Below are positions 1-60,209 of a stretch of 60,209 nucleotides of DNA, piece after piece. Below the pieces are notes generated by a model. It saw only the letters and a program-made list of their open reading frames with translations, ran no database searches and was not told where the DNA came from. How positions within the stretch are numbered: position 1 is the stretch's first letter; the number at the start of each line of letters is the position of its first letter. The stretch comes from Candidatus Omnitrophota bacterium (GTDB lineage: Bacteria > Omnitrophota > Gorgyraeia > Aquiviventales > Aquiviventaceae), in the NCBI GenBank assembly GCA_023247215.1, contig JAHFGX010000002.1, positions 1 through 60,209 on the forward strand. The letters run 5' to 3'. The translations under genes were made by a program, and so were the position numbers.

Positions 1-1
1 C

Positions 2-520
2 GCTGCGGAAGCGGACGGCTATCGGCTGACGCGGGTACTCTTGACTCATTCGCATTTCGACCATGTGATGGGCTTGGGAGAATTGCTCAAGGCGGTGGAT
101 GTGCCGGTCCACATCCATGAAACCGAAGCCTCAGCGCTCCCCGTGGCTCCCTCGTCGCTGCAGGTGGTCAGGCACGGCGACCCCATCCAGGTCGGACAGG
201 TCCCAATCACCGTGATTCATACGCCGGGGCACACCCCCGGCTCTCAGTGCCTGCTGGTGAATGGTCGTCTCCTGTCCGGAGACACGTTGTTCATCGGGGG
301 GTGTGGCCGCTGCGATCTGCCCGGCGGCGATCCGCGGGCGCTGTATCACAGCTTGACGCATACGCTCAAGCACTTGGATGACCAGACGGCTCTCTATCCC
401 GGGCACAATTATGCGCCCTCCCCGCACTCCACCTTGGGGCAGGAGAAGCACGGCAACCCATTCCTTCAGCCGGAGAACTTGGAGCAATTCCTTCGCCTCG
501 TCGGAGCCGCCCTGTCATGA
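2..520 (+). CDS. MBL-fold metallo-hydrolase (glyoxalase II-like), 5' end outside window
   Basis: Frame is open from the window edge. It has the THSHFDH (HxHxDH) zinc motif, then HTPGHTPG and GDTLFIGGCGR motifs typical of MBL hydrolases. Confidence 0.75.
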   Translation, partial: AAEADGYRLTRVLLTHSHFDHVMGLGELLKAVDVPVHIHETEASALPVAPSSLQVVRHGDPIQVGQVPITVIHTPGHTPGSQCLLVNGRLLSGDTLFIGGCGRCDLPGGDPRALYHSLTHTLKHLDDQTALYPGHNYAPSPHSTLGQEKHGNPFLQPENLEQFLRLVGAALS

Positions 521-1089
521 GTGCAGCAGCATTGAAGGAATGGGCCAGCGTCGTCCACGCGTTCGGAACAGGGGAGCAGCTCGTCCTGATCCGCAAGGGG
601 GGCTTGGTTGAGGCATCACGCGGATTTGAAGTGCTCGCCGACCGCTTCGTGTTCTATCCCACCTTCGAGCATCAAACGGTCAATTTCCTCCGGCCGGACT
701 ACGCCGGCTATCTGGACCTGGAGCTGCGCAGCCGTCCGTCGGAGGGCCAGGTGCGGATTGAGTGGGGCGGGCTCGTGACCGCCTCCGCCTCCACCACAGA
801 TGCGTCGGTCCTGAAGCGGCTGACCTCCTTCCACATTTATAACGACGCATTTTTGGAGCAGCGGCTGCACTGGCAGCCGGATCAGCCGCTGGTCGTAGCG
901 ATCGTGCGCGCGTTCCGGCTGCCTGCGCCGCAGGTCCTGCCGGTGTCGCCTCGCTATGGCGGATGCAAGTCGTGGGTGGATCTTGATGGCTCCATGCCGT
1001 TGGATGGAGCAGTCCCCGTGCTTGACGACGCGGCCTTCGCCCAGCGTCTTCAGCCTATTCGGGCGGTCCTCGGCCTGACCGAGATTTGA
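517..1089 (+). CDS. DUF1802 family protein
   Basis: N-terminus ALKEWASVVHAFGTGEQLVLIRKGG resembles the DUF1802 signature. The ATGA start/stop overlap with the upstream gene suggests coupling. Confidence 0.55.
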   Translation: MSAAALKEWASVVHAFGTGEQLVLIRKGGLVEASRGFEVLADRFVFYPTFEHQTVNFLRPDYAGYLDLELRSRPSEGQVRIEWGGLVTASASTTDASVLKRLTSFHIYNDAFLEQRLHWQPDQPLVVAIVRAFRLPAPQVLPVSPRYGGCKSWVDLDGSMPLDGAVPVLDDAAFAQRLQPIRAVLGLTEI

Positions 1090-1115
1090 CACCCCTCAAC
1101 TGCCTTTGCTAGACT
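1086..1115 (+). promoter_or_regulatory. candidate sigma70 promoter of cobO-ilvD (TTGACA-N18-TAGACT)
   Basis: TTGACA at 1086-1091 and TAGACT at 1110-1115, about 20 nt upstream of the cobO ATG. Confidence 0.35.
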
Positions 1116-1136
1116 GGCGTTGACTCATTCCCCACC

Positions 1137-1685
1137 ATGCCCCGTCGAGGATTGCTCATCGTCTATACCGGAAACGGCAAAGGCAAAACCACGGCGGCGC
1201 TTGGGGCCGTCTTCCGCGCGCTCGGGCACGGGTGGCGGGTGGCCGTCTTGCAGTTTTTCAAGGGGGACTGGCCGGTCGTGTTCGGGGAACTGGAGATGGG
1301 CAAGCGGCTGGCGCCCCAGTTGGAAGTGCTGCAGCTCGGCAAAGGGTTCGTCCAGCACATGGGCGACAAGAAACCATTGGCCGAACATGTGGACGCGGCC
1401 CGGGATGCCCTGCGCATCGCGCGGGAAAAAATCACCTCCGGGGCCTACGACCTGATCCTGCTGGATGAGATTATCTACGCCATTGATTACGCCGGGGTGC
1501 AGCTCATCAGCGTTGAGGACGTGCTGGAGCTCATTCACGTGAAGCCGCCGCCACTCCACTTGATCATGACCGGGCGCAATGCGCCGCAAGCGATCGTGGA
1601 CCAAGCCGACTTGGTGACCGAGATGCGGGAGATCAAGCACCCCTGGCAGCAGCGCATTCCCGCCCAACTGGGGATTGATTACTGA
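1137..1685 (+). CDS. cobO: cob(I)yrinic acid a,c-diamide adenosyltransferase (CobO/BtuR type)
   Basis: [20 protein letters not shown]-loop; the length (182 aa) and overall pattern are typical of CobO. Confidence 0.85.
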
Positions 1686-3433
1686 TGGATCTCCGTTCTC
1701 ACAGCCGCGTGATGCTCGACGGACCCGATCGCGCGCCGTCCCGCGCCATGCTCAAGGCGCTGGGCCTCACCGACGAGGATTTACGCCGTCCGCTCATCGG
1801 CATTGCCAATACCTGGATCGAGGTGATGCCGTGCAATATCCATCTGCGCCGGCTGGCGGAGCGGGTGAAGGCGGGGGTCCGGGCGGCCGGTGGCACGCCG
1901 ATTGAGTTCAACACGATTGCCGTGTCCGACGGTATCGCCATGGGCACCGAGGGGATGAAGGCCTCGCTCATCAGTCGCGAAGTGATCGCCGACTCCATTG
2001 AGCTGGTGGTCCGTGGTCATGCGTTTGACGGGGTGGTGGCTCTCTCCGGCTGCGACAAGACCATCCCCGGCACCGTGATGGCGCTGCTCCGCCTGGATCT
2101 CCCCTCGCTGATGCTCTACGGCGGCTCCATCGCTCCTGGGAAATTTGACGGCCGGGACGTCACGATCCAGGACGTCTTTGAGGCCGTCGGGGCCTGCGCT
2201 GCCGGCCGGATGAGCGAAGCCGATCTGCATCGCCTCGAAGACCGCGCTTGCCCCGGCCCTGGAGCATGCGGTGGGCAATTCACCGCCAACACGATGGCCA
2301 TGGCCATGGAAATGCTGGGCATCTGCCCCATGGGCAGCGGCAGCGTGCCGGCCATGGACTCCACCAAGGAGGAGGTGGCGTTTGAGGCGGGCAAACTCGT
2401 CATGGATGTGCTGCGCCGAAACCTGCGGCCTCGGCAGATCGTGACGCGTCAGGCACTGGAGAACGCCATCGCGGCGGTCGCAGCGACCGGCGGCTCGACG
2501 AACAGTGTGTTACATCTGCTGGCGCTGGCCCGCGAAGCGGGCGTCGCCTTGGCCATTGACGACTTTGATCGCATCAGCGGTCGTACGCCGCTGCTGGCGG
2601 ATCTCAAGCCGTGGGGCCGGTTCGTGGCCACCGATTTATACCGTGCGGGTGGAGTAGCCGTTATCGCCAAGCGGTTGCTGGAAGCCAAGCGCCTGCATGC
2701 GTTCGCCAAAACGGTAACCGGCCGCACGATCGGGGAAGAAGCCAAGGCGGCCAGAGAAACTCCCGGCCAGCTGGTTGTCAGTTCGCTGGCCACGCCCCTC
2801 CGCCCCAACGGCGGGCTGGTGGTCCTGCACGGCAACCTGGCTCCCGAAGGCTGTGTGGTCAAGATTACCGGTCATGAATCTCGCCGGCACGAGGGTCCAG
2901 CGCAGGTGTTTGATTCCGAGGAGGCGGCATTTGCCGCGGTCCAGCGGCGGCGGATCAAGGCCGGCGACGTGGTGGTCGTGCGCTACGAAGGCCCCAAAGG
3001 CGGTCCTGGCATGCGGGAAATGCTGGCGGTGACCGCCGCCATCGTCGGGCAGGGGCTGGGCGAATCGGTCGCCCTCTTGACCGATGGCCGTTTCTCCGGA
3101 GCGACCCGGGGCCTCATGGCCGGCCATGTGGCGCCGGAAGCGGCGGCAGGCGGGCCGATTGCGCTGTTGAAGAACGGCGATCGAGTCATCTTTGACATTG
3201 AGAAGCGCCGATTGGACGTGCGCTGCGCCGCAACGGAACTGCGGCGTCGCCAGGCCGCATGGAAGCCGCCAACGCCACGCTATCGCTCAGGGGTGATGGC
3301 GAAATATGCCGCTTCAGTGTCGTCGGCTTCTGAAGGGGCGATCACAACGGCTGTATTTTCAATCGGATCTGGTGCACGGACACGTTTACGGGGACGTGGC
3401 GGAACTGGTATACGCGCTAGGTTGAGGGCCTAG
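1685..3433 (+). CDS. ilvD: dihydroxy-acid dehydratase
   Basis: [25 protein letters not shown]-terminus, [14 protein letters not shown] and the ...[15 protein letters not shown]-terminal consensus. The ORF carries a 28-aa tail that runs into tRNA-Leu. Confidence 0.95.
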
Positions 3434-3471
3434 TGCCGCAAGGCATGGAGGTTCAAATCCTCTCGTCCCCA
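3390..3471 (+). tRNA. tRNA-Leu (anticodon GAG), class II with long variable arm, CCA not encoded
   Basis: Acceptor GGGGACG/CGTCCCC, anticodon stem CTAGG/CCTAG with loop TTGAGGG, variable arm TGCCGCAAGGCAT, T arm GGAGG-TTCAAAT-CCTCT. Confidence 0.85.
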
Positions 3472-3500
3472 CGTTTTAATTGTGCATAACGATTTCGGTC

Positions 3501-3529
3501 TTGACAGCACAAGGTTGGACTGTTAGGAT
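3501..3529 (+). promoter_or_regulatory. candidate rRNA operon promoter (TTGACA-N17-TAGGAT)
   Basis: Consensus -35 at 3501-3506 and TAGGAT at 3524-3529, in the AT-richer leader about 300 nt upstream of the 16S. Confidence 0.35.
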
Positions 3530-3618
3530 TGACACTCCTCTTTGAAAAGAAGAGGAGCGCTGACAAGTTTGCGTTTGACAAGGTAGCGACGACAAGCAGC
3601 TTTGTTGTGAAGGGCATC

Positions 3619-3653
3619 CCTGCGCCTTCAACAAAAGGCGCAGGTATTTTTTT
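3619..3653 (+). promoter_or_regulatory. boxB-like leader hairpin (CCTGCGCCTT/AAGGCGCAGG) followed by a T-run
   Basis: Perfect 10-bp stem (3619-3628 / 3635-3644) followed by TATTTTTTT. It lies immediately 5' of boxA, as in rrn antitermination leaders. Confidence 0.4.
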
Positions 3654-3671
3654 CCCAATTTTGGTTGTGGT

Positions 3672-3684
3672 TGCTCTTTGATAA
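3672..3684 (+). promoter_or_regulatory. boxA antitermination element (TGCTCTTTGATAA), 16S leader
   Basis: Close match to the bacterial boxA consensus TGCTCTTTAACAA. A second copy lies upstream of the 23S. Confidence 0.6.
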
Positions 3685-3803
3685 TTCGAGAGAGACTGTG
3701 CTCCAGTTGTTCCTGAGAGTGGAGAGCTCCTCAACACACTCAGGCAGGGATGTGGTGCTTGACCCGTAAGGGAACGGTGCTGCGTTTGCTGCCTGAACAA
3801 TAG

Positions 3804-5374
<1,571 letters not shown>

Positions 5375-5435
5375 AAGGAGCGGTGCTCACATTCCTGGGA
5401 ATAACCAGGGGCGCAGTCCTCTCGAATTATTCTTT

Positions 5436-5465
5436 TTGACAAGCTCGGCGCGGCCTCGCTACAAT
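5436..5465 (+). promoter_or_regulatory. candidate internal promoter in the 16S-tRNA spacer (TTGACA-N18-TACAAT)
   Basis: TTGACA at 5436-5441 and TACAAT at 5460-5465, 20 nt upstream of tRNA-Ile. Confidence 0.4.
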
Positions 5466-5484
5466 GCACGAGCCACGGCCGTTC

Positions 5485-5560
5485 GGGCCGATAGCTCAGT
5501 TAGCAGAGCACCGTGCTGATAACGCGGGGGTCAGTGGTGCAATTCCACTTCGGCCCACCA
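5485..5560 (+). tRNA. tRNA-Ile (anticodon GAU), CCA encoded
   Basis: Acceptor GGGCCGA/TCGGCCC, anticodon loop CTGATAA, 3' ACCA. D-loop AGTTAGCA and T-loop TGCAATT are atypical. Confidence 0.8.
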
Positions 5561-5638
5561 TCTTGTCAACCCGTTCTTTTTCAAGGTTCACGTGGGATCA
5601 CATGACCACGCGGCCAGCTGTGGCGGCGCGCACCGTCG

Positions 5639-5711
5639 GGGGCAGTAGCTCAGCTGGGAGAGCGCCTGATTTGCATTCAGGAGGTCAGGGGTTCGATCCC
5701 CCTCTGCTCCA
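5639..5711 (+). tRNA. tRNA-Ala (anticodon UGC), CCA not encoded
   Basis: GGGGCAG/CTGCTCC acceptor with the G3:U70 identity pair, anticodon loop TTTGCAT, T-loop TTCGATC. Confidence 0.9.
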
Positions 5712-5770
5712 CGTTTTGTGAACCTCAACAGATTTGTCCTCCCTCCGGTCTTCCCGGAGCTGAGGGCTGC

Positions 5771-5783
5771 TGCTCTTTGACAA
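5771..5783 (+). promoter_or_regulatory. boxA element (TGCTCTTTGACAA), 23S leader
   Basis: Second boxA-like copy, 30 nt upstream of the 23S processing stem. Confidence 0.6.
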
Positions 5784-5811
5784 CTACATTGGTCTCGTCG
5801 AGTTTCTTCGT

Positions 5812-8807
<2,996 letters not shown>

Positions 8808-8852
8808 ACGGTTTTTATTTACTCGACGAGACAACCAATGTAGTTGGTCAGT

Positions 8853-8888
8853 TTGGCTGCGAAGCGGGTGACACCGCTTCGCAGCCAA
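8853..8888 (+). other. perfect 15-bp hairpin in the 23S-5S spacer
   Basis: TTGGCTGCGAAGCGG (8853-8867), loop GTGACA, CCGCTTCGCAGCCAA (8874-8888). Confidence 0.7.
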
Positions 8889-8895
8889 CCGTTTT

Positions 8896-9013
8896 CTGGA
8901 GTGCCTATACCGAGGGGGTCACACCCGATCCCATTCCGAATTCGGTCGTTAAGCCCCTCAGGGCCGATGGTACTTATCCCGCAAGGGATTGGGAGAGTAG
9001 GACGGCGCTCCGG
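8896..9013 (+). rRNA. rrf: 5S ribosomal RNA
   Basis: Helix I CTGGAGTGCC/GGCGCTCCGG, conserved CCGATCCCATTCCGAA and GTACT...GGGAGAGTAGG segments, 118 nt, followed by a T-run. Confidence 0.85.
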
Positions 9014-9057
9014 TTTTTCTTTCGCGGGTCCTGGCAAGGCATTCGCTTGATGCTTAA

Positions 9058-9080
9058 CAGATTTTTCTTCGAAAAATCTG
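9058..9080 (+). other. AT-rich 10-bp hairpin (CAGATTTTTC-ttc-GAAAAATCTG)
   Basis: Perfect inverted repeat seen directly in the sequence downstream of the 5S. Confidence 0.6.
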
Positions 9081-9131
9081 AATTCGCATCTGCACGAATG
9101 ACTTGCCACCCGCTCATGAGAGTATAAAAAT

Positions 9132-9157
9132 GGCGGTCCGAAAGGGCCGCCGTTTTT
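9132..9157 (+). terminator. rho-independent terminator of the rRNA operon
   Basis: GGCGGTCC-GAAA-GGGCCGCC stem with a GAAA tetraloop, followed by GTTTTT. Confidence 0.75.
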
Positions 9158-9172
9158 AAGTGAGATTGCGGC

Positions 9173-9250
9173 AGCCGCGGGCGGGAGCGCGCGGCTGTTT
9201 TGTTGGGGAGGGAAGGAGTACAATAGAGAAGCGCGTTTAACCGGCACGCA
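9173..9250 (+). repeat. copy 1 of a ~78-bp terminator-promoter module
   Basis: Hairpin CAGCCGCG/CGCGGCTG plus T-run (9172-9201), then GGAGTACAAT (-10-like TACAAT at 9219-9224). About 80% identical by eye to 9751-9829. Confidence 0.7.
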
Positions 9251-9288
9251 GAGCTTGGTGGCACATCACTCTTGTCAGGAGGGCCGCA

Positions 9289-9477
9289 ATGAACCAGAAA
9301 ATCTTTAACACGCTTGCTGGAATGGTATTCTTGGCGGTCGCCATTCTCCATCTATGCAGATTCTTTTTTCGGTGGGACGCGATCATTGGCGGGTGGGTCG
9401 TGCCGATGGGGGTCAGCGTTCTTGCGCTTGTGCTGTCTGGGTATTTGGCCTATTCTGCCTTCAAGCTGAGAAGGTAA
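9289..9477 (+). CDS. small membrane protein (2 predicted TM helices), hypothetical
   Basis: 62 aa with two hydrophobic segments (LAGMVFLAVAILHL and VVPMGVSVLALVLSGYLAY). AGGAGGG Shine-Dalgarno lies 7 nt upstream. Confidence 0.45.
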   Translation: MNQKIFNTLAGMVFLAVAILHLCRFFFRWDAIIGGWVVPMGVSVLALVLSGYLAYSAFKLRR

Positions 9478-9487
9478 GGAGACAGAG

Positions 9488-9724
9488 ATGGCGTATGATG
9501 CGAGTCTGGATCAGGAGTTGTTTGCGAAGGCGTGGGAGAATGACGCCGGGCGACTAATCGTGGGGATCTATTCGTACAAGGGAGGCCCCAAGAAGGTCCA
9601 GATCCGGCGGGAGCCCAAGGAAGAGGCGGGCCGGCCGTCGTTTGCCAAGCTGGGCCGCTTGACGAAAGAGGAGCTCCAGGGCATTCTGCCGCTCTTGCAG
9701 GAAGCCTTGGGCCAGCTCGGATAA
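9488..9724 (+). CDS. PC4/YdbC-like small DNA-binding protein (putative)
   Basis: 78 aa. The pattern IVGIYSYKGGPKKVQIRRE...AKLGRLTKEELQGILPLL resembles bacterial YdbC/PC4-like proteins (xSWNGGxPKxDIR...KGxTLTxEE). Confidence 0.4.
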   Translation: MAYDASLDQELFAKAWENDAGRLIVGIYSYKGGPKKVQIRREPKEEAGRPSFAKLGRLTKEELQGILPLLQEALGQLG

Positions 9725-9750
9725 CAGCACAAGAGTTTTGAGGGTTGATA

Positions 9751-9829
9751 AGCCGCGGGCGGAAGCTCGCGGCTTTTTTGTTGAGGGGCAAAGGAGTACA
9801 ATGGGGAAACGCGTGCAACCAGACACGGG
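9751..9829 (+). repeat. copy 2 of the ~78-bp terminator-promoter module
   Basis: Hairpin AAGCCGCG/CGCGGCTT plus T6 (9750-9779), then GGAGTACAAT (TACAAT at 9797-9802). Direct repeat of 9173-9250. Confidence 0.7.
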
Positions 9830-9839
9830 AGGCAGGGCG

Positions 9840-10607
9840 ATGAAGATTCTGAGAAATGTGGCGATCGGCCTCGTCGTGGTGGTGGGGCTGCTGCTCCTGA
9901 GCAAGAACGCCATTGCCACCATGGCGATGACCGGCGGGGTGAAGGCGATCACCGGGTTGGACCTGAAGATCCGGCGTCTTGATGTCAGCCTCTTGCGGAC
10001 GAAACTGGACGTGCAAGGGCTGCAGGTGATGAACCCGGCGGGCTTCATGGATCCGGTCATGGTGGACATCCCGGAGCTGTTCGTGGATTTCGATCTGCCG
10101 GCCGTGCTGCGCGGCCGCCCTCACTTGGAAGAGCTGCGGCTGCATCTGAACGAGCTAGTTGTGGTGAAAAATGCGCAGGGCCAGGTCAACCTCCAGTCCC
10201 TCAAAGCCGTCCGGGCCAGCCAAGAGCGCTCGGCCAAACCGTCACCTCAACTGCCAGCGGCTCCCCTCCTGATTGATACGCTGGAGCTGTACATCGGCAA
10301 GGTGATTTACAAGGACTACTCCGCCCCCACCCCGCAGGTCCGGGAGTTCAACGTGAATATCCAGGAGCAGTTCCACCACGTGACCAACCCGCAGGTACTG
10401 GCGGGATTGATCATCACGCGCGCGCTGGCCCAGACGACCATTGCGAACCTCGCGAACCTGGATGTGAGCGCGCTGCAATCCGATGTGACCGGGTTTCTCA
10501 CAGGCTCGATTGACCAGGCTGTCGGCATGGGCGGGAAGGCGCTTGGGACGGCCGAGGATGCCGTGAAGGGCACCGCCGGCGCGCTGAAAAAGATGTTGGG
10601 GCAGTGA
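9840..10607 (+). CDS. membrane-anchored hypothetical protein
   Basis: ATG at 9840 preceded by GGGAGG. N-terminal TM helix MKILRNVAIGLVVVVGLLLLS. The ORF-track start at 9738 lies inside the terminator/repeat. Confidence 0.5.
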   Translation: MKILRNVAIGLVVVVGLLLLSKNAIATMAMTGGVKAITGLDLKIRRLDVSLLRTKLDVQGLQVMNPAGFMDPVMVDIPELFVDFDLPAVLRGRPHLEELRLHLNELVVVKNAQGQVNLQSLKAVRASQERSAKPSPQLPAAPLLIDTLELYIGKVIYKDYSAPTPQVREFNVNIQEQFHHVTNPQVLAGLIITRALAQTTIANLANLDVSALQSDVTGFLTGSIDQAVGMGGKALGTAEDAVKGTAGALKKMLGQ

Positions 10608-10629
10608 CCGGAGGCGGCATTCGCTCGAG

Positions 10630-11136
10630 ATGGTGACGGTGGTGCTGGACGGCTATAACGTGATCCATGCGGTGCCGGAGCTGGCACGGCAGTTGGACCG
10701 CAGCTTGCAGGCGGCGCGGGAGGCGTTGGTGAGCCTGTGCCAGGCCTACCAGGCCCGGCGCGGCGATGTGGAGCGGGTGTGCGTGGTGTTCGACGGGAAT
10801 CAGGGCGAGATGTTGTGGAGCCAGATGATGCCGAAGGGCGGGGTCACGGTGCTGTTCACGACGCGGCAGGAAGAGGCCGACGACCGGATCTTGCGCCTCA
10901 TCCGGTCGGAGAGAGGCCGGCGCCGGTTTCTTGTCGTGTCGAATGACACGTACGTCTTCAACAACGTCCGCGCCCACGGCGTGTCCGTCATGCCGGTGAG
11001 CGAGTTCTATGCAACGCTGCACCCGGCGCGCGCTCCGCAGCCGGAGCGTCCTGCGCTGACTGATAAAGCCGCGCTCTCGGCCCGCGAAGCGCGCCGGATT
11101 ACGGAAGACTATCGCGCCTACCTGGAGGGGAAGTAA
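10630..11136 (+). CDS. NYN domain (YacP/Rae1-like) predicted RNase
   Basis: VVLDGYNVIHAVPEL ... VVFDG ... VLFTTRQEEADDRI pattern typical of the YacP-like NYN family. Confidence 0.65.
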   Translation: MVTVVLDGYNVIHAVPELARQLDRSLQAAREALVSLCQAYQARRGDVERVCVVFDGNQGEMLWSQMMPKGGVTVLFTTRQEEADDRILRLIRSERGRRRFLVVSNDTYVFNNVRAHGVSVMPVSEFYATLHPARAPQPERPALTDKAALSAREARRITEDYRAYLEGK

Positions 11137-11141
11137 TTTCG

Positions 11142-11735
11142 ATGGCCGCCGGCGCGAGGGTCTTGGCGTTTGCGGGCAGCACGAGGACGGAGTCGTTCAA
11201 TAAGAAGCTGGTGAAGATCGCCGTGGCGGGCGCGAAGGCGGCCGGCGCTGAGGTGACGCTGATTGATCTGCGGGATTTTCCGATGCCGCTCTACGACGGT
11301 GATCTCGAAGCGTCTGAGGGCATCCCGACGCAGGCGAAGCGGTTTAAGGAGCTGATGCGGTCACATGATGGATTGTTGCTGTCGTGTCCCGAATACAACA
11401 GCTCCATGACCGGCGTGTTCAAGAACGCGATTGACTGGGCCTCCCGGCAGGAACCAGGCGAGGCGCCTCTGGCCTGTTTCACCGGGAAGGTGGCTACGCT
11501 CATGAGCGCCTCCCCGGGGGCGCTCGGAGGACTGCGGGGGCTGGTGCACGTCCGTGCGATGCTGGGGAATATCAACGTGCTGGTCCTGCCGGATCAGGTC
11601 GCGGTGCCCAGAGCCCACGAGGCGTTCCAGCCGGACGGCGCGCTGAAGGACCCCAAGCAGCAGGCCGCCATTGAGCAGTTGGGCCGGTCGCTGGCGGCGA
11701 TGCTGGCGAAACTCCACAGCCAGGCGTCCGGATGA
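11142..11735 (+). CDS. NADPH-dependent FMN reductase family oxidoreductase
   Basis: VLAFAGSTRTESFNKKL, CPEYNSSMTGVFKNAIDW and similar motifs typical of the FMN_red family. Confidence 0.75.
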   Translation: MAAGARVLAFAGSTRTESFNKKLVKIAVAGAKAAGAEVTLIDLRDFPMPLYDGDLEASEGIPTQAKRFKELMRSHDGLLLSCPEYNSSMTGVFKNAIDWASRQEPGEAPLACFTGKVATLMSASPGALGGLRGLVHVRAMLGNINVLVLPDQVAVPRAHEAFQPDGALKDPKQQAAIEQLGRSLAAMLAKLHSQASG

Positions 11736-12091
11736 GGCGGGCGCATCGGCACCATCATTCCCTGTGGCGGCGGGGCGTCTATTCCGTGGCGCTGCTGACG
11801 GTCTTGTTGGCCATCGGGACTATCGGCATGCACGCCTTTGAAGGGATGGGCTATCTCGAGGCCTTTTACTTTATGAGCATGGTGGCGACGGCGCAGGGGC
11901 CGGTTGTCGTGCCTCACGCGCCAGGCGGGAAGCTCTTCACGGTCTTCATGGCGTTCGTTTCCGTGGGCGCGGTCACCGCCGCCCTCGGTTATCTCTTCGG
12001 GCCGTTTTTCACGCGCATCTGGCGGATCAGCGTGCATAAGCTGGAAGCGGAAGAGAAGCTGTTGGCGGCCAAGTTCAAGGAGCGGCGCTAA
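11732..12091 (+). CDS. two-TM ion-channel-like protein (Ion_trans_2-like, degenerate filter)
   Basis: TM1, pore-helix-like YLEAFYFMSMVATAQGP, then TM2. The K+ filter TVGYG is replaced by TAQGP. Confidence 0.4.
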   Translation: MRRAHRHHHSLWRRGVYSVALLTVLLAIGTIGMHAFEGMGYLEAFYFMSMVATAQGPVVVPHAPGGKLFTVFMAFVSVGAVTAALGYLFGPFFTRIWRISVHKLEAEEKLLAAKFKERR

Positions 12092-12145
12092 GCAGCGGTT
12101 TACCGGCGATGAGGAAGTAAAGGAAGAAGCCACAGAGAGGGGTGC

Positions 12146-12415
12146 ATGCGGAAGATCAAGCAGGGAATGGCGACGCTGGGATTGGCGTGCGTGCTCGGCG
12201 GCTGCGCGGCCGGGGCGTGGTATGGCAACCCCGCTCAGCCGAACATGGCGACGATTCACATCGGCATGACCAAGGATGAAGCCAGGAGCCTCTTGGGTCC
12301 GCCGTCGAACACGCTGGCACAGCAGCTTCCCGGTGTGCTGGTGGAAACGTGGAAATACACGGGCCGGACGCTGATCTTTCACAACGGCGTGTTGCAGTCG
12401 GTCGTGACCTATTGA
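12146..12415 (+). CDS. lipoprotein with BamE/SmpA-OmlA-like domain
   Basis: Lipobox LGGC after a signal sequence; the GMTKDEARSLLGPP motif is typical of the SmpA/OmlA fold. Confidence 0.55.
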   Translation: MRKIKQGMATLGLACVLGGCAAGAWYGNPAQPNMATIHIGMTKDEARSLLGPPSNTLAQQLPGVLVETWKYTGRTLIFHNGVLQSVVTY

Positions 12416-12439
12416 GTGAAGGCGCAAAAAGGAGGAGCC

Positions 12440-12919
12440 ATGGGACGTCGTGGACGAGAGATCCTGGATACGCCGGTCGAGCCGATTCTGAAGGCGCTGC
12501 GGGCTGCGTACGCAGATGAGTGGCTGGCGCACTACTACTACCTGCACGCCGCGCAGGTGGCGACTGGGATCAACGCGCCGCAGGTGGCGGGCATGCTGAC
12601 CACGCGTGCCGGGGAGGAGCTGACGCATGCCACCCGGCTGGGCGAGCGGATCCTGGAGCTGGGCGGGACGCTGCCGGCGGATTGGGCGGACGTCCCGAAG
12701 CTGTCCAACAGCAAGCGCATCGAGTTTCCGCGGAAGACGTCGGACATGATCGGCCTCCTGAAGGCGGTGCTGAAGGCGGAGCGCAGCGCGATCAATGCGT
12801 ACCAGGAGCTCTCCCGCATGACTCGCCATCGGGATACGGTCACGCATGAGCTGGCCGAAGATCTTTTGGCGGATGAAGTGAGGGACGAGGAGCACACGGA
12901 GAACCTGATCGGCGATTAA
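12440..12919 (+). CDS. ferritin-like (bacterioferritin/Dps-like) protein
   Basis: Strong AGGAGG Shine-Dalgarno before the ATG at 12440. Di-iron-type helices with E..H motifs (GEELTHATRLGERILELGG; LKAERSAINAY; DEEHTENL). Confidence 0.7.
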   Translation: MGRRGREILDTPVEPILKALRAAYADEWLAHYYYLHAAQVATGINAPQVAGMLTTRAGEELTHATRLGERILELGGTLPADWADVPKLSNSKRIEFPRKTSDMIGLLKAVLKAERSAINAYQELSRMTRHRDTVTHELAEDLLADEVRDEEHTENLIGD

Positions 12920-12946
12920 CCGCCAGCGATCGTCGGAAGCAAGCGC

Positions 12947-12975
12947 GTCGCCGGCCTTTGGGTCGGCGGCATTTT
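12947..12975 (+). terminator. terminator hairpin between convergent genes
   Basis: GTCGCCGGCC-tttg-GGTCGGCGGC stem (with two G:U pairs) followed by ATTTT. Confidence 0.5.
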
Positions 12976-12976
12976 G

Positions 12977-13372
12977 TTAATTGATGGGTTTTGCGGCGGG
13001 GCAGCAGCCGTGGACGAGCCGTTCGAGTTGGGACAGATTGATGGGTTTGGGAATATAGAAATCCACGCCGAGCTGGAGCGCGCCTTTGATGACCTCGTCA
13101 TGATCGGCCGCGCTGAGCATGATCACCTTGGGAGGAGGATGCAGTTGTTTCAGCGCCTTCAGGGTCTCAATGCCGTTCATGCCTGGCATGAGGAGATCGA
13201 GCAGGACGATATCCGGAGGGAAGACATTCGTCAGCGCGAGGGCTTCATCTCCTCGCCGGGCGGACCGGACCTCGTAGCCGCGGGAAGAAAAATGCTTCGA
13301 CAGCACGTGGCCGATGCGTTCCTCATCGTCCACCACCAGCATGCGAGGCGGGCGCTCAATCGGGGGGGCCAT
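12977..13372 (-). CDS. single-domain response regulator (REC)
   Basis: MLVVDDEE, phospho-acceptor LLDLLMPGMNG, MLSA and KPI motifs. Start chosen at 13372 because TATAAT lies 7 nt upstream on the minus strand; the ORF track extends to 13453. Confidence 0.7.
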   Translation of the reverse strand: MAPPIERPPRMLVVDDEERIGHVLSKHFSSRGYEVRSARRGDEALALTNVFPPDIVLLDLLMPGMNGIETLKALKQLHPPPKVIMLSAADHDEVIKGALQLGVDFYIPKPINLSQLERLVHGCCPAAKPIN

Positions 13373-13379
13373 GGGGTGT

Positions 13380-13409
13380 ATTATACCGAGTGGCGGGACT
13401 GCTGCGCAA
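13380..13409 (-). promoter_or_regulatory. candidate promoter TTGCGC-N18-TATAAT, leaderless REC gene
   Basis: Minus-strand TATAAT at 13385-13380, followed by 7 nt and then the ATG (13372). Confidence 0.4.
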
Positions 13410-13520
13410 ATATTGGGCGGGATGGCTTGACGCTGGTTTGCCTCCTCAGGCATACTCCTTCATAGAAGCGCTCAACGGACCATACTGGATGTCATCGGAG
13501 CGCATGGCAGGGAGGGGAAG

Positions 13521-13874
13521 ATGAAGCGCCTTCTGGAATGGCTGGTGGAAATGGTGCTCGCGGCGATGATCGGGTTGTGCGGGGCTGCGTTGGCCGCGTG
13601 GGCGGAGAGCCGGCCGATCCAAGAGCTGCCGAAAGATGTGGTGCACTGGTCTACGGTGTGGACGGAGATCCCCAAGCAGATGGTCGAGGTGAATCGCGAC
13701 CTGGGTCCCTTGGCGGCGTTGACGTGGGGCCCGGCGAAGGGCACCGTGGCCATGGTGCGGACCACGGGCGAAGCGCTTTGGAACACCATGAAAACCGAGG
13801 GTAGCGCGCCGCCCCGTTCCTCAGATGTGCGCGCCAAGGGCATCAACGGCCCAATTGTCCGCTACGAGTTTTAA
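13521..13874 (+). CDS. secreted small protein, TIGR04073 (exosortase-associated)-like
   Basis: Signal/TM at the N-terminus. The W.EIPKQ and G..KG...R...G motifs recall TIGR04073. GGGAGGGG Shine-Dalgarno. Confidence 0.35.
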   Translation: MKRLLEWLVEMVLAAMIGLCGAALAAWAESRPIQELPKDVVHWSTVWTEIPKQMVEVNRDLGPLAALTWGPAKGTVAMVRTTGEALWNTMKTEGSAPPRSSDVRAKGINGPIVRYEF

Positions 13875-13882
13875 GTGAGCTG

Positions 13883-13910
13883 CCGCCAATGGAGTGATTG
13901 GCGGTTTTTT
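13883..13910 (+). terminator. rho-independent terminator
   Basis: CCGCCAAT-ggagtg-ATTGGCGG followed by TTTTTT. Confidence 0.75.
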
Positions 13911-13916
13911 CTACCC

Positions 13917-13946
13917 TTGAAAGTAGACAGATGTCTACTATATAAT
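13917..13946 (+). promoter_or_regulatory. promoter TTGAAA-N18-TATAAT with an 18-bp palindromic operator in the spacer
   Basis: TTGAAA at 13917-13922 and TATAAT at 13941-13946. The palindrome AGTAGACA-ga-TGTCTACT (13922-13939) fills the spacer; the ATG is 10 nt after the -10. Confidence 0.5.
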
Positions 13947-13956
13947 ACACTTCGTC

Positions 13957-14988
13957 ATGGAACCTGCCCGCGTGTGGAATCCGCCAAACCCCTATCTCAC
14001 TGAGCATCGGGAGCTGCTGGGCGAGCCGCCGGCCGCCGAGCTGGAAATCTACGAGGACCATTCCCAATCCATCCTGTCGCAGAATGACAGTCCGGACGTC
14101 GGTTTTCGATGGAGCGTCAACCCGTATCGAGGCTGCTTTCATGCCTGCGCCTACTGCTACGCTCGACCCACCCATGAATATTTCGGGCTCGGAGCGGGGA
14201 CGGACTTCGAGCGCAAGATCATCGTGAAACCCCGCGCGCCCGAATTACTGAAGGAAGCGTTTCGGCGGCCCTCGTGGAAGGGAGACGTCGTGGTCTTCTC
14301 CGGCGTGACGGATTGCTATCAGCCGATCGAGGCCGTGTATCAACTGACCAGGAAATGTTTAGAAGTCTGCCGGGATTTTCGCAACCCGGTGGGGATCATC
14401 ACGAAATCGCTGCTGATCCGCCGGGATGCCGGCCTGCTGGCGGAGTTGGCGCGGGAAGCGTCGGCGCGGGTCAGCCTGAGCATTGCGTTTCGGGACGAGG
14501 AGGTCGTGCGGGCGATCGAGCCGGGGACGCCAACCATTCGGAAGCGGTTTGAAACCATGCGCATCCTGGCGGATGCCGGCGTGCCGGTCGCCATCGGCGT
14601 GGCCCCGATTATCCCGGGGCTGAATGACCAAGATATTCCCTGGCTGCTGAATGAGGCCAAGCGGTGCGGAGCGATGGGGGCGTTTCACACGCTGGTGCGC
14701 CTCCCTGGGAGCGTCAAGGCGGTGTTTTTCCACCGGCTGGAGAAGGCGCTGCCGCTGCGGGCGAGAAAGATTGAGCACCGGATCCGGGGGGTCCGCGGCG
14801 GGAAGTTGTCGGACCCGCGTTTCGGCTCGCGGCATCGTGGCGAGGGCGTCTACTGGGACGCGATTGAGCAGACGTGGGCGTTGTGGATGCGCCGGCTGGG
14901 CTGGGATCAGGAGGATGAGGAGATGCCGCGGCCCTCCACTTTTCTCCGCCCTCCACGGCCGACCGCACAGCTGGAAATTGCCTGGTGA
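13957..14988 (+). CDS. PA0069-family radical SAM protein (SplB/DNA-photolyase-like)
   Basis: VNPYRGCFHACAYCYARPTHEY CxxxCxxC cluster motif; the length and overall pattern fit this family. Confidence 0.8.
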   Translation: MEPARVWNPPNPYLTEHRELLGEPPAAELEIYEDHSQSILSQNDSPDVGFRWSVNPYRGCFHACAYCYARPTHEYFGLGAGTDFERKIIVKPRAPELLKEAFRRPSWKGDVVVFSGVTDCYQPIEAVYQLTRKCLEVCRDFRNPVGIITKSLLIRRDAGLLAELAREASARVSLSIAFRDEEVVRAIEPGTPTIRKRFETMRILADAGVPVAIGVAPIIPGLNDQDIPWLLNEAKRCGAMGAFHTLVRLPGSVKAVFFHRLEKALPLRARKIEHRIRGVRGGKLSDPRFGSRHRGEGVYWDAIEQTWALWMRRLGWDQEDEEMPRPSTFLRPPRPTAQLEIAW

Positions 14989-14992
14989 CGGC

Positions 14993-15021
14993 TTGGCCGG
15001 CGTCGGGAACTTTGTTATACT
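14993..15021 (+). promoter_or_regulatory. candidate promoter TTGGCC-N17-TATACT (leaderless yebC)
   Basis: The -10 at 15016-15021 lies 9 nt upstream of the ATG at 15031, and there is no Shine-Dalgarno. Confidence 0.4.
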
Positions 15022-15030
15022 ACCGACGAC

Positions 15031-15792
15031 ATGGCCGGGCATTCCAAATGGTCGGGCATCAAGCACAAAAAAGCAATTGTGGATGCCCAACGAAGCAAGG
15101 CGTTCACCAAAGTGGTCCGCGAGATCACCGTGGCCGCCAAGCTCGGCGGCGGGTTGCCTGAGGGCAACTCCCGGCTGCGCATGGCCATGAGCAAAGCCCG
15201 CGAAGTCAACCTTCCCAAGGATAAGATCGAGCAAGCCATCAAAAAAGGCACCGGCGAGCTGCCCGGCGTTTCCTACGAGGAGACGGGGTTGGAAGGCTAC
15301 GGCCCCGGCGGGGTGGCGGTCCTGGTGCAAGCGCTGACCGACAATAAGAACCGCACCGCGGCGGAGCTGCGCAGCCTCTTCACCAGGCATGGCGGCAATG
15401 TGGCGGGCGCCGGAAGCGTGTCCTGGATCTTCCAGAAGAAGGGTTCCATCCTCGTGTCCGTGAAGGCGGCGGAAGAAGACCGGTTGATGACGATCGCGCT
15501 CGACGCTGGAGCGGAAGATTTCTCGAAGGATAGCGACAGCTACACGATCCTGACCGATCCGCAGCACTTGGAATCCGTCAAGCAGGCGTTGAGCGCGCAG
15601 CACATCGCCTGGGAGTCGGCGGACCTGACCTTGGTGGCGTCCTCGACGGTGCGGGTGGATCATCCGGGACACGCCAACCAGTTGCTGGCCCTGCTGGATG
15701 ATTTGGAAGACCACGACGACGTCCAGCACGTCTACGCGAATTTCGATATTCCCGACGCCATCTTGGCCGCGCATGCGGCGTCGGCGTCATGA
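15031..15792 (+). CDS. yebC: YebC/PmpR family DNA-binding transcriptional regulator
   Basis: The MAGHSKWSGIKHKKA N-terminus is diagnostic; it is followed by ruvCAB as in many bacteria. Confidence 0.9.
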   Translation: MAGHSKWSGIKHKKAIVDAQRSKAFTKVVREITVAAKLGGGLPEGNSRLRMAMSKAREVNLPKDKIEQAIKKGTGELPGVSYEETGLEGYGPGGVAVLVQALTDNKNRTAAELRSLFTRHGGNVAGAGSVSWIFQKKGSILVSVKAAEEDRLMTIALDAGAEDFSKDSDSYTILTDPQHLESVKQALSAQHIAWESADLTLVASSTVRVDHPGHANQLLALLDDLEDHDDVQHVYANFDIPDAILAAHAASAS

Positions 15793-16340
15793 GGATCCTC
15801 GGGGTTGATCCCGGGTTGAACGCCACCGGCTACGGCGTCATTGATGCCGATGCCGGCACGTTGCGCGTGGTGACGGCCGGGGTGGTCCGGCCGCCGGCCC
15901 GGCACGCCTTGGGGCAGCGGTTGCGGATGTTGTACGACGTGCTAGCCGGCGTGATCGCAGCAGAGCAGCCGGCGTTGACGATCTTGGAAGCGATCTACAC
16001 GCACCACGAGTACCTGACCACTGCCACGCTGATGGGGCACGCCCGCGGAGTCGTGTGTTTGGCCAGCGCCCAGCACGGGCTGCCGATCGTCGAATATTTC
16101 CCCACGCATGTGAAGAAGGCTGTCACCGGACACGGGGGGGCCTCGAAGGACCAGGTGGCGCGCATGGTCGGTACGTGGCTCCAGACGGACACGTCCACGC
16201 TGGCGGCCGATACGACTGATGCGCTCGCATTGGCCGTGGCCCATGCGCAGCTGAACCGAGACGCGCTGCCGGAGGCCGGTGGGCGGCGCGCGCCTCGACG
16301 GCGGACCGCGCGAAAGCTCCAGGAGATTACCGTCGGATGA
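15789..16340 (+). CDS. ruvC: crossover junction endodeoxyribonuclease RuvC
   Basis: MRILGVDPGL..TGYGVI N-terminus and conserved acidic residues; overlaps the yebC stop. Confidence 0.9.
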   Translation: MRILGVDPGLNATGYGVIDADAGTLRVVTAGVVRPPARHALGQRLRMLYDVLAGVIAAEQPALTILEAIYTHHEYLTTATLMGHARGVVCLASAQHGLPIVEYFPTHVKKAVTGHGGASKDQVARMVGTWLQTDTSTLAADTTDALALAVAHAQLNRDALPEAGGRRAPRRRTARKLQEITVG

Positions 16341-17041
16341 TTTGCCGGTTGCGCGGCGTGGTGCGGGAGCACGCCGAGGCCCATGTGGTGATGGAGGTGC
16401 AGGGCGTCTCCTACCACGTGCTCATCCCGCCGTCCATCCTGCAGCAGCTCGCCGAGAAGCTTGGGGCGTCCGGCGACCTGGAGTTGGTGACCTATCACTA
16501 CCAGCAGTTGGAGCCCGGGAAGGCCTTCTCGGTGCTGATCGGCTTCGCCAATGAGATTGAACGGGAGTTTTTCGAGCGGTTCATCACCGTCTCCGGCGTG
16601 GGCCCGAAAGCGGCGTTGCGCGCCTTCACCCGGCCGATCCCGGTGATTGCCCGCGCCATTGACGAAGGGAACTTGGCGTTGTTGAAGTCGCTGCCCGGCA
16701 TCGGCGAGCAGCGCGCCAAAGAGATCGTTGCCAAGCTGCAGGGCAAAGTGGGGAAGTTCGCGCTGATGCACGCCAAGGCGGAGATGCCGGCGCCGGCCGC
16801 GTCGAAGGACGCGCCGGAGGCGGTGATCGAAGCGGAAGCCCTCTCCATCCTCGTGCAGCTCGAATACACCAAGCCCGAAGCCAAGCAGATGATTCAAGAC
16901 GCCCTCGCGCGCAATCCCCGCCTGCAGACCGCCGAGGAGCTGCTGAACGAAGTATACCGGCAGCGTTTGGCTGAGCCATCCAGGTCCGCCGCGGCCTCCT
17001 CCAAACCGTTGCGGGCCCGCCTGCAGGAGCAGCCCACATGA
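16337..17041 (+). CDS. ruvA: Holliday junction DNA helicase RuvA
   Basis: MICRLRG... OB domain, HhH motifs [13 protein letters not shown], and C-terminal domain III. Confidence 0.9.
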
Positions 17042-18099
17042 CCTCCCGGCCTCGCGCGGTTGAGCCGGCGGCATTCCGCCCGCCGGTGCAGGAAACCGAA
17101 GAAGACCAGATTCTCAACATGAGCCTGCGCCCCAAGCGGTTCGAAGAGTTCGTGGGGCAGGCCTCGGTGGTGGAGAACCTGCGCGTGGCGGTCCAGGCGG
17201 CGACGCGACGCCAGGAAGCGCTGGAGCACCTGTTGCTGGCCGGCCCGCCGGGGCTGGGGAAAACCAGCTTAGCCCACATCGTGGCGCAGGAGATGGGAGC
17301 GAAAATCACCGCGACCAGCGGGCCGGCGATCGAGCGGGCCGGCGACCTGATCGGCGTGCTGACCAACCTGGGGCCGGGCGACGTCCTGTTCATTGACGAA
17401 ATCCACCGCCTCTCCAAGGTCGTCGAAGAATTTCTGTATCCGGCGATGGAGGACTTCAAGATTGACTTCATCGTGGACAAGGGGCCGTACGCGAAGACCA
17501 TCAAGTTTCACTTGAAGCGCTTTACGCTCATCGGGGCCACCACGCGCGCAGGGCTGCTGTCCAATCCGCTGCGCAGCCGGTTCGGCATGGTGTATCATCT
17601 GGATTTTTATCAGCCGCAGGAGCTGGAAGAGGTCGTGCGGCGTTCGGCGGCGATCCTCGGGATCAATGTGGAGGCGGCGGCGTGCGCCGAGATCGCGCGG
17701 CGATCCCGCGGCACGCCGCGGGTCGCGAACCGCTTGCTGCGGCGCGTGCGGGACTATGCCCAGGTGAAAGCGTCGGCGCGCATCACGGCGGAGGTGGCCG
17801 AGTCGGCGTTGGCGGCGCAGGGGGTGGACGGGTTCGGATTGGACCCGATTGACCGCAAGGTGCTGCGCACGATCGTGGAGTTCTACAGCGGCGGGCCGGT
17901 CGGCATTGAAGCGCTGGCGGCGTCGCTGAATGAAGAGCCGGATACCATCGTGGACGTGGTGGAGCCATTCTTGCTGTCCGCGGGATTGGTCAAGCGCACA
18001 GCCCGGGGCCGCAAGGCCACGCGATTGGCCTACGAACACCTCTCCAAGTTAAAGCGGGAGCCGCTGCCGCTGGCGTCCTCAGCGAGTGCGGCGGCGTGA
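17038..18099 (+). CDS. ruvB: Holliday junction DNA helicase RuvB
   Basis: [12 protein letters not shown], Walker [12 protein letters not shown], Walker [25 protein letters not shown]. Confidence 0.95.
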
Positions 18100-18117
18100 C
18101 GCAGGCGGAGGCGGCGA

Positions 18118-18339
18118 GTGGATGGGATTGGGCGGGCGCTCATCGGGTTGGGAGCGCTGCTGGTCGTCGCTGGCGCGATCGTACTGGCTGCGCCGAAAGC
18201 GCCGTGGTTGGGGCGCCTGCCGGGAGATCTCCTGATCCAGCGTCCGGGATTCACCGTGTTCATCCCGCTGGGCAGTTGCCTGGTGGTCAGCGTGCTGCTG
18301 AGCATCGTCCTGTGGGTCCTCAGCCGGTTTCGATCATGA
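18118..18339 (+). CDS. DUF2905 family small membrane protein
   Basis: 73 aa; the LGRLPGDLLIQRPGFTVFIPLGSCLVVS motif is typical of DUF2905. Confidence 0.65.
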   Translation: MDGIGRALIGLGALLVVAGAIVLAAPKAPWLGRLPGDLLIQRPGFTVFIPLGSCLVVSVLLSIVLWVLSRFRS

Positions 18340-19541
18340 ACACCTGGCGGCGCGCGGCGCTGGGTCTCCTGGTGGCCGGCGGGATCGGAGCGCCGTCCGC
18401 CGGCGCCGCCATGCAGATAGCGGCGGATTCGCCCGGCCTGATGCGCATCGCCATCGCGCAGGGCGAGCCGCAAGTGGAGCTGACCGTGACGGGACAGTTC
18501 CGGTTGACCGATGCGGCAACCGATGAGGTGCTGCGCTACCGCCCGCGGATGCCCCAGATCACCTTCCGGGCCGTCCCTGAGGGGATCCTGATGGGCACGC
18601 AGTTGATGCCGGTGCTCGAACTCATGATCGAACCGATTGAGGATGCGACGGTTCGGCTGCGCGGGCAGCGGTTTCGGGGAGCCGTCTCCGTGGTGCGGCA
18701 GCCGAATCAGACCCTGCTGATCGTCAACCACGTGGATTTGGAAGACTACCTCCGGGGGGTCCTGGCCAAAGAAGCACCGGATTACTGGCCGAGCGAAGCG
18801 CTCAAGGCCATGGCGATCGCGTCGCGAACCTACGCGCTCTTTCAGCGGTTATCGAAGAACGACGCCGCGTATGACGTGACGGCCGATGTCATGTCGCAGC
18901 TCTACGGCGGCAAGAGCGCCGAGCGCTGGCGGACGAGCCGGGCGGTGCGGGACACGCGCGGGCTGGTGTTGACCTACCACGGAGCGATTTTCCCGGCATT
19001 TTTCCACTCCACATGCGGCGGCATGACGGAACGGGGCAGCGTCATGGGCAACGCGTATGACATTGAGCCCCTGCGGGGCGGGGTGGCCTGTTCCTTTTGC
19101 GATGAGTCGCCATTTTATCGCTGGCAGCGTCGCCTGACCAAGGGGGACATCGTCTGGGCGATGAAGCAGCAACAGCGCCCTTCGGTGTGGCCGCTGGACC
19201 GCGTCGAGGCGACGAAGTTCACGCCGAGCGGCCGGGTGGCGGAGCTCGCGATCGTGGGCGGGGGCCAGCAAGTGGCGCTGACCGGGTATGACTTCCGGGC
19301 GCTGCTGGGGTTTGACCGTATCCGCAGCACGTGGCTGCAGTTTGTCCAGGAAGGGGACGACATCGTGATCGAAGGCCGCGGCTGGGGGCACGGCGTTGGG
19401 TTGTGCCAATGGGGCACGGCCAAGCTGGCCCGCCGCGGGATGTCCGCCCGCGAGATTCTCTCGTTTTACTATCCTGCGGCCGAGGTGGCCGCGCTGAAGG
19501 ACGTCAATTTCACACCACTCGTCTCGTCTGGAGGATCGTGA
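18336..19541 (+). CDS. SpoIID/LytB domain protein
   Basis: Start at ATG 18336 (ATGA overlap), signal peptide, and YLRGVLAKEAP...EALKAMAIASRTYAL...FHSTCGGMTE. Confidence 0.8.
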   Translation: MNTWRRAALGLLVAGGIGAPSAGAAMQIAADSPGLMRIAIAQGEPQVELTVTGQFRLTDAATDEVLRYRPRMPQITFRAVPEGILMGTQLMPVLELMIEPIEDATVRLRGQRFRGAVSVVRQPNQTLLIVNHVDLEDYLRGVLAKEAPDYWPSEALKAMAIASRTYALFQRLSKNDAAYDVTADVMSQLYGGKSAERWRTSRAVRDTRGLVLTYHGAIFPAFFHSTCGGMTERGSVMGNAYDIEPLRGGVACSFCDESPFYRWQRRLTKGDIVWAMKQQQRPSVWPLDRVEATKFTPSGRVAELAIVGGGQQVALTGYDFRALLGFDRIRSTWLQFVQEGDDIVIEGRGWGHGVGLCQWGTAKLARRGMSAREILSFYYPAAEVAALKDVNFTPLVSSGGS

Positions 19542-19822
19542 TGCCGCCGCAAGCCGCGCCGAACCCGTTGTCCATGCTGTTGCCATTCGCCATGATGTTT
19601 GTGATTTTCTACGTGCTAGTCTTCCGGCCGCAGCAGACGGCCCGCCGGCAGCACCAGCAGCTGCTGGCCAATCTCAAAAAGAACGACGAGGTCGTGACGG
19701 CCGGCGGTCTCTTCGGCACGGTCATGAACGTCAAGCCTGAGGCCGTGACCTTGCGGATTGACGAAAACGTGCGGGTAGAGGTCGAGAAATCATCCATCTC
19801 ACGCGTGGTGAAGAGCGCGTGA
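19541..19822 (+). CDS. yajC: preprotein translocase subunit YajC
   Basis: MFVIFYVLVFRPQQ...L.KNDEVVTAGGLFGTV signature. The start overlaps the upstream stop. Confidence 0.85.
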   Translation: MPPQAAPNPLSMLLPFAMMFVIFYVLVFRPQQTARRQHQQLLANLKKNDEVVTAGGLFGTVMNVKPEAVTLRIDENVRVEVEKSSISRVVKSA

Positions 19823-22032
19823 TGTTTCCTTCCAGCTTCAAGTGGCGCGTGCCGGTGATCCTGACGGTCCTCGCGTGGGCGGTCTGGTTTGCCTTTCCGC
19901 TTTCCCAACGGATCGCGCTGGGGCTCGATCTCCAAGGCGGGATGCACTTGGTGCTGCGGGTGGACACGAGCACGCTGCCGCCCAGCGCCGCCCAGCGCGA
20001 CGTGGCCGGCGTGGCCGTGGAAATTCTCCGCAACCGCATTGACCAGTTTGGCGTGCGGGAGCCGCTCATCCAGCGCCAGGGAACAGACCGCATCCTGGTG
20101 CAGCTGCCAGGCGTGACGAACCGGGAGCGGGCGTTAAAGCTCATCGGCCAGACCGCCATGCTGGAGTTCAAGCTGGTTTCCGAAAACCCTGGCGTGCTGG
20201 AGCGGGCCCTCAAGGGGGAGGCGGTAGCCGGATATGAGCTGCGGGAAATGGCGGATGGCAGCCCGATCCTCCTGGACCAGGAAGGGGTGTTGACCGGCTC
20301 GATCCTCTCGGATGCCTATGTCGAGCCGGGCGAGATGGGGCTGCCCGACGTGAGCTTCCGGTTGAACCGGGAGGGGGCGAAGGTGTTCTCCCAATTGACG
20401 GGCGCGAACGTCGGCCGACGGCTGGCCATCGTGCTGGATGGCAAGGTGCAGTCAGCGCCCGTCATCCAAAGCCGCATCAGCGATGCGGGGCGGATCACGG
20501 GCCGGTTCACGCGGCAGGAGGCCAACGATCTGGCCATCGTGCTGCGGGCCGGCGCGTTGCCGGCGCCGATCGTGATCGAGGAAGAGCGGACGGTCGGGCC
20601 CACCCTTGGCAGAGACTCCATCCGCGCCGGGTTGATGGCGACGGCGGCCGGCGGCCTCCTGGTGGCGGTCTTTATGGTGGGATATTATTGGGTGGCCGGG
20701 GTGGTGGCGGTGCTCGCGCTGGCGTTCAACTTGCTGTTGATCCTCGGTTCATTAGGTTATTTACATGCGACGCTGACGCTACCCGGCATCGCCGGCATGA
20801 TCCTGACCTTGGGGATGGCGGTGGATGCCAACGTGCTGATTTACGAGCGGATCCGCGAGGAGCTGGCGGCGGGACGGCCATTGAGCCTGGCCGTGGCGGC
20901 CGGTTACGAGAAAGCGTTCAGCGCCATCCTAGATTCGAACCTCACCACCGTCGTAGCCGCGGTCTTTCTCTACTGGTTCGGCACCGGTCCCATTCGGGGA
21001 TTTGCGACGACGTTGACCGTGGGTCTGCTGGCCAGCATGTTCACCGCCGTGTTCGTCACGCGGGTGATCTTTGATATCCTGTTGGTCTCCCCGCGGTTCA
21101 CCAAGCTGCCGATGGCGCATCTGATCCGGCAGCCCCGGATGGACTTCATCGGCAAGCGGTGGATCTGCTATACGCTGTCGTTGCTGGCTATCCTTGCCGG
21201 CGTCCTGGGTTTCATCCGGCGCGGGCCGGAGCGGTACGGCATTGACTTCACCGGCGGGCTGCTCCAGCAATATACGTTCAACGCGCCGGTCAGCGCGGAT
21301 CAACTGCGCTCGACGCTGGCGAAAGTCGGGATGGAGGACGCGGTGATCCAAGAGTTCGGCTCTCCAACCGACTGGCTGGTCCGCACGTCTGATACCGCCG
21401 AGGCGAACATTCAGAGCGCCATGGCGAGGACGCGGGAAGCCCTGGTGGCGGACTACGGCCAGCGCGCGGCGCCGGAGCTGGTCCGGTTGGAGCGCGTGGG
21501 TCCGACGGTGGGGGAGATCCTGCGCAAAAAGGCCTGGTTGGCGATCGCCTGGTCCATGATCGGGATCCTCCTCTACGTGTTGGTGCGGTTCAAGCACTTC
21601 GACTTCGCGCTGGCCGGGGTGCTCGCCCTGGTCCACGACGTGGTGGTTGCGGTCGGGTTCATGTGCTTGACACACCGGCCGATTGATCTGACTATCATCG
21701 CCGCACTGCTGACCATCGCCGGCTTCTCCATCAACGACACCATCGTCATCTACGACCGGGTCCGCGAGAACATGCGCCTGAGCCGCAAGATGAGCCTGGC
21801 GGAGATCATTAATCTCAGCGTGAACCAGTGCATGGGCCGGACGCTGCTGACGTCGCTGACCGTGGTCGCCGAGGTGCTGGCGTTGTATTGGTTCGGCGGG
21901 GACGTGCTGCGTGACTTCGCGTTCTGCTTGCTGATCGGGTTCATCTCCGGCGTCTATTCCACCGTCTATATCGCGTCGGCGCTGGTGATCAGCTGGCGGC
22001 GCCTGTTTCAGCCGGCGCCGGCTCGCAGTTGA
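19819..22032 (+). CDS. secDF: protein translocase subunit SecDF (fused)
   Basis: 737 aa with a SecD periplasmic domain plus 6 TM (GLDLQGG, GPTLG), then a SecF half (GIDFTGG, INDTIVIYDRVRE). Confidence 0.9.
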   Translation: MMFPSSFKWRVPVILTVLAWAVWFAFPLSQRIALGLDLQGGMHLVLRVDTSTLPPSAAQRDVAGVAVEILRNRIDQFGVREPLIQRQGTDRILVQLPGVTNRERALKLIGQTAMLEFKLVSENPGVLERALKGEAVAGYELREMADGSPILLDQEGVLTGSILSDAYVEPGEMGLPDVSFRLNREGAKVFSQLTGANVGRRLAIVLDGKVQSAPVIQSRISDAGRITGRFTRQEANDLAIVLRAGALPAPIVIEEERTVGPTLGRDSIRAGLMATAAGGLLVAVFMVGYYWVAGVVAVLALAFNLLLILGSLGYLHATLTLPGIAGMILTLGMAVDANVLIYERIREELAAGRPLSLAVAAGYEKAFSAILDSNLTTVVAAVFLYWFGTGPIRGFATTLTVGLLASMFTAVFVTRVIFDILLVSPRFTKLPMAHLIRQPRMDFIGKRWICYTLSLLAILAGVLGFIRRGPERYGIDFTGGLLQQYTFNAPVSADQLRSTLAKVGMEDAVIQEFGSPTDWLVRTSDTAEANIQSAMARTREALVADYGQRAAPELVRLERVGPTVGEILRKKAWLAIAWSMIGILLYVLVRFKHFDFALAGVLALVHDVVVAVGFMCLTHRPIDLTIIAALLTIAGFSINDTIVIYDRVRENMRLSRKMSLAEIINLSVNQCMGRTLLTSLTVVAEVLALYWFGGDVLRDFAFCLLIGFISGVYSTVYIASALVISWRRLFQPAPARS

Positions 22033-22053
22033 CGTTCAAAAACGAGGGGCGGA

Positions 22054-23739
22054 GTGGAATCGTTCCGGATTTGGAAACTGCTGCCGGCTGATCCGGCGGC
22101 GGGCAGCCTCGCTCAGGCGTGCGGGATCGCCCCCCTGATCGCGCAAATACTGCTGAACCGGGGAGTGCGACGCGCCGAGGACGCCCGGGCATTTTTGCGC
22201 CCGACCTTGAGCACCCTGAGCGATCCGTTCCGCCTGCCGCAGATGGCGGAGGCGGTCGCCGCCATCCGGCAGGCCGTGCGGGCCGGCCGCCTGGTCCTGG
22301 TGTTCGGCGATTCGGATGTAGACGGCATCTCGGCGGCGACGCTGGTGTCGGAGGCGATCACCCGGTTGGGCGGCCGCGTCGCGGTCCGCCTCTCGAACCG
22401 GTTAGCGGACGGGTATGGATTCCCGCCCTCGCGCATTGCGCGGGTGGCGCGGTCCGGCATCGGGCTGGTGATCCTGGTGGATTGCGGGACCAACCAGGCG
22501 GACGAAATCGAGGCGCTCTCGCGGCAGGGCATTCCTACCGTGGTGCTGGACCATCATGTGCCCTCGGGACGCGCCGCACGGCCCGCCGCCCTGGTCAACC
22601 CGCACGTGGGCGACGGCGCAGGGTTCGGGCTCTGCAGCACCGGCCTGGCGGTGAAATTGATTCAAGCCCTCTCTCCGGGTGACCGCGACGCGCTGGAGCG
22701 CAGCCTGGACGTGGCCGCGCTCGGCACGTTGGCGGATTACTCGCCGCTCGCCGGGGACAACCGCGTGCTGGTCACCGAAGGCCTGGCCCGGCTTCTGGAA
22801 AGCCGGCGGCCCGGGCTGCGTCACCTGTGCGACGCGGTCGGCATCAGCTCGGCGCAGCCGGACCAGGTGCTCAAGCGGCTGGTGCCGCGGTTGAACGCCT
22901 GCGGGCGGCTGGGCGGCGCCCGGCCGGTGTGGCGCGCGCTTACCGCGACGTCCGAGGCGGATGCCACCCGCGCTTCCGTGTTGCTGGAGGAGGCGCATGC
23001 CACCACGAAGTCGCTGCATCGCCAGGTGATGACGGATGCCTACAGCCAAGTCAGCCGGCTGCATTTTCGGGATCATCAGGTGTTGGTCGTGGGCCGGCGC
23101 GGTTGGCCGGCGGGGTTGATGGGGCCGTTGGCATCTGCGCTGGTCCAGCAATATGCGCGCCCGGTGGTGGCCTTGGCGCTGGATGAGCGCGTGGGCGTGG
23201 GATCAGGCCGCGCGCCGGAGCCATTCAACCTCTTCGAGGCGCTGCGGTCGTGCGAGCGGATGTTGCTGCGGTACGGCGGGCATGCGCGGGCGTGCGGATT
23301 GACGCTCGCCAGCGGCGACTTCGAGGCTTTCCGGGCTCAGATCAACCAGTACGCGCAAGCCGCGCCGCTTCCGGACCACGGACGCCGCACGCTGCTGATT
23401 GATGCGGACGCGCGCGTCTCAGACCTCAGCCACGCCCTCGTCGAGCAGATGGACGCCTTAAAGCCGTTTGGCATCGGGAACCCGAAGCCGACCGTGCTCC
23501 TGCGCGGCGTGACGATTCGTGCCGGGGAAGGCGGCGGCGCCTGGATCGAGGACGGGGGCTACCGGCTGCGGATTCGGGGCAAGCTACCGCCGGGCGAGTC
23601 CACGGGAGCTTACGACGTCGTGGTCGCGCCGACGCTCATCAATGCCGAGCCGGCTGCGACGGTCTGCGATCTGCGCGCCCGCCCCGGCGACGAGTCCTCC
23701 CGGCGGGCCGGGGAATCGCTTCCCGCCGTATCAGCGTGA
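22054..23739 (+). CDS. recJ: single-stranded-DNA-specific exonuclease RecJ
   Basis: DHH motifs (VFGDSDVDGISA, DCG, DHH) and DHHA1 GGH. GTG start. Confidence 0.9.
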   Translation: MESFRIWKLLPADPAAGSLAQACGIAPLIAQILLNRGVRRAEDARAFLRPTLSTLSDPFRLPQMAEAVAAIRQAVRAGRLVLVFGDSDVDGISAATLVSEAITRLGGRVAVRLSNRLADGYGFPPSRIARVARSGIGLVILVDCGTNQADEIEALSRQGIPTVVLDHHVPSGRAARPAALVNPHVGDGAGFGLCSTGLAVKLIQALSPGDRDALERSLDVAALGTLADYSPLAGDNRVLVTEGLARLLESRRPGLRHLCDAVGISSAQPDQVLKRLVPRLNACGRLGGARPVWRALTATSEADATRASVLLEEAHATTKSLHRQVMTDAYSQVSRLHFRDHQVLVVGRRGWPAGLMGPLASALVQQYARPVVALALDERVGVGSGRAPEPFNLFEALRSCERMLLRYGGHARACGLTLASGDFEAFRAQINQYAQAAPLPDHGRRTLLIDADARVSDLSHALVEQMDALKPFGIGNPKPTVLLRGVTIRAGEGGGAWIEDGGYRLRIRGKLPPGESTGAYDVVVAPTLINAEPAATVCDLRARPGDESSRRAGESLPAVSA

Positions 23740-23774
23740 TGCAGGGGAGCCCGAGCGGGATCGAGGAGCGGACT

Positions 23775-24011
23775 CTACTGGATCTTACGGATGCGCCCGT
23801 TTCGGATGCACGCCGTGCACACGCGAACCCGGGCGACCGTCCCGTTCAGCAGAATCTTGGCTGACTGGAGATTTGGCAGGAACCGCCGCTTATTCTTCCG
23901 CGTGGTTCGGCGACCCACCCCGCCTTGCTTTTTCGCCTTCCCACGGCGTGAGTACGACCGTCCCGCGACGGGTCCTTTCCGACAGATGGCACATCCCGAA
24001 GTCGTTGACAT
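23775..24011 (-). CDS. rpmB: 50S ribosomal protein L28
   Basis: 78-aa C-terminal part of the tracked ORF: C.IC.KGP..G...S.........RRFLPNLQ, the L28 signature. ATG at 24011. Confidence 0.8.
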   Translation of the reverse strand: MSTTSGCAICRKGPVAGRSYSRRGKAKKQGGVGRRTTRKNKRRFLPNLQSAKILLNGTVARVRVCTACIRNGRIRKIQ

Positions 24012-24020
24012 GGTAGGCGC

Positions 24021-24027
24021 TATTATA
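24021..24027. promoter_or_regulatory. overlapping divergent -10 boxes (TATTAT on +, TATAAT on -) for recG and rpmB
   Basis: The 27-bp intergenic region contains TATTATA. It lies 12 nt from the recG ATG and 10 nt from the rpmB ATG. Confidence 0.4.
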
Positions 24028-24038
24028 CGCGAGCCAGC

Positions 24039-26117
24039 ATGACCCGCCAAGCCCCTTTGTCGGGACCGGCTCCCCACACGCCGATTCAATATCTCAAAGG
24101 CGTGGGACCGGCCCGGGCGGCCCGCCTTGCGCGCCTGGAGGTGAAGACGGCGGAGGATCTGCTCTGGCTCGCGCCCCGCCGCTATGAGGACCGCAGCCGG
24201 TTCGCGTCCATCCGCGAGGCGCAGCCCGGCGCGGCCGTCACCATCCAGGGGCGCGTGCTGGCCTCGGCCCTCCGGCGTTTGCCGAAAGGCCGCACCCTTC
24301 TGGAGGCCACCGTCGGGGATAGCACCGGCACGCTGCGGTGCCTCTGGTTCAACCAGCCCTATTTGGCCCGGCAGATCCGGGACGGCGAGGACGTCATCCT
24401 GTTCGGGGAAGTGGAGGGCCGCGCGCGCCTGCAAATGGTCCATCCGGAGCTGGAGCGGGTGAACCAGGACGCGTCCCAGGACGACGAGGCGCATCTGCAT
24501 GTCGGGCGGATCGTTCCGATCTATCCCTTAACGGAAGGGATCGGCCAACGATGGCTTCGGCGGATCGTCAAGACTGCGCTGGATCGCGTGGCGGCCGCCG
24601 TGCCGGAGCCGCTGCCGGAGGAGCTTCGCCGCCGCCTGAAGCTGGCGGAGGTGGGATGGGCGCTGCCCCAGCTTCATTTTCCGGACTCCTGGGACACGCT
24701 CGAGCAGGCGCGCTCCCGCCTGGCGTTCGATGAGCTGTTTCTCATGCAGCTCCGCCTGGCATTGCGGCGCGCCCGGTTCGCGCAGCGCACCAAGCCCCAG
24801 CGCTACCAGCTCGATGGCCCGCTGGCCCGGGCGTTCCGCCGGCAGCTGCCCTTTGCCTTGACCGCCTCCCAGGAGCAGGTGCTGCAGGACATCCTGGACG
24901 ATGTGAGCCGCACCACACCGATGCTGCGGCTGTTGCAGGGGGACGTGGGGTGCGGAAAAACCGTGGTGGCCGCCCTGGCGATCGCGGTGGCCATCCAAAG
25001 CGGGTTTCAGGCGGCGCTGATGGCGCCGACGGAGCTGCTGGCTGCGCAGCATGCGCGCGTCTTGCGGGACGCGTTTGAGCCGCTCGGCGTGCGGGTGGCG
25101 CTGTTGGCCGGCGGGACCGAGTCGGGGGAGCGCGCCGACGTGCTGCGCCGCATCGCCGCGGGGACCGCCGATCTCATTATCGGCACCCATGCGCTGCTGG
25201 AGCCATCGGTGGCGTTTGCCAAGCTGGCGCTGGTGGTGATTGACGAGCAGCATAAGTTCGGCGTCACCCAGCGCGCCGCGCTGGTGCGCAAGGCGGCGGC
25301 GCCGGACCTGCTGGTCATGACCGCCACCCCCATCCCGCGCACGTTGGCGTTATCGCTGTACGGTGATTTGACCTGCTCGACGATCATCGAGCTTCCGGCC
25401 GGCCGCCAACCGGTCCGGACCCTCTGGTTTCCGGAGGCGAAGCGGCAGGAGGCCTACCGCCTGATCCGCGCGGCGCTGCAAGAAGGCCGGCAGGGATACA
25501 TCGTCTATCCCCTGGTGGACGCGGAGGAGGGCAAGGAGCTTAAAGCCGCAACCCAGATGGCCCGCCATCTCCAAGCGGAGGTGTTTCCCGACAAGGCGAT
25601 TGAGTTGATCCACGGGCAGATGCCCACGACGGCGCAGGAGCGCGTCATGCGCAATTTTGCCTCCGGGACGACGCGATTGCTGGTCTCCACCGTGGTCATC
25701 GAGGTCGGCTTGGACGTGCCGAATGCCACCGTCATGCTGATCGAGCATGCGGAGCGGTTCGGGCTGTCTCAGCTGCACCAGCTCCGCGGGCGGATCGGGC
25801 GGGGCGCGCATCCGGCCACCTGCACGGTGCTCAGCGATGCGTCGGATGAGCTCTCGCGGCAGCGGCTCGCATCGTTCGTTGGCACGACCGACGGCTTCCA
25901 ATTGGCGGAGCGTGACTTGATGCTGCGCGGGCCGGGCGAGCTATTGGGACGGGACCAGCATGGGTGGTGGCGGTTCCGCGTGGCGGACCTGGCGCGGGAT
26001 GCGCGCCTGCTGGAGGACGCCCGGCGCGAGGCGTTTGCGCTGGTGGCGCGCGATCCAGCATTGAGCGGACCGTCGCTGGCCCGCCTTCGAGCGAAGCTGG
26101 GGATCACGAGGAGATGA
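24039..26117 (+). CDS. recG: ATP-dependent DNA helicase RecG
   Basis: Wedge domain, helicase motifs GDVGCGKT, DEQHKFG, TATPIPRT, and the TRG motif QLRGRIGRG. Confidence 0.95.
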   Translation: MTRQAPLSGPAPHTPIQYLKGVGPARAARLARLEVKTAEDLLWLAPRRYEDRSRFASIREAQPGAAVTIQGRVLASALRRLPKGRTLLEATVGDSTGTLRCLWFNQPYLARQIRDGEDVILFGEVEGRARLQMVHPELERVNQDASQDDEAHLHVGRIVPIYPLTEGIGQRWLRRIVKTALDRVAAAVPEPLPEELRRRLKLAEVGWALPQLHFPDSWDTLEQARSRLAFDELFLMQLRLALRRARFAQRTKPQRYQLDGPLARAFRRQLPFALTASQEQVLQDILDDVSRTTPMLRLLQGDVGCGKTVVAALAIAVAIQSGFQAALMAPTELLAAQHARVLRDAFEPLGVRVALLAGGTESGERADVLRRIAAGTADLIIGTHALLEPSVAFAKLALVVIDEQHKFGVTQRAALVRKAAAPDLLVMTATPIPRTLALSLYGDLTCSTIIELPAGRQPVRTLWFPEAKRQEAYRLIRAALQEGRQGYIVYPLVDAEEGKELKAATQMARHLQAEVFPDKAIELIHGQMPTTAQERVMRNFASGTTRLLVSTVVIEVGLDVPNATVMLIEHAERFGLSQLHQLRGRIGRGAHPATCTVLSDASDELSRQRLASFVGTTDGFQLAERDLMLRGPGELLGRDQHGWWRFRVADLARDARLLEDARREAFALVARDPALSGPSLARLRAKLGITRR

Positions 26118-26680
26118 TCCGCGTGGCATCGGGGGCGCTGCGCGGGATGTCGCTGGCCGTGCCCCGGCACATCCGCGCGACCGAGTCAAAGGTCCGGCAG
26201 GCGCTGTTCAACATTGTGGGCGATGCCGTCCAGGGCGCCAGCGTTGTGGATGGGTTTGCCGGCAGCGGCGCGCTGGGCATTGAGGCGCTCTCGCGTGGGG
26301 CAAGCCGGGTCGTGTTTTTGGAAGCGCACCCGGAGTCGCTGGACGCCATCCGGCGGAATCTGGCGCAGATCGCCCCGGGCCGGGTGGGCGGGAGCTGGGA
26401 CGTCCTACCGGGGGATGCCGCCAACAGCCTGCAGTCGCTGGCGGCGCGGGGATTCACGGCCGACCTGGTGCTGCTGGACCCCCCCTACGACGAGGAAACG
26501 GGGAAAAAGGCCTTGAACGACCTCGCCTCGTGTGGTATTCTCACCCCCGCGAGTCTTCTATGTCTCGAACATCCGCGGTGGAGCGCGCTGCCTCCGACGG
26601 TCGGCTTGCTTGCGCGCGTGCGGCAGCACCGGTATGGTGAGACGGTGCTTTCTTTTTACCACCACCAGCGCATCCCATGA
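26114..26680 (+). CDS. rsmD: 16S rRNA (guanine966-N2)-methyltransferase RsmD
   Basis: RATESKVRQALFNIVG, DGFAGSGALGIEALSRGA and the LLDPPY motif. ATGA overlap with recG. Confidence 0.85.
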   Translation: MIRVASGALRGMSLAVPRHIRATESKVRQALFNIVGDAVQGASVVDGFAGSGALGIEALSRGASRVVFLEAHPESLDAIRRNLAQIAPGRVGGSWDVLPGDAANSLQSLAARGFTADLVLLDPPYDEETGKKALNDLASCGILTPASLLCLEHPRWSALPPTVGLLARVRQHRYGETVLSFYHHQRIP

Positions 26681-27177
26681 TCAGACGGGCGATCTATCCA
26701 GGCACCTTTGACCCGGTCACCTACGGGCATATTGACCTCATTCAGCGGGCGCTGAAGATCGTGGATGAGGTCATCGTCGCCGTGGCGCACAACCCGGCCA
26801 AGGGGCCGCTCTTCAGCGTGTCGGAGCGGGTGGCCCTCTTGAAGCGGGCGACCCGGGGGATGCGCGGGGTCCGGGTGGATGATTTCGATTCGCTGGTCGT
26901 GGACTACTGCCGCCGCCAGCGCGCCTCCGTCATGATCCGGGGGGTGCGGATGGTGTCGGATTTCGAGTACGAGTTTCAGATGGCCTTGACCAACCGGAAG
27001 CTGTCCACCCAGGTCGAAACCATTTTTCTCATGCCCAAAGACGCCTATGCGTACCTCTCGGCGCGGCTGATTAAGGAAGCCGGCGCCTTGGGGGCGGATC
27101 TCTCGGCGTTCGTGCCGCGGTTCGTGGAAGCGGCGTTGAAACGCAAGCTGGCAGAAGAATCGGAGGCGATCCGATGA
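26677..27177 (+). CDS. coaD: phosphopantetheine adenylyltransferase
   Basis: AIYPGTFDPVTYGHIDLI, ...IRGVR..SDFEYE motifs. Confidence 0.95.
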   Translation: MIRRAIYPGTFDPVTYGHIDLIQRALKIVDEVIVAVAHNPAKGPLFSVSERVALLKRATRGMRGVRVDDFDSLVVDYCRRQRASVMIRGVRMVSDFEYEFQMALTNRKLSTQVETIFLMPKDAYAYLSARLIKEAGALGADLSAFVPRFVEAALKRKLAEESEAIR

Positions 27178-27578
27178 AAATCCAGGTGAACCGTATCCCG
27201 TTTGAGGGGCTCCACGAGGACGCCGTCTACGATCCCAAGGCGTTGGACTTGGACCGGGCCGACATCCATGTCGAGCCGCCGGTCAGCGTCTCCTCCGTGG
27301 TGACGCTGGCCGACCGGGAGCTGGTCGTGGAGGCCACCATCCAGTGCCGGCTGCACCTGTCCTGTTCCAGATGCCTGTGCGGGTTCGAGCGGCCGCTGCA
27401 GGCGAACGCCATGCTGAGCTACCCGGTCCGGGCGACGGACGTGGTGGATGTGACGGACGATATCCGTCAGGAAATCATTTTGGCGTATCCGATGATCCCG
27501 GTGTGCCAGGAGGGCTGCCGGGGATTGTGTAGGACGTGCGGGCAGAATTTAAATCTGACGTCGTGCCAGCATCCGTAG
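27174..27578 (+). CDS. yceD: YceD/DUF177 family protein
   Basis: Conserved position upstream of rpmF-plsX; C..C...C.C cysteine motifs and a C-terminal CQE.C.GLC..CG.NLN. Confidence 0.75.
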   Translation: MKIQVNRIPFEGLHEDAVYDPKALDLDRADIHVEPPVSVSSVVTLADRELVVEATIQCRLHLSCSRCLCGFERPLQANAMLSYPVRATDVVDVTDDIRQEIILAYPMIPVCQEGCRGLCRTCGQNLNLTSCQHP

Positions 27579-27591
27579 GAGGTAATTCGCC

Positions 27592-27786
27592 ATGCCGTTG
27601 CCGAAACGCAAGCATTCCCAATCCCGGCGCGACAAGCGGCGCACGCACTGGAAAATTGCGCGCCCCAGCTTGAGCCGCTGCCCCCAGTGCAGCCATGCCG
27701 GCGTGTCGCATCGGGTGTGCCCCAACTGCGGGTTCTACCGCGGTCGCGCGGTGATCGCGGTCAAGAAGTCCGCGCCATCCTCGTGA
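27592..27786 (+). CDS. rpmF: 50S ribosomal protein L32
   Basis: MPLPKRKHSQSRRDKRRTH... C.QC....HRVC.NCG.Y. Confidence 0.9.
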   Translation: MPLPKRKHSQSRRDKRRTHWKIARPSLSRCPQCSHAGVSHRVCPNCGFYRGRAVIAVKKSAPSS

Positions 27787-27811
27787 CGCCTGAACTGAGG
27801 AGACTCCCCGG

Positions 27812-28828
27812 GTGAACATCGCCTTGGATGCCATGGGTGGGGATGCCGCCCCGGAAACGCCGGTCGCCGGGGCGGTGCGCGCCGCCCGGGATTTTCCCGA
27901 GCTGGGGATCGTGCTGATCGGCGACCGGGCCGCCGTTGAGCAACAGTTGGCCCGGCATCCCAAGCCGCCCGCCAACCTTTCCATCATCCACGCATCCGAG
28001 GTCATCGGCATGGAAGAGTCGCCGGTGGCCAGCATCCGCAAGAAGCGCGACTCGTCCATCAATGTCGGAATCGAGCAGTTGAAATCCGGCGAGGTGGACG
28101 CCTTCATCTCGGCCGGGAACACCGGGGCCATGGCCTCCGCCGCCACGCTCTTTCTCGGACTCCTGCCCGGCATTGAACGGCCCGGCATCGCCATCGTTTT
28201 GCCTGGCGTGAAGGGGGACACCTTGCTCATTGACGTTGGAGCCAATATTGCCCCCAAACCCTCGCACCTGTTTCAGTACGCTCTGATGGGCGAGGCCTAT
28301 GCGCGCTTCGTGCTCGAGCACGAACGGCCCACCGTGGGGCTCTTGAACGTCGGCGAGGAAGAGACGAAGGGCACCGACGCCAGCCGGCAGACGTATGCCA
28401 TGCTCGAGGCCTCGGACATCAACTTCGTGGGCAACGTGGAGGGGCGGGACATCTTCAGCGGGGAGTACAACGTGATCGTCTGCGACGGGTTCGCCGGCAA
28501 CGTGGCGCTGAAGACCGCGGAGAGCCTCGCCTATGCGATCAGCCAGGTGCTCAAGCGCACGCTGGCGATGAGCTTCATGACCCGCTTGGGCGCATGGCTG
28601 TCCCGGGCGGCGTTCGAGGCGTTGCGCAAAGAGATTGATTATGCCGAGCATGGCGGGGCGCCGCTCCTGGGCGTCAACGGCGTGTGCATCATCGCCCACG
28701 GCGCGTCCTCGGCCAAAGCCATCAAGAACGCCGTCCGGGTGGCCTACGAGTCCGTCCGCCATCACTCCAACCAGCACCTGATCGAAGCCATCCAGCACGC
28801 CGCCGCGACCGCGCCGCGCCAGGCCTGA
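27812..28828 (+). CDS. plsX: phosphate acyltransferase PlsX
   Basis: IALDAMGGD.AP, SAGNTGA, GFAGNVALKT, LLGVNG..I..HG.S. Confidence 0.95.
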   Translation: MNIALDAMGGDAAPETPVAGAVRAARDFPELGIVLIGDRAAVEQQLARHPKPPANLSIIHASEVIGMEESPVASIRKKRDSSINVGIEQLKSGEVDAFISAGNTGAMASAATLFLGLLPGIERPGIAIVLPGVKGDTLLIDVGANIAPKPSHLFQYALMGEAYARFVLEHERPTVGLLNVGEEETKGTDASRQTYAMLEASDINFVGNVEGRDIFSGEYNVIVCDGFAGNVALKTAESLAYAISQVLKRTLAMSFMTRLGAWLSRAAFEALRKEIDYAEHGGAPLLGVNGVCIIAHGASSAKAIKNAVRVAYESVRHHSNQHLIEAIQHAAATAPRQA

Positions 28829-29826
28829 TGGCGGCGCGCGCCTCCACCTCCAAGCGGATCGGCATTGTCGGCGTGGGGATGCACGTCCCCTCCAAGGTGC
28901 TTACCAACCAGGAGCTGGCGCGGACGGTGGAGACCTCCGACGAGTGGATCCGCAGCCGCACCGGCATCCGCGAGCGCCGGATCATCGAACCCGGCATGGC
29001 CACCAGCGACCTGGCCATCCCCGCCGCGCGCCAGGCGCTGAAATCCGCCGGGCTCCACGGCAAGGACGTGGATCTGATCCTCGTGGCCACCACCTCTCCG
29101 GATATGCTGTTCCCCTCGACCGCCTGCCTGCTCCAGCGGGCGCTGGGCGCGAAGTCCGCCGTCTGCTTTGACCTGTCGGCGGCGTGCTCCGGCTCGGTCT
29201 TCGCCATGATCACGGCGCGGCAATACCTCGTGGACGGATCCTACAAGCGGGCGTTGGTGGTCGGGGCGGAAGTGCTCTCGAATTTCATTGATTGGACCGA
29301 CCGCTCCACCTGCGTGCTCTTCGGCGATGGGGCCGGGGCGTGCGTGATGGCGCCGGTGTCCCGCGGAGGGATTGTGGCGACCGACATGGGCTCGGACGGC
29401 TCGGCGGCGGACCTGCTCTACATGCCGGGCGGCGGCTCCAAGTATCCGCCGTCGCACGCATCGGTGGACCAGCGGCTGCACTTCCTGCGCATGAACGGCG
29501 GGGAGATCTTCAAGCTGGCGGTGCGCCGGATGGCCGGCTCGGTGAAAACCGTCCTCAAGGCGGCGCATCGGAAGCCGGAGGAGCTGGAGTGCTGCATTCC
29601 GCACCAGGCGAACATCCGCATCATCGAGGCGGTGGCGAAGTGGTCCGGGCTGCCGATGGAGCGTATGTTCGTCAACGTGGACCGATACGGGAACACCTCC
29701 GCGGCGTCCAACCTCATCGCCCTCTATGAGGCGGCAGAGGAAGGGCGTATCCAGCGGGGCGACCTCGTGGTGCTGGTGGCGTTCGGGGCCGGGCTGACGT
29801 GGGGATCGGTGCTGCTGGAATGGTGA
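28828..29826 (+). CDS. fabH: 3-oxoacyl-ACP synthase III
   Basis: Start at ATG 28828 (overlaps the plsX stop). TSDEWIRSRTGIRERR, active-site AACSG, HQANIRI, GNTSAAS. Confidence 0.95.
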   Translation: MAARASTSKRIGIVGVGMHVPSKVLTNQELARTVETSDEWIRSRTGIRERRIIEPGMATSDLAIPAARQALKSAGLHGKDVDLILVATTSPDMLFPSTACLLQRALGAKSAVCFDLSAACSGSVFAMITARQYLVDGSYKRALVVGAEVLSNFIDWTDRSTCVLFGDGAGACVMAPVSRGGIVATDMGSDGSAADLLYMPGGGSKYPPSHASVDQRLHFLRMNGGEIFKLAVRRMAGSVKTVLKAAHRKPEELECCIPHQANIRIIEAVAKWSGLPMERMFVNVDRYGNTSAASNLIALYEAAEEGRIQRGDLVVLVAFGAGLTWGSVLLEW

Positions 29827-30764
29827 GGAGCGGGATTGGATATCTCTTTCCAGGGCAGGGGGCGCAGGCGGTCGGCATGGGCCGAGCCTGGTACGACCGG
29901 GTGCCGGAGGCCCGCGAGCTCTATCGCCAGGCCAACTCCCGCCTGGGATGGGATCTGGCCGCACTCTGTTTTGAAGGTCCGGCGGAGGAGTTGGCCAAAA
30001 CCGAGCGGTGCCAGTTGGCGTTGTTTGTGACATCGCTGGCCGGGCTCGAAGGGTTGCGGGCGCTGGCACCGGAGGCCTCGCCATCGGCGATGGCCGGGTT
30101 GAGCCTGGGGGAACTGACGGCGCTGGCCGCAGGCGGCGCCTATTCGTTCGCCGACGGCCTCTACCTGGTGCAGGCGCGCGCGGAAGCCATGGCGGAGTGC
30201 GCCGCGCGCCATCCTGGCGCGATGCTCGCAGTGGTCGGGCTGACGCGCGATGCGATCGAGGACACCTGCCGGCGCACCGGCGCGGTGCTGGCCAACTTCA
30301 ACGCGCCGGATCAGCTGGTGGTATCGGGCCCGGTCTCCGCCGTGGAGCAGGCGGCGGCGGCGCTGAAGGGATCCGGGGCAAAGCGGGTCGCGCGGCTGGA
30401 GGTGAGCGGGGCGTTTCACTCGCCGCTGATGCAGCCGGCCGCCGACGCCTTCCGGCGCGCGCTGGAGCGCGTCACGATCTCTGCGCCGCGCGTGCCGGTG
30501 ATCAGCAACGTGACGGCCACGCCGGCCGCCACGCCCGAGGAGATCCGCGATCTCTTGGTGAAGCAGATCGTCAGTCCCGTGCTGTGGGAGCCGTCCGTCC
30601 GGCGGCTCATCCAGGATGGGATGCGCTCGTGCGTGGAGTTCCCGCCGGCCCGCGTCCTCAGTGGGCTGCTGCGCCGCATTGATCCGGCGGTCAAGGCTGC
30701 CCTGCTGAACGAGCCCGACGACCTTCCCAAACTCTCCGAACTCCTAGCTAGCGCGTCGCGCTAA
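29820..30764 (+). CDS. fabD: malonyl CoA-ACP transacylase
   Basis: YLFPGQGAQ.VGMG, GLSLGE active-site serine, and SGAFHSPLM. ATGGTGA overlap with fabH. Confidence 0.9.
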   Translation: MVRSGIGYLFPGQGAQAVGMGRAWYDRVPEARELYRQANSRLGWDLAALCFEGPAEELAKTERCQLALFVTSLAGLEGLRALAPEASPSAMAGLSLGELTALAAGGAYSFADGLYLVQARAEAMAECAARHPGAMLAVVGLTRDAIEDTCRRTGAVLANFNAPDQLVVSGPVSAVEQAAAALKGSGAKRVARLEVSGAFHSPLMQPAADAFRRALERVTISAPRVPVISNVTATPAATPEEIRDLLVKQIVSPVLWEPSVRRLIQDGMRSCVEFPPARVLSGLLRRIDPAVKAALLNEPDDLPKLSELLASASR

Positions 30765-31729
30765 CTTACGGCCATCATGCGCTCGATCGGCACGAGCGCG
30801 CGTCGGGCCAGCGTGGGATCCACGGTGATCCGGTGTTGGAGGGTGGCCAACGACCACAGGACTTTCTTCAAGGTATTGCGCTGCATGTGGTGGCAGGCGG
30901 CCTGCTCGCTGGCGGGGAGGAACGTCTTCTCCGGGTTGTCCTTCTGCATCCGGGAGAGGATGCCGGTTTCGGTCGCGATGATGAAGGTCTTGGCCGGCGA
31001 GGTCCGCACGTGCTGGACCATCCCCTCGGTCGAGAGGATCTTATCGGCGAGATCCATTTGTTTGGTCAGGCAGCCGCATTCCGGGTGCATGAGGAACTCC
31101 GCATCCGGGTGCGCGTCCCGCAAGGCGTCCACCCGCTCCGGAAGGATCACCGCATGCGCCGGGCAGTAGCCCTTCCACACCTCGATGTTCCGCTTGGTCT
31201 TGGTTTTCAGGTAGGTCCCCAGGTAGTAGTCCGGCACGAACAGGATCTCGCGGTCCGCCGGGATGCTCTCGATCACGTTGATCCCGTTGGCGGAGGTGCA
31301 GCAGTAGTCGCACTCCGCTTTGACGGCGGCGGAGGTGTTGACGTAACAGACCACCACGCCCTGCGAGTGCGCCGCCTTCCACTGGCGGATCTGATGGGGG
31401 ACGACCATGTCCGCCAGGGAGCAGCCGGCTTGCAGGTCCGGGATCAGCACGAGCTTGGCGGGGTTGAGCATGGCGGCGGTTTCCGCCATGAAATGCACGC
31501 CGCAGAAGACGATGATCTTGGCGGAGGTCGCCCTGGCCTGCTTCGCCAGGTTCAGCGAATCCCCGGTGAAGTCGGCCACGTCCTGAATATCGCTCTCCTG
31601 GTAGTTATGCGCCAGGATCACGGCGTCGCGCTCGCGCGCCAGTCGGCGGACTTCCGTTTTCAACTGGTCCGAAGAGACGCGCACCTGGTGGTGGTGTCCG
31701 TTCGTGAGGGTCGTGGTGGTGAGCTCCAT
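30761..31729 (-). CDS. nadA: quinolinate synthase
   Basis: ILAHNYQ...IQDVADFTGDSL, CGVHFMAETA, and C..M cluster ligands. Confidence 0.95.
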   Translation of the reverse strand: MELTTTTLTNGHHHQVRVSSDQLKTEVRRLARERDAVILAHNYQESDIQDVADFTGDSLNLAKQARATSAKIIVFCGVHFMAETAAMLNPAKLVLIPDLQAGCSLADMVVPHQIRQWKAAHSQGVVVCYVNTSAAVKAECDYCCTSANGINVIESIPADREILFVPDYYLGTYLKTKTKRNIEVWKGYCPAHAVILPERVDALRDAHPDAEFLMHPECGCLTKQMDLADKILSTEGMVQHVRTSPAKTFIIATETGILSRMQKDNPEKTFLPASEQAACHHMQRNTLKKVLWSLATLQHRITVDPTLARRALVPIERMMAVS

Positions 31730-31736
31730 GGCGAAC

Positions 31737-32525
31737 TTAGAAGGGAACGACGATCCCTTTCTCCTGCAGTTTGATGACGCGCGTTTGGGCGAACGAGTAA
31801 AGCCGAGCAGGCCGCTGGCGGCCCTCCCCCCGGCGCTCGCTGGTGGAGCGGAGGATCCCCAGCTGCAGCATCTTCTTGCGGAAATTGCGCTTGTCCAGGG
31901 CGGTGCCGAGGATCACCTCATAGGCCTGCTGCAGCTCGGAGAGGGTGAACTTCTTCGGCAGCAATTGAAACCCAACGCTGGTGTAGTTGACCTTGTGGCG
32001 CAACCGCTCCAGCGCCAGCGCGACGATCTGCCGGTGGTCGAACGCCAGCTCCGGCAGGCGCGTGACCGGACACCAGCGGCCGAGTGCTCCCTGGCCGTCC
32101 CGGCCGGCGGACGCCACCGGGGGCAGGGCCTGTCCCCGCAACTGCGCCCACTCCACCACCGCATAGTAGCTGACGCTGATCACCCGGCCCCGTGGATCCC
32201 GGTTCAGGTTCCCAAAGGTGTAGAGTTGCTCCAGGTAGACGCGGGTGATGTGGGTTTCTTCCTGCAGCTCGCGCAAGGCGGCTTCATCCACCGACTCGTG
32301 GGCGCGGACGAACCCGCCTGGCAGCGACCACGCGCCCGCGAACGGCGGCTGCTGCCGCGTGATCAGCAGCACCTTCAAGGCCCCCTCATGGATGGTGAAC
32401 AGCACCACGTCCACCGCCACGGCATGGGACGCAGGGGAGAGCGCCGAGGCGGGCGCGGAAGATTCAGTTGGGATCGTGTCTGTGGACGGCGTGGCGCTGC
32501 GCATCGTTGAGTAAGTGTACAACAT
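31737..32525 (-). CDS. nrtR: NrtR family Nudix-related transcriptional regulator of NAD metabolism
   Basis: N-terminal Nudix fold with box GFVRAHESVDEAALRELQEETHI. C-terminal winged-helix region LP.KFTLSELQQAYEVILGTALDKRNFRKK is typical of NrtR. Sits directly upstream of nadA; alternative start at 32504. Confidence 0.75.
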   Translation of the reverse strand: MLYTYSTMRSATPSTDTIPTESSAPASALSPASHAVAVDVVLFTIHEGALKVLLITRQQPPFAGAWSLPGGFVRAHESVDEAALRELQEETHITRVYLEQLYTFGNLNRDPRGRVISVSYYAVVEWAQLRGQALPPVASAGRDGQGALGRWCPVTRLPELAFDHRQIVALALERLRHKVNYTSVGFQLLPKKFTLSELQQAYEVILGTALDKRNFRKKMLQLGILRSTSERRGEGRQRPARLYSFAQTRVIKLQEKGIVVPF

Positions 32526-32555
32526 ACACCTTGAATATAGTGTACGACATACACT
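32515..32555. promoter_or_regulatory. two palindromic operators GTGTA-N5-TACAC (candidate NrtR sites)
   Basis: GTGTAcaacaTACAC (32515-32529) and AGTGTAcgacaTACACT (32539-32555). Confidence 0.5.
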
Positions 32556-32563
32556 GGTGTCAA
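32534..32563 (-). promoter_or_regulatory. candidate nrtR-nadA promoter TTGACA-N18-TATATT
   Basis: Minus-strand TTGACA (32563-32558) and TATATT (32539-32534). One operator fills the spacer and the other covers +1. Confidence 0.45.
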
Positions 32564-32671
32564 GTGTGAAAAGGTCTGGTCCCTGAGGTGGACTGCCCGC
32601 CCAGCCTCTCAGACCCGAGGCAGGAGACGCTTGCCAGGTCCCAAGGCAATGCGGTATGATTAGCCTGAGAC

Positions 32672-33739
32672 ATGGTCAAATTGCTCGTCGCAGACGACGA
32701 ACAGAAGATCTGTGAGATCCTCCACGCGTTCTTCTCGGAGCGGGGCTACCATGTCCTGATGGCGCACGATGGGCCGTCAGCGCTGGCCTGCATCCGGGAG
32801 GAGCGCCCCCACGTTGTGTTTCTCGATTTGCGCATGCCCGGCCTCGACGGCCTGGATATCCTCAAGCAAGCCAAGGCGATTGACGCCACCATCAAGATCA
32901 TCGTCGTGACCGCAATTGAGGATGACGTCGTGGTGCAGCAGGCCAAGGCCTTGGGCGCCACCGATTACGTCACCAAGCCCTTTACCCTCGAGTACCTCAA
33001 GGAGGACGTCCTCACCAAGGTGAGCATTTCCTTATATGAAGACCTCCGGAAGGTCAACGAGGAGCTCAAAGAGTCGGTGGAACGGCTGAAGAACGTGGTG
33101 CATGGCATCGTGGCGGCGTTCTCCGCCGTGATCTCGAAAATTGACCCGCACTATACCCACCAGCACGTCGTGCGCAGCGTGGACTACGCCTCCAAGATCA
33201 TCCGGAAGCTGCGGGAACAGGGGCGGTCCTCTGAATTCGGCGGGACGCCGGAAGAGGTGCTGCTGGCCGGGGTGCTCCTGCATGACATCGGCAAGATTTT
33301 CACCCCCAAAGAGATTCTCTATAAAGCCGGTCCGCTCAGCGACGAGGAGATGGCGATTATGCGCCGCCATCCGGTGGATGGCGCGGAAGTGCTGGAACGC
33401 ATTGCCGGTCTGAAGGATATGGCCAAGAATGTGCGCTATCATCACGAGCGCTATGACGGCTTAGGCTACCCGGAAGGCCGCAAGGGGCTGGAGATTCCCA
33501 TCGGCGCCCGAATCGCCTCCGTGGTGGACGCCTTCGATGCGATGATCAGCAATCGGCCGTACCGCAAAGCCATGCCGGTGGAGCAGGCCTTGGACGAGCT
33601 GAAGCGCCACCGGGGAACCCAGTTCGACCCCCAGGTGGTGGATACCCTCATTGCGCTCTACCGTGAAGGGAAGCTGAACGTCAACCACTCAGATCACGAC
33701 AACGATCCAAGCCCTCCAGAGTCCAAACTCGTCTACTAA
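32672..33739 (+). CDS. response regulator with HD-GYP c-di-GMP phosphodiesterase domain (RpfG family)
   Basis: REC (LLVADDE, FLDLRMPGLDG, TKPF) followed by an HD-GYP domain: LLHDIGK, HPVDGA, HHERYDGLGYPEG. Confidence 0.85.
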   Translation: MVKLLVADDEQKICEILHAFFSERGYHVLMAHDGPSALACIREERPHVVFLDLRMPGLDGLDILKQAKAIDATIKIIVVTAIEDDVVVQQAKALGATDYVTKPFTLEYLKEDVLTKVSISLYEDLRKVNEELKESVERLKNVVHGIVAAFSAVISKIDPHYTHQHVVRSVDYASKIIRKLREQGRSSEFGGTPEEVLLAGVLLHDIGKIFTPKEILYKAGPLSDEEMAIMRRHPVDGAEVLERIAGLKDMAKNVRYHHERYDGLGYPEGRKGLEIPIGARIASVVDAFDAMISNRPYRKAMPVEQALDELKRHRGTQFDPQVVDTLIALYREGKLNVNHSDHDNDPSPPESKLVY

Positions 33740-33767
33740 ACCTCTCACCTCTTTTCCTAAGAGGCCT

Positions 33768-33803
33768 ATCGCGGCTCATTCCTCGTGAGCTGGGAGCCGC
33801 GAT
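33768..33803 (+). terminator. 10-bp hairpin downstream of the HD-GYP gene (no T-run)
   Basis: ATCGCGGCTC ... GAGCCGCGAT perfect inverted repeat. Confidence 0.3.
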
Positions 33804-33846
33804 CTAAGACTGGCATCCCTAGGAACAAGCCGCTATAATGCCCCCC

Positions 33847-34587
33847 ATGCAACTGACCAACCGCGTCGCCGTCATCACCGGCGGAGCCCGAGGGATCGGC
33901 CGGGAGATCGCGCTGCTGTTTGCCAAGGAAGGGGCCGATTGCGTCCTCTTTGATGTGAACGAGCAGGCCCTCCAGAGCACCGTCCAGGAGCTGGAAGCGC
34001 TGGGGCGGCGGGCGCTGGGCCTGGTGGTGGATGTGACCAGCGCGGCTGCGGTGGAGGACGCCGTCTCAAAAGTGCTTGACAAGATGGGGCGGCTCGATAT
34101 ACTCATCAACAACGCGGGGATCACCCAGGATGGGTTGCTCGTCCGCATGGATGAAACCCAGTGGGATCGCGTCCTTGACATCAATCTAAAGGGTTCCTTC
34201 CTGTGCACCCGGGCGGCCGCCAAGGTGATGCTCAAAGCTCGATCCGGCCGGATCGTGAGCATCGCGTCCATCGTTGGGATCATCGGCAACCCGGGCCAAG
34301 CGAACTACGCGGCCTCCAAAGCGGGGCTGGTGGGCTTCACGAAATCCGTGGCGAGGGAGCTGGCCAGTCGTGGCGTGACCTGCAACGCCATCGCTCCAGG
34401 ATTTATTCAAACGGATATGACGCACCGCCTGCCGGAAGACGTGAAGCAGCGGTTGCGGGAGCAGATTCCGATGGGCACGCTGGGCGAACCCGGCGACGTG
34501 GCGCAGGCGGCGTTGTTTCTCGTGAGTGATGCATCCCGGTACATCACGGGGCATGTGCTCGTGGTGGCCGGGGGGCTGGGCATGTAG
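33847..34587 (+). CDS. fabG: 3-oxoacyl-ACP reductase
   Basis: [22 protein letters not shown], and the S...YAASKAG catalytic motif. Start chosen 7 nt after TATAAT (33834-33839); the ORF-track start is 33838. Confidence 0.9.
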
Positions 34588-34601
34588 GAGGCACACACAG
34601 C

Positions 34602-34850
34602 ATGGCGGAAGCGGTCCACGATCGGGTTCGGGCGATTATTGCCGAGCAACTCGGCGTAAAGTTGGAAGAGGTCACGGACAGCGCGTCGTTTATCGAGGAT
34701 CTGGGCGCGGATTCGCTCGACACCGTCGAGTTGGTCATGGCCCTGGAAGAAGAGTTCGGCGTCGAGATTCCGGATGAGGATGCCGAGAAGATGGTCACGG
34801 TCGGGGACGCCATTAAGTATATCGAGCAAAAAGCTTCCGGCGCGAAGTAA
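34602..34850 (+). CDS. acpP: acyl carrier protein
   Basis: [20 protein letters not shown] phosphopantetheine attachment site. Confidence 0.95.
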
Positions 34851-34883
34851 TCTGTGTTCGTTGGCGTGCAGTTCGTTAGCCAG

Positions 34884-34918
34884 ACGTCCGCAACCCCTTG
34901 CGGACGTTGTTCTTTTTT
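34884..34918 (+). terminator. acpP-fabF intergenic terminator/attenuator
   Basis: ACGTCCGCAA-cccc-TTGCGGACGT followed by TGTTCTTTTTT. Confidence 0.65.
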
Positions 34919-34942
34919 GAGGGGGAGGGATCGGTGCTCTTA

Positions 34943-36181
34943 ATGAAGCGGGTGGTCGTCACCGGGGTCGGCGCCGTGACGCCGGTGGGCAATGACGTGC
35001 CCACCATGTGGGCCAATCTCGTCAAGGGGGTGAGCGGCATTGACCGGATCACCTCCTTCGACGCCAGCCTCTTTGCCTCCCAGATCGCTGCCGAAATCAA
35101 GGGGTTTGATCCGGCCGCGTATCTGGGTCCGAAGGAGATCAGGCGGACCGAGCGCTTCGTGCAGCTGGCGGTCGCGTCGGCCAAGCAGGCCGTGGCGGAT
35201 GCCGGATTGGCGCTGGAGAAGGAGAATCCCTTTCGGGTCGGGGTCCTGGTGGGGTCCGGGATGGGCAGCCTGCATCTGATCGAAGAGCAGCACAGCCTCT
35301 TTTTGAGCAAAGGCCCGGACAAGATCAGCCCCTTCATGATCCCGATGATCATCGTCAACATGGCGGCGGGGCAGGTGGCCATCAGCCTGGGCGCCAAGGG
35401 CCCAAATTCCTGCCCGGCGACTGCGTGCGCCTCCGGGGCCCATGGCGTGGGGGAGGCCTTCCGCATCGTCCAGCGGGGGGATGCGGAGGTGATGATCGCC
35501 GGGGGCACCGAAAGCTGCGTCACCAAGATGGCGGTCGGCGGCTTCTGCGCGCTGATGGCGCTCTCGCGGCGCAACGACGCGCCGGCCAAGGCCAGCCGCC
35601 CCTTTGACAAAGAGCGGGACGGCTTCGTGATCGGGGAAGGCGCGGGCTTGATGGTGCTGGAAGAGCTGGAGCATGCCACGCGGCGCGGCGCCCGGATCTA
35701 CGCGGAAATGGCCGGCTACGGCCGGACCGCGGACGCCTACCACATGACCGCGCCCGACCCGGACGGGGCCGGGGCGGCGGAGGCGATGCGCCTGGCGCTG
35801 GAGGATGCCCGGCTGAACCCGGAGCAGCTCTCCTATATTAACGCGCACGGGACCTCCACCGAGCTGAACGACAAGATTGAGACCCGCGCCATCAAGCAGA
35901 CCTGCGGGGCGTCAGCCAAGCGGATCCCCGTGTCCTCCACCAAGTCCATGACCGGCCACATGATCGGGGCGGCCGGCGGGGTGGAAGCGATTATCAGCTG
36001 CCTGGCCATCCACCACAGCACCCTGCCTCCGACCATCAACTACGAGCACCCGGACCCGGAATGCGACCTGGATTACGTGCCCAACCAGGCCCGCCAGGCC
36101 CGGGTCGACAGCGCCCTCTCCAACTCCCTCGGCTTTGGCGGCCACAACGCCACGCTCGTCTTCAAGAAGTTCCGCGGCTAA
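34943..36181 (+). CDS. fabF: 3-oxoacyl-ACP synthase II
   Basis: MKRVVVTGVGAVTP, active-site ATACASG, HGTST, and the GHMIGAAG/GFGGHN motifs. The ORF-track start at 34898 lies in the terminator. Confidence 0.95.
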   Translation: MKRVVVTGVGAVTPVGNDVPTMWANLVKGVSGIDRITSFDASLFASQIAAEIKGFDPAAYLGPKEIRRTERFVQLAVASAKQAVADAGLALEKENPFRVGVLVGSGMGSLHLIEEQHSLFLSKGPDKISPFMIPMIIVNMAAGQVAISLGAKGPNSCPATACASGAHGVGEAFRIVQRGDAEVMIAGGTESCVTKMAVGGFCALMALSRRNDAPAKASRPFDKERDGFVIGEGAGLMVLEELEHATRRGARIYAEMAGYGRTADAYHMTAPDPDGAGAAEAMRLALEDARLNPEQLSYINAHGTSTELNDKIETRAIKQTCGASAKRIPVSSTKSMTGHMIGAAGGVEAIISCLAIHHSTLPPTINYEHPDPECDLDYVPNQARQARVDSALSNSLGFGGHNATLVFKKFRG

Positions 36182-36348
36182 CCCCCTCCCCCTTGCGGGG
36201 CGATCTTCAACGGGCTGGCGGTGGAGCGGGTGTCTTTGAAGCCATCGTGCGGGACTTGCGCGTGCTGCGGGCGAGTGGCCGAAGGCCCTCACCCCCTCCC
36301 TCGGCGAGCATCCTGGATAGCCGAACGCTGCAAGGGATCGCCCACCCC

Positions 36349-38613
36349 TTACGGTTTCACCACGGTGATCGAGCCGCTGGCCATGTTGGGCGTGGGCCCA
36401 CCTTTATCGGTTGCGGTCACGGTGATGGAGTGTGAACCCGCGGCCACGTTATTCACCGACCAGTTCATGCTACAGGAGCTCGTGTTGGAGCAGACCTTGA
36501 CCGACTTCTGATCGATGAAGACCTCGATCCGGCTGATGCCGCTCGCATCGCTGGCGGTGGCCGCAATCTTCGCCGTGCCCTTCCGGGGGAGGAGGGCGCC
36601 AGCCGCCGGGCTCGTAATCGTCACCGTGGGCGGAGTCGTGTCCGGGGTGAGGACGTTGTAGGTCGCGGAAGCCGAAGCGGCATAATGCGCATCGGCCGCG
36701 TTGGTGGCCGTTTCGGTCAGCGTGTAGAACCCCACGGCCGCATCGGTCGGCGCGGTGACGCTGATGGCTTGGTTGACGCTGGCTCCCGAGGCCGCATTGA
36801 GGCTGAAGCTCGCCGGGCTCTGCGACCAGCCCGCGGGGAGGGTCGGTGCGACGTTGAAGGTCGCTGCAGGGCACGAGTTGTTGTTGTTCGTGAGCGTGAG
36901 GGTATAGGGCAGCGTCTGGCCCGGGAAGCCCCACTGACTCGACGGTGAGACCGAAAGGCTCGGGTTCGACGGCGTGCAGACGGGGGGAACAAACGCAATG
37001 TCCACCGCCGCCCCGGTGGCGGAGACGCTCCTGGTCGTCGCCGTGATCCCTTTGATGGGGTCGTAGAACGTCTGGCCCACGGCGAGGGCCGCATCCGAGA
37101 ACGAGGACGTCGCAGGCGTGGCGTCAATCAGCTGGGATTGCGTGATCGTCGTATAGGGCGGGGCGAGGCGAATAGAGACGCCGTTCACGACGGGTGCGGT
37201 CGAGCTGAACGCGTCAAAGACGCCATACGGCTGGCGGAACTCGAGGTAGTAGTACTTGAGCACGCTGCCCCCGGAGGTGACGTCGCGGGGAATGCGCAAC
37301 ACCTGGGCCCCGCCCGAGGCCCATTCCAGCGGCGCGATCGTGTAGGTCCCGCTCACCGTGATATCCTGCGTGTTGACGGGGTCGAACACGCCCAACTGCC
37401 CCTTGTGGTAGTTGTTCGGATGGTTGGTCGAGCTCCCCATAATGTCGAATGGATCGCCGTATTCATTCGAGATGCAGGTGGCGCTGATCGCCACATGCTG
37501 ACCGCTGCTGTCGGTGCAGGCGTAGCTATTGCCATGGTGCATGGTAAAGTTGTGGCCCAGCTCATGCCCGGCCACACGCGTCTGGTACGACCCGTTGACC
37601 CACGAGGAGCCAGGAGACCCGCCGATCGTGCCCAGGCCCCACCACGCACAGGACCCGGTGTTCGGAAAGGCGTAGACGACCTGGGTATAGCCGGTGATGT
37701 TGAATCCATCGGCCGCCGCTGCGGTCCGAGCGGCTGAGGCCCAGGTCGACGTATCGCAGGTCGTGTTGTCATAGGGGATGGTATACCAGCCATAGACATC
37801 CCCATCCACATTGAGCTTGCCCTGGATGGCCCACTTGCCGAACGAGACTGCCTGATAAAAGGCGTTCACCCCATTGGTATCCGTGAAGGTGACCGCTTTG
37901 GCCGTTGCGGGCGTGTACGGTTGTACCGCGTTGTTCTGAAAATTGAACAGAAGGACGGCGATATTCTTGATAGTGGACGGCACAAGGGTTGCAGCCGTGA
38001 TCGTTTCAACGCTGCCGCTGTCCGCTGACAGTAACGCCATCTGGTCCGCCAACCGCACCCCATGGACCGCGATCTGAGAGTCGGTTGGCAGGTCGGGACC
38101 CTTGCCGTCGACGAAATGGAGCGTGATGTGCTCACCGGCGTTGGTGGTGAGCGTGTAGAGGCCCGTGGCGATCTGTAGGTCCAAGTCGCTGGCGATGGTC
38201 ACCGTCAAGCTCCCCTTGAGACTGGTGTGCTGTTCCACCCCATCACGGAGGTTCTCAGGGAATGAGTTGCGGACTGCCTCTGGGAGGGCGACCTCAAGGA
38301 CCACTTCCGGATGTTTTTCCATCAGCGCAAGAAGCGCCTTTCGACGCTCCAGGGCTGTCTGCGTGAGCTGATTGAGTATCTCGGCTCGTTGCGCTGCCGG
38401 AGCTCGATCGAGCGCTTCGTGCAGTCGAAGTAGCTGCAAGGTGAGCGGATGGATGACACTCAGCGCTCCTGTGCTGGGGGCGTCCTCCTCATGCGCCGCC
38501 GCTGGGCCTGGAAGCTGGACGCATAACGAGCTTGCCACCACAATCCCCACAAGCCTCACGATCGCGTTTGTAGGCCAGTATCCGATACGACGAGTACGGG
38601 CGTGCCCACTCAT
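36349..38613 (-). CDS. secreted zinc metalloprotease, gametolysin (M11)-like catalytic domain plus C-terminal Ig-like domains
   Basis: N-terminal signal with an RTRR motif. HELGHNFTMHH (HExxHxxxxxH) at 37534-37566. Upstream IAVLLFNFQNN...FYQAVSFGK pattern, C-terminal beta-rich repeats and a terminal Ig-like domain (IEVFIDQKSV...HSITVTATD). GGAGGAGG Shine-Dalgarno. Confidence 0.7.
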   Translation of the reverse strand: MSGHARTRRIGYWPTNAIVRLVGIVVASSLCVQLPGPAAAHEEDAPSTGALSVIHPLTLQLLRLHEALDRAPAAQRAEILNQLTQTALERRKALLALMEKHPEVVLEVALPEAVRNSFPENLRDGVEQHTSLKGSLTVTIASDLDLQIATGLYTLTTNAGEHITLHFVDGKGPDLPTDSQIAVHGVRLADQMALLSADSGSVETITAATLVPSTIKNIAVLLFNFQNNAVQPYTPATAKAVTFTDTNGVNAFYQAVSFGKWAIQGKLNVDGDVYGWYTIPYDNTTCDTSTWASAARTAAAADGFNITGYTQVVYAFPNTGSCAWWGLGTIGGSPGSSWVNGSYQTRVAGHELGHNFTMHHGNSYACTDSSGQHVAISATCISNEYGDPFDIMGSSTNHPNNYHKGQLGVFDPVNTQDITVSGTYTIAPLEWASGGAQVLRIPRDVTSGGSVLKYYYLEFRQPYGVFDAFSSTAPVVNGVSIRLAPPYTTITQSQLIDATPATSSFSDAALAVGQTFYDPIKGITATTRSVSATGAAVDIAFVPPVCTPSNPSLSVSPSSQWGFPGQTLPYTLTLTNNNNSCPAATFNVAPTLPAGWSQSPASFSLNAASGASVNQAISVTAPTDAAVGFYTLTETATNAADAHYAASASATYNVLTPDTTPPTVTITSPAAGALLPRKGTAKIAATASDASGISRIEVFIDQKSVKVCSNTSSCSMNWSVNNVAAGSHSITVTATDKGGPTPNMASGSITVVKP

Positions 38614-38844
38614 CGTCCTCCTCCGGGTTTGCCTTGATCAGGAAGGCTCACGTTGTATCCAACTATCCAAACCGTACTTGACGGCTCGCCAGCGCGTCAA
38701 GAGATAGAAAATGACGCAACGTTATCAGAAACTGAGCAAGATTAATCGGGTAGTGGTTGTCGGGGTCTGACTTGACTGCTGCCCACGTCCTTCGTGATAG
38801 CCGGTGATCGTGGTCTCAGGGAGCTAAACATGCACTCCGGCTCG

Positions 38845-38874
38845 TTGACAAATTCTTCTCGGGTTGGGTAATGT
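38845..38874 (+). promoter_or_regulatory. candidate promoter TTGACA-N18-TAATGT of the secretion operon
   Basis: TTGACA at 38845-38850 and TAATGT at 38869-38874, about 25 nt upstream of the riboswitch-like element. Confidence 0.3.
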
Positions 38875-38902
38875 TTAACTAGATATTTGAAAAGTAGTTA
38901 GT

Positions 38903-39025
38903 CAGCCACGAGAAAGGCAAACCTCCCCGCCAATGGGTTGGGCCGGGGACCCGCCGACGCAGTGATGGCGGGCTCGGGAACGAGGGGACGCAAAACCACG
39001 GGTCCCAGTGAGGATAGCCTGGCTG
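38903..39025 (+). ncRNA. candidate c-di-GMP-I (GEMM-I)-like riboswitch aptamer
   Basis: AAAGGCAAACC (38913-38923) and GGGGACGCAAAACC (38984-38997) match the two most conserved GEMM-I segments. They flank a hairpin closed by CCTC/GAGG, and the whole element is closed by a 6-bp P1 CAGCCA/TGGCTG (38903-38908 with 39020-39025). Confidence 0.45.
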
Positions 39026-39214
39026 CCACACGATTGACGCTAGGTTCTCCCCCCACGGATAGCCGGGTTGCCGCATCGGGGCATCTGACCTGTGAGGGGA
39101 AGAACCGTCACGAAGCTTCACTCAACTTCGTTCGCCTCTTGGCGGACCACCCCTCAATCAGATTTCCCCTTATGAGGTCCAAAATTCTGTGGTAAGGTAG
39201 GACGAGGGGGTGGT

Positions 39215-39583
39215 GTGGGAGAGATGAAGACCTTATTGATCGTCGATGATGAAAGCAAGGTCTGCCTTCTGCTGTCACGATTTTTTGAACAGCGGGGGTT
39301 GCGGACGCTGACCGCCACCTCAGGGACGGAAGCGCTGCAGAAGCTGGAGGCGGAGACCCCGGAGTACCTCTTATTGGATATCCGCATGCCGGATATGTCG
39401 GGGCTGGAGGTCTTGAAGCTGGCCAAGCAGCGGCACCCTCGCCTCAACGTCGTGATGTTAACTGGGTGCACTGACGCTGAAGCGGCTCAAACCGCCTTTC
39501 AACTGGGTGCGACCGACTACCTCACCAAACCGTTCCGATGGGGAGACCAGGAACTCGCGCGCGTTTTCTTTGACCCGAATTGA
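39215..39583 (+). CDS. single-domain response regulator (CheY-like REC), first gene of the secretion operon
   Basis: LLIVDDES, LLLDIRMPDMSG, VVMLTG and TKPF. GTG at 39215 or ATG at 39224. Confidence 0.8.
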   Translation: MGEMKTLLIVDDESKVCLLLSRFFEQRGLRTLTATSGTEALQKLEAETPEYLLLDIRMPDMSGLEVLKLAKQRHPRLNVVMLTGCTDAEAAQTAFQLGATDYLTKPFRWGDQELARVFFDPN

Positions 39584-39602
39584 CTTCCCCACCTCTTCGC
39601 TG

Positions 39603-41312
39603 ATGGCTGAGCGACACGGCATGACGCAACCATTTTCCTCAAAGCGGAAGACGCTCCTGGGAGCCCTCCTCGTGGAGAAGGGGCTCTTGACGTCGCAGCA
39701 GTTGTCCGACGCCATCACGCGCCAGGCCGAAACGGGCGACTATCTCGGCGCACTGCTCATCCGCCAAGGGGTGATCACGGAATACCAGTTGATGGAGGTG
39801 TTGGCCGAGCAGGTGGGGATGCCGTGCGTCCACCTGTCCGAGGCGCGGATCGATCCGCAGGCGCTGGCGAAAGTCCCCCCGAAATTCGCCAGCCATTACC
39901 ACATCATGCCGCTGGCGATCTCAGAAGATGCGCTCCATATCGCCATCACTGATCCGTTCAACGTCCAGACGCTCGATGAGCTGCGGTTGCTGCTGGGCTG
40001 CGACGTCAAACCGGTCCTGGCCAGTCACAGTGACATCTCCGAAGCCATTGAGCGCCATTACGGCATCGGCGCCTCGGCGGTGGAACGGCTGCTGGACACG
40101 GACTTGCGCGCGGCCGCCCCCGTGACCATCGCCGAAGACCTGACTGTGAAAACGGACGTCGCCTCGGTCGTGTCCTTCGTCAACCAGTTGATTCTCTCGG
40201 CGGTCCGCGACCGGGCCACGGACATTCACATCGAGCCGTTTGACAAGTTCCTGCGGATTCGCCAGCGGATCGATGGCGTCATGTATGAGGTTTCCATCCC
40301 GACGGATCTGAACAAGCTGCACCAGACGATCGTCTCGCGCATCAAGGTTATGGCCAAGCTCGATATTGCCGAAAAGCGGCTGCCACAGGACGGCCGCATC
40401 AAGGTGCGGCTGGATAGTCAAGAGGTAGACCTGCGCATTTCCGTGCTCCCGAGCAGCTTCGGAGAGTCCGTCAACATCCGCCTCCTCTCCTCGGGGATGC
40501 TCCACAGCTTGGAGCAGCTCGGCCTGGACGGTCCGCAGATGGACCTCCTGCAGGAGCTGATCCAAAAACCGCATGGCATCATCTTCGTCACCGGGCCGAC
40601 CGGCTCAGGCAAGACCACCACGCTGTACGCTTGCCTGTCAAAACTCAATGCGCCTCACGTAAAGATTTTGACCATCGAAGATCCTATTGAGTACCAGCTG
40701 CAAGGCATCACGCAGCTGCAGGTGCATCCGAAGATCGGGTTCTCGTTCGCCGCGGGGCTGCGCTCGATGTTGCGGCACGATCCCGACATCATGATGGTGG
40801 GAGAAGTGCGCGACCCGGAAACCGCGGAGATCACGATCCGCAGCGCGCTCACGGGGCACCTGGTGTTTTCCACCCTCCATACCAATGACGCGGCCGGCGG
40901 CGTCACGCGGCTGCTTGATATGGGCGTCGAGCCGTTTTTGGTATCCTCTTCGGTGCTGTGCTTCATCGCCCAGCGGCTGGTCAGAGTCATGTGCCCCGCC
41001 TGCCGCGAAGAGTGCGCGGCGGATCCCACGCTGTTAGCAAAATTCAATGTGGGGGGGCCGCTGCCGACGACGTTGCAGTCGAGCCGAGGCTGCACGGACT
41101 GTAAAGGAACGGGATTTAAGGGACGGACCGCCATCTATGAATTTCTCGTTGTCAGCGACCCCATCCAGCAGCTCGTTCTCAAACGGGCGTCCTCCCATGA
41201 CATCGCCCGCGCCGCGCAACAGACCAACGACATGCGTACCTTGCGGCAGGACGGCTGGCGGAAGGTCCTCCGCGGCATCACGACGCCCGCGGAAGTCCTC
41301 CGGGTCACCTAG
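39603..41312 (+). CDS. gspE: type II secretion / MSHA-type assembly ATPase with N-terminal MshEN domain
   Basis: T2SSE_N region with a tandem MshEN motif, Walker A GPTGSGKTTT, Walker B IMMVGEVRD, His box, and the tetracysteine CPAC...CTDC. Start chosen after the REC stop. Confidence 0.9.
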   Translation: MAERHGMTQPFSSKRKTLLGALLVEKGLLTSQQLSDAITRQAETGDYLGALLIRQGVITEYQLMEVLAEQVGMPCVHLSEARIDPQALAKVPPKFASHYHIMPLAISEDALHIAITDPFNVQTLDELRLLLGCDVKPVLASHSDISEAIERHYGIGASAVERLLDTDLRAAAPVTIAEDLTVKTDVASVVSFVNQLILSAVRDRATDIHIEPFDKFLRIRQRIDGVMYEVSIPTDLNKLHQTIVSRIKVMAKLDIAEKRLPQDGRIKVRLDSQEVDLRISVLPSSFGESVNIRLLSSGMLHSLEQLGLDGPQMDLLQELIQKPHGIIFVTGPTGSGKTTTLYACLSKLNAPHVKILTIEDPIEYQLQGITQLQVHPKIGFSFAAGLRSMLRHDPDIMMVGEVRDPETAEITIRSALTGHLVFSTLHTNDAAGGVTRLLDMGVEPFLVSSSVLCFIAQRLVRVMCPACREECAADPTLLAKFNVGGPLPTTLQSSRGCTDCKGTGFKGRTAIYEFLVVSDPIQQLVLKRASSHDIARAAQQTNDMRTLRQDGWRKVLRGITTPAEVLRVT

Positions 41313-41345
41313 CCACCCCTTCCCCTGCGTGTTATACTCGTTGGA

Positions 41346-42554
41346 ATGCCCCAGTACGTCTACCGGGCCAAGGACAACACCCTGAACGTCATCGAAGGGA
41401 CGATTGAGGCGGACAACGAGGCGGCCGCGATCACCCGTCTTGGTAGTCAAGGGGTATTCCCGCTCGTGATTACCGAGGCGGTGGCCCCCCGCTCCAGCCG
41501 CCCGAGCGTTTCCCACCGCGCCATCCCCAGCCGCACGATCGCCTACATGACCCGCCAACTCGCCGATTTGTTGGGCGGTGGTCTCCCGCTGCTGAGTGCT
41601 CTGACGCTGTTGGCCAAGCAGACGGAGCATCGTCCGTTGCGGCAGGTCATCGACTCCTTGAGTGCGAGCGTGCGCGAGGGGCAGTCCTTGAGCGCTGCGA
41701 TGGCGTATCATCCTGAGGTGTTTTCCACGCTCTACCTGAATATGGTCAAAGCCGGGGAAGTCGGCGGAGGGTTGGAGACGGTGCTGGTGCGGCTGGCCGA
41801 TGTGGGCGAGGCGGACGCGGAGCTGCGGAGTCGCGTCGTCAGCGCGCTGGTGTATCCCGCTATCGTGCTCGGGATCGGTCTGGTGACGGTGGGGGTGCTG
41901 TTGGTTTACGTGATCCCAAAAATCACCGGCATCTTTTCGGAGAGCGGGCAGTTGTTGCCCCTACCGACGAGGATCCTGCTGACGATCAGCCAGACGGTGA
42001 CGCAGTGGTGGTGGACGCTGCTTCTCAGCGTGGTGGTGATCGTCTGGCTCACGCGGCAGTGGCGGCTTGCTCCTCATGGGCGCCAGGTGTTAGACCAGTG
42101 CGTCCTGCGCTTGCCGCTGGTCGGGACGCTGTCCCGCAAGCTGGAGACCGCCCGCTTTACCCGGAACCTCGGCGTGATGATCGGGCAGGGCGTTCCCATC
42201 TTGCAGGCGCTTGAGGTCGGCTCGCACAACGTCTCGAACGTCGTCATCCAACGGGCCTTGCGGCAGGTGCAGGAGGCGGTTCGCGACGGCACCAGCATCG
42301 CGTCGGCGCTGAGCGCCTGCGGGCAATTTCCGGTCTTTGTCAGCAATATGGTGTCACTGGGAGAAGAGTCCGCCACGGTGGATACGGCGCTACTCAAGGT
42401 GGCAGTCGCCTACGAGCGGGAGGTCGATCGGACCATGCGGACGCTGACGACGGTGTTGGAGCCGTTGCTGATCGTGGTGGTGGGGCTGATCGTCATGTTC
42501 ATTGTGATCTCGATATTGCTGCCGATCTTCAACATTGGATTGGTGGCGCAATGA
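41346..42554 (+). CDS. gspF: type II secretion system platform protein GspF/PilC
   Basis: 402 aa with two T2SSF repeats, 3 TM segments, and typical ...LL..G.PLL.AL... motifs. Confidence 0.9.
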   Translation: MPQYVYRAKDNTLNVIEGTIEADNEAAAITRLGSQGVFPLVITEAVAPRSSRPSVSHRAIPSRTIAYMTRQLADLLGGGLPLLSALTLLAKQTEHRPLRQVIDSLSASVREGQSLSAAMAYHPEVFSTLYLNMVKAGEVGGGLETVLVRLADVGEADAELRSRVVSALVYPAIVLGIGLVTVGVLLVYVIPKITGIFSESGQLLPLPTRILLTISQTVTQWWWTLLLSVVVIVWLTRQWRLAPHGRQVLDQCVLRLPLVGTLSRKLETARFTRNLGVMIGQGVPILQALEVGSHNVSNVVIQRALRQVQEAVRDGTSIASALSACGQFPVFVSNMVSLGEESATVDTALLKVAVAYEREVDRTMRTLTTVLEPLLIVVVGLIVMFIVISILLPIFNIGLVAQ

Positions 42555-43030
42555 TGCATCGAAATCTACACGAGGGGCAAGGGGCAGGGGCATGGAACAC
42601 ATCCCACGCCCCACGCCCCACGCCCCTTCGTGGGTTCACCCTCGTCGAGATTATGCTGGTGGTCATCATCATCGGGGTCCTCGCGGCGATGGTGATCCCG
42701 CGGTTTGCCGGGCGGACGGAGCAAGCTCGAATCGCCCGCGCCAAATCCGACATCGCCATCATCGGACAAGCGCTCGACCTGTACGAGTTGGACATCGGGC
42801 AATACCCGGAAAGCCTGGAGATGCTGGTACAGCGGGAAGCGCCCTCAAGCCTTGAGGAGGGCGCCGCCTTGCGGTGGAACGGACCCTACCTGAAAAAAGG
42901 CTTGCCGAAGGATCCCTGGGGGAGTCACTACCACTTCCGTGCGGAGTCTCAGCATAACCAAGACTACGATTTGTACTCGTTAGGCCCCGACGGTCAGGAA
43001 GGCCACGACGACATCACCGACTGGGAATGA
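42551..43030 (+). CDS. gspG: major pseudopilin GspG with an unusually long (28 aa) prepilin leader
   Basis: RG|FTLVEIMLVVIIIGVLAAMVIPRF class III signal, then the GspG core ARIARAKSDI...LDLYELDIGQYPESL...DPWG..Y...S. ATGATG overlaps the gspF stop. Confidence 0.85.
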   Translation: MMHRNLHEGQGAGAWNTSHAPRPTPLRGFTLVEIMLVVIIIGVLAAMVIPRFAGRTEQARIARAKSDIAIIGQALDLYELDIGQYPESLEMLVQREAPSSLEEGAALRWNGPYLKKGLPKDPWGSHYHFRAESQHNQDYDLYSLGPDGQEGHDDITDWE

Positions 43031-43046
43031 CCAGTGACATTGCGGA

Positions 43047-43580
43047 TTGCGAATTTCGGATTGCGGATTGAAACACCGGGATTCGAAGCCTCCTCGTAGC
43101 TTTACCTTAATCGAGTTGGTGTTTGTCGCCGTCGTGGTGGTTCTGCTACTGGTGGTTTCCCTCCCGCAGTTTTCCAAAACCTCACAACGCCTCCACGCCG
43201 AGCAGGTTGCGTTCGAGCTAGCGCAACTGTTGCGCTTCGCCAGGGAACAGGCGATCACCCGCGGGCACGTCGTCGTGTGGGTCTGGAATGCATCGGCGCG
43301 TCGTGCACGACTTGAGGCCCTCGATGGCACCGGCCAGCAAGTGCCGATTGCGGATCGCCTGGCGCAGAGTGCTGTTGTGCCAAGCGACGTCACACTCCGT
43401 CTGACGCAGGACGGCGCTCAAACCGATGCGGTGAAATTTTTTCCGGACGGCACCAGCCAGCCGACGAGCCTGCTTGTGAGCGGTGGTGCCACCGTCTATA
43501 CTGTGACGGTGGATGTTGCGACCAGCCAGGTGGCGGTGATGACCGATGCGACGACAGAGTCGGGGGCTGCTGCTCATTGA
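43047..43580 (+). CDS. gspH: minor pseudopilin, GspH-like
   Basis: RS|FTLIELVFVAVVVVLLLV prepilin-like N-terminus and a GspH-like body (AFELAQLLRFAREQAI). TTG start; an alternative TTG lies at 43068. Confidence 0.6.
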   Translation: MRISDCGLKHRDSKPPRSFTLIELVFVAVVVVLLLVVSLPQFSKTSQRLHAEQVAFELAQLLRFAREQAITRGHVVVWVWNASARRARLEALDGTGQQVPIADRLAQSAVVPSDVTLRLTQDGAQTDAVKFFPDGTSQPTSLLVSGGATVYTVTVDVATSQVAVMTDATTESGAAAH

Positions 43581-43941
43581 AGCCATCCTTGCCGCGGTGG
43601 TGATCGCGGTGGGGCTGGTCTTCGTCAGCCGCGGCCTCTCCAGCCAGCTCGAGGCACTTCGAACAGTCGAGGACTACGACACGCTGATGACGTTGGCGCG
43701 CAGCCGCCTGCTGACGCTTGAAGCGGAACGGACGGCAGGCCGCGTCACCGGCCACCTGAACGCAAGCGAGTTCGACGCCCCCTATCAACACTACCACTGG
43801 GCGATTACCACGCAGTCGCTGGGAGCCGACACGCTGTACCGCGAGGTGATCCTGACGGTGCGGCGGAGCGACGGCCCTTCGTCGGTGGTACAACTCTCCG
43901 AAGTTTGGCCGACCGAATGGGTTCCTGAAGAATGGCTCTGA
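43546..43941 (+). CDS. gspI: minor pseudopilin, GspI-like
   Basis: MRRQSRG|LLLIEAILAAVVIAVGLV with E+5. The size (131 aa) and its position after gspH fit GspI. Confidence 0.55.
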   Translation: MRRQSRGLLLIEAILAAVVIAVGLVFVSRGLSSQLEALRTVEDYDTLMTLARSRLLTLEAERTAGRVTGHLNASEFDAPYQHYHWAITTQSLGADTLYREVILTVRRSDGPSSVVQLSEVWPTEWVPEEWL

Positions 43942-44546
43942 GCCGGCGCGGCCTGACGTTCGTCGAACTGTTGATTGCAGCGACGATGCTGTCCATTCTG
44001 TTCGTGGGGTTGAGTGGGCACCTGCGAGGCGGCATCGAAGTGTGGCGGCGCGCCACGCACACCGTTGAGGCTCTTCAGCGTCAGCGGGTGGCGCTTGATC
44101 AGTTCGAGCAGGATCTGGTCCGCGCGATCCCCGCTACCGTCCCTCGCGACCCCTCGCTGCAGCCGAGCTTTGAGGCCGACCATCTTCGGTGGTGGACGGT
44201 GGTGCCAGCAGCAGCACAGCAGACCGGTCGAGTCCGTTTGGTTTCGTACGCCTGCAATCAGGTGAACGGAGTCGCAGGATTATGGAAGGTCAGCCAGTCG
44301 GTGGGTGAGGCGCGCGAACAGATGGCGGCCGAGCCCGTCCGATTGCTGGCCGGCTGCGAGGGGCTGTCGATCCGGTATGCGTATCTGCCGGCCGAGGGCG
44401 AGGGGCCGATCGAGTGGCAAGCCGACTGGGAATTTCCTGATGCGCTGCCGAAGCTGCTCGAGGTATCGGTCCGGCTGTCGTCGGGTCATGAGGTCAAACG
44501 GACGATGATGATCCCCATCGGCGTGTTGGAACCCCGTCCCTCGTAA
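43932..44546 (+). CDS. gspJ: minor pseudopilin, GspJ-like
   Basis: MALSRRG|LTFVELLIAATMLSILFV with E+5; 204 aa; position matches the G-H-I-J-K order. Confidence 0.55.
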   Translation: MALSRRGLTFVELLIAATMLSILFVGLSGHLRGGIEVWRRATHTVEALQRQRVALDQFEQDLVRAIPATVPRDPSLQPSFEADHLRWWTVVPAAAQQTGRVRLVSYACNQVNGVAGLWKVSQSVGEAREQMAAEPVRLLAGCEGLSIRYAYLPAEGEGPIEWQADWEFPDALPKLLEVSVRLSSGHEVKRTMMIPIGVLEPRPS

Positions 44547-45527
44547 ATGAAACGAGGCTCGTTGCTGATTGTGACCCTTTGGATGGTGACGCTCTTGAGC
44601 GTCTTGGCGATCGCCATGGCGAAATATCTGTCGCTCGAAGTCCGGCTGACCAAGTACCGGTTGGCGCGCGAGCAAGCGAAAGCGCTGGCCCGCAGCGGCG
44701 TGTATCTGGCAATGCAGCGGTTGGCGGCGGATGCGCAGCAGGCCGATGAACGGTATGACTGGTTGGGGGATGATTGGGCCATGTTTGCGCCTCCGGAGGG
44801 GGAGTTGGATCATCCGGCCGCATGGATTGTGCCGCTTCCGGCAGCAGGCTCAAGGGTTTCAGAACGTGGTCGGGTGGAAATTCAGATGATCGACGAAGAG
44901 CGAAAACTGAACCTCAATCAGATCGCCTGCGACCCCGCCTCTGCCACCTACAAGGCGTTCACCAACTTCTCAGAGACCGTGGGATGGGTCGAGAAGCTCG
45001 TCGATTATCACGATATGGATAGCACTCCGTGTGGCTCCAACGGCTTGGAGGAAGATGACGCTGTCCAGCCACCGTACAAAGCAAAGGACGCAGCGCTGGT
45101 GGCCCATGAAGAGGTGCTGGACATTCCGGGCTGGCCGGCCGAAACGCTCTCGACGATGCGACAATGGTCGACGGTGGCTGACCCCACCACTTCATCGAAT
45201 ATCACATTGAACATCAACACGGTGTCCCCGGAACTCTTGGTGGCGTTAGGCTTCGGCCAGGCGACAGCGCAGGCGCTGGCTGCCTGCCGTGAGCAGGGGA
45301 TGGTGTTCAAGGAGGCCTCCAACATCCTGACGACTGCGGAATCGTGCGCCGGTCCGTCCGGATTGAGCTCTGCTGAACGGAGCCTGCTGGCCAGCCAGTT
45401 TGTCGTCGCCTCGCAGACGTTTACCGTCATTTCGACCGGGATCGTGGCGGAGCTGGCGGTCAAGGTTCAGGTCGAAGCAATCGTTCAACGTTCGCCGGAG
45501 CTCAAGATCCTTGCGTGGAGAGAGTGA
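44547..45527 (+). CDS. gspK: minor pseudopilin GspK
   Basis: N-terminal hydrophobic segment lacking E+5, DEERKLNLNQ (GspK K-L-N-I-N motif), and a C-terminal HhH-like region. Confidence 0.7.
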   Translation: MKRGSLLIVTLWMVTLLSVLAIAMAKYLSLEVRLTKYRLAREQAKALARSGVYLAMQRLAADAQQADERYDWLGDDWAMFAPPEGELDHPAAWIVPLPAAGSRVSERGRVEIQMIDEERKLNLNQIACDPASATYKAFTNFSETVGWVEKLVDYHDMDSTPCGSNGLEEDDAVQPPYKAKDAALVAHEEVLDIPGWPAETLSTMRQWSTVADPTTSSNITLNINTVSPELLVALGFGQATAQALAACREQGMVFKEASNILTTAESCAGPSGLSSAERSLLASQFVVASQTFTVISTGIVAELAVKVQVEAIVQRSPELKILAWRE

Positions 45528-46933
45528 TGGCGACACGGATCGCGATTGAGTGGGCCCGCAATTCATTGCGACTGGCCGTCTCGAAGGGTTCGCAGGATCG
45601 GTGGCGCCTACGGGAGCTCCGCGTCGAGCCGTTCGAATCGGGCACGGCGCCGGCGGCCGTGTTGCGCACTGCCCTCAAGGCGCTGAGGCTGGGCGGGGGC
45701 GTGCGGGTGATCGGCGTGATTCCTCGCGAGCAAGTGATCTTGCGGGTGATGAAGTTTCCGACGACGTCATCCGAGGAGTTGCGGCAAATGGTGGAGCTGT
45801 CCGGCAAAGCGCAACTGCCCTATGCCACAGAGCAGGCGGTTGTCGACTACTCACTGATCGATCAGCGAGAGGGGTTTAGCACCGTCGCGATGGTCGCCTG
45901 CCAGCGCGACTTCTTGGAGCGGCAACTCCATCCCTTGCACGAAGCCGGTCTGCAGGTCGAGTGCTTGACCGTCAGTTCTTCCGGCGTGCTGGGCTGGTAT
46001 ACGGCCGCGCGGATGACCAGTCTGGTTGAACCGGTGCTCGTGATCAACCGCGATGAGGATCGGACGGATCTGGTGCTCATCAGAGACGGGAGGCTGTTGC
46101 TGACGCGAAGCATCCCCTCCGGCAGCGACGAGGATGGCCCGGAGCTGCTGACACATGAAATCGAGCAGAGCCTCTCCACACTGCGCAAGGACCTGCCGGG
46201 GATCGAGGTGCGTTCGTTGCTCTTGACCGGGGTCGGTCCGCTGGCGGCGTGGAAAGAGAAGGCGTCACAACACCTCAGCCTGCCGGCATCGGTTGTCGAT
46301 GGGGCGCAGCCGCTGACCGGACGGGCCATGAGCGAAACCGCTTCGGCGTCTCCGGTGGTTGTCGGCGGAGCGGCCTGCGCGCCAACGCGTCAACTCCTGA
46401 ACCTCAACCCGCCCGAAGTGCGGCAGACGACCCGCCACCAGTCGCAGGTGCGTGAGGTGGTGACGGTGGGGGCGCTCCTCTTGGCAGTCTTGGTGTTGGG
46501 GGGCAGCGTCTCGGCGTTGCACGTGTACCGTCAGTATCGTCTGATCGCGCGCATCGATCAGGCGATTTCGGAGGTGGATCCATTGACGCGTCAAACGAAA
46601 ACCGCGGCGCAGAGGGTCGAGCTCGTGACGGCGGTGCTTGAGCAACGTCGCCGGCTGGCCGCGTTGCTGGGCGGCGTCTTTCGAAGCACGCCATCGACGA
46701 TCACGCTGGACGCGCTGACGTTTGATCGCTTACGGCGCGAGATGGGGCTGCGTGGCCGCGCGCCGTCGACGCAAGACGTCCTGGCGTATCGCAAAGCGCT
46801 GGAACAGCTGGAGGGTGTGGCGGAAGCCCGCCTGAAGTACGCCACGGCACGACAGACGGCCGACGGCGAGCGCGCAGATTTTGAAATCCTCGTCAAGACC
46901 ACGGATCACGAACCCCGACCCGCAACGCGCTAA
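45527..46933 (+). CDS. PilM-PilN fusion (GspL-equivalent assembly platform protein)
   Basis: Actin-like PilM N-terminal domain, a TM segment VVTVGALLLAVLVLGGSV, and a PilN-like periplasmic C-terminus. ATG overlaps the gspK stop. Confidence 0.6.
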   Translation: MATRIAIEWARNSLRLAVSKGSQDRWRLRELRVEPFESGTAPAAVLRTALKALRLGGGVRVIGVIPREQVILRVMKFPTTSSEELRQMVELSGKAQLPYATEQAVVDYSLIDQREGFSTVAMVACQRDFLERQLHPLHEAGLQVECLTVSSSGVLGWYTAARMTSLVEPVLVINRDEDRTDLVLIRDGRLLLTRSIPSGSDEDGPELLTHEIEQSLSTLRKDLPGIEVRSLLLTGVGPLAAWKEKASQHLSLPASVVDGAQPLTGRAMSETASASPVVVGGAACAPTRQLLNLNPPEVRQTTRHQSQVREVVTVGALLLAVLVLGGSVSALHVYRQYRLIARIDQAISEVDPLTRQTKTAAQRVELVTAVLEQRRRLAALLGGVFRSTPSTITLDALTFDRLRREMGLRGRAPSTQDVLAYRKALEQLEGVAEARLKYATARQTADGERADFEILVKTTDHEPRPATR

Positions 46934-46934
46934 G

Positions 46935-47459
46935 ATGCCATCCTTCAGGCCACGTGAGCGCCGGTTGCTGCTGGTGACGTTGATCGTGATCGGTTGCTGG
47001 CTCATCGTTTCATGGCTGGTCGTGCCACTGAGCCATCGCGCCCAAGACTTGGAGCAGCGTGTGGATTCCCAGACGATGGCGCTTGAGGCCCTCAATCGTC
47101 TGCTGGCCCGGCAGACGTCGATTGAGCAGCACTACCAGGCGGTGGCCGGCTATCTATCAACAGACAAGCCGGAGGCTGCGGAAGAGCGGCTGTTGACCGA
47201 TTTGCAAATCTTTGCGCAGCAGGCGGGCGTGCAGATCAATCTCAAACCCAGACCTGCCAAACGGGAAGGGCAGGTGACTCGCGTGGGGGTCGAAGTCGAT
47301 CTGCACACCAACCAAGACAAACTGTTTGCGTTCCTCGACGCGCTGCTGAGGATGCCGAAGCTCGTGCAGATTGAGCATCTGCAGATCTCCGGCGCGCCGG
47401 GCCAACCCGGCATCCTCCATACCCAACTCCTCATCGAACAGCTGACCATTCCGCAATAG
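46935..47459 (+). CDS. GspM/PilO-like inner membrane platform protein
   Basis: N-terminal TM LLLVTLIVIGCWLIVSWLVV, a coiled coil, and a ferredoxin-like C-terminus (VGVEVDLHTNQDKLFAFLDAL). Confidence 0.55.
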   Translation: MPSFRPRERRLLLVTLIVIGCWLIVSWLVVPLSHRAQDLEQRVDSQTMALEALNRLLARQTSIEQHYQAVAGYLSTDKPEAAEERLLTDLQIFAQQAGVQINLKPRPAKREGQVTRVGVEVDLHTNQDKLFAFLDALLRMPKLVQIEHLQISGAPGQPGILHTQLLIEQLTIPQ

Positions 47460-47509
47460 GCCATGCGGACAACGATCAGCGAAGTGACGCATGCATTCCC
47501 GTTTTTATC

Positions 47510-47559
47510 TTGACCGAAATGTTGGTATGTGCTATGACTACTCTCTACTTAGAGAGTAG
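47510..47559 (+). promoter_or_regulatory. candidate promoter (TTGACC-N17-TATGAC) plus a perfect 10-bp inverted repeat
   Basis: TTGACC at 47510-47515 and TATGAC at 47533-47538. The palindrome CTACTCTCTA-ct-TAGAGAGTAG (47538-47559) ends 2 nt before the ATG. Confidence 0.45.
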
Positions 47560-47561
47560 AA

Positions 47562-47810
47562 ATGATTCGAGTAGATAACCTTTATCTGATCAAAGACTTA
47601 TCAAGGTTAAGCGGGCACTCGATCTATACCATTAAGTTCTATCTGAAGTTGGGGCTGATTCAGGAAGTCGGGCGAAGCCAAGAGACGCGGTTTCGCTATT
47701 TTAATGAAGAGACGTTAGAGCGCCTGGCGAGGATCCGTGCCTTACGCAAGGAAGGCAAGGGGTTGACCGACATCGCGCGTCTCTTGCCCACGATGGACCG
47801 CGCGGCATGA
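47562..47810 (+). CDS. short MerR-family HTH protein (DNA-binding domain only)
   Basis: 82 aa. YLIKDLSRLSGHSIYTIKFYLKLGLI...RFRYFNEETLERLARIRALRKEGKGLTDI matches the MerR HTH plus wing with no effector domain. Its stop overlaps the exeA-like start (ATGA). Confidence 0.7.
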   Translation: MIRVDNLYLIKDLSRLSGHSIYTIKFYLKLGLIQEVGRSQETRFRYFNEETLERLARIRALRKEGKGLTDIARLLPTMDRAA

Positions 47811-48646
47811 GTTATTACACCGTGCTGGGCCTCGCGAAAGAGCCGTTCTCCACGAGTCCCGATCCATTCTTTTTCTACCGTTCCAGTGCCCACCTGCAGG
47901 CCATCACGCGGATTGAAATCGCCATCCGGCTCAAACGAGGCCTGTCGCTCATTCTGGGCGACGTGGGCACCGGCAAGACGACGCTAGCCCGCACGCTGCT
48001 GACCAACTTCCCGCAGGAAGAAGGGTTCAATTTCCATATCCTGCTGGATCCGTCCTTTGAGTCCGAATACCAGTTCTTGCTGCACCTCAGCCGCATCTTC
48101 GGCGTGCAGCCGGCCTTCAAATCCACGCTCGACTGTCGGGAGGCGATCGAGCATTACCTCTTTCAGAGCGGCGTCACCGAGGGCAAGACGACCGTCCTGG
48201 TGATCGACGAAGGCCAGAAGCTGTCCACGCACATGTTGGAGAACCTGCGCGTCCTGCTGAATTACGAGACCAACGAATTCAAGCTGCTGCAGGTCGTGAT
48301 CTTTTCGCAGATGGAGCTGCTCGGACGGATCACGCGGATCAAAAACTTCATCGACCGCGTGGCCCTCAAGTACATCATCAATCCGCTGAATGAAGAGGAA
48401 ACCAGCCAGATGATCCAGTTCCGTCTGCAGTCGGCCGGGCTGGAGTCCTCACGGATCGTCTTCATGCCGGAGGCCATTCGAGCCGTCTACCGGTGCACCC
48501 AAGGCTACCCGCGCAAGATCGCCCTCCTCTGCCATAATGCGCTGGAGGCGATGGTGATGTACGAGCGGCCGGTGATTGACGAGTCGCTCATCCAGGAGTT
48601 GGCTGCTCATGAGTCCCGATGGGTCGGCGCAGGCGCCCCTGCCTGA
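47807..48646 (+). CDS. ExeA/GspA/MshM-like AAA ATPase
   Basis: PF..SPDP.F.Y.S..H..A N-terminus, Walker A GDVGTGKTT, and Walker B VLVIDEGQ. No peptidoglycan-binding domain. Confidence 0.8.
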   Translation: MSYYTVLGLAKEPFSTSPDPFFFYRSSAHLQAITRIEIAIRLKRGLSLILGDVGTGKTTLARTLLTNFPQEEGFNFHILLDPSFESEYQFLLHLSRIFGVQPAFKSTLDCREAIEHYLFQSGVTEGKTTVLVIDEGQKLSTHMLENLRVLLNYETNEFKLLQVVIFSQMELLGRITRIKNFIDRVALKYIINPLNEEETSQMIQFRLQSAGLESSRIVFMPEAIRAVYRCTQGYPRKIALLCHNALEAMVMYERPVIDESLIQELAAHESRWVGAGAPA

Positions 48647-49247
48647 AGAAAAACTATTGAAGTTGATTCGGGGTAAGCCCCGCCACCCCGCTGCGTCGTC
48701 GCCGCTGGCGGCTGCCAGCCGCGAGATACGCCACGTCCTGCGTGCCTCAGACGGGGAGACAGCGTGGTGGTTCCACTGGCCCCAATGGGTCGGTGGCCTG
48801 TTGGTCGCGATCCTGGCCATCGAAGTGCTGGTGATGGTCGTGCAGATCATTCGCCCGCTCCCGCATGTCGAGCTCCCCGCTGTGACAGCGACCGCCCCGT
48901 CCGCCGTCGACCGCACAACGGCGCCATCCGTCGAGATGCCGTCCCTGAGCGAACAGCCGGCGCAATCCATTTTCGCGACGACGGCTGCTGAGCCACAGTG
49001 GGCAGCGGCATCCTCGTCGTCGACGGTGTCGCCGAGCGCCCAAGCCAACGCCTTGGCGGCGCGCTTGAGCTTGGTGGGGATCGTCGCCGGCGATCCGCCG
49101 CAAGCGATCATCGAAGACAGCCAGACCCAAAAGACGTTCTTCGTCACCAAAGGACAGCGGGTGATCGAAGGTGCCGTGCTTCAGGAGATCCGGGATTCTC
49201 ACGTGATCCTCCAGTATCAAGGAGAGCAAATTGAACTCACACTCTGA
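48609..49247 (+). CDS. GspB/GspC-like secretin-interacting protein (PilP/HR-type C-terminal domain)
   Basis: TM WVGGLLVAILAIEVLVMVV and C-terminal LSLVGIVAGDPPQAIIEDSQTQKTFFVTKGQRVIEGAVLQEIRDSHVILQYQGEQIELTL. AGGAG lies 10 nt upstream of the ATG at 48609. Confidence 0.55.
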   Translation: MSPDGSAQAPLPEEKLLKLIRGKPRHPAASSPLAAASREIRHVLRASDGETAWWFHWPQWVGGLLVAILAIEVLVMVVQIIRPLPHVELPAVTATAPSAVDRTTAPSVEMPSLSEQPAQSIFATTAAEPQWAAASSSSTVSPSAQANALAARLSLVGIVAGDPPQAIIEDSQTQKTFFVTKGQRVIEGAVLQEIRDSHVILQYQGEQIELTL

Positions 49248-51087
49248 GTCCCTGCGCATGACGGCCATCCTCCTCGCGGGGCTGCTGTGGGGAGGAGGGA
49301 GCGCATCGGCCGACGCGCAAGCCCCCGCGCAGTCCACGGCCAGCAACGCCACCCAACCCGAAGGGACGGCGGACCGTATCTCGTTGGATCTGAAGGGGGT
49401 CGACATCCTCGATGTGTTGAAGCTCCTGTCACAGAAGAGCGGGCTGAACTTTGTGGCCGGCCACAACGTGACCGGGCGGGTGACGATCTTTGCGAACGAC
49501 GTGGGGGTATGGGAGGCGTTTGAGCGGATCATCGATGCCAACGAACTAGCCTATGAGCGCGCCGGGAACATCGTGACGGTGACGACCGCCCGGGACTACG
49601 AGCTGCTCTACGGACGCCCCTTCCAACAACGCAAGCGCAACGCCGTGATCCCCCTCCGGCATGCGAAGGCGGCGCAGGTCGCGACCGCCTTGAACCAGCT
49701 CAAGTCCACGGTGGGCCGCGTGGTCGTGGATGAGCCCTCGAACACCGTGATCCTCACCGACACGGCCGCCCCGCTTGCCGAGATGGAGCGGTTCGTCGCG
49801 CAACTGGACCGCCCGACGACGACGTTGATCTATCCCCTCGAGTACGCCGAGGCGGAGAAGCTCCAGGACAAGATCCAGGGCTTTCTCACGCCGGGGGTGG
49901 GGACCTTCACCGTGGATGCGCGCACCAACAAGGTCGTCGTGACGGATCTGGCGGAGGTCGTCTCGAAGATCGATCAGGTCCTGGATGCCTTCGACGAGCG
50001 CGACTCAGAGGTGCTCATTGAGGCCAAGATCATCAAGGTGGAGCTCAGCGATGAAGAGAGCCTCGGCGTGGATTGGCAGCAGGTGTTTGCCGGGGTGGAC
50101 ATGCAGGCGCGCGGCAACTTCCGGGTGCTCAGCGATATCGTCGGCGGGACGGGGACCGGCGTCGCCTTGAAATTCCTGAGCGCTCCGGGTGGGCGGACCC
50201 AGGTGATTCTGGAGGCGCTCAAGAAATTCGGCAAAGTGGAGACGATGTCCAATCCGCGGATCACCGTGTCGGATCGCCAGGAGGCCAAAATCCTCATCGG
50301 CACGAAAGAAGCGGTGGTCACGGTGACGACGACGGTGCCCGCGACCGGGGCAACGGTCAGCGCCCCCCAGGTCCAATTCGTGGACGTGGGCACCAAGCTC
50401 TACGTCACCCCCAGCATCAAGCGGGACGGGCACGTGCAACTGAAGATTCGTCCTGAGGTCAGCACGGCCAAGGTGGAGACGTTTCAAAGCAACCGGATTC
50501 CCATTGTCAGCACGACGGAGGCGGAAACCAGCGTCCTGGTCAAGAGCGGGGTCACCCTCATCATCGGCGGGTTGATTGACAGTAAGACCGAACGCGCCCA
50601 GGTTCAGGTACCGTTGCTGGGGAGCGTGCCCGTGCTGGGGGCGGCGTTCCGGAGCCGCACGAACACGACCAAGAAAACCGAGCTGGTGGTGTTCCTCACT
50701 CCACAGATCATCTCAGCCAGCGGCGAGCCGGTCACCCAGTTTCCGACGTCTGCGCTGCCGGCCGGCGCCGCCAAACGCGCTGGGGCGCTCAAACCGGCGG
50801 TGCCGGAAGCGTACCAAGCGCTCCTTCGTGCGCTCATCAGTACCCGGGTCGCCCAAGCCCTCCGGCAAAGCGCAGCGGGCGCCGGCTCCGTCTTGCTTGC
50901 TCTGACGATCACCCGCGACGGCAGCGTCAGCGGCGCGCCGCACATCACCAGCGATCAGGGAGTCGTATTCGTCCAGGCGGCTGCGAAGGCGCTTGAGGCC
51001 CTTGAGCCATTCCCCCCCTTCCCCGACGAAACCTCTACCGACTCCGCGCGCTTCCGGCTGGAGGTGGAGTACCGTCCCGCGAGCTGA
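49231..51087 (+). CDS. gspD: secretin (GspD/PilQ/MshL family) with a TonB_C-like C-terminal extension
   Basis: Signal peptide, N0 (ISLDLKGVDILDVLKLLSQKSGLNFV), N1/N2 repeats, and secretin core (VPLLGSVPVLGAAFRS....ELVVFLTPQII), plus a 94-aa TonB_C-like tail. TTG start with AAGGAG. Confidence 0.85.
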   Translation: MNSHSESLRMTAILLAGLLWGGGSASADAQAPAQSTASNATQPEGTADRISLDLKGVDILDVLKLLSQKSGLNFVAGHNVTGRVTIFANDVGVWEAFERIIDANELAYERAGNIVTVTTARDYELLYGRPFQQRKRNAVIPLRHAKAAQVATALNQLKSTVGRVVVDEPSNTVILTDTAAPLAEMERFVAQLDRPTTTLIYPLEYAEAEKLQDKIQGFLTPGVGTFTVDARTNKVVVTDLAEVVSKIDQVLDAFDERDSEVLIEAKIIKVELSDEESLGVDWQQVFAGVDMQARGNFRVLSDIVGGTGTGVALKFLSAPGGRTQVILEALKKFGKVETMSNPRITVSDRQEAKILIGTKEAVVTVTTTVPATGATVSAPQVQFVDVGTKLYVTPSIKRDGHVQLKIRPEVSTAKVETFQSNRIPIVSTTEAETSVLVKSGVTLIIGGLIDSKTERAQVQVPLLGSVPVLGAAFRSRTNTTKKTELVVFLTPQIISASGEPVTQFPTSALPAGAAKRAGALKPAVPEAYQALLRALISTRVAQALRQSAAGAGSVLLALTITRDGSVSGAPHITSDQGVVFVQAAAKALEALEPFPPFPDETSTDSARFRLEVEYRPAS

Positions 51088-51093
51088 TCTGCC

Positions 51094-51568
51094 TTATGGC
51101 AGAGGTAGATGAACTCCAGCGAGAGGTTGAAGGGACAGACAGCGCGGATACGGCTTATTGTATCGGAGGGTTCGCCGGACGACGAAGCCGTGAGCTTCCA
51201 GCAGGCGCTGCCACCCGCGCCATCTCGTCCAGGCCCCGTTCCATATCCCGGTAACGCTCCAGGCTTCCCAAACTGGTGACATAGTCAAACGTGCCATCAG
51301 GAAACGGGAGGCGTTCGCCGGCTCCGATACACAGCGCGGCGTCCGGGCAGCGGGCCCGCGCTCGTCGAACGGCCTCGGCCGACAGATCCACGCCGGTGGG
51401 ACGCAGGCGCGCCCGGCGCGCACACACCAGTAGGTACCCTTCGCCGCACGCGACATCCAACAGGCGACGACCCGGCACGGGTTGCAGCAAGCCGATCACC
51501 CGTTGGTAGATTCGGCCTGGATCAGAGAGGCCGTGCTCGCGATGGACGCGGTCGTAAAAGGCCCGCAC
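51094..51568 (-). pseudogene. decayed class I SAM-dependent methyltransferase
   Basis: Frame A (51155-51568) has motif I LLDVACGEG, D.S, FDYV and RVAAPAG, then stops. The typical C-terminal LLEAHGFVV continues in another frame (51094-51456), so there is a frameshift and/or internal deletion. Confidence 0.4.
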
Positions 51569-51792
51569 TTCTTGGGAGGAGGGAAGCGGCGCTCGCGGAG
51601 TCGTGGTCTGTTGAGGATCGGTGGCATTATATCAAGACCGGCTCCGCCGCGCTGAGGGAGGGATTCCATCGGCTCTCGCAAGCGCGCTGAAAAGAGCCCC
51701 ACTTCCTGGCGCATTGAGCTAGGATAGGAGCGGTATCGCCGCGCGATGTCTGTCTGTCACCACCCCCCCCACCAGCTCAGGAGACGCCGACT

Positions 51793-52596
51793 ATGAGAAA
51801 AGGCCAGCATGTGGAAATACGTGATCCCAGTTGGACGTTTCGAGTCGCCTGGCGAGGGAAGACCCTGATGCGGTGGAATTGGAAACGGGCGTTGCTGCAG
51901 CGCTTCCTCCCCATCCCATTCTCTGCGCGGAACGCGGAGTACTCGTTGCTGGCATCCACCGATGATGACGTGCGGCCTTCGGCGCAACTCCTGCGCTTGG
52001 GCATTCAGGCCATCCAGCGGGCGGCGGATCTTCGGCTGGATGCGTTGGACCAACGTTTCCCGCCGAACTTTCCTTATCCTCCTTCGCTGTGGCCTGGCCA
52101 GCAATACCGGCTGTTGGCCGCCTTGGCCGAAATCCTGCAACCGCGGCAGGTCATTGAAATCGGAACCGGCGCCGGGGTTTCCACTCTGGCGATGAAGCAG
52201 TATTTGCCGCCTGATGCGCAGATGGCGACATTCGATGTGGCGCCCTGGTCACGGCACCCGGACGCGTGCTTAACTCAAGCGGATTTCGCCGACGGCCGGC
52301 TGATTCAACACACGGATGACTTAAGTGATCCAGCGGTGATGCAACGCCATCACGCGCTGTTCAGCCGCGCGGAACTCATTTTTCTGGACGCCCCGAAAGA
52401 CGGCGTGATGGAACCCAAGCTCCTGGCCAATCTCCAACAGGTACCCTTTACGAAACCGCCCCTGCTGATCCTGGATGATATTCGGGTGTGGACCATGTTA
52501 AAGGTCTGGCGGGGGATCCCGTATCCCAAGCTGGATTTAACCTCCTTTGGAAGTTGGACCGGCACCGGGCTAGTCGAGTGGGGACGCGGCGTCTAG
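51793..52596 (+). CDS. class I SAM-dependent (O-)methyltransferase-like protein
   Basis: VIEIGTGAGVSTLAM motif I and ELIFLDAPKDG. The N-terminal boundary is uncertain. Confidence 0.55.
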   Translation: MRKGQHVEIRDPSWTFRVAWRGKTLMRWNWKRALLQRFLPIPFSARNAEYSLLASTDDDVRPSAQLLRLGIQAIQRAADLRLDALDQRFPPNFPYPPSLWPGQQYRLLAALAEILQPRQVIEIGTGAGVSTLAMKQYLPPDAQMATFDVAPWSRHPDACLTQADFADGRLIQHTDDLSDPAVMQRHHALFSRAELIFLDAPKDGVMEPKLLANLQQVPFTKPPLLILDDIRVWTMLKVWRGIPYPKLDLTSFGSWTGTGLVEWGRGV

Positions 52597-52607
52597 GAAA
52601 AAGAGTA

Positions 52608-52636
52608 TTGCGAGGGCGAGAAGGGGCTGTTAAGCT
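52608..52636 (+). promoter_or_regulatory. candidate promoter TTGCGA-N17-TAAGCT (leaderless SDR gene)
   Basis: The -10 at 52631-52636 lies 9 nt before the ATG at 52646, and there is no Shine-Dalgarno. Confidence 0.35.
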
Positions 52637-52645
52637 ACTTCCACG

Positions 52646-53452
52646 ATGAGCACTCCTGCTTCCAACCGATGGGCGCTGATTCTTGGCGCCTCCAGCGGGT
52701 TCGGCGCCGCCGCGTCGCTGGCGCTGGCCAAGCACGGGTTCCATATCGCTGGCGTGCACCTGGATCGCAAGGGCACGATGGCCAACGTCGAACAGGTGGT
52801 CCAGCAGATCAAGCAGACCGGGCGCGAGGCGCTCTTCTTCAACGTCAACGCCGCCGACGCCGAGAAGCGGGCGGAGATTTTGACCCAATTGGAGCAGAAA
52901 CTTCGCGGCAGCCAGCCCGCCGGGACGGTCCAGGTCGTCATGCATTCGCTCGCGTTCGGGACGCTGAAACCGTACCTGGCGGCCGAGCCCAAAGACTCCA
53001 TCACGCAGGATCAGATGGAGATGACGTTGGACGTCATGGCCAACAGCCTCGTCTATTGGGTGCAAGACTTGTTCTGGCGCAAGCTGCTGGGGCCGGGTGG
53101 AAACATTTTCGCGATGACCAGCTCCGGCGGCACCCGGGTGTGGCCCAATTACGGCGCGGTGTCCGCCGCGAAGGCGGCGCTCGAGTCCCATATGCGCCAG
53201 TTGGCCATGGAATTGGCACCCCACGGCGTCAGCGCCAACACCATCCGCGCCGGGGTGACGGACACGCCCGCCCTGCGCAAGATCCCCGGCAGCGACCAGA
53301 TGATGGAATTCTCGAAGCTGAGGAATCCCCACCACCGCCTGACGACCCCGGACGAGGTGGCGCAGGCGATCGTGGCGCTCTCCTCGCCCGAGACGCACTG
53401 GGTGACCGGCAACGTGATCGGCGTTGACGGTGGAGAAGACATCGTTGGTTAA
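52646..53452 (+). CDS. SDR family oxidoreductase, FabL-like enoyl-ACP reductase (putative)
   Basis: ALILGASSGFG Rossmann motif. YGAVSAAKAALESHMRQLAMEL resembles the FabL Y-x6-K region, and the C-terminus has VTGNVIGVDGG. Confidence 0.6.
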   Translation: MSTPASNRWALILGASSGFGAAASLALAKHGFHIAGVHLDRKGTMANVEQVVQQIKQTGREALFFNVNAADAEKRAEILTQLEQKLRGSQPAGTVQVVMHSLAFGTLKPYLAAEPKDSITQDQMEMTLDVMANSLVYWVQDLFWRKLLGPGGNIFAMTSSGGTRVWPNYGAVSAAKAALESHMRQLAMELAPHGVSANTIRAGVTDTPALRKIPGSDQMMEFSKLRNPHHRLTTPDEVAQAIVALSSPETHWVTGNVIGVDGGEDIVG

Positions 53453-53494
53453 CGCTCGTGGGGCGGCCGCGCCCCCGGTTGATCCTTCCCGCGC

Positions 53495-56400
53495 ATGCGC
53501 GTAAAGACGCTTGAAGTCTTCGGATTTAAATCCTTCGCCAAGAAAACCGCCATCCATTTCGAGCCCGGCGTCACCGCCATCGTCGGCCCCAACGGCTCGG
53601 GAAAATCAAATTTAGTCGACGCGATCCGCTGGGTCCTGGGGGAGCACAACCCCCGCGACGTGCGCGCCCCCCGCCTGGAAGACGTGATCTTCAACGGCAC
53701 CGACACCGCCGCACCCCTCTCGATGGCGGAGGTCAATCTCCTCATCGAGAACGAGCAGGGCCTGCTGCCCATCGCCTTTACCGAAGTGCTGCTGACCCGC
53801 CGCGTCTACCGCTCCGGCGAGAGCGAATGCTTCATCAACCAAAGCCCCTGCCGCCTGAAAGACATCCACGAGCTGTTCCTCGGCACCGGGCTGGGCGGCG
53901 GCACCTACGCCATCATCGAGCAGGGCCACATTGACATGGTGCTCTCCTCCAAGCCGGAGGAGCGGCGCGTCGTATTTGAAGAAGCCAGCGGGGTCGCCAA
54001 GTATCTCTCCAAGAAGCAGGAGACGCTGCGCCGGCTGGACGAAGTGGAGCAGCACCTGGTGCGGCTGGCGGATATCACCTCCGAGGTGCGGCGGCAGTTG
54101 TCGCTCCTGGAGCGGCAGGCGGCCAAGGCGCGGCAGTACCAAAGCCAGTGGGAGCAATTGAAGACGGGCGAGGTGCGCCTGACGGCCGATGAGCTGCGCC
54201 GGGGCGAAGAGCTGCATCAGCAGCTCTCCATCCAGGTGGCGGCGCTGAAGCAGCAACAAGGCGGCTTGGAGGCGGGACGGCAGGAGCGGCTGACCCAGCT
54301 TGAAGTCTGCCAGGCGGCCGTCTCAGCGGTACAAGCCGAGCTGCAGGAAGCGCGCACGCGCCTGGTGGAAGTGTCCAGCCGCATCGAACAGCACGCCAGC
54401 CAGCTGGCGCTCAAGGGGCAGTGGCTGGAGCAGCTCGCCCAGCAGCGCCAGCAGTTGGAGCGCGAGGAGATCCAATTAGACGAGCGCGGCAAGCAGGCCA
54501 CCGAGCAGGTGGAGCGGTTGACCGCGCAGCAGCGAACACTCACACAGCAGCAGGAGGAGCTGGACGCGCAGCGGCACGCTGTGGCGCGCGACGTGGAGAC
54601 GCTGGAGCGCGGGGTGGCCGACGCGCTGCAGGTGATCGACGCGGCCAAGCGCGAGTTGTTCGCGGCCGCCGCCGAGGCCTCGCAGCAGCGGAATGCGCTG
54701 ACCAGCTCGACGCTGCGCCTGCAGTCGCTGGACGCGCAGCTGGCCCGCGTGACCGCGGCCCAGGCGGCGGCGCAGCAGCGGTTGGAGTCGCTGACGGCGA
54801 AGGCGAACGGGGTCGAGCAGGAGCGGCAGGCGCTGCACGAGCAGGTGGCGACGCTTCGGCAGCAGGCGGAGCAAGCCAAGCAGGCGCTGGACCAGGCGAA
54901 CAGCCGGCACCAGGAGCTGGCGGGCCGGCTGCAGGAAGTGCAGGAGCGCACGCTCCGGCAGCGCGCCCAAACGCAGCTGCTGGAAGAAATATGGCGGCGC
55001 CACGAAGGATTTCCGGAATCGGTCAAGGCCTTGCTGGCCAATCCGCCTGAGGGCGTGCTGGGGTTGTTGGCCGACCTGTTGGACGCGCACCCCGGCTACG
55101 AGCGGGCGCTGGAAGCGGCGATGGGGCCGCTGGCCGGCGCCATCGTCGTGCGGGATCGCGATGCTCTCAAACGCTGCCGCGAGCTCGTCAAGACCGACCA
55201 GCTGGGCGAGGCGCGTTTTATCGTCCTCGCGGATGCGGAATTGACGCCGGCAGCCGCGCTTCCGCCCGTTGTGTCGTCCCACCCGGGCGTGTTAGGGCCG
55301 CTGCTCAACTTTGTGAAGGACGATCCGGTCGCGCGGCCGTTTATGGACTGGTTGTTGAATCCCTGGTGGGTGGCGGATGACTTGGGGCGCGTCATGGACT
55401 CGGGGCTGCGCTCACCGCGGCAGTGGGTGAGCCCCGCCGGCGACCGATGGGACGGCCACGGTTGGCATTTCTCCGGCGGCGCGAACCGGGTCTCGAGCGT
55501 CGTGGGGCGCCGGCAGCGATGGGAACGGGCCGCGGAAGAATTGGAGGCATCGGAGCGGGATTTCGCCGGGGTCCAATCCGCGTGCCAGCAGGCGGAGGAA
55601 GCGCGCCGCTCCTGTTCGACGATGGAGAGCCAGGCGCGCGAGCAGCTGGAGCGGGCGGTGCCGGCGTTGACAAAACTGGAGAACCACACCGCGCAGCTGT
55701 CGCATGACGTGAGGCGGCTGCGCGAGGAGCTCGACACGCACGCGCTGGACCTGCACGAGCTGCGCGGCCAGCAGGCCCAGGTGCAGCAGGCGCAGGCCGC
55801 AGCCCAGCAGGCGGTGTCGGAGTCGGAAGCGCGCCATCACGCCCTGCAGGAGACGCTGCAGGTCTCCCAGCAACAGCAGGACGACGCCACCCAGCGCCGG
55901 CAAGCCTTGCTGGTCTCCGGCGCGCAGGTGGATGCCGCCATGGCCGCCTGCCGTGAGCGGACGCAGGAAGCTGCCGCCCGGCTGGACGAGCTGCAACGCG
56001 AGTACGTCCGCCTGCAGGCGGACGTGGAAGCCAAGCGCGCGCAAGGCCGCGCCAGCGCCGACCGCGTGGCGGAGCTGACCCGCGAGCGCGAGACGCATGA
56101 GCAGGACGCCCAGGGGCTGACGGAAGAGCGGCAGGGGCTCGAGGGGCGCGTGGCGCAGGTGGCGGACCGGCTCCACGAAGAGGAGCTCACGCGGGACCAG
56201 GTGTTGCCCGCGTTGTCCGCGATCGAACGGGATGTGCTGGCCGTCACGCATGCCCTGCAACAACAGGAAAGCCAGTTTGCCGAGCGCAGCTTCCGCCGGT
56301 CCCGCATCGTCGAGCGGTTGCGGGACGTGTACCAGATCGAGGAGAGCCAGGTGCTCCAGGTCCGAGAGGAGCAGGGGCAGGCGGCCGCGCCCTTGTCCGA

Positions 56401-57145
56401 CGAGGAGCGCGCGGCCCTCACCGACCAGGTGGACAAGCTTAAGGCCAAGCTCGGCACGATCGGCCCGGTCAACTTGGGATCGGTGGAGGAGTACGACAGC
56501 CTGAAGCAGCGCCTGGAATTCCTCCAGACGCAGCAGCAGGACCTCGTGAAAGCGCGGGAAGATCTGAAGGCCTCCATCACCCAGATCAACCGGACCGCCC
56601 GCCAGCAATTCCGCGAGACCTTCGCCAAAATCACCGCGGAGTTCCAGCACTATTACACCCAGCTCTTCCGCGGCGGCGAGGCCAACCTGATCCTCCTGGA
56701 TGAGGAGGACGTGCTGGAGTCCGGCATCGAGATCGTGGCCCGCCCGCCTGGCAAGCGGCTGCAGAGCATCAGCTTGCTCTCCGGAGGAGAGCGCGCGCTC
56801 ACGGCGATCGCGCTGCTGTTCGCCCTGTTTAAAGTGCGTCCCTCGCCTTTCTGCATCCTGGATGAAATTGACGCGCCGCTCGACGAGGCCAATGTGGACC
56901 GGTTCACCAAGGTGCTGGAGGAGTTCCTCAGCTTGTCCCAGTTCATCCTCATCACGCACAACAAGAAGACCATCACGAAAGCCGACTCCCTGTACGGCGT
57001 GACGATGGAGCAGCCGGGCATCTCCAAGGTGGTCTCCGTCAAGCTGACGACGCGCGCCAAGCCGTCCGAGGCGCCTGCCGCTCCGGCGCCTGAAGCCGTC
57101 CCCGCTGCCCCAGCGCCGGCGGATACGGACGCCGTCCCTGCGTAG
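53495..57145 (+). CDS. smc: chromosome segregation protein SMC
   Basis: N-terminal Walker A GPNGSGKSN, long coiled coils, a hinge, C-terminal signature LSGGERALTAIALLFA, and Walker B ILDEIDAPLD. Confidence 0.95.
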   Translation: MRVKTLEVFGFKSFAKKTAIHFEPGVTAIVGPNGSGKSNLVDAIRWVLGEHNPRDVRAPRLEDVIFNGTDTAAPLSMAEVNLLIENEQGLLPIAFTEVLLTRRVYRSGESECFINQSPCRLKDIHELFLGTGLGGGTYAIIEQGHIDMVLSSKPEERRVVFEEASGVAKYLSKKQETLRRLDEVEQHLVRLADITSEVRRQLSLLERQAAKARQYQSQWEQLKTGEVRLTADELRRGEELHQQLSIQVAALKQQQGGLEAGRQERLTQLEVCQAAVSAVQAELQEARTRLVEVSSRIEQHASQLALKGQWLEQLAQQRQQLEREEIQLDERGKQATEQVERLTAQQRTLTQQQEELDAQRHAVARDVETLERGVADALQVIDAAKRELFAAAAEASQQRNALTSSTLRLQSLDAQLARVTAAQAAAQQRLESLTAKANGVEQERQALHEQVATLRQQAEQAKQALDQANSRHQELAGRLQEVQERTLRQRAQTQLLEEIWRRHEGFPESVKALLANPPEGVLGLLADLLDAHPGYERALEAAMGPLAGAIVVRDRDALKRCRELVKTDQLGEARFIVLADAELTPAAALPPVVSSHPGVLGPLLNFVKDDPVARPFMDWLLNPWWVADDLGRVMDSGLRSPRQWVSPAGDRWDGHGWHFSGGANRVSSVVGRRQRWERAAEELEASERDFAGVQSACQQAEEARRSCSTMESQAREQLERAVPALTKLENHTAQLSHDVRRLREELDTHALDLHELRGQQAQVQQAQAAAQQAVSESEARHHALQETLQVSQQQQDDATQRRQALLVSGAQVDAAMAACRERTQEAAARLDELQREYVRLQADVEAKRAQGRASADRVAELTRERETHEQDAQGLTEERQGLEGRVAQVADRLHEEELTRDQVLPALSAIERDVLAVTHALQQQESQFAERSFRRSRIVERLRDVYQIEESQVLQVREEQGQAAAPLSDEERAALTDQVDKLKAKLGTIGPVNLGSVEEYDSLKQRLEFLQTQQQDLVKAREDLKASITQINRTARQQFRETFAKITAEFQHYYTQLFRGGEANLILLDEEDVLESGIEIVARPPGKRLQSISLLSGGERALTAIALLFALFKVRPSPFCILDEIDAPLDEANVDRFTKVLEEFLSLSQFILITHNKKTITKADSLYGVTMEQPGISKVVSVKLTTRAKPSEAPAAPAPEAVPAAPAPADTDAVPA

Positions 57146-57199
57146 TCAAAATCTTCCCATCCCGTTTCGTTTCAAGTACTTCTGATTGATCAAGCCAGC

Positions 57200-57228
57200 T
57201 TGACCAGCGTCGGAAACTCTCTTATACT
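57200..57228 (+). promoter_or_regulatory. candidate promoter TTGACC-N17-TATACT (near-leaderless ribBA)
   Basis: TTGACC at 57200-57205 and TATACT at 57223-57228; the ATG at 57240 is 11 nt downstream. Confidence 0.45.
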
Positions 57229-57239
57229 GGTTGGTTGCC

Positions 57240-58463
57240 ATGTCAATTGACTCGGCCAGCGCCGATTTTCATTCCATTCCGGCAATCCTCGAAGAGATTC
57301 GCGAGGGCCGGCTGGTCATCGTGGTGGACGATGGGGACCGCGAGAACGAGGGCGACCTCGTGATGGCCGCCACCTTCGTGACGCCGGAGCACATCAACTT
57401 CATGGCGCGCTTCGGCCGGGGGATCATCTGCATTCCCATGGAGGGCGCCCGGCTTGATCAGCTTGGGCTGCACCAGATGGTGTCCCCCTCGCAGGACCCC
57501 ATGAAGACCGCGTGGACCATCTCGGTGGATGCCCGGGAGGGCGTGACGACGGGCATCTCCGCGCACGACCGGGCCCGGACCATCCAAGTCTTGACCAACT
57601 CGCAGACGGCGGCGCACGACCTGTCGCGGCCCGGGCATGCGTTTCCGCTGCGGGCGAAAGATGGCGGGGTCTTGCGACGGGCCGGCCACACCGAGGCGGC
57701 CGTGGACCTCGCGCGCCTGGCCGGCGTCTATCCCGCCGGGGTCATCTGCGAGATCATGCATGACGACGGCACGATGGCCCGCACGCCGCAGCTCTTCGAG
57801 TTCGCCCGGCAGCACCAGCTCAAGATCTGCACGATCGCCAGCCTGATTGATTACCGGCGCAAGTTCGAGAAGCTGGTCCGCCGCGTGACAAGCACCAAGC
57901 TGCCGACGGAGTTCGGGGAATTCCGGCTGATGCTCTACGACACCAGCGTAGACGACCGGCAGCACGTCGCGCTGGTGCGGGGCCGGGTGGATGACGGCGC
58001 CCCGGTGATGGTGCGCGTCCATTCGCAGTGCCTGACCGGCGACGTGTTCGGCAGCCTGCGCTGCGACTGCGGCCCCCAGCTCCAGCGCGCCATGGAAACG
58101 ATCGCGGAAGCCGGGCGGGGCGTCATCCTCTACATCAACCAGGAAGGGCGGGGCATCGGGCTGGGCAACAAGCTCAAGGCCTACGCCCTGCAGGACGAGG
58201 GCCTGGATACCGTCGAGGCCAATGCCGCCTTGGGATTTGAGCCGGACCTGCGGGACTATGGCATCGGCGCACAGATCCTGGTGGACTTGGGCTTGAAGGA
58301 GCTGCAGCTGCTGACCAACAACCCACGCAAGATCGTCGGGCTGGAAGGCTACGGCCTGCGCGTGGTGGAGCGCCTCCCGATTGAGATTCCCTCCCGTCCG
58401 GAGAACGCCCGCTACCTCTCCACCAAACGCGAGAAACTCGGCCATCTGTTGAATGGCTCGTAA
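57240..58463 (+). CDS. ribBA: bifunctional 3,4-dihydroxy-2-butanone-4-phosphate synthase / GTP cyclohydrolase II
   Basis: [12 protein letters not shown] and GHTEA (RibB half); [18 protein letters not shown] and NQEGRGIGL (RibA half). Confidence 0.95.
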
Positions 58464-58896
58464 GCGGTCGCGTCGCGTGGTGCTGGTCGCGTCGCGCTTC
58501 AACCAGGCCGTGACGTCGGAGTTGGAGGCCGGCGCCCGCCGCGTCTTGGAGCGGGCCGGGCTCTCCTCGAAACAGATCAGCACGGTGTGGGTGCCGGGGG
58601 CGTTTGAGCTGCCGGTGGCCGCGGCCGCCGCGATTGCCTCGAAGCGGCCGGATGCCGTCGTGGCGTTGGGCTGCCTGATCAAAGGGCAGACCCCGCAGTA
58701 TGCCGCCATCGGCCACGCGGTGGCCGAGGGGCTCACCCAGGTGGCCGTGACGACCCGGGTGCCGGTGACCTTCGGCGTCATCGTGGCGGACACGTTCGCG
58801 CAGGCGCGCAACCGGGCCGGCGGACGGAGCGGCCATCGGGGCGAAGAAGCCGCCCAGGCCGCGGTGGAGATGATGGCACAGGTGGCAACTCTTTAG
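58453..58896 (+). CDS. ribH: 6,7-dimethyl-8-ribityllumazine synthase
   Basis: [23 protein letters not shown] and G.LIKG.T..Y motifs. Confidence 0.9.
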
Positions 58897-58900
58897 ACCG

Positions 58901-59353
58901 ATGCGCAATCGTACTCGCGCGCGCGAATACGCGCTGCAGATTCTCTACCAGGTGGATTTGACGCGGGCCGACCCGCAGGCGGCCTTGCATGAGTTCCAAG
59001 CCCGGCAGACGGTGGCCGGCGACGTGAAGGAGTTCGCCACGCGTCTCGTGCAGGGCACGCTGGGCCACCTGGACGTCATTGACCGCCTGATCGGCGCGCA
59101 CGCCAGCAACTGGGAGATCGGCCGCATGGCCGTCGTGGACCGCAACATCCTGCGCCTGGGCGCGTACGAGCTGTTGTATACGGAGGACGTGCCGCCGAAG
59201 GTATGCCTCAACGAGGCGGTGGAGCTGGCCAAGCGGTTCGGCGACGAAGAGTCGAGCAAGTTCGTCAACGGCATCCTCGACGCCATCCATAAGACGCGGC
59301 CGGAGGCCGCCACCCCGTCCTCTCAGCCGGGCGATCCGCCGCCCGCCTCGTGA
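58901..59353 (+). CDS. nusB: transcription antitermination factor NusB
   Basis: RTRAREYALQILYQ, DR.ILRLGAYEL, and NEAVELAKRFG...KFVNGILD. Confidence 0.9.
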   Translation: MRNRTRAREYALQILYQVDLTRADPQAALHEFQARQTVAGDVKEFATRLVQGTLGHLDVIDRLIGAHASNWEIGRMAVVDRNILRLGAYELLYTEDVPPKVCLNEAVELAKRFGDEESSKFVNGILDAIHKTRPEAATPSSQPGDPPPAS

Positions 59354-59370
59354 TTCCGGAGCCCTGACGC

Positions 59371-60209
59371 ATGGCCACAGCAGATTTGCATCTTCATACT
59401 CGGTATTCTGACGGGACCGAAACGCCCCAGCGCGTCGTGGAGCTAGCGGTCCAGGCCGGGTTGGCGGCGATTGCCATCACGGACCACGACATCGTGGACA
59501 GCTACGAGCAGGCGCTGCCTTTCGCCACGGCACAGGGGCTCGAGCTGATCCCGGGCCTGGAGATGTCGGCGGGCCACATGGGGCCGTCAGGCGAGGTGGA
59601 CGTGCACGTGCTGGGGTTGTTCATCAACGTCCACCACGCGCCGTTCCAACAGCGGCTGGCTGAGCAGCGGACTCGGCGGATCCGGCGCACGCACGAGATG
59701 GTGGAGCGGCTGCGGGGCATGGGGTTGGCCATCACCGTCGAAGAAGTGTTCGCCGCGGCCGGGGAAGGGGCGGTCGGCCGCCCGCACGTCGCCCAAGTGC
59801 TGCTGGACCACGGGTATGTCGCCACCTCCCGCGAGGCGTTTGACAAATACATCGGCAACAACGGACCGGCCTACATTGCCGGTTCGCCGACGCCGCCAAA
59901 AGACGCCATTCGCGCCATCCTCGACGCCGGCGGCATTCCGGTCCTGGCGCATCCGGTGTATATCAAGAACGACGCGCTGATCGAGCAGTGGACTCGCGAC
60001 GGGCTGGTGGGGCTGGAAGTCTATCATTCGAGCCACACGCCTGAGGTGGTGAACCGCTACAAGAAATTAGCCGACCGGCTGGGATTGCTGAAGACCGGCG
60101 GGAGCGATTTCCACGGCACATCAAGAGAAGGGGTGCCCATCGGCACCGCGACGGTGCCCTACGAAATGGTCGAGGCCCTGAAGGCATGGAAAGCCGCCCA
60201 TCCGACGCC
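59371..60209 (+). CDS. PHP domain protein (TrpH/RNase AM-like), 3' end outside window
   Basis: ATG at 59371, and the frame stays open to the window end (not in the ORF track because it has no stop). DLHLHTRYSDG, ITDHD, AHP and GGSDFHG metal-binding motifs. Confidence 0.8.
   Translation, partial: MATADLHLHTRYSDGTETPQRVVELAVQAGLAAIAITDHDIVDSYEQALPFATAQGLELIPGLEMSAGHMGPSGEVDVHVLGLFINVHHAPFQQRLAEQRTRRIRRTHEMVERLRGMGLAITVEEVFAAAGEGAVGRPHVAQVLLDHGYVATSREAFDKYIGNNGPAYIAGSPTPPKDAIRAILDAGGIPVLAHPVYIKNDALIEQWTRDGLVGLEVYHSSHTPEVVNRYKKLADRLGLLKTGGSDFHGTSREGVPIGTATVPYEMVEALKAWKAAHPT

Follow-up and report, generated by a model that had tools for sequence, protein, structure and literature searches.

The leader of a type II secretion operon on a contig of Candidatus Omnitrophota raises the question of whether it contains a genuine c-di-GMP class I (GEMM-I) riboswitch, as an earlier sequence-only reading had proposed, and if so, how far the aptamer extends and how it could act on the genes behind it. 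The analysed stretch of DNA, referred to here as the window, comprises 60,209 nt and originates from an uncultured groundwater bacterium. As set out below, we consider it probable that the leader element is a true member of this class in which both hairpins are enlarged, giving an aptamer of ~170 nt; tentatively, it may work as a translational ON switch. The coordinates of all features are collected in Table 1.

Table 1. Features of the leader element and of the operon behind it (positions of the window).
Feature	Details	Position	Strand	Basis
Candidate upstream promoter	TTGACA 38845-50, 18-nt spacer, TAATGT 38869-74	38845..38874	+	read from sequence
Aptamer	~170 nt	about 38907-39076	+	best reading
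P1 5' strand	short, weak	38905..38910	+	RF03167 alignment, constrained fold
Junction	AGAAAG	38911..38916	+	RF01051 and RF03167 alignments
First hairpin	called P2 in the Vc2 structure and P1 by Weinberg 2007	38917..38991	+	constrained fold
Insertion	49 nt, in 5' strand of the 6-bp stem of the first hairpin	38924..38972	+	fold, Infernal
Linker and second-hairpin 5' strand	AAA (A38992-A38994); AACC-A-CGGGUCC	38992..39005	+	Rfam alignments
Proximal copy GGATAGCCTGGCTGCCACA	second-hairpin 3' strand, junction, P1 3' strand	39012..39030	+	direct repeat D1
Distal copy GGATAGCCGGGTTGCCGCA		39057..39075	+	RF03167 alignment, folds
H_alt	hairpin enclosing and sequestering the distal copy	39043..39106	+	folds
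Ancestral core promoter remnant	TTGGCG 39139-44, 18 nt, TTTCCC 39163-68	39139..39168	+	alignment with L161, L163, L166
Ribosome-binding region and start codon	GAGGGGG (39204-10), ATG of the REC gene (39224-26)	39204..39226	+	folds
Operon	REC-gspE...gspD	39224..51087	+	Pfam scans
REC	CheY-like	39224-39583	+	Pfam scan
GspE	with MshEN domain	39603-41312	+	Pfam scan
GspD	secretin	49231-51087	+	Pfam scan

Results and Discussion

Family assignment

The comparison with RF01051 (c-di-GMP-I), which the sequence-only reading had named as a check, was made by Rfam cmscan of the whole window and gave a match at 38906-39030 on the + strand with 35.6 bits, the gathering score being 35. The corresponding E-value is 0.0026 at whole-window scale (120 kb x 4227 families) and 2.3e-05 when the leader is scanned alone, but as the margin over the gathering score amounts to only 0.6 bits the match is a borderline one. 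In E-value mode the highest-scoring model of the clan was RF03167 (c-di-GMP-I-GGC), which aligns to 38907-39076 with 42.4 bits (E = 1.3e-08) and with all second-hairpin pairs standard, but remains below its gathering score of 59. Membership in RF03167 was rejected because of this score and because A38992 (in GCAAA), at the position equivalent to A47 of the Vc2 aptamer, agrees with the RF01051 consensus and not with that of RF03167, which has a G there (GCGAA). No match to c-di-GMP-II (RF01786) was obtained at E <= 10 in 38620-39260 or 38880-39040. The two-box pattern GGCAAACC-N50-75-GACGCAAA has a single occurrence in the window, on the + strand, where 0.01 are expected from shuffles, and the conserved boxes are found at the sites named beforehand, AAAGGCAAACC at 38913-38923 and GGGGACGCAAAACC at 38984-38997. 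At the level of the covariance model the element thus belongs to the GEMM-I family, and with RF01051 above its threshold and a fitting gene context (PMC1950547) the proposal of such an aptamer on the + strand of a secretion-operon leader was borne out. The AAGGCAAACC that precedes the divergent gene was also considered as part of another aptamer, on the minus strand, but this was rejected as there is neither a Rfam match nor room before the start codon.

In Vc2 the ligand is contacted by G20, A47 and C92, and an interhelical C-G pair is universally conserved (PMC4744006). Our alignments place G38916 at the position of G20 and A38992 at that of the intercalating A47, while the model alignments give C39071 or C39026 as the equivalent of C92, depending on which of two copies of a repeated strand (see below) is used. 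The positions of the interhelical pair are occupied by C38989 in the GAC loop (C44 equivalent) and by G39062 in a bulged AG (G83 equivalent; G39017 in the proximal copy). With the canonical G, A and C at the three contact positions, c-di-GMP is the expected ligand.

Architecture of the aptamer

The first hairpin of GEMM RNAs has a 2-bp stem, a 3-nt internal loop, a 6-bp stem and almost always a GNRA tetraloop (PMC1950547). A constrained fold is compatible with this order here, with a 2-bp stem (G38917-C38991, C38918-G38990), the internal loop AAA/GAC, a 6-bp stem (C38922-G38986, C38923-G38985, C38973-G38984, U38974-A38983, C38975-G38982, G38976-C38981) and a GGAA cap (38977-80), provided that the 5' strand is allowed to carry 49 inserted nt. 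In this canonical register the hairpin has -31.2 kcal/mol, compared to -31.7 for the unconstrained optimum and -29.1 for the register chosen by Infernal, whose alignment has 59 inserted nt at a place for which the model provides 10. The 49-nt insertion forms two hairpins, A1 (38924-38949) and A2 (38950-38972), and folded alone reaches -24.2 kcal/mol. The complementary segments CCTC (38922-25) and GAGG (38982-85) as well as CCCGCC (38950-55) and GGCGGG (38967-72), the latter two forming A2, are present as the sequence-only reading had stated; its long first stem closed by CCUC/GAGG, however, reads better as the canonical stem and loop with an insertion.

The second hairpin begins at 38994 and is joined to the first by an AAA linker, as is 'virtually always' the case in GEMM (PMC1950547). 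Its 3' strand is present twice, as a proximal and a distal copy forming a 19-nt direct repeat (D1) with 16 of 19 bases (84%) identical, while the sequence between them has diverged. The window has exactly two occurrences of the repeat motif, a number reached in 0 of 100 shuffles; no copies of either hairpin's insertion were found elsewhere in the window. In the distal copy the second hairpin takes its 3' strand from 39057-39069, in which AG (39061-62) is bulged; the junction G39070 and C39071 and the P1 3' strand (39072-73) follow. Closed with this copy the second hairpin has 10/10 standard pairs, and for 38992-39073 MFE and centroid coincide at -29.0 kcal/mol with exactly this pairing, the proximal copy then pairing with 39039-39050 as the 5' side of an extension helix. 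Closed with the proximal copy in the Rfam register, only 8/10 pairs are standard (the exceptions being C38999.U39020 and A38995.C39023) at +0.3 kcal/mol, and over 38900-39080 the distal closure is favoured by 9.8 kcal/mol. An 11-nt tetraloop receptor (CCUAAG/UAUGG-type) is absent from the second hairpin, which reads GUCCCAG where the consensus is guCUAAg; such a receptor is present in only about 50% of GEMM members (PMC1950547). P1 is short and weak. In register it comprises only C38909-G39073 and G38910-C39072, both with the distal copy, plus an optional outer helix of 3 bp (G38905-C38907 with G39080-C39082). No in-register P1 is possible when the proximal copy is used, since C38909 would stand opposite A39028.

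These results change the anatomy proposed from the letters. CAGCCA (38903-38908) is indeed complementary to TGGCTG (39020-39025), but a P1 made of these strands overlaps 39018-24, the second-hairpin 3' strand in the Rfam alignment, and leaves no junction 'GC' with a C92 equivalent. Likewise, what had been read as a 'short second hairpin' does not correspond to the hairpin of the family, having two non-standard pairs in Rfam register, and an anatomy with the proximal copy only missed the second 3' strand at 39057-39075 (42.4 bits in the RF03167 alignment, whereas this model restricted to the proximal copy gives 32.2 bits with 5 non-standard pairs). The borders 38903-39025 are therefore better replaced by those given in Table 1. 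The distance of ~190 nt to the start codon was confirmed in its own terms, with about 198 nt from 39026 to the ATG at 39224.

Thermodynamic stability does not constitute evidence in this leader, as it is GC-rich and its hairpins do not exceed shuffled sequences (z = -0.10 for the first and -1.14 for the second hairpin, neither being more stable). The description as a 'lower-GC intergenic region' holds for the promoter part (GC 0.46 at 38700-38899) but not for the element itself (0.66 at 38900-39099). Over 38900-39082 the family fold reaches -60.7 kcal/mol, 18 kcal/mol above the MFE of -79.0, and plain MFE folding of the interval 38903-39025 did not recover the family fold (z = -1.5).

The element was found in the window and in the strain variants L167, L168 and L169 only, which are at least 98.7% identical. 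It is thus kept in four assemblies from different samples, with an aptamer core that is the same in all of them except for one SNP. From 56 pairs compared among these four near-identical strains 54 are invariant, one shows a one-sided change and one is broken, with 0 compensatory changes; the pairs of P1 and its outer helix are among the invariant ones. The one-sided change is C38958T in L168, by which a C-G pair at the A2 tip becomes U-G, and the broken pair results from G39000A in L167, which gives A.C in the distal hairpin and lowers the score from 42.4 to 37.2 bits. The distal copy gives the best alignment in all three strain variants.

A compact aptamer at 38903-39030, closed by the proximal copy and leaving the distal copy to the expression platform only, seems unlikely to us. 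The curated RF01051 model does align best to the proximal copy with its 35.6 bits, this strand is transcribed first, and the CAGCCA/UGGCUG helix is present in the MFE structure of a 136-nt fragment. Moreover, both SNPs of L167 turn G.U into Watson-Crick pairs in a proximal-copy hairpin of shifted register (-2.7 to -4.7 kcal/mol), but that register was chosen after the SNPs were seen. In the register of the family the proximal hairpin keeps its two non-standard pairs and P1 cannot form, while the helix CAGCCA/UGGCUG uses up the junction C as well as the strand on which the base of the second hairpin depends. Finally, RF03167 favours the distal copy by 10 bits despite an insertion of ~47 nt.

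Alternative hairpin and proposed switching

The predicted hairpin H_alt would compete for the distal copy. Alone it has -31.4 kcal/mol, which nearly equals the -29.0 kcal/mol of the second hairpin, and the two are mutually exclusive. In the MFE structure of 38992-39110 H_alt is formed and the second hairpin is not, and H_alt is also part of the MFE structure of the full leader, making it a candidate for the ligand-free structure. No U tract follows it and no intrinsic terminator was predicted on the + strand of the leader, the only terminator call being on the - strand within the complement of the aptamer.

The ribosome-binding region and the start codon of the REC gene, an ATG conserved in the orthologues, are base-paired in every predicted state. 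The segment 39144-39180 pairs with the SD/start region, the duplex with 39200-39230 having -21.5 kcal/mol. Opening of the SD costs 15.7 kcal/mol in the free leader, 13.3 with the distal aptamer and 16.6 with the proximal closure (ensemble values), so that in this equilibrium model the distal aptamer brings only a small gain in accessibility of 2.4-3.3 kcal/mol. A switch could operate as follows: without c-di-GMP the equally stable hairpin 39043-39106 would capture the distal strand; with c-di-GMP the aptamer would win and set free the 3' arm of H_alt (39089-39104); this arm might then invade the helix of 39144-39180 with 39200-39230, in which the ribosome-binding site and start codon are hidden, leading to more translation. 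Both the relay and the ON direction are tentative suggestions from these folds, the direction especially so because the difference in SD accessibility is that small.

Promoters, orthologous loci and origin of the element

Transcription would start ~25 nt before the aptamer if the candidate upstream promoter is used. A sigma-70 consensus scan of the leader called no promoter, and this one was missed because its -10 box matches at 3/6 positions only. More CTTGAC boxes are located at 38677 and 38771 (repeat D2). A second promoter-like segment lies downstream of the aptamer, and its homologue in the short leaders of orthologous loci is the CCCTTGACGCG...ATCAGATTTACT box. The -35 box of this segment reads TTGACG in strains L167 and L169, and transcripts begun at this remnant would escape control by the aptamer.

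Scans based on GspE in genome and metagenome contigs yielded 160 loci with up to 76% identity, none of which has both boxes upstream on the + strand. A protein search with REC, followed up on the contigs, showed that in the orthologous REC-gspE loci whose upstream region is covered (L163, L164, L165, L170, L175 and L001) the aptamer is absent in 6/6 cases; L161, L166, L171, L174 and L176 were left out of this count as their contigs end too near the gene. Relatives were also sought from the other side, through the N-terminal part of the divergent gene upstream, which gave no matches.

The duplicated 3' strand might itself be functional. According to this idea, which we find improbable, the leader is a three-state strand-exchange switch with two interchangeable closing strands, whose module was recently captured upstream of the ancestral promoter and in which the promoter remnant was recycled to bury the ribosome-binding site. 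The 5' strand of the second hairpin would then pair with either the proximal copy, being transcribed first, or the distal copy, and the distal copy alone would complete the binding pocket and P1, with H_alt competing for it. That 16 of 19 bases are kept and that the two SNPs of L167 strengthen the proximal-copy hairpin is compatible with a functional duplicated strand.

The opposite view, that the element is a decaying or non-functional relic or even a chance look-alike and that the operon is driven from a promoter downstream of it, appears quite unlikely. It could account for the borderline Rfam score, the absence from all orthologous loci examined, the second-hairpin mismatch in one strain and the family fold lying 18 kcal/mol above the MFE, and the homologue of the orthologue promoter at 39139-39168 has a perfect TTGACG -35 in two strains. 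The -10 box of that promoter, however, has decayed to TTTCCC with its key A and T gone. All nucleotides for ligand contacts and tertiary pairs are intact, and the identity of the aptamer core in four assemblies save one SNP also speaks against decay. A chance look-alike is excluded by the leader E-values (2.3e-05 and 1.3e-08), the right strand and the family-typical gene context.

Ligand specificity and coding potential

GEMM-Ib aptamers, which are selective for cGAMP, typically have an A at the position equivalent to G20. Although RF03167 is the highest-scoring clan model in E-value mode and insertions of this size might change the binding pocket, we regard it as very improbable that another cyclic dinucleotide is sensed, such as 3'3'-cGAMP as in GEMM-Ib, or that the aptamer is a GGC or UAU specificity variant. 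RF03167 stays far under its gathering score, A38992 follows the RF01051 consensus, and position 38916 is G and not A. A small protein instead of a structured RNA, encoded by an 85-aa ORF (38938-39195, TTG start) that a gene caller annotated in one assembly and in whose frame 3/4 strain SNPs are synonymous third-position changes (chance probability about 0.05), was rejected as having next to no likelihood, since its codon-position GC is flat (0.58/0.59/0.64, compared to about 0.6/0.4/0.8 in neighbouring genes), no homologue exists among 5.8 billion proteins and the region is missing from orthologous loci.

Operon context and meaning

The enlarged GEMM-I aptamer, as our preferred reading, ends 148 nt upstream of the type II secretion operon on the same (+) strand. 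In this operon REC and GspE are followed by GspF, G, H, (I), J, K, L, a GspM/PilO-like protein, an AAA_22 protein and GspD, and a REC-HD-GYP regulator gene is located 5 kb upstream. Gene families associated with GEMM in the literature include pulF, pilM/O/Q, hofQ and cheY (PMC1950547). In the MshEN domain of GspE both 24-residue motifs are recognisable, but each lacks its first Arg, reading LLG and YLG rather than RLG, and neither fits even the relaxed pattern of PMC5013675, so that binding of c-di-GMP by this GspE is uncertain.

If functional, the element extends c-di-GMP riboswitch control to the type II secretion system of Candidatus Omnitrophota, an uncultured and poorly studied phylum for which our full-text literature search found no paper making a connection to c-di-GMP riboswitches. 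Its two big peripheral insertions illustrate how far the GEMM-I scaffold can grow and still just pass the family model, and automated annotation probably scores other members of this enlarged kind below threshold. The absence from the examined orthologous loci together with the downstream promoter remnant would make it a datable addition of a riboswitch to an existing operon. Knowledge of the c-di-GMP-I class itself is not altered by this new member of a well-known family.

Comparison with known systems

With RF01051 and its representative Vc2 from Vibrio cholerae the element shares two adjacent hairpins joined by AAA, the boxes AAAGGCAAACC, GGGACGCAAA and AGCCnGGnUGCC, the equivalents of G20, A47, C92 and the interhelical C-G pair, and, if the first hairpin is read canonically, a GNRA loop on it, as well as the 5' regulatory position before secretion, pilus and cheY-type genes. 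It differs in its size of ~170 nt compared to a model of 87 positions. The family loop normally follows the 6-bp stem directly, whereas the first hairpin carries the 49-nt two-hairpin insertion here, and the second hairpin has an extension of ~49 nt built from its own duplicated 3' strand. The 11-nt tetraloop receptor is missing, P1 has only 2 (+3) bp, and instead of a terminator overlapping the second hairpin there is a competing hairpin without a U tract. The overall fold is also common to c-di-GMP-I-GGC (RF03167), whose alignment reveals the distal closure and P1.

Bc1 from Bacillus thuringiensis is likewise described as a class I aptamer with an unusually long expression platform (PMC11218506). 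It is reported to employ two rho-independent terminators, whereas no terminator is predicted in the Omnitrophota leader, where control would rather be translational. Finally, ATPases with an MshEN domain such as MshE are protein receptors of c-di-GMP (PMC5013675). Like MshE, the product of the second gene of the operon is an ATPase with this domain, here of GspE type, although the first Arg is absent from both of its motifs. With such a GspE in an operon led by a riboswitch c-di-GMP could act on both mRNA and protein. The operon, near which an HD-GYP regulator is encoded, may thus answer c-di-GMP at two levels, in the leader of its mRNA and via the MshEN domain of GspE.

Results and Discussion

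A GEMM-I-like riboswitch had been proposed for 38903-39025 from the sequence alone. Both conserved boxes of this proposal, AAAGGCAAACC (38913-38923) and GGGGACGCAAAACC (38984-38997), were found at the coordinates given there, as were the complementarity between CAGCCA (38903-08) and TGGCTG (39020-25) and the internal CCCGCC/GGCGGG stem. The pattern GGCAAACC-N50-75-GACGCAAA occurs once in the 60-kb window, with 0.01 occurrences expected from shuffles. The Rfam c-di-GMP-I model RF01051, which had been named as a check, matches 38906-39030 (+) with 35.6 bits, only 0.6 bits above its curated gathering score of 35, and with E-values of 0.0026 (whole window against all 4227 families) and 2.3e-05 (leader alone). 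A covariance-model scan of the leader region gave no match to c-di-GMP-II even at E <= 10. On this score and these E-values chance is excluded for the GEMM-I match and the sequence-based assignment to the c-di-GMP-I family stands.

With the sister model RF03167 (GGC variant) two solutions were obtained. A scan of the region only aligned 38907-39076 at 42.4 bits with all second-hairpin pairs standard, whereas confinement to the originally proposed interval gave 32.2 bits and five non-standard pairs. Both exist because of a 19-nt direct repeat, GGATAGCCTGGCTGCCACA (39012-39030, proximal copy) and GGATAGCCGGGTTGCCGCA (39057-39075, distal copy), whose unit is exactly the second-hairpin 3' strand, the junction GC and the P1 3' strand; two repeat-type matches were found in none of 100 shuffles. 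All ten second-hairpin pairs are standard with the distal copy versus eight of ten with the proximal copy, where C38999·U39020 and A38995·C39023 fail. The proximal hairpin has +0.3 kcal/mol in the Rfam register, and 38992-39073 alone folds precisely into the family pairing with the distal copy (MFE = centroid, -29.0 kcal/mol). In constrained folds of 38900-39080 the distal form is better by 9.8 kcal/mol (-59.8 versus -50.0), and P1 in the family register is formed with the distal copy (C38909-G39073 and G38910-C39072) and not at all with the proximal one, C38909 then facing A39028. With distal closure, the proximal copy pairs with 39039-39056 as an extension helix, and for the natural strain variants L167-L169 the best alignment is likewise the 170-nt distal form. 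A compact architecture closed by the proximal copy is favoured by RF01051's own alignment and by transcription order, but it is unlikely as pairing, energy and P1 register are all contrary. The helix CAGCCA/UGGCUG had to be given up as P1: it lies inside the proximal copy, takes the strand needed for the second-hairpin base and would leave no junction cytosine. It is present in the MFE of truncated transcripts, within a non-family fold.

Infernal treats the first hairpin as holding a 59-nt insertion. Compared with the family definition, G38917-C38991, C38918-G38990 and the internal loop AAA/GAC are kept, and a predicted 6-bp stem (see table) is capped by GGAA. From folding predictions we infer a canonical first hairpin carrying a 49-nt insertion (38924-38972) in its 5' strand, which folds as two hairpins; this reading, at -31.2 kcal/mol, comes to within 0.5 kcal/mol of the best unconstrained fold (-31.7) and is more stable than the Infernal register (-29.1).

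The comparative evidence is the weak point of the riboswitch case. GspE scans of genome and metagenome contigs revealed upstream GEMM boxes in none of 160 loci. REC homologues range from 79% down to 45% identity; no GEMM-I match (E <= 0.1 to 1) was found in the six loci with the upstream region covered (L163, L164, L165, L170, L175 and L001, with 67, 60, 59, 68, 62 and 45% REC identity), and the contigs of L161 and L166 (77-79%) stop 108 and 71 nt upstream of the ATG, too close to it to reach the expected aptamer position. Apart from the window, just three assemblies, derived from other samples and 98.7-99.9% identical, contain the element. Among these four near-identical strains 54 of 56 proposed pairs are invariant, one goes from C-G to U-G, another is disrupted, and no compensatory change is seen. 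In L167, G39000A puts an A·C mismatch into the distal hairpin, whose energy rises from -29.0 to -25.6 kcal/mol, and the score drops from 42.4 to 37.2 bits; T39015C is neutral in the distal fold. Both SNPs, 16 nt apart in one haplotype, would turn G·U into Watson-Crick pairs in a shifted-register proximal hairpin; since this register was defined post hoc, the pattern is treated as unexplained and not as support for that hairpin.

In the orthologues a conserved box CCCTTGACGCG...ATCAGATTTACT is followed by a short leader, and 39137-39230 (+) of the window aligns with the complete promoter-like box and short leader of L161, L163 and L166. The -35 at 39139-44 is strain-polymorphic: the window and L168 have TTGGCG, L167 and L169 TTGACG. 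The window's -10-like hexamer is changed to TTTCCC. By this alignment the aptamer-bearing segment is located 5' of an ancestral core promoter that has decayed, which points to its recent acquisition. The riboswitch is part of the mRNA only if transcription begins further upstream, where TTGACA-18-TAATGT at 38845-38874, uncalled by the consensus scan, is a candidate promoter, and because of the promoter remnant downstream of the aptamer part of the operon transcripts could bypass riboswitch control. A relic or non-functional element would agree with this remnant, the borderline Rfam score and the lack of conservation, but it is quite unlikely, with the aptamer core intact and the old -10 decayed.

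Further upstream, a direct repeat ACTTGACGGCTCGCCA / ACTTGACTGCTGCCCA (38676-38691 and 38770-38785, +) resembles the CCCTTGACGCG box and may represent additional promoters or regulator sites. The GEMM box AAGGCAAACC is also present on the minus strand (38626-38635), 13 nt upstream of the divergent gene's ATG, and, together with 38914-38923, makes up a perfect inverted repeat of 10 nt (~0.2 expected by chance, a rough estimate); no Rfam match was found at this minus-strand box.

In the binding core G38916, A38992 and C39071 align with G20, A47 and C92 of the Vibrio cholerae aptamer Vc2, and C38989 and G39062 with the universally conserved interhelical pair (roles described in PMC4744006); the linker between the hairpins is AAA. 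As the window has an A where the RF03167 consensus has a G, and a G at the G20 position, c-di-GMP rather than a variant ligand is expected for the putative aptamer, and with canonical core nucleotides a different ligand is very improbable. The aptamer has no 11-nt tetraloop receptor, which is found in only about half of the family members (PMC1950547). A small ORF across the leader (85 aa, TTG start, 38938-39195, +), where one assembly has a gene called over the leader and three of four strain SNPs are synonymous in frame, can practically be dismissed, as codon-position GC is flat and no homologue exists among 5.8 billion proteins searched.

No + strand terminator is predicted in the leader. 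The distal strand is enclosed by an alternative hairpin, 39043-39106 (-31.4 kcal/mol), which cannot coexist with the second hairpin (-29.0) and forms in the MFE of 38992-39110 and of the full leader; relative to the unconstrained MFE, the family fold is less stable by 18 kcal/mol. Every predicted state pairs 39144-39180 with the SD/start region at 39204-39226 (duplex -21.5 kcal/mol). Aptamer formation would release strand 39089-39104, which could then pair with 39160-39180 (-18.6). As the ensemble cost of opening SD/start is lowest with the distal aptamer (13.3 kcal/mol, compared with 15.7 in the free leader and 16.6 with proximal closure), a translational ON switch is suggested; its predicted effect is small and the ON direction tentative, somewhat more doubtful than not. 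A three-state strand-exchange switch in which both copies take part, captured in front of a promoter that was then recycled, seems improbable.

The operon behind the leader (see table) ends with an AAA_22 protein, possibly ExeA/GspA-like, and a secretin; at the C-terminus of the secretin TonB_C matches below its threshold (24.1 versus 24.6 bits). In the MshEN domain of GspE (residues 18-70) both 24-residue c-di-GMP-binding motifs (PMC5013675) are recognisable with a 5-residue spacer between them, but both are without the first Arg (LLG... and YLG..., not RLG) and do not match even the relaxed published pattern. The nearest GspE relatives (<=72-76% identical) are from Candidatus Omnitrophota MAGs, many from groundwater. 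The REC-HD-GYP protein 5 kb upstream of the riboswitch is a candidate c-di-GMP phosphodiesterase, so the organism plausibly uses c-di-GMP. Gene families preceded by GEMM in its original description include pulF, pilM/O/Q, hofQ, cheY and HD-GYP genes (PMC1950547), and by this match the context is judged typical for the family.

Features of the window and pairs of the first-hairpin stem
Feature	Coordinates	Strand	Remarks
Complete rRNA operon	3390-9013	+	16S 3804-5372, 23S 5812-8809, 5S 8897-9013; tRNAs: two in 16S-23S spacer (5485, 5639), one upstream (3390)
Quinolinate synthase NadA, adjoining NrtR-type Nudix/winged-helix regulator	30761-32525	-	
Response regulator, REC + HD_5/HD (HD-GYP-type)	32672-33739	+	
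754-aa Big_7/NPCBM_assoc protein	ATG at 38613	-	Upstream of leader, divergent; Pfam
First-hairpin 6-bp stem (predicted)	C38922-G38986, C38923-G38985, C38973-G38984, U38974-A38983, C38975-G38982, G38976-C38981		
Single-domain response regulator (REC)	39224-39583	+	Pfam
GspE-type ATPase	39603-41312	+	N-terminal MshEN domain; Pfam
GspF, G, H, J, K, L		+	After gspE; Pfam
GspM/PilO-like protein		+	After GspL; Pfam
AAA_22 protein	47807-48646	+	After GspM/PilO-like; end of operon; Pfam
Secretin	49231-51087	+	End of operon; Pfam

Conclusion

Judged from its sequence, the element genuinely belongs to a well-known riboswitch class, is detectable with Rfam and has a gene context typical of that class; its peripheral enlargements and duplicated closing strand are the unusual features of this GEMM-I member.

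Follow-up and report, generated by a model that had tools for sequence, protein, structure and literature searches.

A probable type II secretion machine conserved across Omnitrophota as a lineage-specific variant with its own regulatory module

The window analysed here is a stretch of 60,209 nucleotides from a Candidatus Omnitrophota bacterium (GCA_023247215.1), in which 14 open reading frames (ORFs) lie on the plus strand between positions 39215 and 51087. ORF coordinates and profile matches agree with the original prediction in the number, order and domains of the genes: a receiver (REC) gene, gspE, gspF, the pseudopilin genes gspG to gspK, a gene for a GspL equivalent, gspM, a MerR-like gene, an AAA_22 ATPase gene, a gene for an HR-domain protein and a secretin gene. 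Likely true starts are shifted slightly relative to the longest ORFs (REC ATG at 39224, E at 39603 or 39618, L at 45527, M at 46935 and D at 49258). The order from gspE to the secretin gene was found again in 17 Omnitrophota loci, with fabG-acpP-fabF on the upstream side and SDR-smc on the downstream side, and the phylum is Omnitrophota in every record that gives one; gspE does not adjoin gspF in two separate relatives, L003 (duplicated as L004) and L012. From E to M the genes follow the same order as E. coli gspE-M and P. aeruginosa xcpR-Z. [quoted passage not shown]

The first cistron encodes a CheY-like single-domain receiver, as had been predicted (39224..39583, +; Response_reg 98 bits), with the DD pair, phospho-acceptor Asp, Thr and Lys all in place. 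The GspE-type assembly ATPase that follows (39603..41312, +) carries an N-terminal MshEN c-di-GMP-type motif, a second MshEN domain, and the Walker A and B boxes and tetracysteine zinc site (CxxC...CxxC, here CPAC...CTDC) of a hexameric GspE ATPase. Its profile scores are 594 bits for TIGR02533 GspE (cut-off 630), 566 for PilB, 438 for T2SSE and 87 for MshEN. Over the ATPase core, identity is highest with XcpR (52.8%), followed by E. coli GspE (48.5%), MshE (45%) and HofB (42%), and among PDB chains the core ranks EpsE (400 bits) above M. xanthus PilB (389), Geobacter PilB (375) and PilF (344). At full length PilB and PilF chains outscore GspE chains, because of the N-terminal domains of the protein. 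The c-di-GMP motif passes NF053729 (58.8 bits against a cut-off of 38); its 53 residues have the correct 24 + 5 + 24 spacing and keep the Leu, Gly and Gln positions. In this it resembles the c-di-GMP-binding ATPases V. cholerae MshE, P. aeruginosa PA14_29490 and T. thermophilus PilF. Unlike in the c-di-GMP-binding T2SS and type IV pilus ATPases, neither motif half has the RLG Arg, an absence shared by all orthologues; in this protein Leu stands in place of the first Arg of one RLG and Tyr in that of the other. Binding of the ligand is a prediction.

GspF, the polytopic inner-membrane platform protein (41346..42554, +), contains T2SSF twice (198 bits) and matches TIGR02120 best of all models tried (402.8 bits, cut-off 424). 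The major pseudopilin GspG (42551..43030, +) reaches 134.1 bits with TIGR01710, against 88.85, and 95 bits with T2SSG. It has a long leader, a G/FTLVE site and the DPWG...SLGPDG motifs, and is 45-48% identical to XcpT and GspG references, its similarity to PpdD or MshA/B being confined to the N-terminus. The minor pseudopilins H to K (43047..45527, +) are assigned by their order and by prepilin N-termini, which all four possess and which are kept in the orthologues. GspH (43047-43580, +) passes Pfam GspH with 41 bits against 21; GspI (43546-43941, +) shows the prepilin N-terminus G/LLLIE; GspJ (43932-44546, +) scores 24.8 bits against 28 with T2SSJ; and GspK (44547-45527, +), with the N-terminus G/SLLIV and no Glu5, scores 125.6 bits against 130 with NF037980.

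The GspL equivalent (472 aa; 45527..46933, +) was recognised by an AlphaFold2 model (pLDDT 91.5), Foldseek and a PilM_2 match. In the model a PilM-type actin-like cytoplasmic domain, a long transmembrane/coiled-coil helix and a PilN/GspL-type ferredoxin-like periplasmic domain follow one another. Foldseek E values are 1e-17 to 1e-14 against PilM and 1e-10 to 1e-11 against EpsL/GspL cytoplasmic domains (TMt 0.62-0.68). Among sequence models, TIGR01175 pilM gives 61 bits, below its cut-off, and the GspL models TIGR01709 and T2SSL give 31 bits against 65 and 24 against 25.5. The predicted structure confirms that the platform protein is a PilM::PilN fusion, as had been claimed, and this fusion of PilM-type and PilN-type domains is the architecture of GspL, with a cytoplasmic domain that looks more like PilM than GspL. 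The GspM/PilO-family platform protein encoded next (46935..47459, +) is assigned as GspM (NF040576 62.3 bits against 60; T2SSM_b 31.4 against 21.7), and also passes Pfam PilO (33.3 against 22).

The gap between gspM and the MerR-like gene holds a weak 6-bp hairpin, a T-run and then a promoter, neither hairpin nor promoter being flagged there by a generic promoter/terminator scan; both had been claimed in the original prediction, and the promoter is conserved across loci. It is of sigma-70 type (TTGACC-N17-TATGAC) and, together with a palindrome that we regard as a putative operator, occupies 47510..47559 (+), as delimited by sequence and cross-locus comparison. The palindrome reads CTACTCTCTA-CT-TAGAGAGTAG in the window and ends 2 nt before the MerR-like ATG; its consensus, behind the conserved promoter, is ACTCTCTA-N2-4-TAGAGAGT. 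The arrangement of promoter and palindrome before the MerR-like gene is present in 17 of 17 loci, with one copy per locus and an exact core in 15, and the window contains one occurrence against 0.03 expected by chance. In metagenomes, a MerR-like gene adjoins the palindrome in 60 of 120 matches and, where contigs are long enough, is followed by the AAA, HR-protein and secretin genes; promoter and palindrome thereby stand before a MerR-like gene in 60 metagenome contigs as well. The MerR-family protein itself (82 aa; 47562..47810, +; MerR_1 52.7 bits) is 60-73% identical across loci and consists of the winged-HTH domain only, its PDB matches being limited to MerR DNA-binding domains. By its sequence it is a MerR-fold DNA-binding protein. 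A classical MerR activator, defined by a winged HTH, a long dimerisation helix, an effector-binding C-terminus and an operator in a 19-20-bp spacer, was ruled out by the HTH/wing-only protein, the 17-nt spacer and the position of the palindrome downstream of the -10.

The MerR-like gene precedes that of a cytoplasmic AAA_22 ATPase (279 aa; 47807..48646, +; AAA_22 72.9 bits), and the two share a 4-nt overlap in the window, L001 and L003. The ATPase is the most conserved protein of the cluster (72-80% identical across loci). It scores 170 bits with TIGR03015, below the cut-off, and is 32.6% identical to A. caviae MshM (119 bits); its similarity to E. coli GspA is restricted to the P-loop. Homologues are named "general secretion pathway protein A" by JGI. 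Some homologues carry the label "transposase" at NCBI. Its fold model, of moderate confidence (pLDDT 70, TM below 0.5), resembles ORC/Cdc6/TnsC-like AAA+ proteins, and phmmer gives a weak match to MuB. HR-protein and secretin genes always follow the AAA gene, which recalls GspA/GspB (ExeA/ExeB), where an AAA_22 gene and then a gene for a bitopic HR protein likewise stand beside a secretin gene. Pairs of gspA and gspB have been described, with an HR fold common to GspB, GspC and PilP, and some known GspA forms that lack the periplasmic part are partnered by an HR-domain GspB; cytoplasm-only forms occur in Alteromonas and Pseudoalteromonas (PMC9239104). Unlike in GspA/GspB, the AAA protein of the cluster has neither a transmembrane segment nor a peptidoglycan-binding domain, and a MerR-like gene precedes and overlaps the ATPase gene.

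The bitopic HR-domain protein (223 aa; 48576..49247, +) matches the whole Pfam T2SSC profile (37 bits against 27), T2SSB weakly (19.5 bits) and the NCBIfam GspC models at about 25 bits against cut-offs of 101-561. It lacks PDZ and coiled-coil domains and could equally be GspB-like. As it is the only HR protein of the Omnitrophota system, it would therefore also have to serve as GspC. The secretin (49231..51087, +; Secretin 148.5 bits, Secretin_N 86 bits) has an N0/STN region, a pair of Secretin_N domains and the secretin domain, and its C-terminus is formed by a TonB_C-like domain (residues ~527-616, nt ~50809-51078), which is matched in 12 of 12 secretin orthologues and in a divergent metagenome group. 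The GspD model TIGR02517 gives 254.8 bits against 351, PilQ 244 and MshL 166, none reaching its cut-off. We found no description of the palindrome before the MerR-like gene, of a TonB_C-like secretin end or of a PilM-like GspL equivalent.

Several possible signalling elements surround the cluster. The 5' leader of the REC-gspE operon contains a candidate aptamer of the c-di-GMP-I (GEMM-I) riboswitch type (38906..39076, +). The match to RF01051 is marginal (38906-39030; 35.6 bits, gathering score 35, four non-canonical pairs), the GGC variant RF03167 reaches 42.4 bits against 59 (38907-39076), and in both alignments the two hairpin loops contain large insertions; upstream, at 38846, there is a TTGACA -35 hexamer with a poor -10. 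This leader sits outside the interval delimited in the original prediction. No equivalent match was present in the eight loci scanned (L013 and seven others), and L013 is the only locus with an orthologous REC before gspE, so that, judged from these loci, REC and the riboswitch match are lineage-specific additions and not conserved parts of the system. The HD-GYP regulator predicted upstream of the cluster is encoded at 32672..33739 (+); this REC-HD-GYP response regulator, a putative c-di-GMP phosphodiesterase (Response_reg 95 bits, HD_5 125 bits), is also found upstream of fabG-acpP-fabF-gsp in L001, L014, L015 and L019. A divergent gene (36349..38613, -) encodes a secreted M11-like metalloprotease with Ig-like domains (weak Peptidase_M11 match, together with NPCBM_assoc and Big_7), a HELGH motif and a signal-like N-terminus; this protease is a candidate substrate of the secretion machine. 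The arrangement is therefore unusual in its added signal inputs, as originally proposed, with REC, an ATPase bearing a c-di-GMP motif, HD-GYP and a GEMM-I-like RNA upstream; that these inputs mark a new machine does not follow, REC and the riboswitch match (eight loci scanned) not being conserved parts.

The cluster shares with classical T2SSs (E. coli Gsp, P. aeruginosa Xcp, Vibrio Eps) the canonical order of E, F, G, the predicted minor pseudopilins H to K, an L equivalent and M, an HR protein of GspC or GspB type, a secretin and the lack, within the window, of a retraction ATPase. It differs from them in that the HR-protein and secretin genes stand at the 3' end, after the MerR-like and AAA_22 genes, rather than at the 5' end. 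Further differences are an L with a full PilM-type cytoplasmic domain, the HR protein without PDZ or coiled coil, the TonB_C-like end of the secretin, the extra N-terminal c-di-GMP-type subdomain of E, and the several equivalog cut-offs missed. As had been stated, neither a prepilin peptidase (phmmer --max with E. coli GspO against six-frame ORFs, best E 1.7) nor a second GspE/PilB/PilT-like ATPase was found in the 60-kb window. For a T2SS cluster it is normal to lack both gspO and a retraction ATPase. The MacSyFinder T2SS model treats gspO as a loner that pilD can replace (PMC6668835), and the P. aeruginosa xcp locus also has its prepilin peptidase gene outside the cluster.

The MSHA pilus (A. 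caviae locus L020) has in common with the cluster an ATPase with the tandem 24-residue MshEN motif and the MshM-like AAA protein encoded beside the secretin. Both had been taken as MSHA hallmarks, but neither is exclusive to MSHA: typical gsp operons encode MshEN-type ATPases (PMC5013675), and MshM belongs to the ExeA/GspA family (PMC4624765, PMC9239104), the V. cholerae protein having a listed identity of 43% with ExeA, a T2SS factor (PMC4624765). Unlike the MSHA pilus, the cluster has no Msh-type pilin set, and homologues of MshI, J, K and the TPR protein MshN are absent from the window (tblastn with A. caviae queries, nothing below E = 0.6). The major subunit is GspG, with a match to MshB at the N-terminus only, the MshL model TIGR02519 (166 bits against 250.2) scores under GspD and PilQ, and in the ATPase core XcpR is a closer match than MshE. 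Of the hybrid reading, the unusual arrangement, the PilM::PilN-type L and an AAA protein nearer to MshM stand, while a T2SS/MSHA hybrid outside every archetype does not. A new kind of hybrid machine is thus not supported; the cluster is probably a variant of the T2SS.

Three other readings have to be weighed against this one. A T4aP/MSHA-type surface pilus that does not retract, by which cells would attach to prey or surfaces and in which PilM::PilN, the PilO-like protein, HR protein and secretin form a pilMNOPQ-type alignment complex, would account for the colinearity of L, M, HR and secretin with E. coli hofM-N-O-P-Q and for PilM structures being the best matches of L. It would also suit the M protein over the PilO cut-off, the PilF and PilB chains at the top of the full-length E scores, the nearly equal PilQ and GspD scores of the secretin, the AAA protein closest to MshM, and the discussion of Omnitrophota as predators or attaching cells that carry loci for pili and secretion. 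However, the major subunit is a clear GspG that passes its equivalog, the cluster also encodes a GspK-type minor pseudopilin and an HR domain that matches the GspC profile T2SSC, the window lacks both PilT and a PilA-type pilin, and in its core the ATPase resembles XcpR/GspE more than MshE/HofB; in contrast to T4aP, PilM and PilN are moreover fused, and the DxG phosphate-1 motif has become EW(T/A)R. Such a pilus is thus distinctly unlikely.

A T2SS/MSHA/T4aP mosaic deserving a class of its own among type IV filaments, as originally proposed, we consider doubtful. Omnitrophota E, F and D do form their own clade, well apart from T2SS, MSHA and Hof references, and F and the secretin are about equidistant from these (27-33% identity). 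Such distance from four gammaproteobacterial references, the only ones in the NJ trees, which do not place the clade, is expected of any distant phylum and is no proof of separate origin. The missed equivalog cut-offs and the family-specific MerR-like protein with its putative operator, TonB_C-tailed secretin and PilM-like L point the same way, but for every part taken as foreign a T2SS counterpart has been documented, and the order from E to M is canonical. It also seems rather unlikely that the MerR-like and AAA_22 proteins are a DNA-acting pair (a DNA adaptor plus its regulatory ATPase, or a transposition-type module that has been domesticated) that controls the secretin operon instead of assisting assembly like ExeAB. 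The 4-nt gene overlap, the ORC/Cdc6/TnsC-like model, the MuB match, the "transposase" labels and the invariant palindrome directly upstream would fit such a pair; the fold matches are weak, however, the ATPase shares its family with ExeA and MshM, both linked to loci for secretins and pili, and the genes that invariably follow are those of the HR protein and secretin.

The T2SS variant would be expressed as two units. Unit 1, from the riboswitch-like leader through REC and gspE to gspM, would supply the motor ATPase, inner-membrane platform and pseudopilus, with a PilM-type domain fused to a PilN-type domain taking the role of GspL. Unit 2 would start at its own conserved promoter and putative palindromic operator and provide the DNA-binding-domain-only MerR-like protein, which is probably an autoregulator of the secretin unit that acts by binding the palindrome, the AAA+ protein of the GspA/ExeA/MshM family, the single HR protein and the TonB_C-ended secretin. 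A prepilin peptidase from another part of the genome would cleave the pseudopilins, and GspE, docked on the L/M/F platform, would drive assembly of the pseudopilus, which would push folded exoproteins out via the secretin. The AAA+ partner may aid secretin assembly, like ExeAB, and the secretin may owe anchoring or stability to its TonB_C-like tail. Lineage-specific tuning would probably come from c-di-GMP via the MshEN motif of GspE, perhaps also via the leader RNA, and from phosphorylation of the extra REC protein. Judged on its sequence, the cluster thus probably represents a complete type II protein-secretion machine conserved across Omnitrophota, a lineage-specific variant with its own regulatory module.

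[quoted passage not shown] All 14 predicted open reading frames are present, and every domain assigned to them in the original prediction was recovered with Pfam and NCBIfam. The first cistron, REC (98 bits), precedes GspE, an ATPase with a T2SSE match of 438 bits and an MshEN domain, the latter preceded by the curated MshE-related c-di-GMP motif NF053729 (58.8 bits, cut-off 38). The match to GspF is clear, and the major subunit is an unambiguous GspG (TIGR01710, 134 bits against 88.9). GspH (43047-43580) reaches the cut-off of its Pfam model, the GspJ match is weak or near-threshold and GspK falls close to its threshold (125.6 against 130); the GspI reading frame, without a family match in Pfam or NCBIfam, carries the prepilin N-terminus G/LLLIE. 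These are followed by L, a 472-aa protein with PilM_2 and weak T2SSL matches, and by GspM (62.3 against 60 for the GspM model, with Pfam PilO also reached). A second unit encodes an 82-aa MerR-like protein (MerR_1), a 279-aa ATPase (AAA_22, hereafter AAA), a 223-aa protein with a full-length match to the HR domain of GspC (T2SSC, 37 against 27; hereafter HR) and a 618-aa secretin. Position -1 of the GspH prepilin site is Ser instead of Gly in the window (S/FTLIE); among the orthologues it is Ser in loci L005 and L018, Ala in L013 and L016, and Gly in the rest.

The features that had led to the proposal of a T2SS/MSHA hybrid are real, but each supposedly foreign one has a counterpart in T2SSs. 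ATPases with MshEN domains are encoded in typical gsp as well as pil operons, and a Pseudomonas aeruginosa T2SS ATPase binds c-di-GMP (Wang et al. 2016, PMC5013675). The catalytic core of the window GspE (residues 178-569) is closest to XcpR (53% identity), followed by Escherichia coli GspE (49%), Aeromonas caviae MshE (45%) and HofB (42%). Against PDB chains the core scores 400 bits with EpsE, 389 with Myxococcus xanthus PilB, 375 with Geobacter PilB and 344 with PilF; the full-length protein scores higher with PilB and PilF because of its own N-terminal MshEN domains. The AAA protein resembles MshM (32.6%, 119 bits) more closely than it does GspA of E. coli, with which only the P-loop matches. 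Vibrio cholerae MshM is itself listed as 43% identical to ExeA (PMC4624765), gspA usually adjoins gspB, GspA forms without a periplasmic region are known, and the HR domains of GspB, GspC and PilP share one common fold (PMC9239104). The AAA-then-HR gene pair adjoining the secretin gene mirrors gspA-gspB. An AlphaFold2 model of the AAA protein is moderately confident (pLDDT 70), and its ORC/TnsC-like matches (TM < 0.5) are a weak hint.

The description of L as a PilM::PilN fusion is correct. Its AlphaFold2 model is confident (pLDDT 91.5) and shows an actin-like cytoplasmic domain joined through a helix of 90 residues to a ferredoxin-like domain at the C-terminus. In Foldseek, PilM is the best match (E 1e-17 to 1e-14), and the cytoplasmic domains of EpsL/GspL are also matched (E 1e-10 to 1e-11, TMt 0.62-0.68). 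Such a fusion is not foreign to T2SSs, since GspL is defined by just this architecture. In L the DxG motif of actin phosphate-1 is exchanged for EW(T/A)R, which makes ATP binding, as in GspL, doubtful. A prepilin peptidase is absent from the window as predicted (E. coli GspO against all six-frame open reading frames, phmmer --max, best E = 1.7); however, the MacSyFinder T2SS model treats gspO as a “loner” for which pilD can stand in (PMC6668835), the xcp locus of P. aeruginosa that we fetched also lacks it, and a T2SS cluster without it is nothing unusual. Likewise there is no retraction ATPase in the window, where tblastn with GspE, HofB and MshE finds a single ATPase only.

Structural genes 1-9 are colinear with gspE-M and xcpR-Z, and no homologues of MshI, MshJ, MshK or MshN were found in the window. 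It is on these T2SS counterparts, the GspG, the canonical E-M order and the lack of MshI, J, K and N that we file the cluster as a T2SS. Sequence distances call for caution: F and the secretin are about equally far (27-33% identity) from the T2SS, MSHA and Hof references, and in neighbour-joining trees with four references the Omnitrophota proteins form a separate clade, the placement of which the trees do not give. For true type IVa pili (T4aP) the comparison covers E. coli Hof together with the PDB rankings; when plasmids were searched by tblastn with HofB for PilB references, mostly GspE was returned.

L has 85 homologues at 36-52% identity, and all those that are named come from Candidatus Omnitrophica/Omnitrophota MAGs. 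Seventeen related loci were fetched, 15 from the GTDB species genome set (in which some Omnitrophota are mislabelled as “uncultured Planctomycetales”) and two from contig look-ups. The order E-F-G-H-I-J-K-L-M-MerR-AAA-HR-secretin is common to the 17. Identity across loci is highest for AAA (72-80%), followed by E (67-77%), MerR (60-73%), the secretin (54-63%) and L (37-50%). Upstream of gspF, loci L003 (duplicated as L004) and L012 encode large secreted proteins in place of GspE (L003 3158-5623, L012 3781-5469); these have no Pfam families, and that of L012 has a pilin/PilX-like hydrophobic N-terminus.

In the related loci, (HK)-REC-HD-GYP-fabG-acpP-fabF lies upstream of the cluster, and an SDR gene and smc follow it. 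The predicted HD-GYP regulator is indeed encoded upstream in the window, as REC-HD-GYP at 32672-33739. A fatty-acid synthesis neighbourhood encloses the cluster in the window (27812-36181 and 52646-57145) and in loci L001, L014, L015 and L019, with plsX-fabH-fabD...fabG-acpP-fabF upstream and an enoyl-ACP-reductase-like SDR with smc downstream. The whole arrangement, REC-HD-GYP gene included, is kept across the phylum for no evident reason. Directly upstream of the REC-HD-GYP gene the window carries nadA and an NrtR-like Nudix/wHTH regulator (30761-32525, reverse strand), where L001 has a GAF histidine kinase. Between the secretin and SDR genes lies an O-methyltransferase-like reading frame (51793-52596; Methyltransf_3, 30 bits) that is not there in L001. 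Divergent to the REC-gspE operon, at 36349-38613 on the reverse strand, is a gene for a 754-aa secreted M11-like zinc protease (HELGH, with NPCBM_assoc and Big_7 domains); it is missing from this position in most relatives, and its product is a candidate T2SS substrate. Elsewhere in the window is a complete rRNA operon at 3804-9013 (16S 3804-5372, 23S 5812-8809, 5S 8897-9013), with two tRNAs inside it (5485-5711) and another at 3390-3471.

In the window, the interval that separates gspM from the MerR-like gene contains TTGACC-N17-TATGAC and, after it, the palindrome CTACTCTCTA-CT-TAGAGAGTAG, whose end is 2 nt away from the start codon of the MerR-like gene. All 17 loci share this layout, with CTTGACA-N17-TATgAT preceding ACTCTCTA-N2-4-TAGAGAGT. 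A generic promoter and terminator scan returned nothing in this interval, and the promoter of the second unit is evident only through the cross-locus comparison. The exact palindrome core is present in 15 of the 17 loci, one copy per locus; the window also has one copy, where 0.03 would be expected at random. A metagenome scan with ACTCTCTANNTAGAGAGT matched at least 120 contigs. Among the matches listed, 60 contigs have a MerR-like gene directly beside the palindrome, with the AAA, HR and secretin genes next wherever the contig is long enough; the other 60 listed, which lack these four genes, are probably mostly chance matches. The MerR-bearing contigs include a divergent group whose L proteins reach only about 20-27% identity. 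Four contigs of this group (L046, L057, L061 and L087) have a compact arrangement, fabF-(gspE-L-like)-palindrome-MerR-AAA-HR-secretin, without F-K genes between, making the block from putative operator to secretin the most stable unit. In contig L036 two tandem palindromes, 26 nt apart, lie 5' of the MerR-like gene (8220-8263). Contig L075, without a MerR or AAA homologue, has seven copies of the 18-nt pattern at about 67-nt spacing (61-483), apparently an unrelated array of tandem or CRISPR-like repeats.

A purely RNA hairpin was rejected as an explanation of the palindrome, given that the arms are invariant in sequence and show no covariation while the centre varies; a site bound by a protein accounts better for this pattern, although the palindrome may also sequester the AGAGAG ribosome-binding region. 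The natural candidate for the protein that would bind such a site is the 82-aa MerR-fold protein, which has a DNA-binding domain only. The 17-nt spacer, together with a putative operator downstream of the -10 element, would imply that transcription is repressed here and not activated as by classical MerR proteins. A 4-nt overlap between the MerR-like and AAA genes in the window, L001 and L003 suggests that their products are made together.

A C-terminal TonB_C match was found in 12 of 12 secretin orthologues tested, and a local HMM built from the orthologues also finds the tail C-terminally in secretins of the divergent metagenome group. A protein search with the C-terminal 119 residues returned no homologues at E <= 0.001. 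The SPOR domain of Legionella LspD is the only specialised peptidoglycan-binding module cited for T2SS secretins (PMC9239104).

The proposal that the machine is signal-gated is reasonable for this genome, but the REC gene and the putative riboswitch are lineage-specific additions that are not conserved across loci. A REC gene ahead of gspE is confined to the window and L013, and fabF abuts gspE elsewhere, which rules REC out as a conserved first cistron. A c-di-GMP-I aptamer match 5' of REC (38906-39030) lies at the gathering threshold (cmscan, 35.6 bits against 35); an alternative alignment to the GGC variant (38907-39076) scores 42.4 bits against 59, with long loop insertions. For the 3' half of the matched region (38906-39076) there are two alternatives, GGAUAGCCUGGCUGCC and GGAUAGCCGGGUUGCC, separated by 45 nt, that might be alternative pairings of an expression platform. 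Minimum free energy folding of the 5' leader (z-score -0.6) revealed no expression platform, and no c-di-GMP-I match was found before REC in L013 or before gspE in seven other loci. A clear RF03167 (c-di-GMP-I-GGC) element is present in L001 (20355-20431, 68.9 bits against 59), indicating that the class is used in this phylum; it is located downstream of smc, in front of a gene for a 268-aa protein without a Pfam family. At the protein level, the 53-residue c-di-GMP motif of GspE is correctly spaced and retains the conserved positions for Leu, Gly and Gln, and the RLG Arg is missing from both halves in the window and all orthologues; the GspE of L015 lacks the motif subdomain. Since substitutions of Arg9 in MshE change affinity at most about fivefold (PMC5013675), c-di-GMP binding by GspE is plausible despite the absent Arg.

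The 3' half of the cluster, PilM::PilN - PilO-like - (MerR, AAA) - HR - secretin, is colinear with hofM-N-O-P-Q, a layout compatible with an early-branching T2SS that has retained a T4aP-like arrangement. It is possible, if rather unlikely, that the locus represents a phylum-wide, early-branching T2SS subtype combining a T4aP-like platform, an acquired control and assembly module and, in some lineages, c-di-GMP gating at both RNA and protein levels. The platform of such a subtype may combine the fusion of a PilM-type domain with PilN and a gene order, L-M-...-HR-secretin, that is the one of pilMNOPQ. Its dedicated module may comprise the invariant operator, a GspA/MshM-type AAA+ ATPase to which the MerR-fold protein is coupled in translation, and the secretin with its TonB_C-like tail, and may be as yet undescribed for any type IV filament machine.

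Omnitrophota are abundant, uncultured and often ultra-small bacteria, for which a host-dependent or predatory lifestyle is suspected. The papers on the phylum that were searched focus on T2SS-like and Tad-like loci (with rcpC) beside giant genes, and do not describe the fab-gsp-smc locus. Nor did we find a description of the palindrome and MerR module or the TonB_C-tailed secretin in the literature searched, an absence that is not proof of novelty. From its conservation across the sampled relatives and its embedding in fatty-acid synthesis genes, the fab-gsp-smc locus is probably the main export route for folded proteins in Omnitrophota. None of these findings overturns the current understanding of T2SSs; what makes the cluster of interest is the conserved putative operator with its MerR-AAA module, together with a PilM-like GspL and a secretin that carries a TonB_C tail. 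The PilM-like GspL and pilMNOPQ-like order bear on the origin of T2SSs from type IV pili, the invariant palindrome and MerR-fold protein offer a directly testable regulatory circuit for secretin expression, and the TonB_C-tailed secretin suggests a new, pilotin-free way to anchor or stabilise a secretin.

Follow-up and report, generated by a model that had tools for sequence, protein, structure and literature searches.

Secretins depend on help for arriving at the outer membrane, inserting into it and remaining there. The known examples form multimers of 12–15 subunits, and the solutions are specific to each system: an S-domain paired with a pilotin, lipidation of the secretin, AMIN or LysM anchors to peptidoglycan, or the ExeAB proteins. 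For example, the liposecretins of the HxcQ type are self-piloting and carry an N-terminal lipobox. In the secretins of type II secretion systems (T2SS; GspD, PulD, ExeD and EpsD, with pilotins such as PulS and AspS), a helical S-domain follows the barrel. The C-terminus or S-domain of a secretin is the docking site of its pilotin, and these pairings are bespoke; in the RcpA-TadD complex (PDB 8odn), docking at the secretin C-terminus decides assembly and localization (PMC10499894). PilQ is anchored through AMIN domains that bind peptidoglycan (PMC5285504), and TsaP, in work cited by PMC8811193, is thought to fix its secretin to peptidoglycan. [quoted passage not shown] The C-terminal domains of both TonB and TolA bind their targets through β-strand addition (PMC12204202).

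The secretin described here carries a domain of the TonB/TolA type behind its barrel. It is encoded within a window of 60,209 nucleotides (the whole stretch of DNA that was analysed) from a groundwater Omnitrophota bacterium, in a locus that, judged by its gene content, encodes a complete machine of the type II secretion-like (type IV filament) kind. All features are on the forward strand. Pfam assigns GspE with an MshEN domain (39507-41312), GspF (41346-42554), GspG (42551-43030), GspH (43047-43580), GspJ (43932-44546), GspK (44547-45527), a GspL/PilM-like protein (45515-46933) and GspM (46881-47459; also above its NCBIfam cutoff), and an open reading frame of 131 aa with no family assigned occupies the GspI position (43546-43941). 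There follow a small MerR-family helix-turn-helix protein that is kept in the operon (47562-47810; MerR_1, E = 4.6e-14), a cytoplasmic AAA_22 ATPase of 279 aa (47807-48646; E = 3.9e-20) and, directly upstream of the secretin gene, a GspC/GspB-like inner-membrane protein (48576-49247; T2SSC, E = 3.7e-9, with a weak T2SSB match). The Gsp genes and the GspC-like gene form one co-directional cluster in which the secretin comes last, and the order from GspE to GspM, then MerR, AAA_22, GspC-like and secretin, is syntenic in divergent relatives (loci L005-L007). The GspC-like gene, which has a weak NCBIfam GspC match, holds the same position in L005, L006 and L007; in the window it may really begin further downstream than 48576.

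The best named match of the AAA_22 ATPase is the PEP-CTERM-associated ATPase family TIGR03015 (170 bits, below the cutoff). Pfam detects no second domain in it, no transmembrane segment is visible by eye and it has no periplasmic peptidoglycan-binding domain; we read it as probably resembling the N-terminal half of ExeA, or MshM. No pilotin family was named by Pfam in the scanned open reading frames of the window or among the genes called at the related loci. Upstream of the operon, at 38906-39076, lies a marginal candidate c-di-GMP-I riboswitch, which just exceeds the gathering score of RF01051 (35.6 bits against 35) and falls short of that of RF03167 (42.4 bits against 59); its core nucleotides are kept, with large loop insertions. 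A search around the 3′ end of the secretin gene found no terminator- or promoter-like site and is uninformative.

The secretin gene itself (49231-51087) encodes 618 aa with the translation given in the initial annotation; the start codon as listed is TTG, with an ATG at codon 10 as the alternative, and the stop codon occupies 51085-51087. The AlphaFold2 (AF2) model of the full-length protein has a mean pLDDT of 84.5, and its best fold matches in the PDB are PulD, GspD, ExeD and EpsD (6hcg, 5zdh, 6i1x, 6i1y). By inspection of the sequence and of homolog N-termini, residues 1-29 (49231-49317) form a predicted Sec signal peptide that ends in ASADA before a Q and has no lipobox. It is followed by a STN/GspD-N0-like N0 domain (aa 49-127; 49375-49611), whose sequence scores are below the Pfam cutoffs (STN, 24.4 bits; type_II_gspD_N0, 18.5 bits) but whose fold is seen in the AF2 model at a pLDDT of ~90. 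Next come two Secretin_N-type ring domains (aa 136-192 and 196-254; 49636-49992), which are matched by Pfam in two stretches (86.1 bits, E = 1.9e-24) and appear in the AF2 secondary structure. The barrel, with AF2 strands across aa 260-494 (50008-50712), includes a clear Secretin match (PF00263, aa 329-494; 148.5 bits against a gathering score of 27.5, E = 1.8e-43), and ends with ELVVFLTPQII at aa 494, exactly where the initial annotation had placed the end of the secretin core. The extension that follows had been put at ~115 aa, but measures 124 aa. It consists of a flexible linker of ~31 aa (aa 495-525; 50713-50805, with the codon of residue 525 at 50803), rich in Pro, Ala, Val, Glu and Ser and with a pLDDT below 50 over most of its length, and a TonB/TolA-type C-terminal domain of ~90 aa (aa 526-616; 50806-51078), modelled at a pLDDT of 96-98.

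In its N0, Secretin_N and Secretin domains, its Gsp operon and its possession of an extra module after the barrel, this protein is like the T2SS secretins. The top-scoring NCBIfam secretin model is the GspD equivalog TIGR02517, yet its score (254.8 bits) is below the cutoff of 351.35. However, the T2SS secretins have four N-domains and the AF2 model of the window secretin has three; the helical (helix-turn-helix) S-domain is absent from the full-length model, in which the barrel is followed instead by a low-confidence hinge and then by the TonB-type domain. An identity as PilQ was rejected on a sub-cutoff score (TIGR02515, 244.1 bits against 284.35), on the absence of any Pfam match to AMIN in the secretin and on a context that is pseudopilin/T2SS-like rather than pilMNOP. 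Nor is this a liposecretin, as there is no conserved lipobox: the window secretin has none, and 8 of the 120 family members have a lipobox-like motif.

The initial annotation had read the C-terminus as TonB_C-like, and this reading stands, although for this single sequence the match to TonB_C is borderline because the scores straddle the cutoffs. TonB_C (PF03544, aa 551-615; gathering cutoff 24.6) scores 24.1 bits when the whole protein is scanned and 27.3 bits on the tail by itself, TonB_2 reaches 17-21 bits against a cutoff of 22, and the NCBIfam model tonB_Cterm (TIGR01352) gives the tail alone 27.7 bits against 27.1. The family is clearer. Among 51 aligned homologous tails, 49 match TonB_C at E≤0.01 (best E = 1.2e-8) and 35 match TonB_2, and a profile of the tails finds the TonB C-terminal domains 6sly (E = 3.4e-6) and 5lw8 (E = 8.6e-6) in the PDB. 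The AF2 model of the tail (aa 526-618) has a pLDDT above 90 and an α-β-β-α-β topology: a helix at 526-546, strands at 552-561 and 566-574, a helix at 578-591, a PFPPFP loop and a strand at 605-614, with the three-stranded sheet packed on helices (the β-β-α-β core) of the TonB_C fold. All 13 of its best Foldseek matches in the PDB are TonB, HasB, FusB or TolA domain III; twelve have probabilities of 0.87-1.00, and the Vibrio TolA entry has 0.60. A chance match is ruled out at the family level by the tail alignment, the PDB profile and the fold matches, and at that level homology and modelling together confirm the secretin tail as a TonB/TolA-type C-terminal domain. It shares its fold and detectable homology with Helicobacter pylori TonB (5lw8/6sly), HasB, FusB, the TonB of the Escherichia coli TonB-BtuB/FhuA complexes and TolA domain III. 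However, the YP motif of canonical TonB_C is missing from the GspD-type tail and is replaced by a 21-residue N-terminal helix, a likeness to TonB_2/TolA; thus, its ligand specificity may differ. An identity as TolA domain III itself is unsupported, since TIGR02794 scores only 16-22 bits against a cutoff of 59.45 and the nearest free-standing relatives adjoin genes of TonB-dependent transporters, not Tol-Pal genes.

The reading frame across the junction is sound. A Logan contig from an independent run spans 50539-51500 with no differences and no gaps, the third-codon-position G+C bias of the secretin frame runs on through the tail, the junction of barrel and tail is free of homopolymer runs, and no separate TonB_C gene lies downstream of the secretin in the loci of relatives. 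Each of the 120 best homologs likewise encodes the whole architecture in one ORF. The possibility of a frameshift or of an assembly join, which the initial annotation had named as a source of error, is rejected on the independent contig, the frame signal and the homolog architecture.

The tail is kept by all of these 120 best homologs (homolog clusters), which come from many samples. Mean pairwise identity within the family is 73% in the barrel and 50% in the tail, with 0.4% gaps, but 28% in the linker, which is 14-44 aa long (median 31) and has a composition of 15% P, 12% A, 10% V, 9% E and 9% S. This comparison of sequences indicates purifying selection on the tail and a hinge that is free to vary, which is the pattern expected of a tethered functional domain. 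Some members of the family are already annotated automatically as ‘TonB C-terminal domain-containing protein’ or ‘TonB family protein’. The initial annotation knew of no described secretin-TonB_C architecture, and full-text searching of the searchable literature likewise found no published description of such a fusion; however, the architecture is not rare, but common to this family and to a separate Tad-type secretin family.

In that Tad-type (CpaC) family, the named members of which are all Omnitrophota, the secretins carry one or two canonical TonB_C domains: TonB_C is present in all of the 120 best matches to the Tad-type secretin P0248, in one copy in 97 and in two copies in 18. P0129 has tandem TonB_C copies behind a GspD-like core, and in a third secretin clade 9 of 120 members have the tail, the rest being tail-less proteins of ~425 aa. 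Proteins with three to five tandem TonB_C domains also exist, one of them named Omnitrophica. A profile of the GspD-type tail gives free TonB proteins 50-60 bits but the tails of the Tad-type family ~18 bits. Thus, the tails of the two large families are not each other's closest relatives, which suggests that secretins may have captured a TonB-type domain repeatedly. The nearest free-standing relatives of the tail (P0151-P0177) have an N-terminal transmembrane helix with an S..H motif, a spacer and a PFPPFP-type C-terminal domain, and their genes lie directly downstream of a gene for a TonB-dependent transporter. By this line of homology, the tail descends from genuine TonB proteins paired with TonB-dependent transporters, and the ancestral ligand was thus a TonB box.

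What might such a domain do on a secretin? The initial annotation had suggested a tether to peptidoglycan, a TonB-box-like partner or a stand-in for the pilotin or S-domain, and these ideas are also among the candidates ranked here. As the most likely reading we propose, at roughly an even chance of being right, that the tail stands in for the S-domain and serves in the periplasm for docking or anchoring by β-strand capture. A domain captured from a genuine TonB, on a hinge of ~31 aa, occupies the place behind the barrel that the S-domain holds in PulD/GspD, RcpA and InvG. By analogy with known secretin topology the tail would be periplasmic, so that in the assembled multimer a ring of tail domains would hang just below the outer membrane. 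Each could capture an extended, TonB-box-like peptide of an envelope partner by β-strand addition, and this capture may target, tether or stabilize the secretin without a classical S-domain/pilotin pair; both the strand addition and the anchoring role are drawn from analogy. The captured peptide could belong to a transporter, as its TonB box, to a lipoprotein or to the adjacent subunit of the secretin, although binding transporter TonB boxes would mean competing with the real TonB, which seems costly. The missing YP motif, with its possible shift in ligand, also speaks against the proposal. As for RcpA-TadD, the docking end of RcpA is the end at which the Tad-type secretins described above bear TonB_C. 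However, the polarity would be reversed: the last four residues of RcpA are a peptide inserted into the TPR groove of TadD, whereas here the secretin would itself hold the peptide-binding domain. A further, Rosetta-stone reading is that the tail grabs the TonB boxes of transporters or of a TonB-box lipoprotein, with the secretin targeted to and held in the outer membrane pilotin-free, and that in other bacteria dedicated TonB paralogues such as PocAB-TonB3 and TonB2 make the same contact in trans; this strikes us as unlikely.

The main rival of the docking proposal is a peptidoglycan anchor. The TonB_C ring would then hold on to the cell wall and fix the secretin against pulling or aid its assembly. 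The layout of OmpA is an outer-membrane barrel, a Pro/Ala-rich hinge and a small periplasmic domain, and the secretin with its tail resembles it. Extra periplasmic modules that fix or assemble a secretin have precedents in the AMIN domains of PilQ, the TsaP LysM ring (PDB 6ve2) and ExeA/ExeB, and the OmpA C-terminal domain and the periplasmic domain of ExeA are precedents for the binding itself, although the PilQ, TsaP and ExeAB modules are N-terminal or act in trans and have other folds, and the window tail is C-terminal and in cis. The likeness to ExeA/ExeB extends to the operon, in which the AAA_22 ATPase and the GspB/C-like protein stand beside the secretin; if the ATPase is read as ExeA-like, it is one without the peptidoglycan-binding periplasmic part. 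Furthermore, two TonB_C subtypes in two secretin classes, and the proteins with three to five copies, would fit a generic multivalent polymer ligand better than a specific peptide. [quoted passage not shown] However, such binding is a minority view and weakly established; what is well established for the fold is β-strand addition (PMC12204202). Pfam also detects none of the known peptidoglycan-binding families LysM, AMIN, OmpA_C, PG_binding_1 or SPOR in the tail. We regard this anchor as doubtful, if still worth serious consideration.

A staple between subunits is less probable again. Here the tail would bind a strand of the neighbouring subunit or of its own N-terminal region and stabilize the multimer as the S-domain of GspD or InvG does, with no external partner. 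The position of the tail is that of the S-domain, in the full-length model the pLDDT rises to ~72-93 over the ~10 residues that follow the barrel, at least 90% of the family keeps G498, just after the barrel, and TonB C-terminal domains can dimerize (PMC9022066). The hinge, however, is variable in length and poorly conserved, which is unexpected for a fixed staple, and at 14-44 aa it gives more slack than a mere staple between neighbours should need. With a hinge of this length N0 would probably lie beyond reach in the assembled channel. Inspection by eye also found no convincing or conserved TonB-box-like segment inside the secretin.

A link to a Ton- or Tol-like motor, in which the tail would pair with a free TonB/TolA-like C-terminal domain or with ExbD and couple the localization or gating of the channel to a proton-driven motor, would make the fusion a ‘Rosetta stone’ for the need of type IV pilus function for PocAB-TonB3 in Pseudomonas aeruginosa and TonB2 in Acinetobacter baumannii. 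These systems, like the window fusion, link a TonB-family protein to a secretin-based machine, and in addition to the TonB3-PilQ contact mentioned above, TonB C-terminal domains dimerize and contact ExbD (PMC9022066). Nevertheless, PocAB-TonB3 and TonB2 supply TonB in trans together with a motor, whereas the window secretin has the C-terminal domain alone, fused to an outer-membrane channel. [quoted passage not shown] Pfam named no ExbB, ExbD, TonB or TonB-dependent transporter in ~49 scanned open reading frames of the window or among the genes called in L005-L007. Lacking both the anchor and an association with ExbBD, the window secretin cannot transduce energy, and the motor link, an idea purely by analogy, appears very improbable. 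Finally, an artefact of two genes joined by frameshift or assembly, or a decaying appendage without function, would suit a whole-protein Pfam score just below the cutoff but can be virtually dismissed in view of the independent contig, the continuous frame signal, the confident AF2 model, the lack of a separate downstream TonB_C gene in relatives and a tail conserved almost gaplessly throughout the best homologs.

The Omnitrophota are ultra-small bacteria, many of which have been inferred in published work to depend on hosts, a way of life in which their secretion and pilus machines are believed to play a central part. Two or three secretin classes in one phylum with a TonB-type domain at the pilotin-docking end point to another solution to the problem of placing a secretin in the outer membrane, and to a non-transducing role for the TonB C-terminal domain, one of the best-studied periplasmic domains. 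There is also a consequence for annotation, as the public name ‘TonB family protein’ is applied to secretins incapable of transducing energy. Furthermore, the fusion offers a testable handle on the dependence of type IV pili on TonB paralogues. If the Rosetta-stone reading were true, it would describe a general, as yet unrecognised, pilotin-free way of installing secretins and would explain why type IV pili need TonB paralogues.

The secretin gene (49231-51087, +) encodes a protein of 618 aa and ends in a stop codon at 51085-51087; the protein sequence quoted in the initial annotation is identical to its translation. The secretin core ends at residue 494 (...ELVVFLTPQII), and the C-terminal extension described beyond it is indeed present, although it is 124 aa long and not ~115 aa; position 50803 falls in the codon of residue 525. 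A Pfam scan identified the Secretin domain (aa 329-494, E=1.8e-43) and two Secretin_N domains, with a match to STN/N0 below threshold. Against a gathering score of 24.6, Pfam TonB_C scored 24.1 bits on the whole protein (aa 551-615) and 27.3 bits on the isolated tail. TonB_2 reached 17-21 bits (cutoff 22), the NCBIfam model tonB_Cterm gave 27.7 bits on the isolated tail (cutoff 27.1) and the NCBIfam TolA model matched weakly, far under its cutoff. As the TonB_C scores lie so close to the cutoffs, the TonB_C call is borderline for the window secretin alone.

A search of 5.8 billion protein clusters with the secretin returned 1,769 proteins at E<=1e-10. The best 120 of these are about 600 aa long, at 55-73% identity, and every one has a tail of the same kind beyond the core (cut in one case by a contig end). 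Wherever the source names an organism for these 120, it is 'Candidatus Omnitrophica' or 'Candidatus Omnitrophota'; the assignment of the family to Omnitrophota comes from the minority of clusters with source names, together with two GTDB loci. By our own count, PF03544 or PF13103 had been precomputed for 46 of the 120, and 'TonB C-terminal domain-containing protein' is the NCBI name of some of them. When 51 non-redundant homologous tails were aligned and scanned singly with Pfam, 49 matched TonB_C (best E=1.2e-8), 35 matched TonB_2 and none matched a rival family. Among solved structures, the tail profile matched the TonB C-terminal domains of H. pylori (6sly, E=3.4e-6; 5lw8, E=8.6e-6), with weaker matches to HasB and TonB2. 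AlphaFold2, run on the tail alignment, predicted about 30 disordered residues followed by 91 residues with pLDDT of at least 90, in the order helix, strand, strand, helix, strand. The first 13 places of a Foldseek search of the PDB with this model were all taken by TonB, HasB, FusB and TolA domain III structures, with probabilities of 0.87-1.00 for 12 of them and 0.60 for a Vibrio TolA entry, and TM-scores of 0.43-0.63, normalised to the target. Thus, sequence profiles and predicted fold independently support the TonB-type tail that the initial annotation had read from the sequence, and the tail is a member of the TonB/TolA C-terminal domain clan.

A full-length model (85-sequence alignment, mean pLDDT 84.5) placed a signal-peptide-like N-terminus at aa 1-~29, N0 at 49-127, two Secretin_N-type domains at 136-192 and 196-254, the barrel at 260-494, a low-confidence hinge at ~501-525 and the TonB-type domain at 526-614 (pLDDT 96-98); no helix-turn-helix S-domain follows the barrel in this model. 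Across 120 homologs, mean pairwise identity is 68% in the N-domains, 73% in the barrel, 28% in the hinge and 50% in the TonB-type domain, where gaps amount to 0.4%. The hinge varies from 14 to 44 aa (median 31), with a high content of Pro, Ala, Val, Glu and Ser. Such a regional profile is the mark of a globular domain that is conserved and hangs on a flexible tether. The family has no conserved lipobox. The best PDB matches of the full-length model are the T2SS secretins PulD (6hcg), GspD (5zdh), ExeD (6i1x) and EpsD (6i1y); the protein is T2SS-type by context and fold, and scores under both the GspD and the PilQ equivalog cutoffs. Lacking the N-terminal anchor and any association with the motor, it is neither a TonB nor a TolA, so that 'TonB family protein' misleads as a database name.

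The concern that a frameshift or assembly join had fused two genes found no support. The window secretin sequence is present in four groundwater-metagenome runs, and one of these runs yielded a 1,083-nt Logan contig that spans 50539-51500 with 0 differences and 0 gaps, thus crossing both the core/tail junction and the stop codon; this read-level support consists of assembled contigs, not raw reads. Furthermore, third-codon-position G+C bias holds the ORF frame throughout the tail, and no homopolymer run of at least 5 bases lies near the junction. In relatives on long contigs, secretin and tail again form one gene, and the gene that follows encodes an SDR-family (adh_short) reductase, in no case a TonB_C protein.

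An exhaustive search of 1.84 billion representative proteins with the tail profile gave 2,540 matches at E<=1e-3, and in several of the best 150 the tail accompanies a secretin core. Among the matches are the divergent GspD-like secretins P0139, P0207, P0160 and P0129 (851 aa), the last with tandem tail copies. P0248 and P0267 are Tad-type secretins, in which a T2SS-T3SS_pil_N domain is present and two strong TonB_C domains follow (126 and 105 bits); the gene for P0248 adjoins a fused CpaE/CpaF-type ATPase. All of the best 120 matches to P0248 combine T2SS-T3SS_pil_N, Secretin and TonB_C, with one TonB_C copy in 97 and two in 18; where an organism is named it is again Omnitrophota or Omnitrophica, with proteins called 'TonB family protein' or 'pilus assembly protein CpaC'. 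The Tad-type tails are canonical TonB_C (YP..A...GWEGTV...SSG). As the GspD-type tail profile scores ~18 bits on them versus 50-60 bits on free TonB proteins, the two kinds of tail are not each other's closest relatives, which we interpret as independent captures or as a very ancient split. A third clade, around P0166, has the tail in 9 of 120 members and lacks it in the others, of ~425 aa; the tail behaves as a modular add-on. The architecture is frequent in metagenomic databases, and automated annotation catches it, but we found no description or discussion of it in the searchable full-text literature, including papers on Omnitrophota genomes or TolA/TonB evolution.

Two further observations concern proteins outside the window. 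Four proteins (P0141, P0142, P0149 and P0273) have 3-5 tandem TonB_C/TonB_2 domains, or TPR repeats with TonB_2; one is named a Candidatus Omnitrophica 'TonB family protein', and a cluster mate has 1,183 aa. This expansion may bear on the ligand of the secretin tail. In addition, a full-length family member, tail included, at 60% identity, sits on a 2.6-kb contig (GTDB CAYJWO010000208.1) of a MAG labelled 'uncultured Planctomycetales', reflecting either mis-binning or mislabelling, or a family that reaches beyond Omnitrophota.

The best non-secretin matches to the tail profile (P0151-P0177, 188-245 aa) begin with a transmembrane helix bearing an S..H motif, continue through a charged or Pro-rich spacer and end in a C-terminal domain that shares the Y..(I)R..I ... 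PFPPFP ... signature of the secretin tail. Two of their genes lie directly downstream of a TonB-dependent transporter (Plug and barrel), one of them near CobA/BtuR. Free relatives that are membrane-anchored and encoded beside such transporters identify the secretin tail as the captured C-terminal domain of a genuine TonB, with the TonB box as its ancestral ligand.

The secretin is the last gene of a co-directional cluster that runs GspE (with an MshEN domain), GspF, GspG, GspH, a small ORF without family, GspJ, GspK, a GspL/PilM-like protein and GspM, followed by a small MerR-type protein, a 279-aa cytoplasmic AAA_22 ATPase and a GspC/GspB-like membrane protein. Two relatives at 57-65% identity share this order. 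A candidate c-di-GMP-I riboswitch (38906-39076, +) precedes a receiver-domain ORF (39215-39583) by about 140-185 nt and lies upstream of GspE as well. It scores marginally, at 35.6 bits for a gathering score of 35 (42.4 against 59 for the GGC-variant model), and it retains the core nucleotides with large loop insertions. MshEN, at the N-terminus of this GspE, is a c-di-GMP-binding domain, so the operon may be under c-di-GMP control at both RNA and protein level. Just upstream of the operon, and divergent from it, a gene (36349-38613, -) encodes a 754-aa protein with Big_7 and NPCBM-associated domains, which may be a surface protein or a substrate for secretion. Two methyltransferase genes (51155-51568, -; 51793-52596, +), located between the secretin and the SDR/SMC genes, are missing from two otherwise syntenic loci (L005 and L006) and have a third-position G+C of 0.68-0.70, under that of their neighbours; the pair looks like a local insertion. 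The window SMC (53495-57145) has an ordinary 1,216 aa, and its counterpart downstream of the secretin in a related Omnitrophota locus has 1,760 aa, with an intein bearing a LAGLIDADG endonuclease (L006, 12934-18216; L007, 9004-14286). A complete rRNA operon comprises 16S rRNA (3804-5372), two tRNAs (5485-5557 and 5639-5711), 23S rRNA (5812-8809) and 5S rRNA (8897-9013), and explains the G+C dip at 4-10 kb; another tRNA (3390-3471) precedes it, and the whole region (3390-9013) is on the forward strand.

What might the tail do? In established secretin structures, what follows the barrel sits on the periplasmic face, along the channel's outer rim. PulD/GspD, InvG and RcpA have an S-domain there that docks a pilotin, in bespoke pairings (PMC10499894); the C-terminal domains of TonB and TolA bind targets through beta-strand addition (PMC12204202). 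On these grounds, the best-supported reading, to which we give an even chance, is that the tail serves as the S-domain of this lineage. Strand-capturing domains, tethered in a ring, would dock the secretin to a partner in the envelope and so target, anchor or stabilise it. The polarity would be the reverse of that in RcpA-TadD, where the secretin gives the peptide; here it would carry the strand-capturing domain.

It is considerably less probable that the tail anchors the secretin to peptidoglycan, as the OmpA-like layout of barrel, hinge and domain, the AMIN domains of PilQ (PMC5285504), TsaP (as cited in PMC8811193), the lack of a periplasmic domain in the operon's AAA_22 ATPase and the proteins built of 3-5 TonB_C domains in tandem might suggest; PMC9022066 relays a proposal that the TonB C-terminal domain can bind peptidoglycan, but such binding is poorly established. 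We doubt still more that the tails staple secretin subunits to one another. That the tail connects the channel to a Ton/Tol-like motor, as PocAB-TonB3 and TonB2 would suggest by analogy (PMC5285504; PMC8811193), seems very improbable; among the ~49 window ORFs scanned, Pfam identified no ExbB, ExbD, TonB, TonB-dependent transporter or pilotin family. With an unbroken frame and a junction matched without differences, an artefact or neutral relic is scarcely credible. The fusion is a solution that recurs throughout a lineage, at the end of the secretin where pilotins dock.
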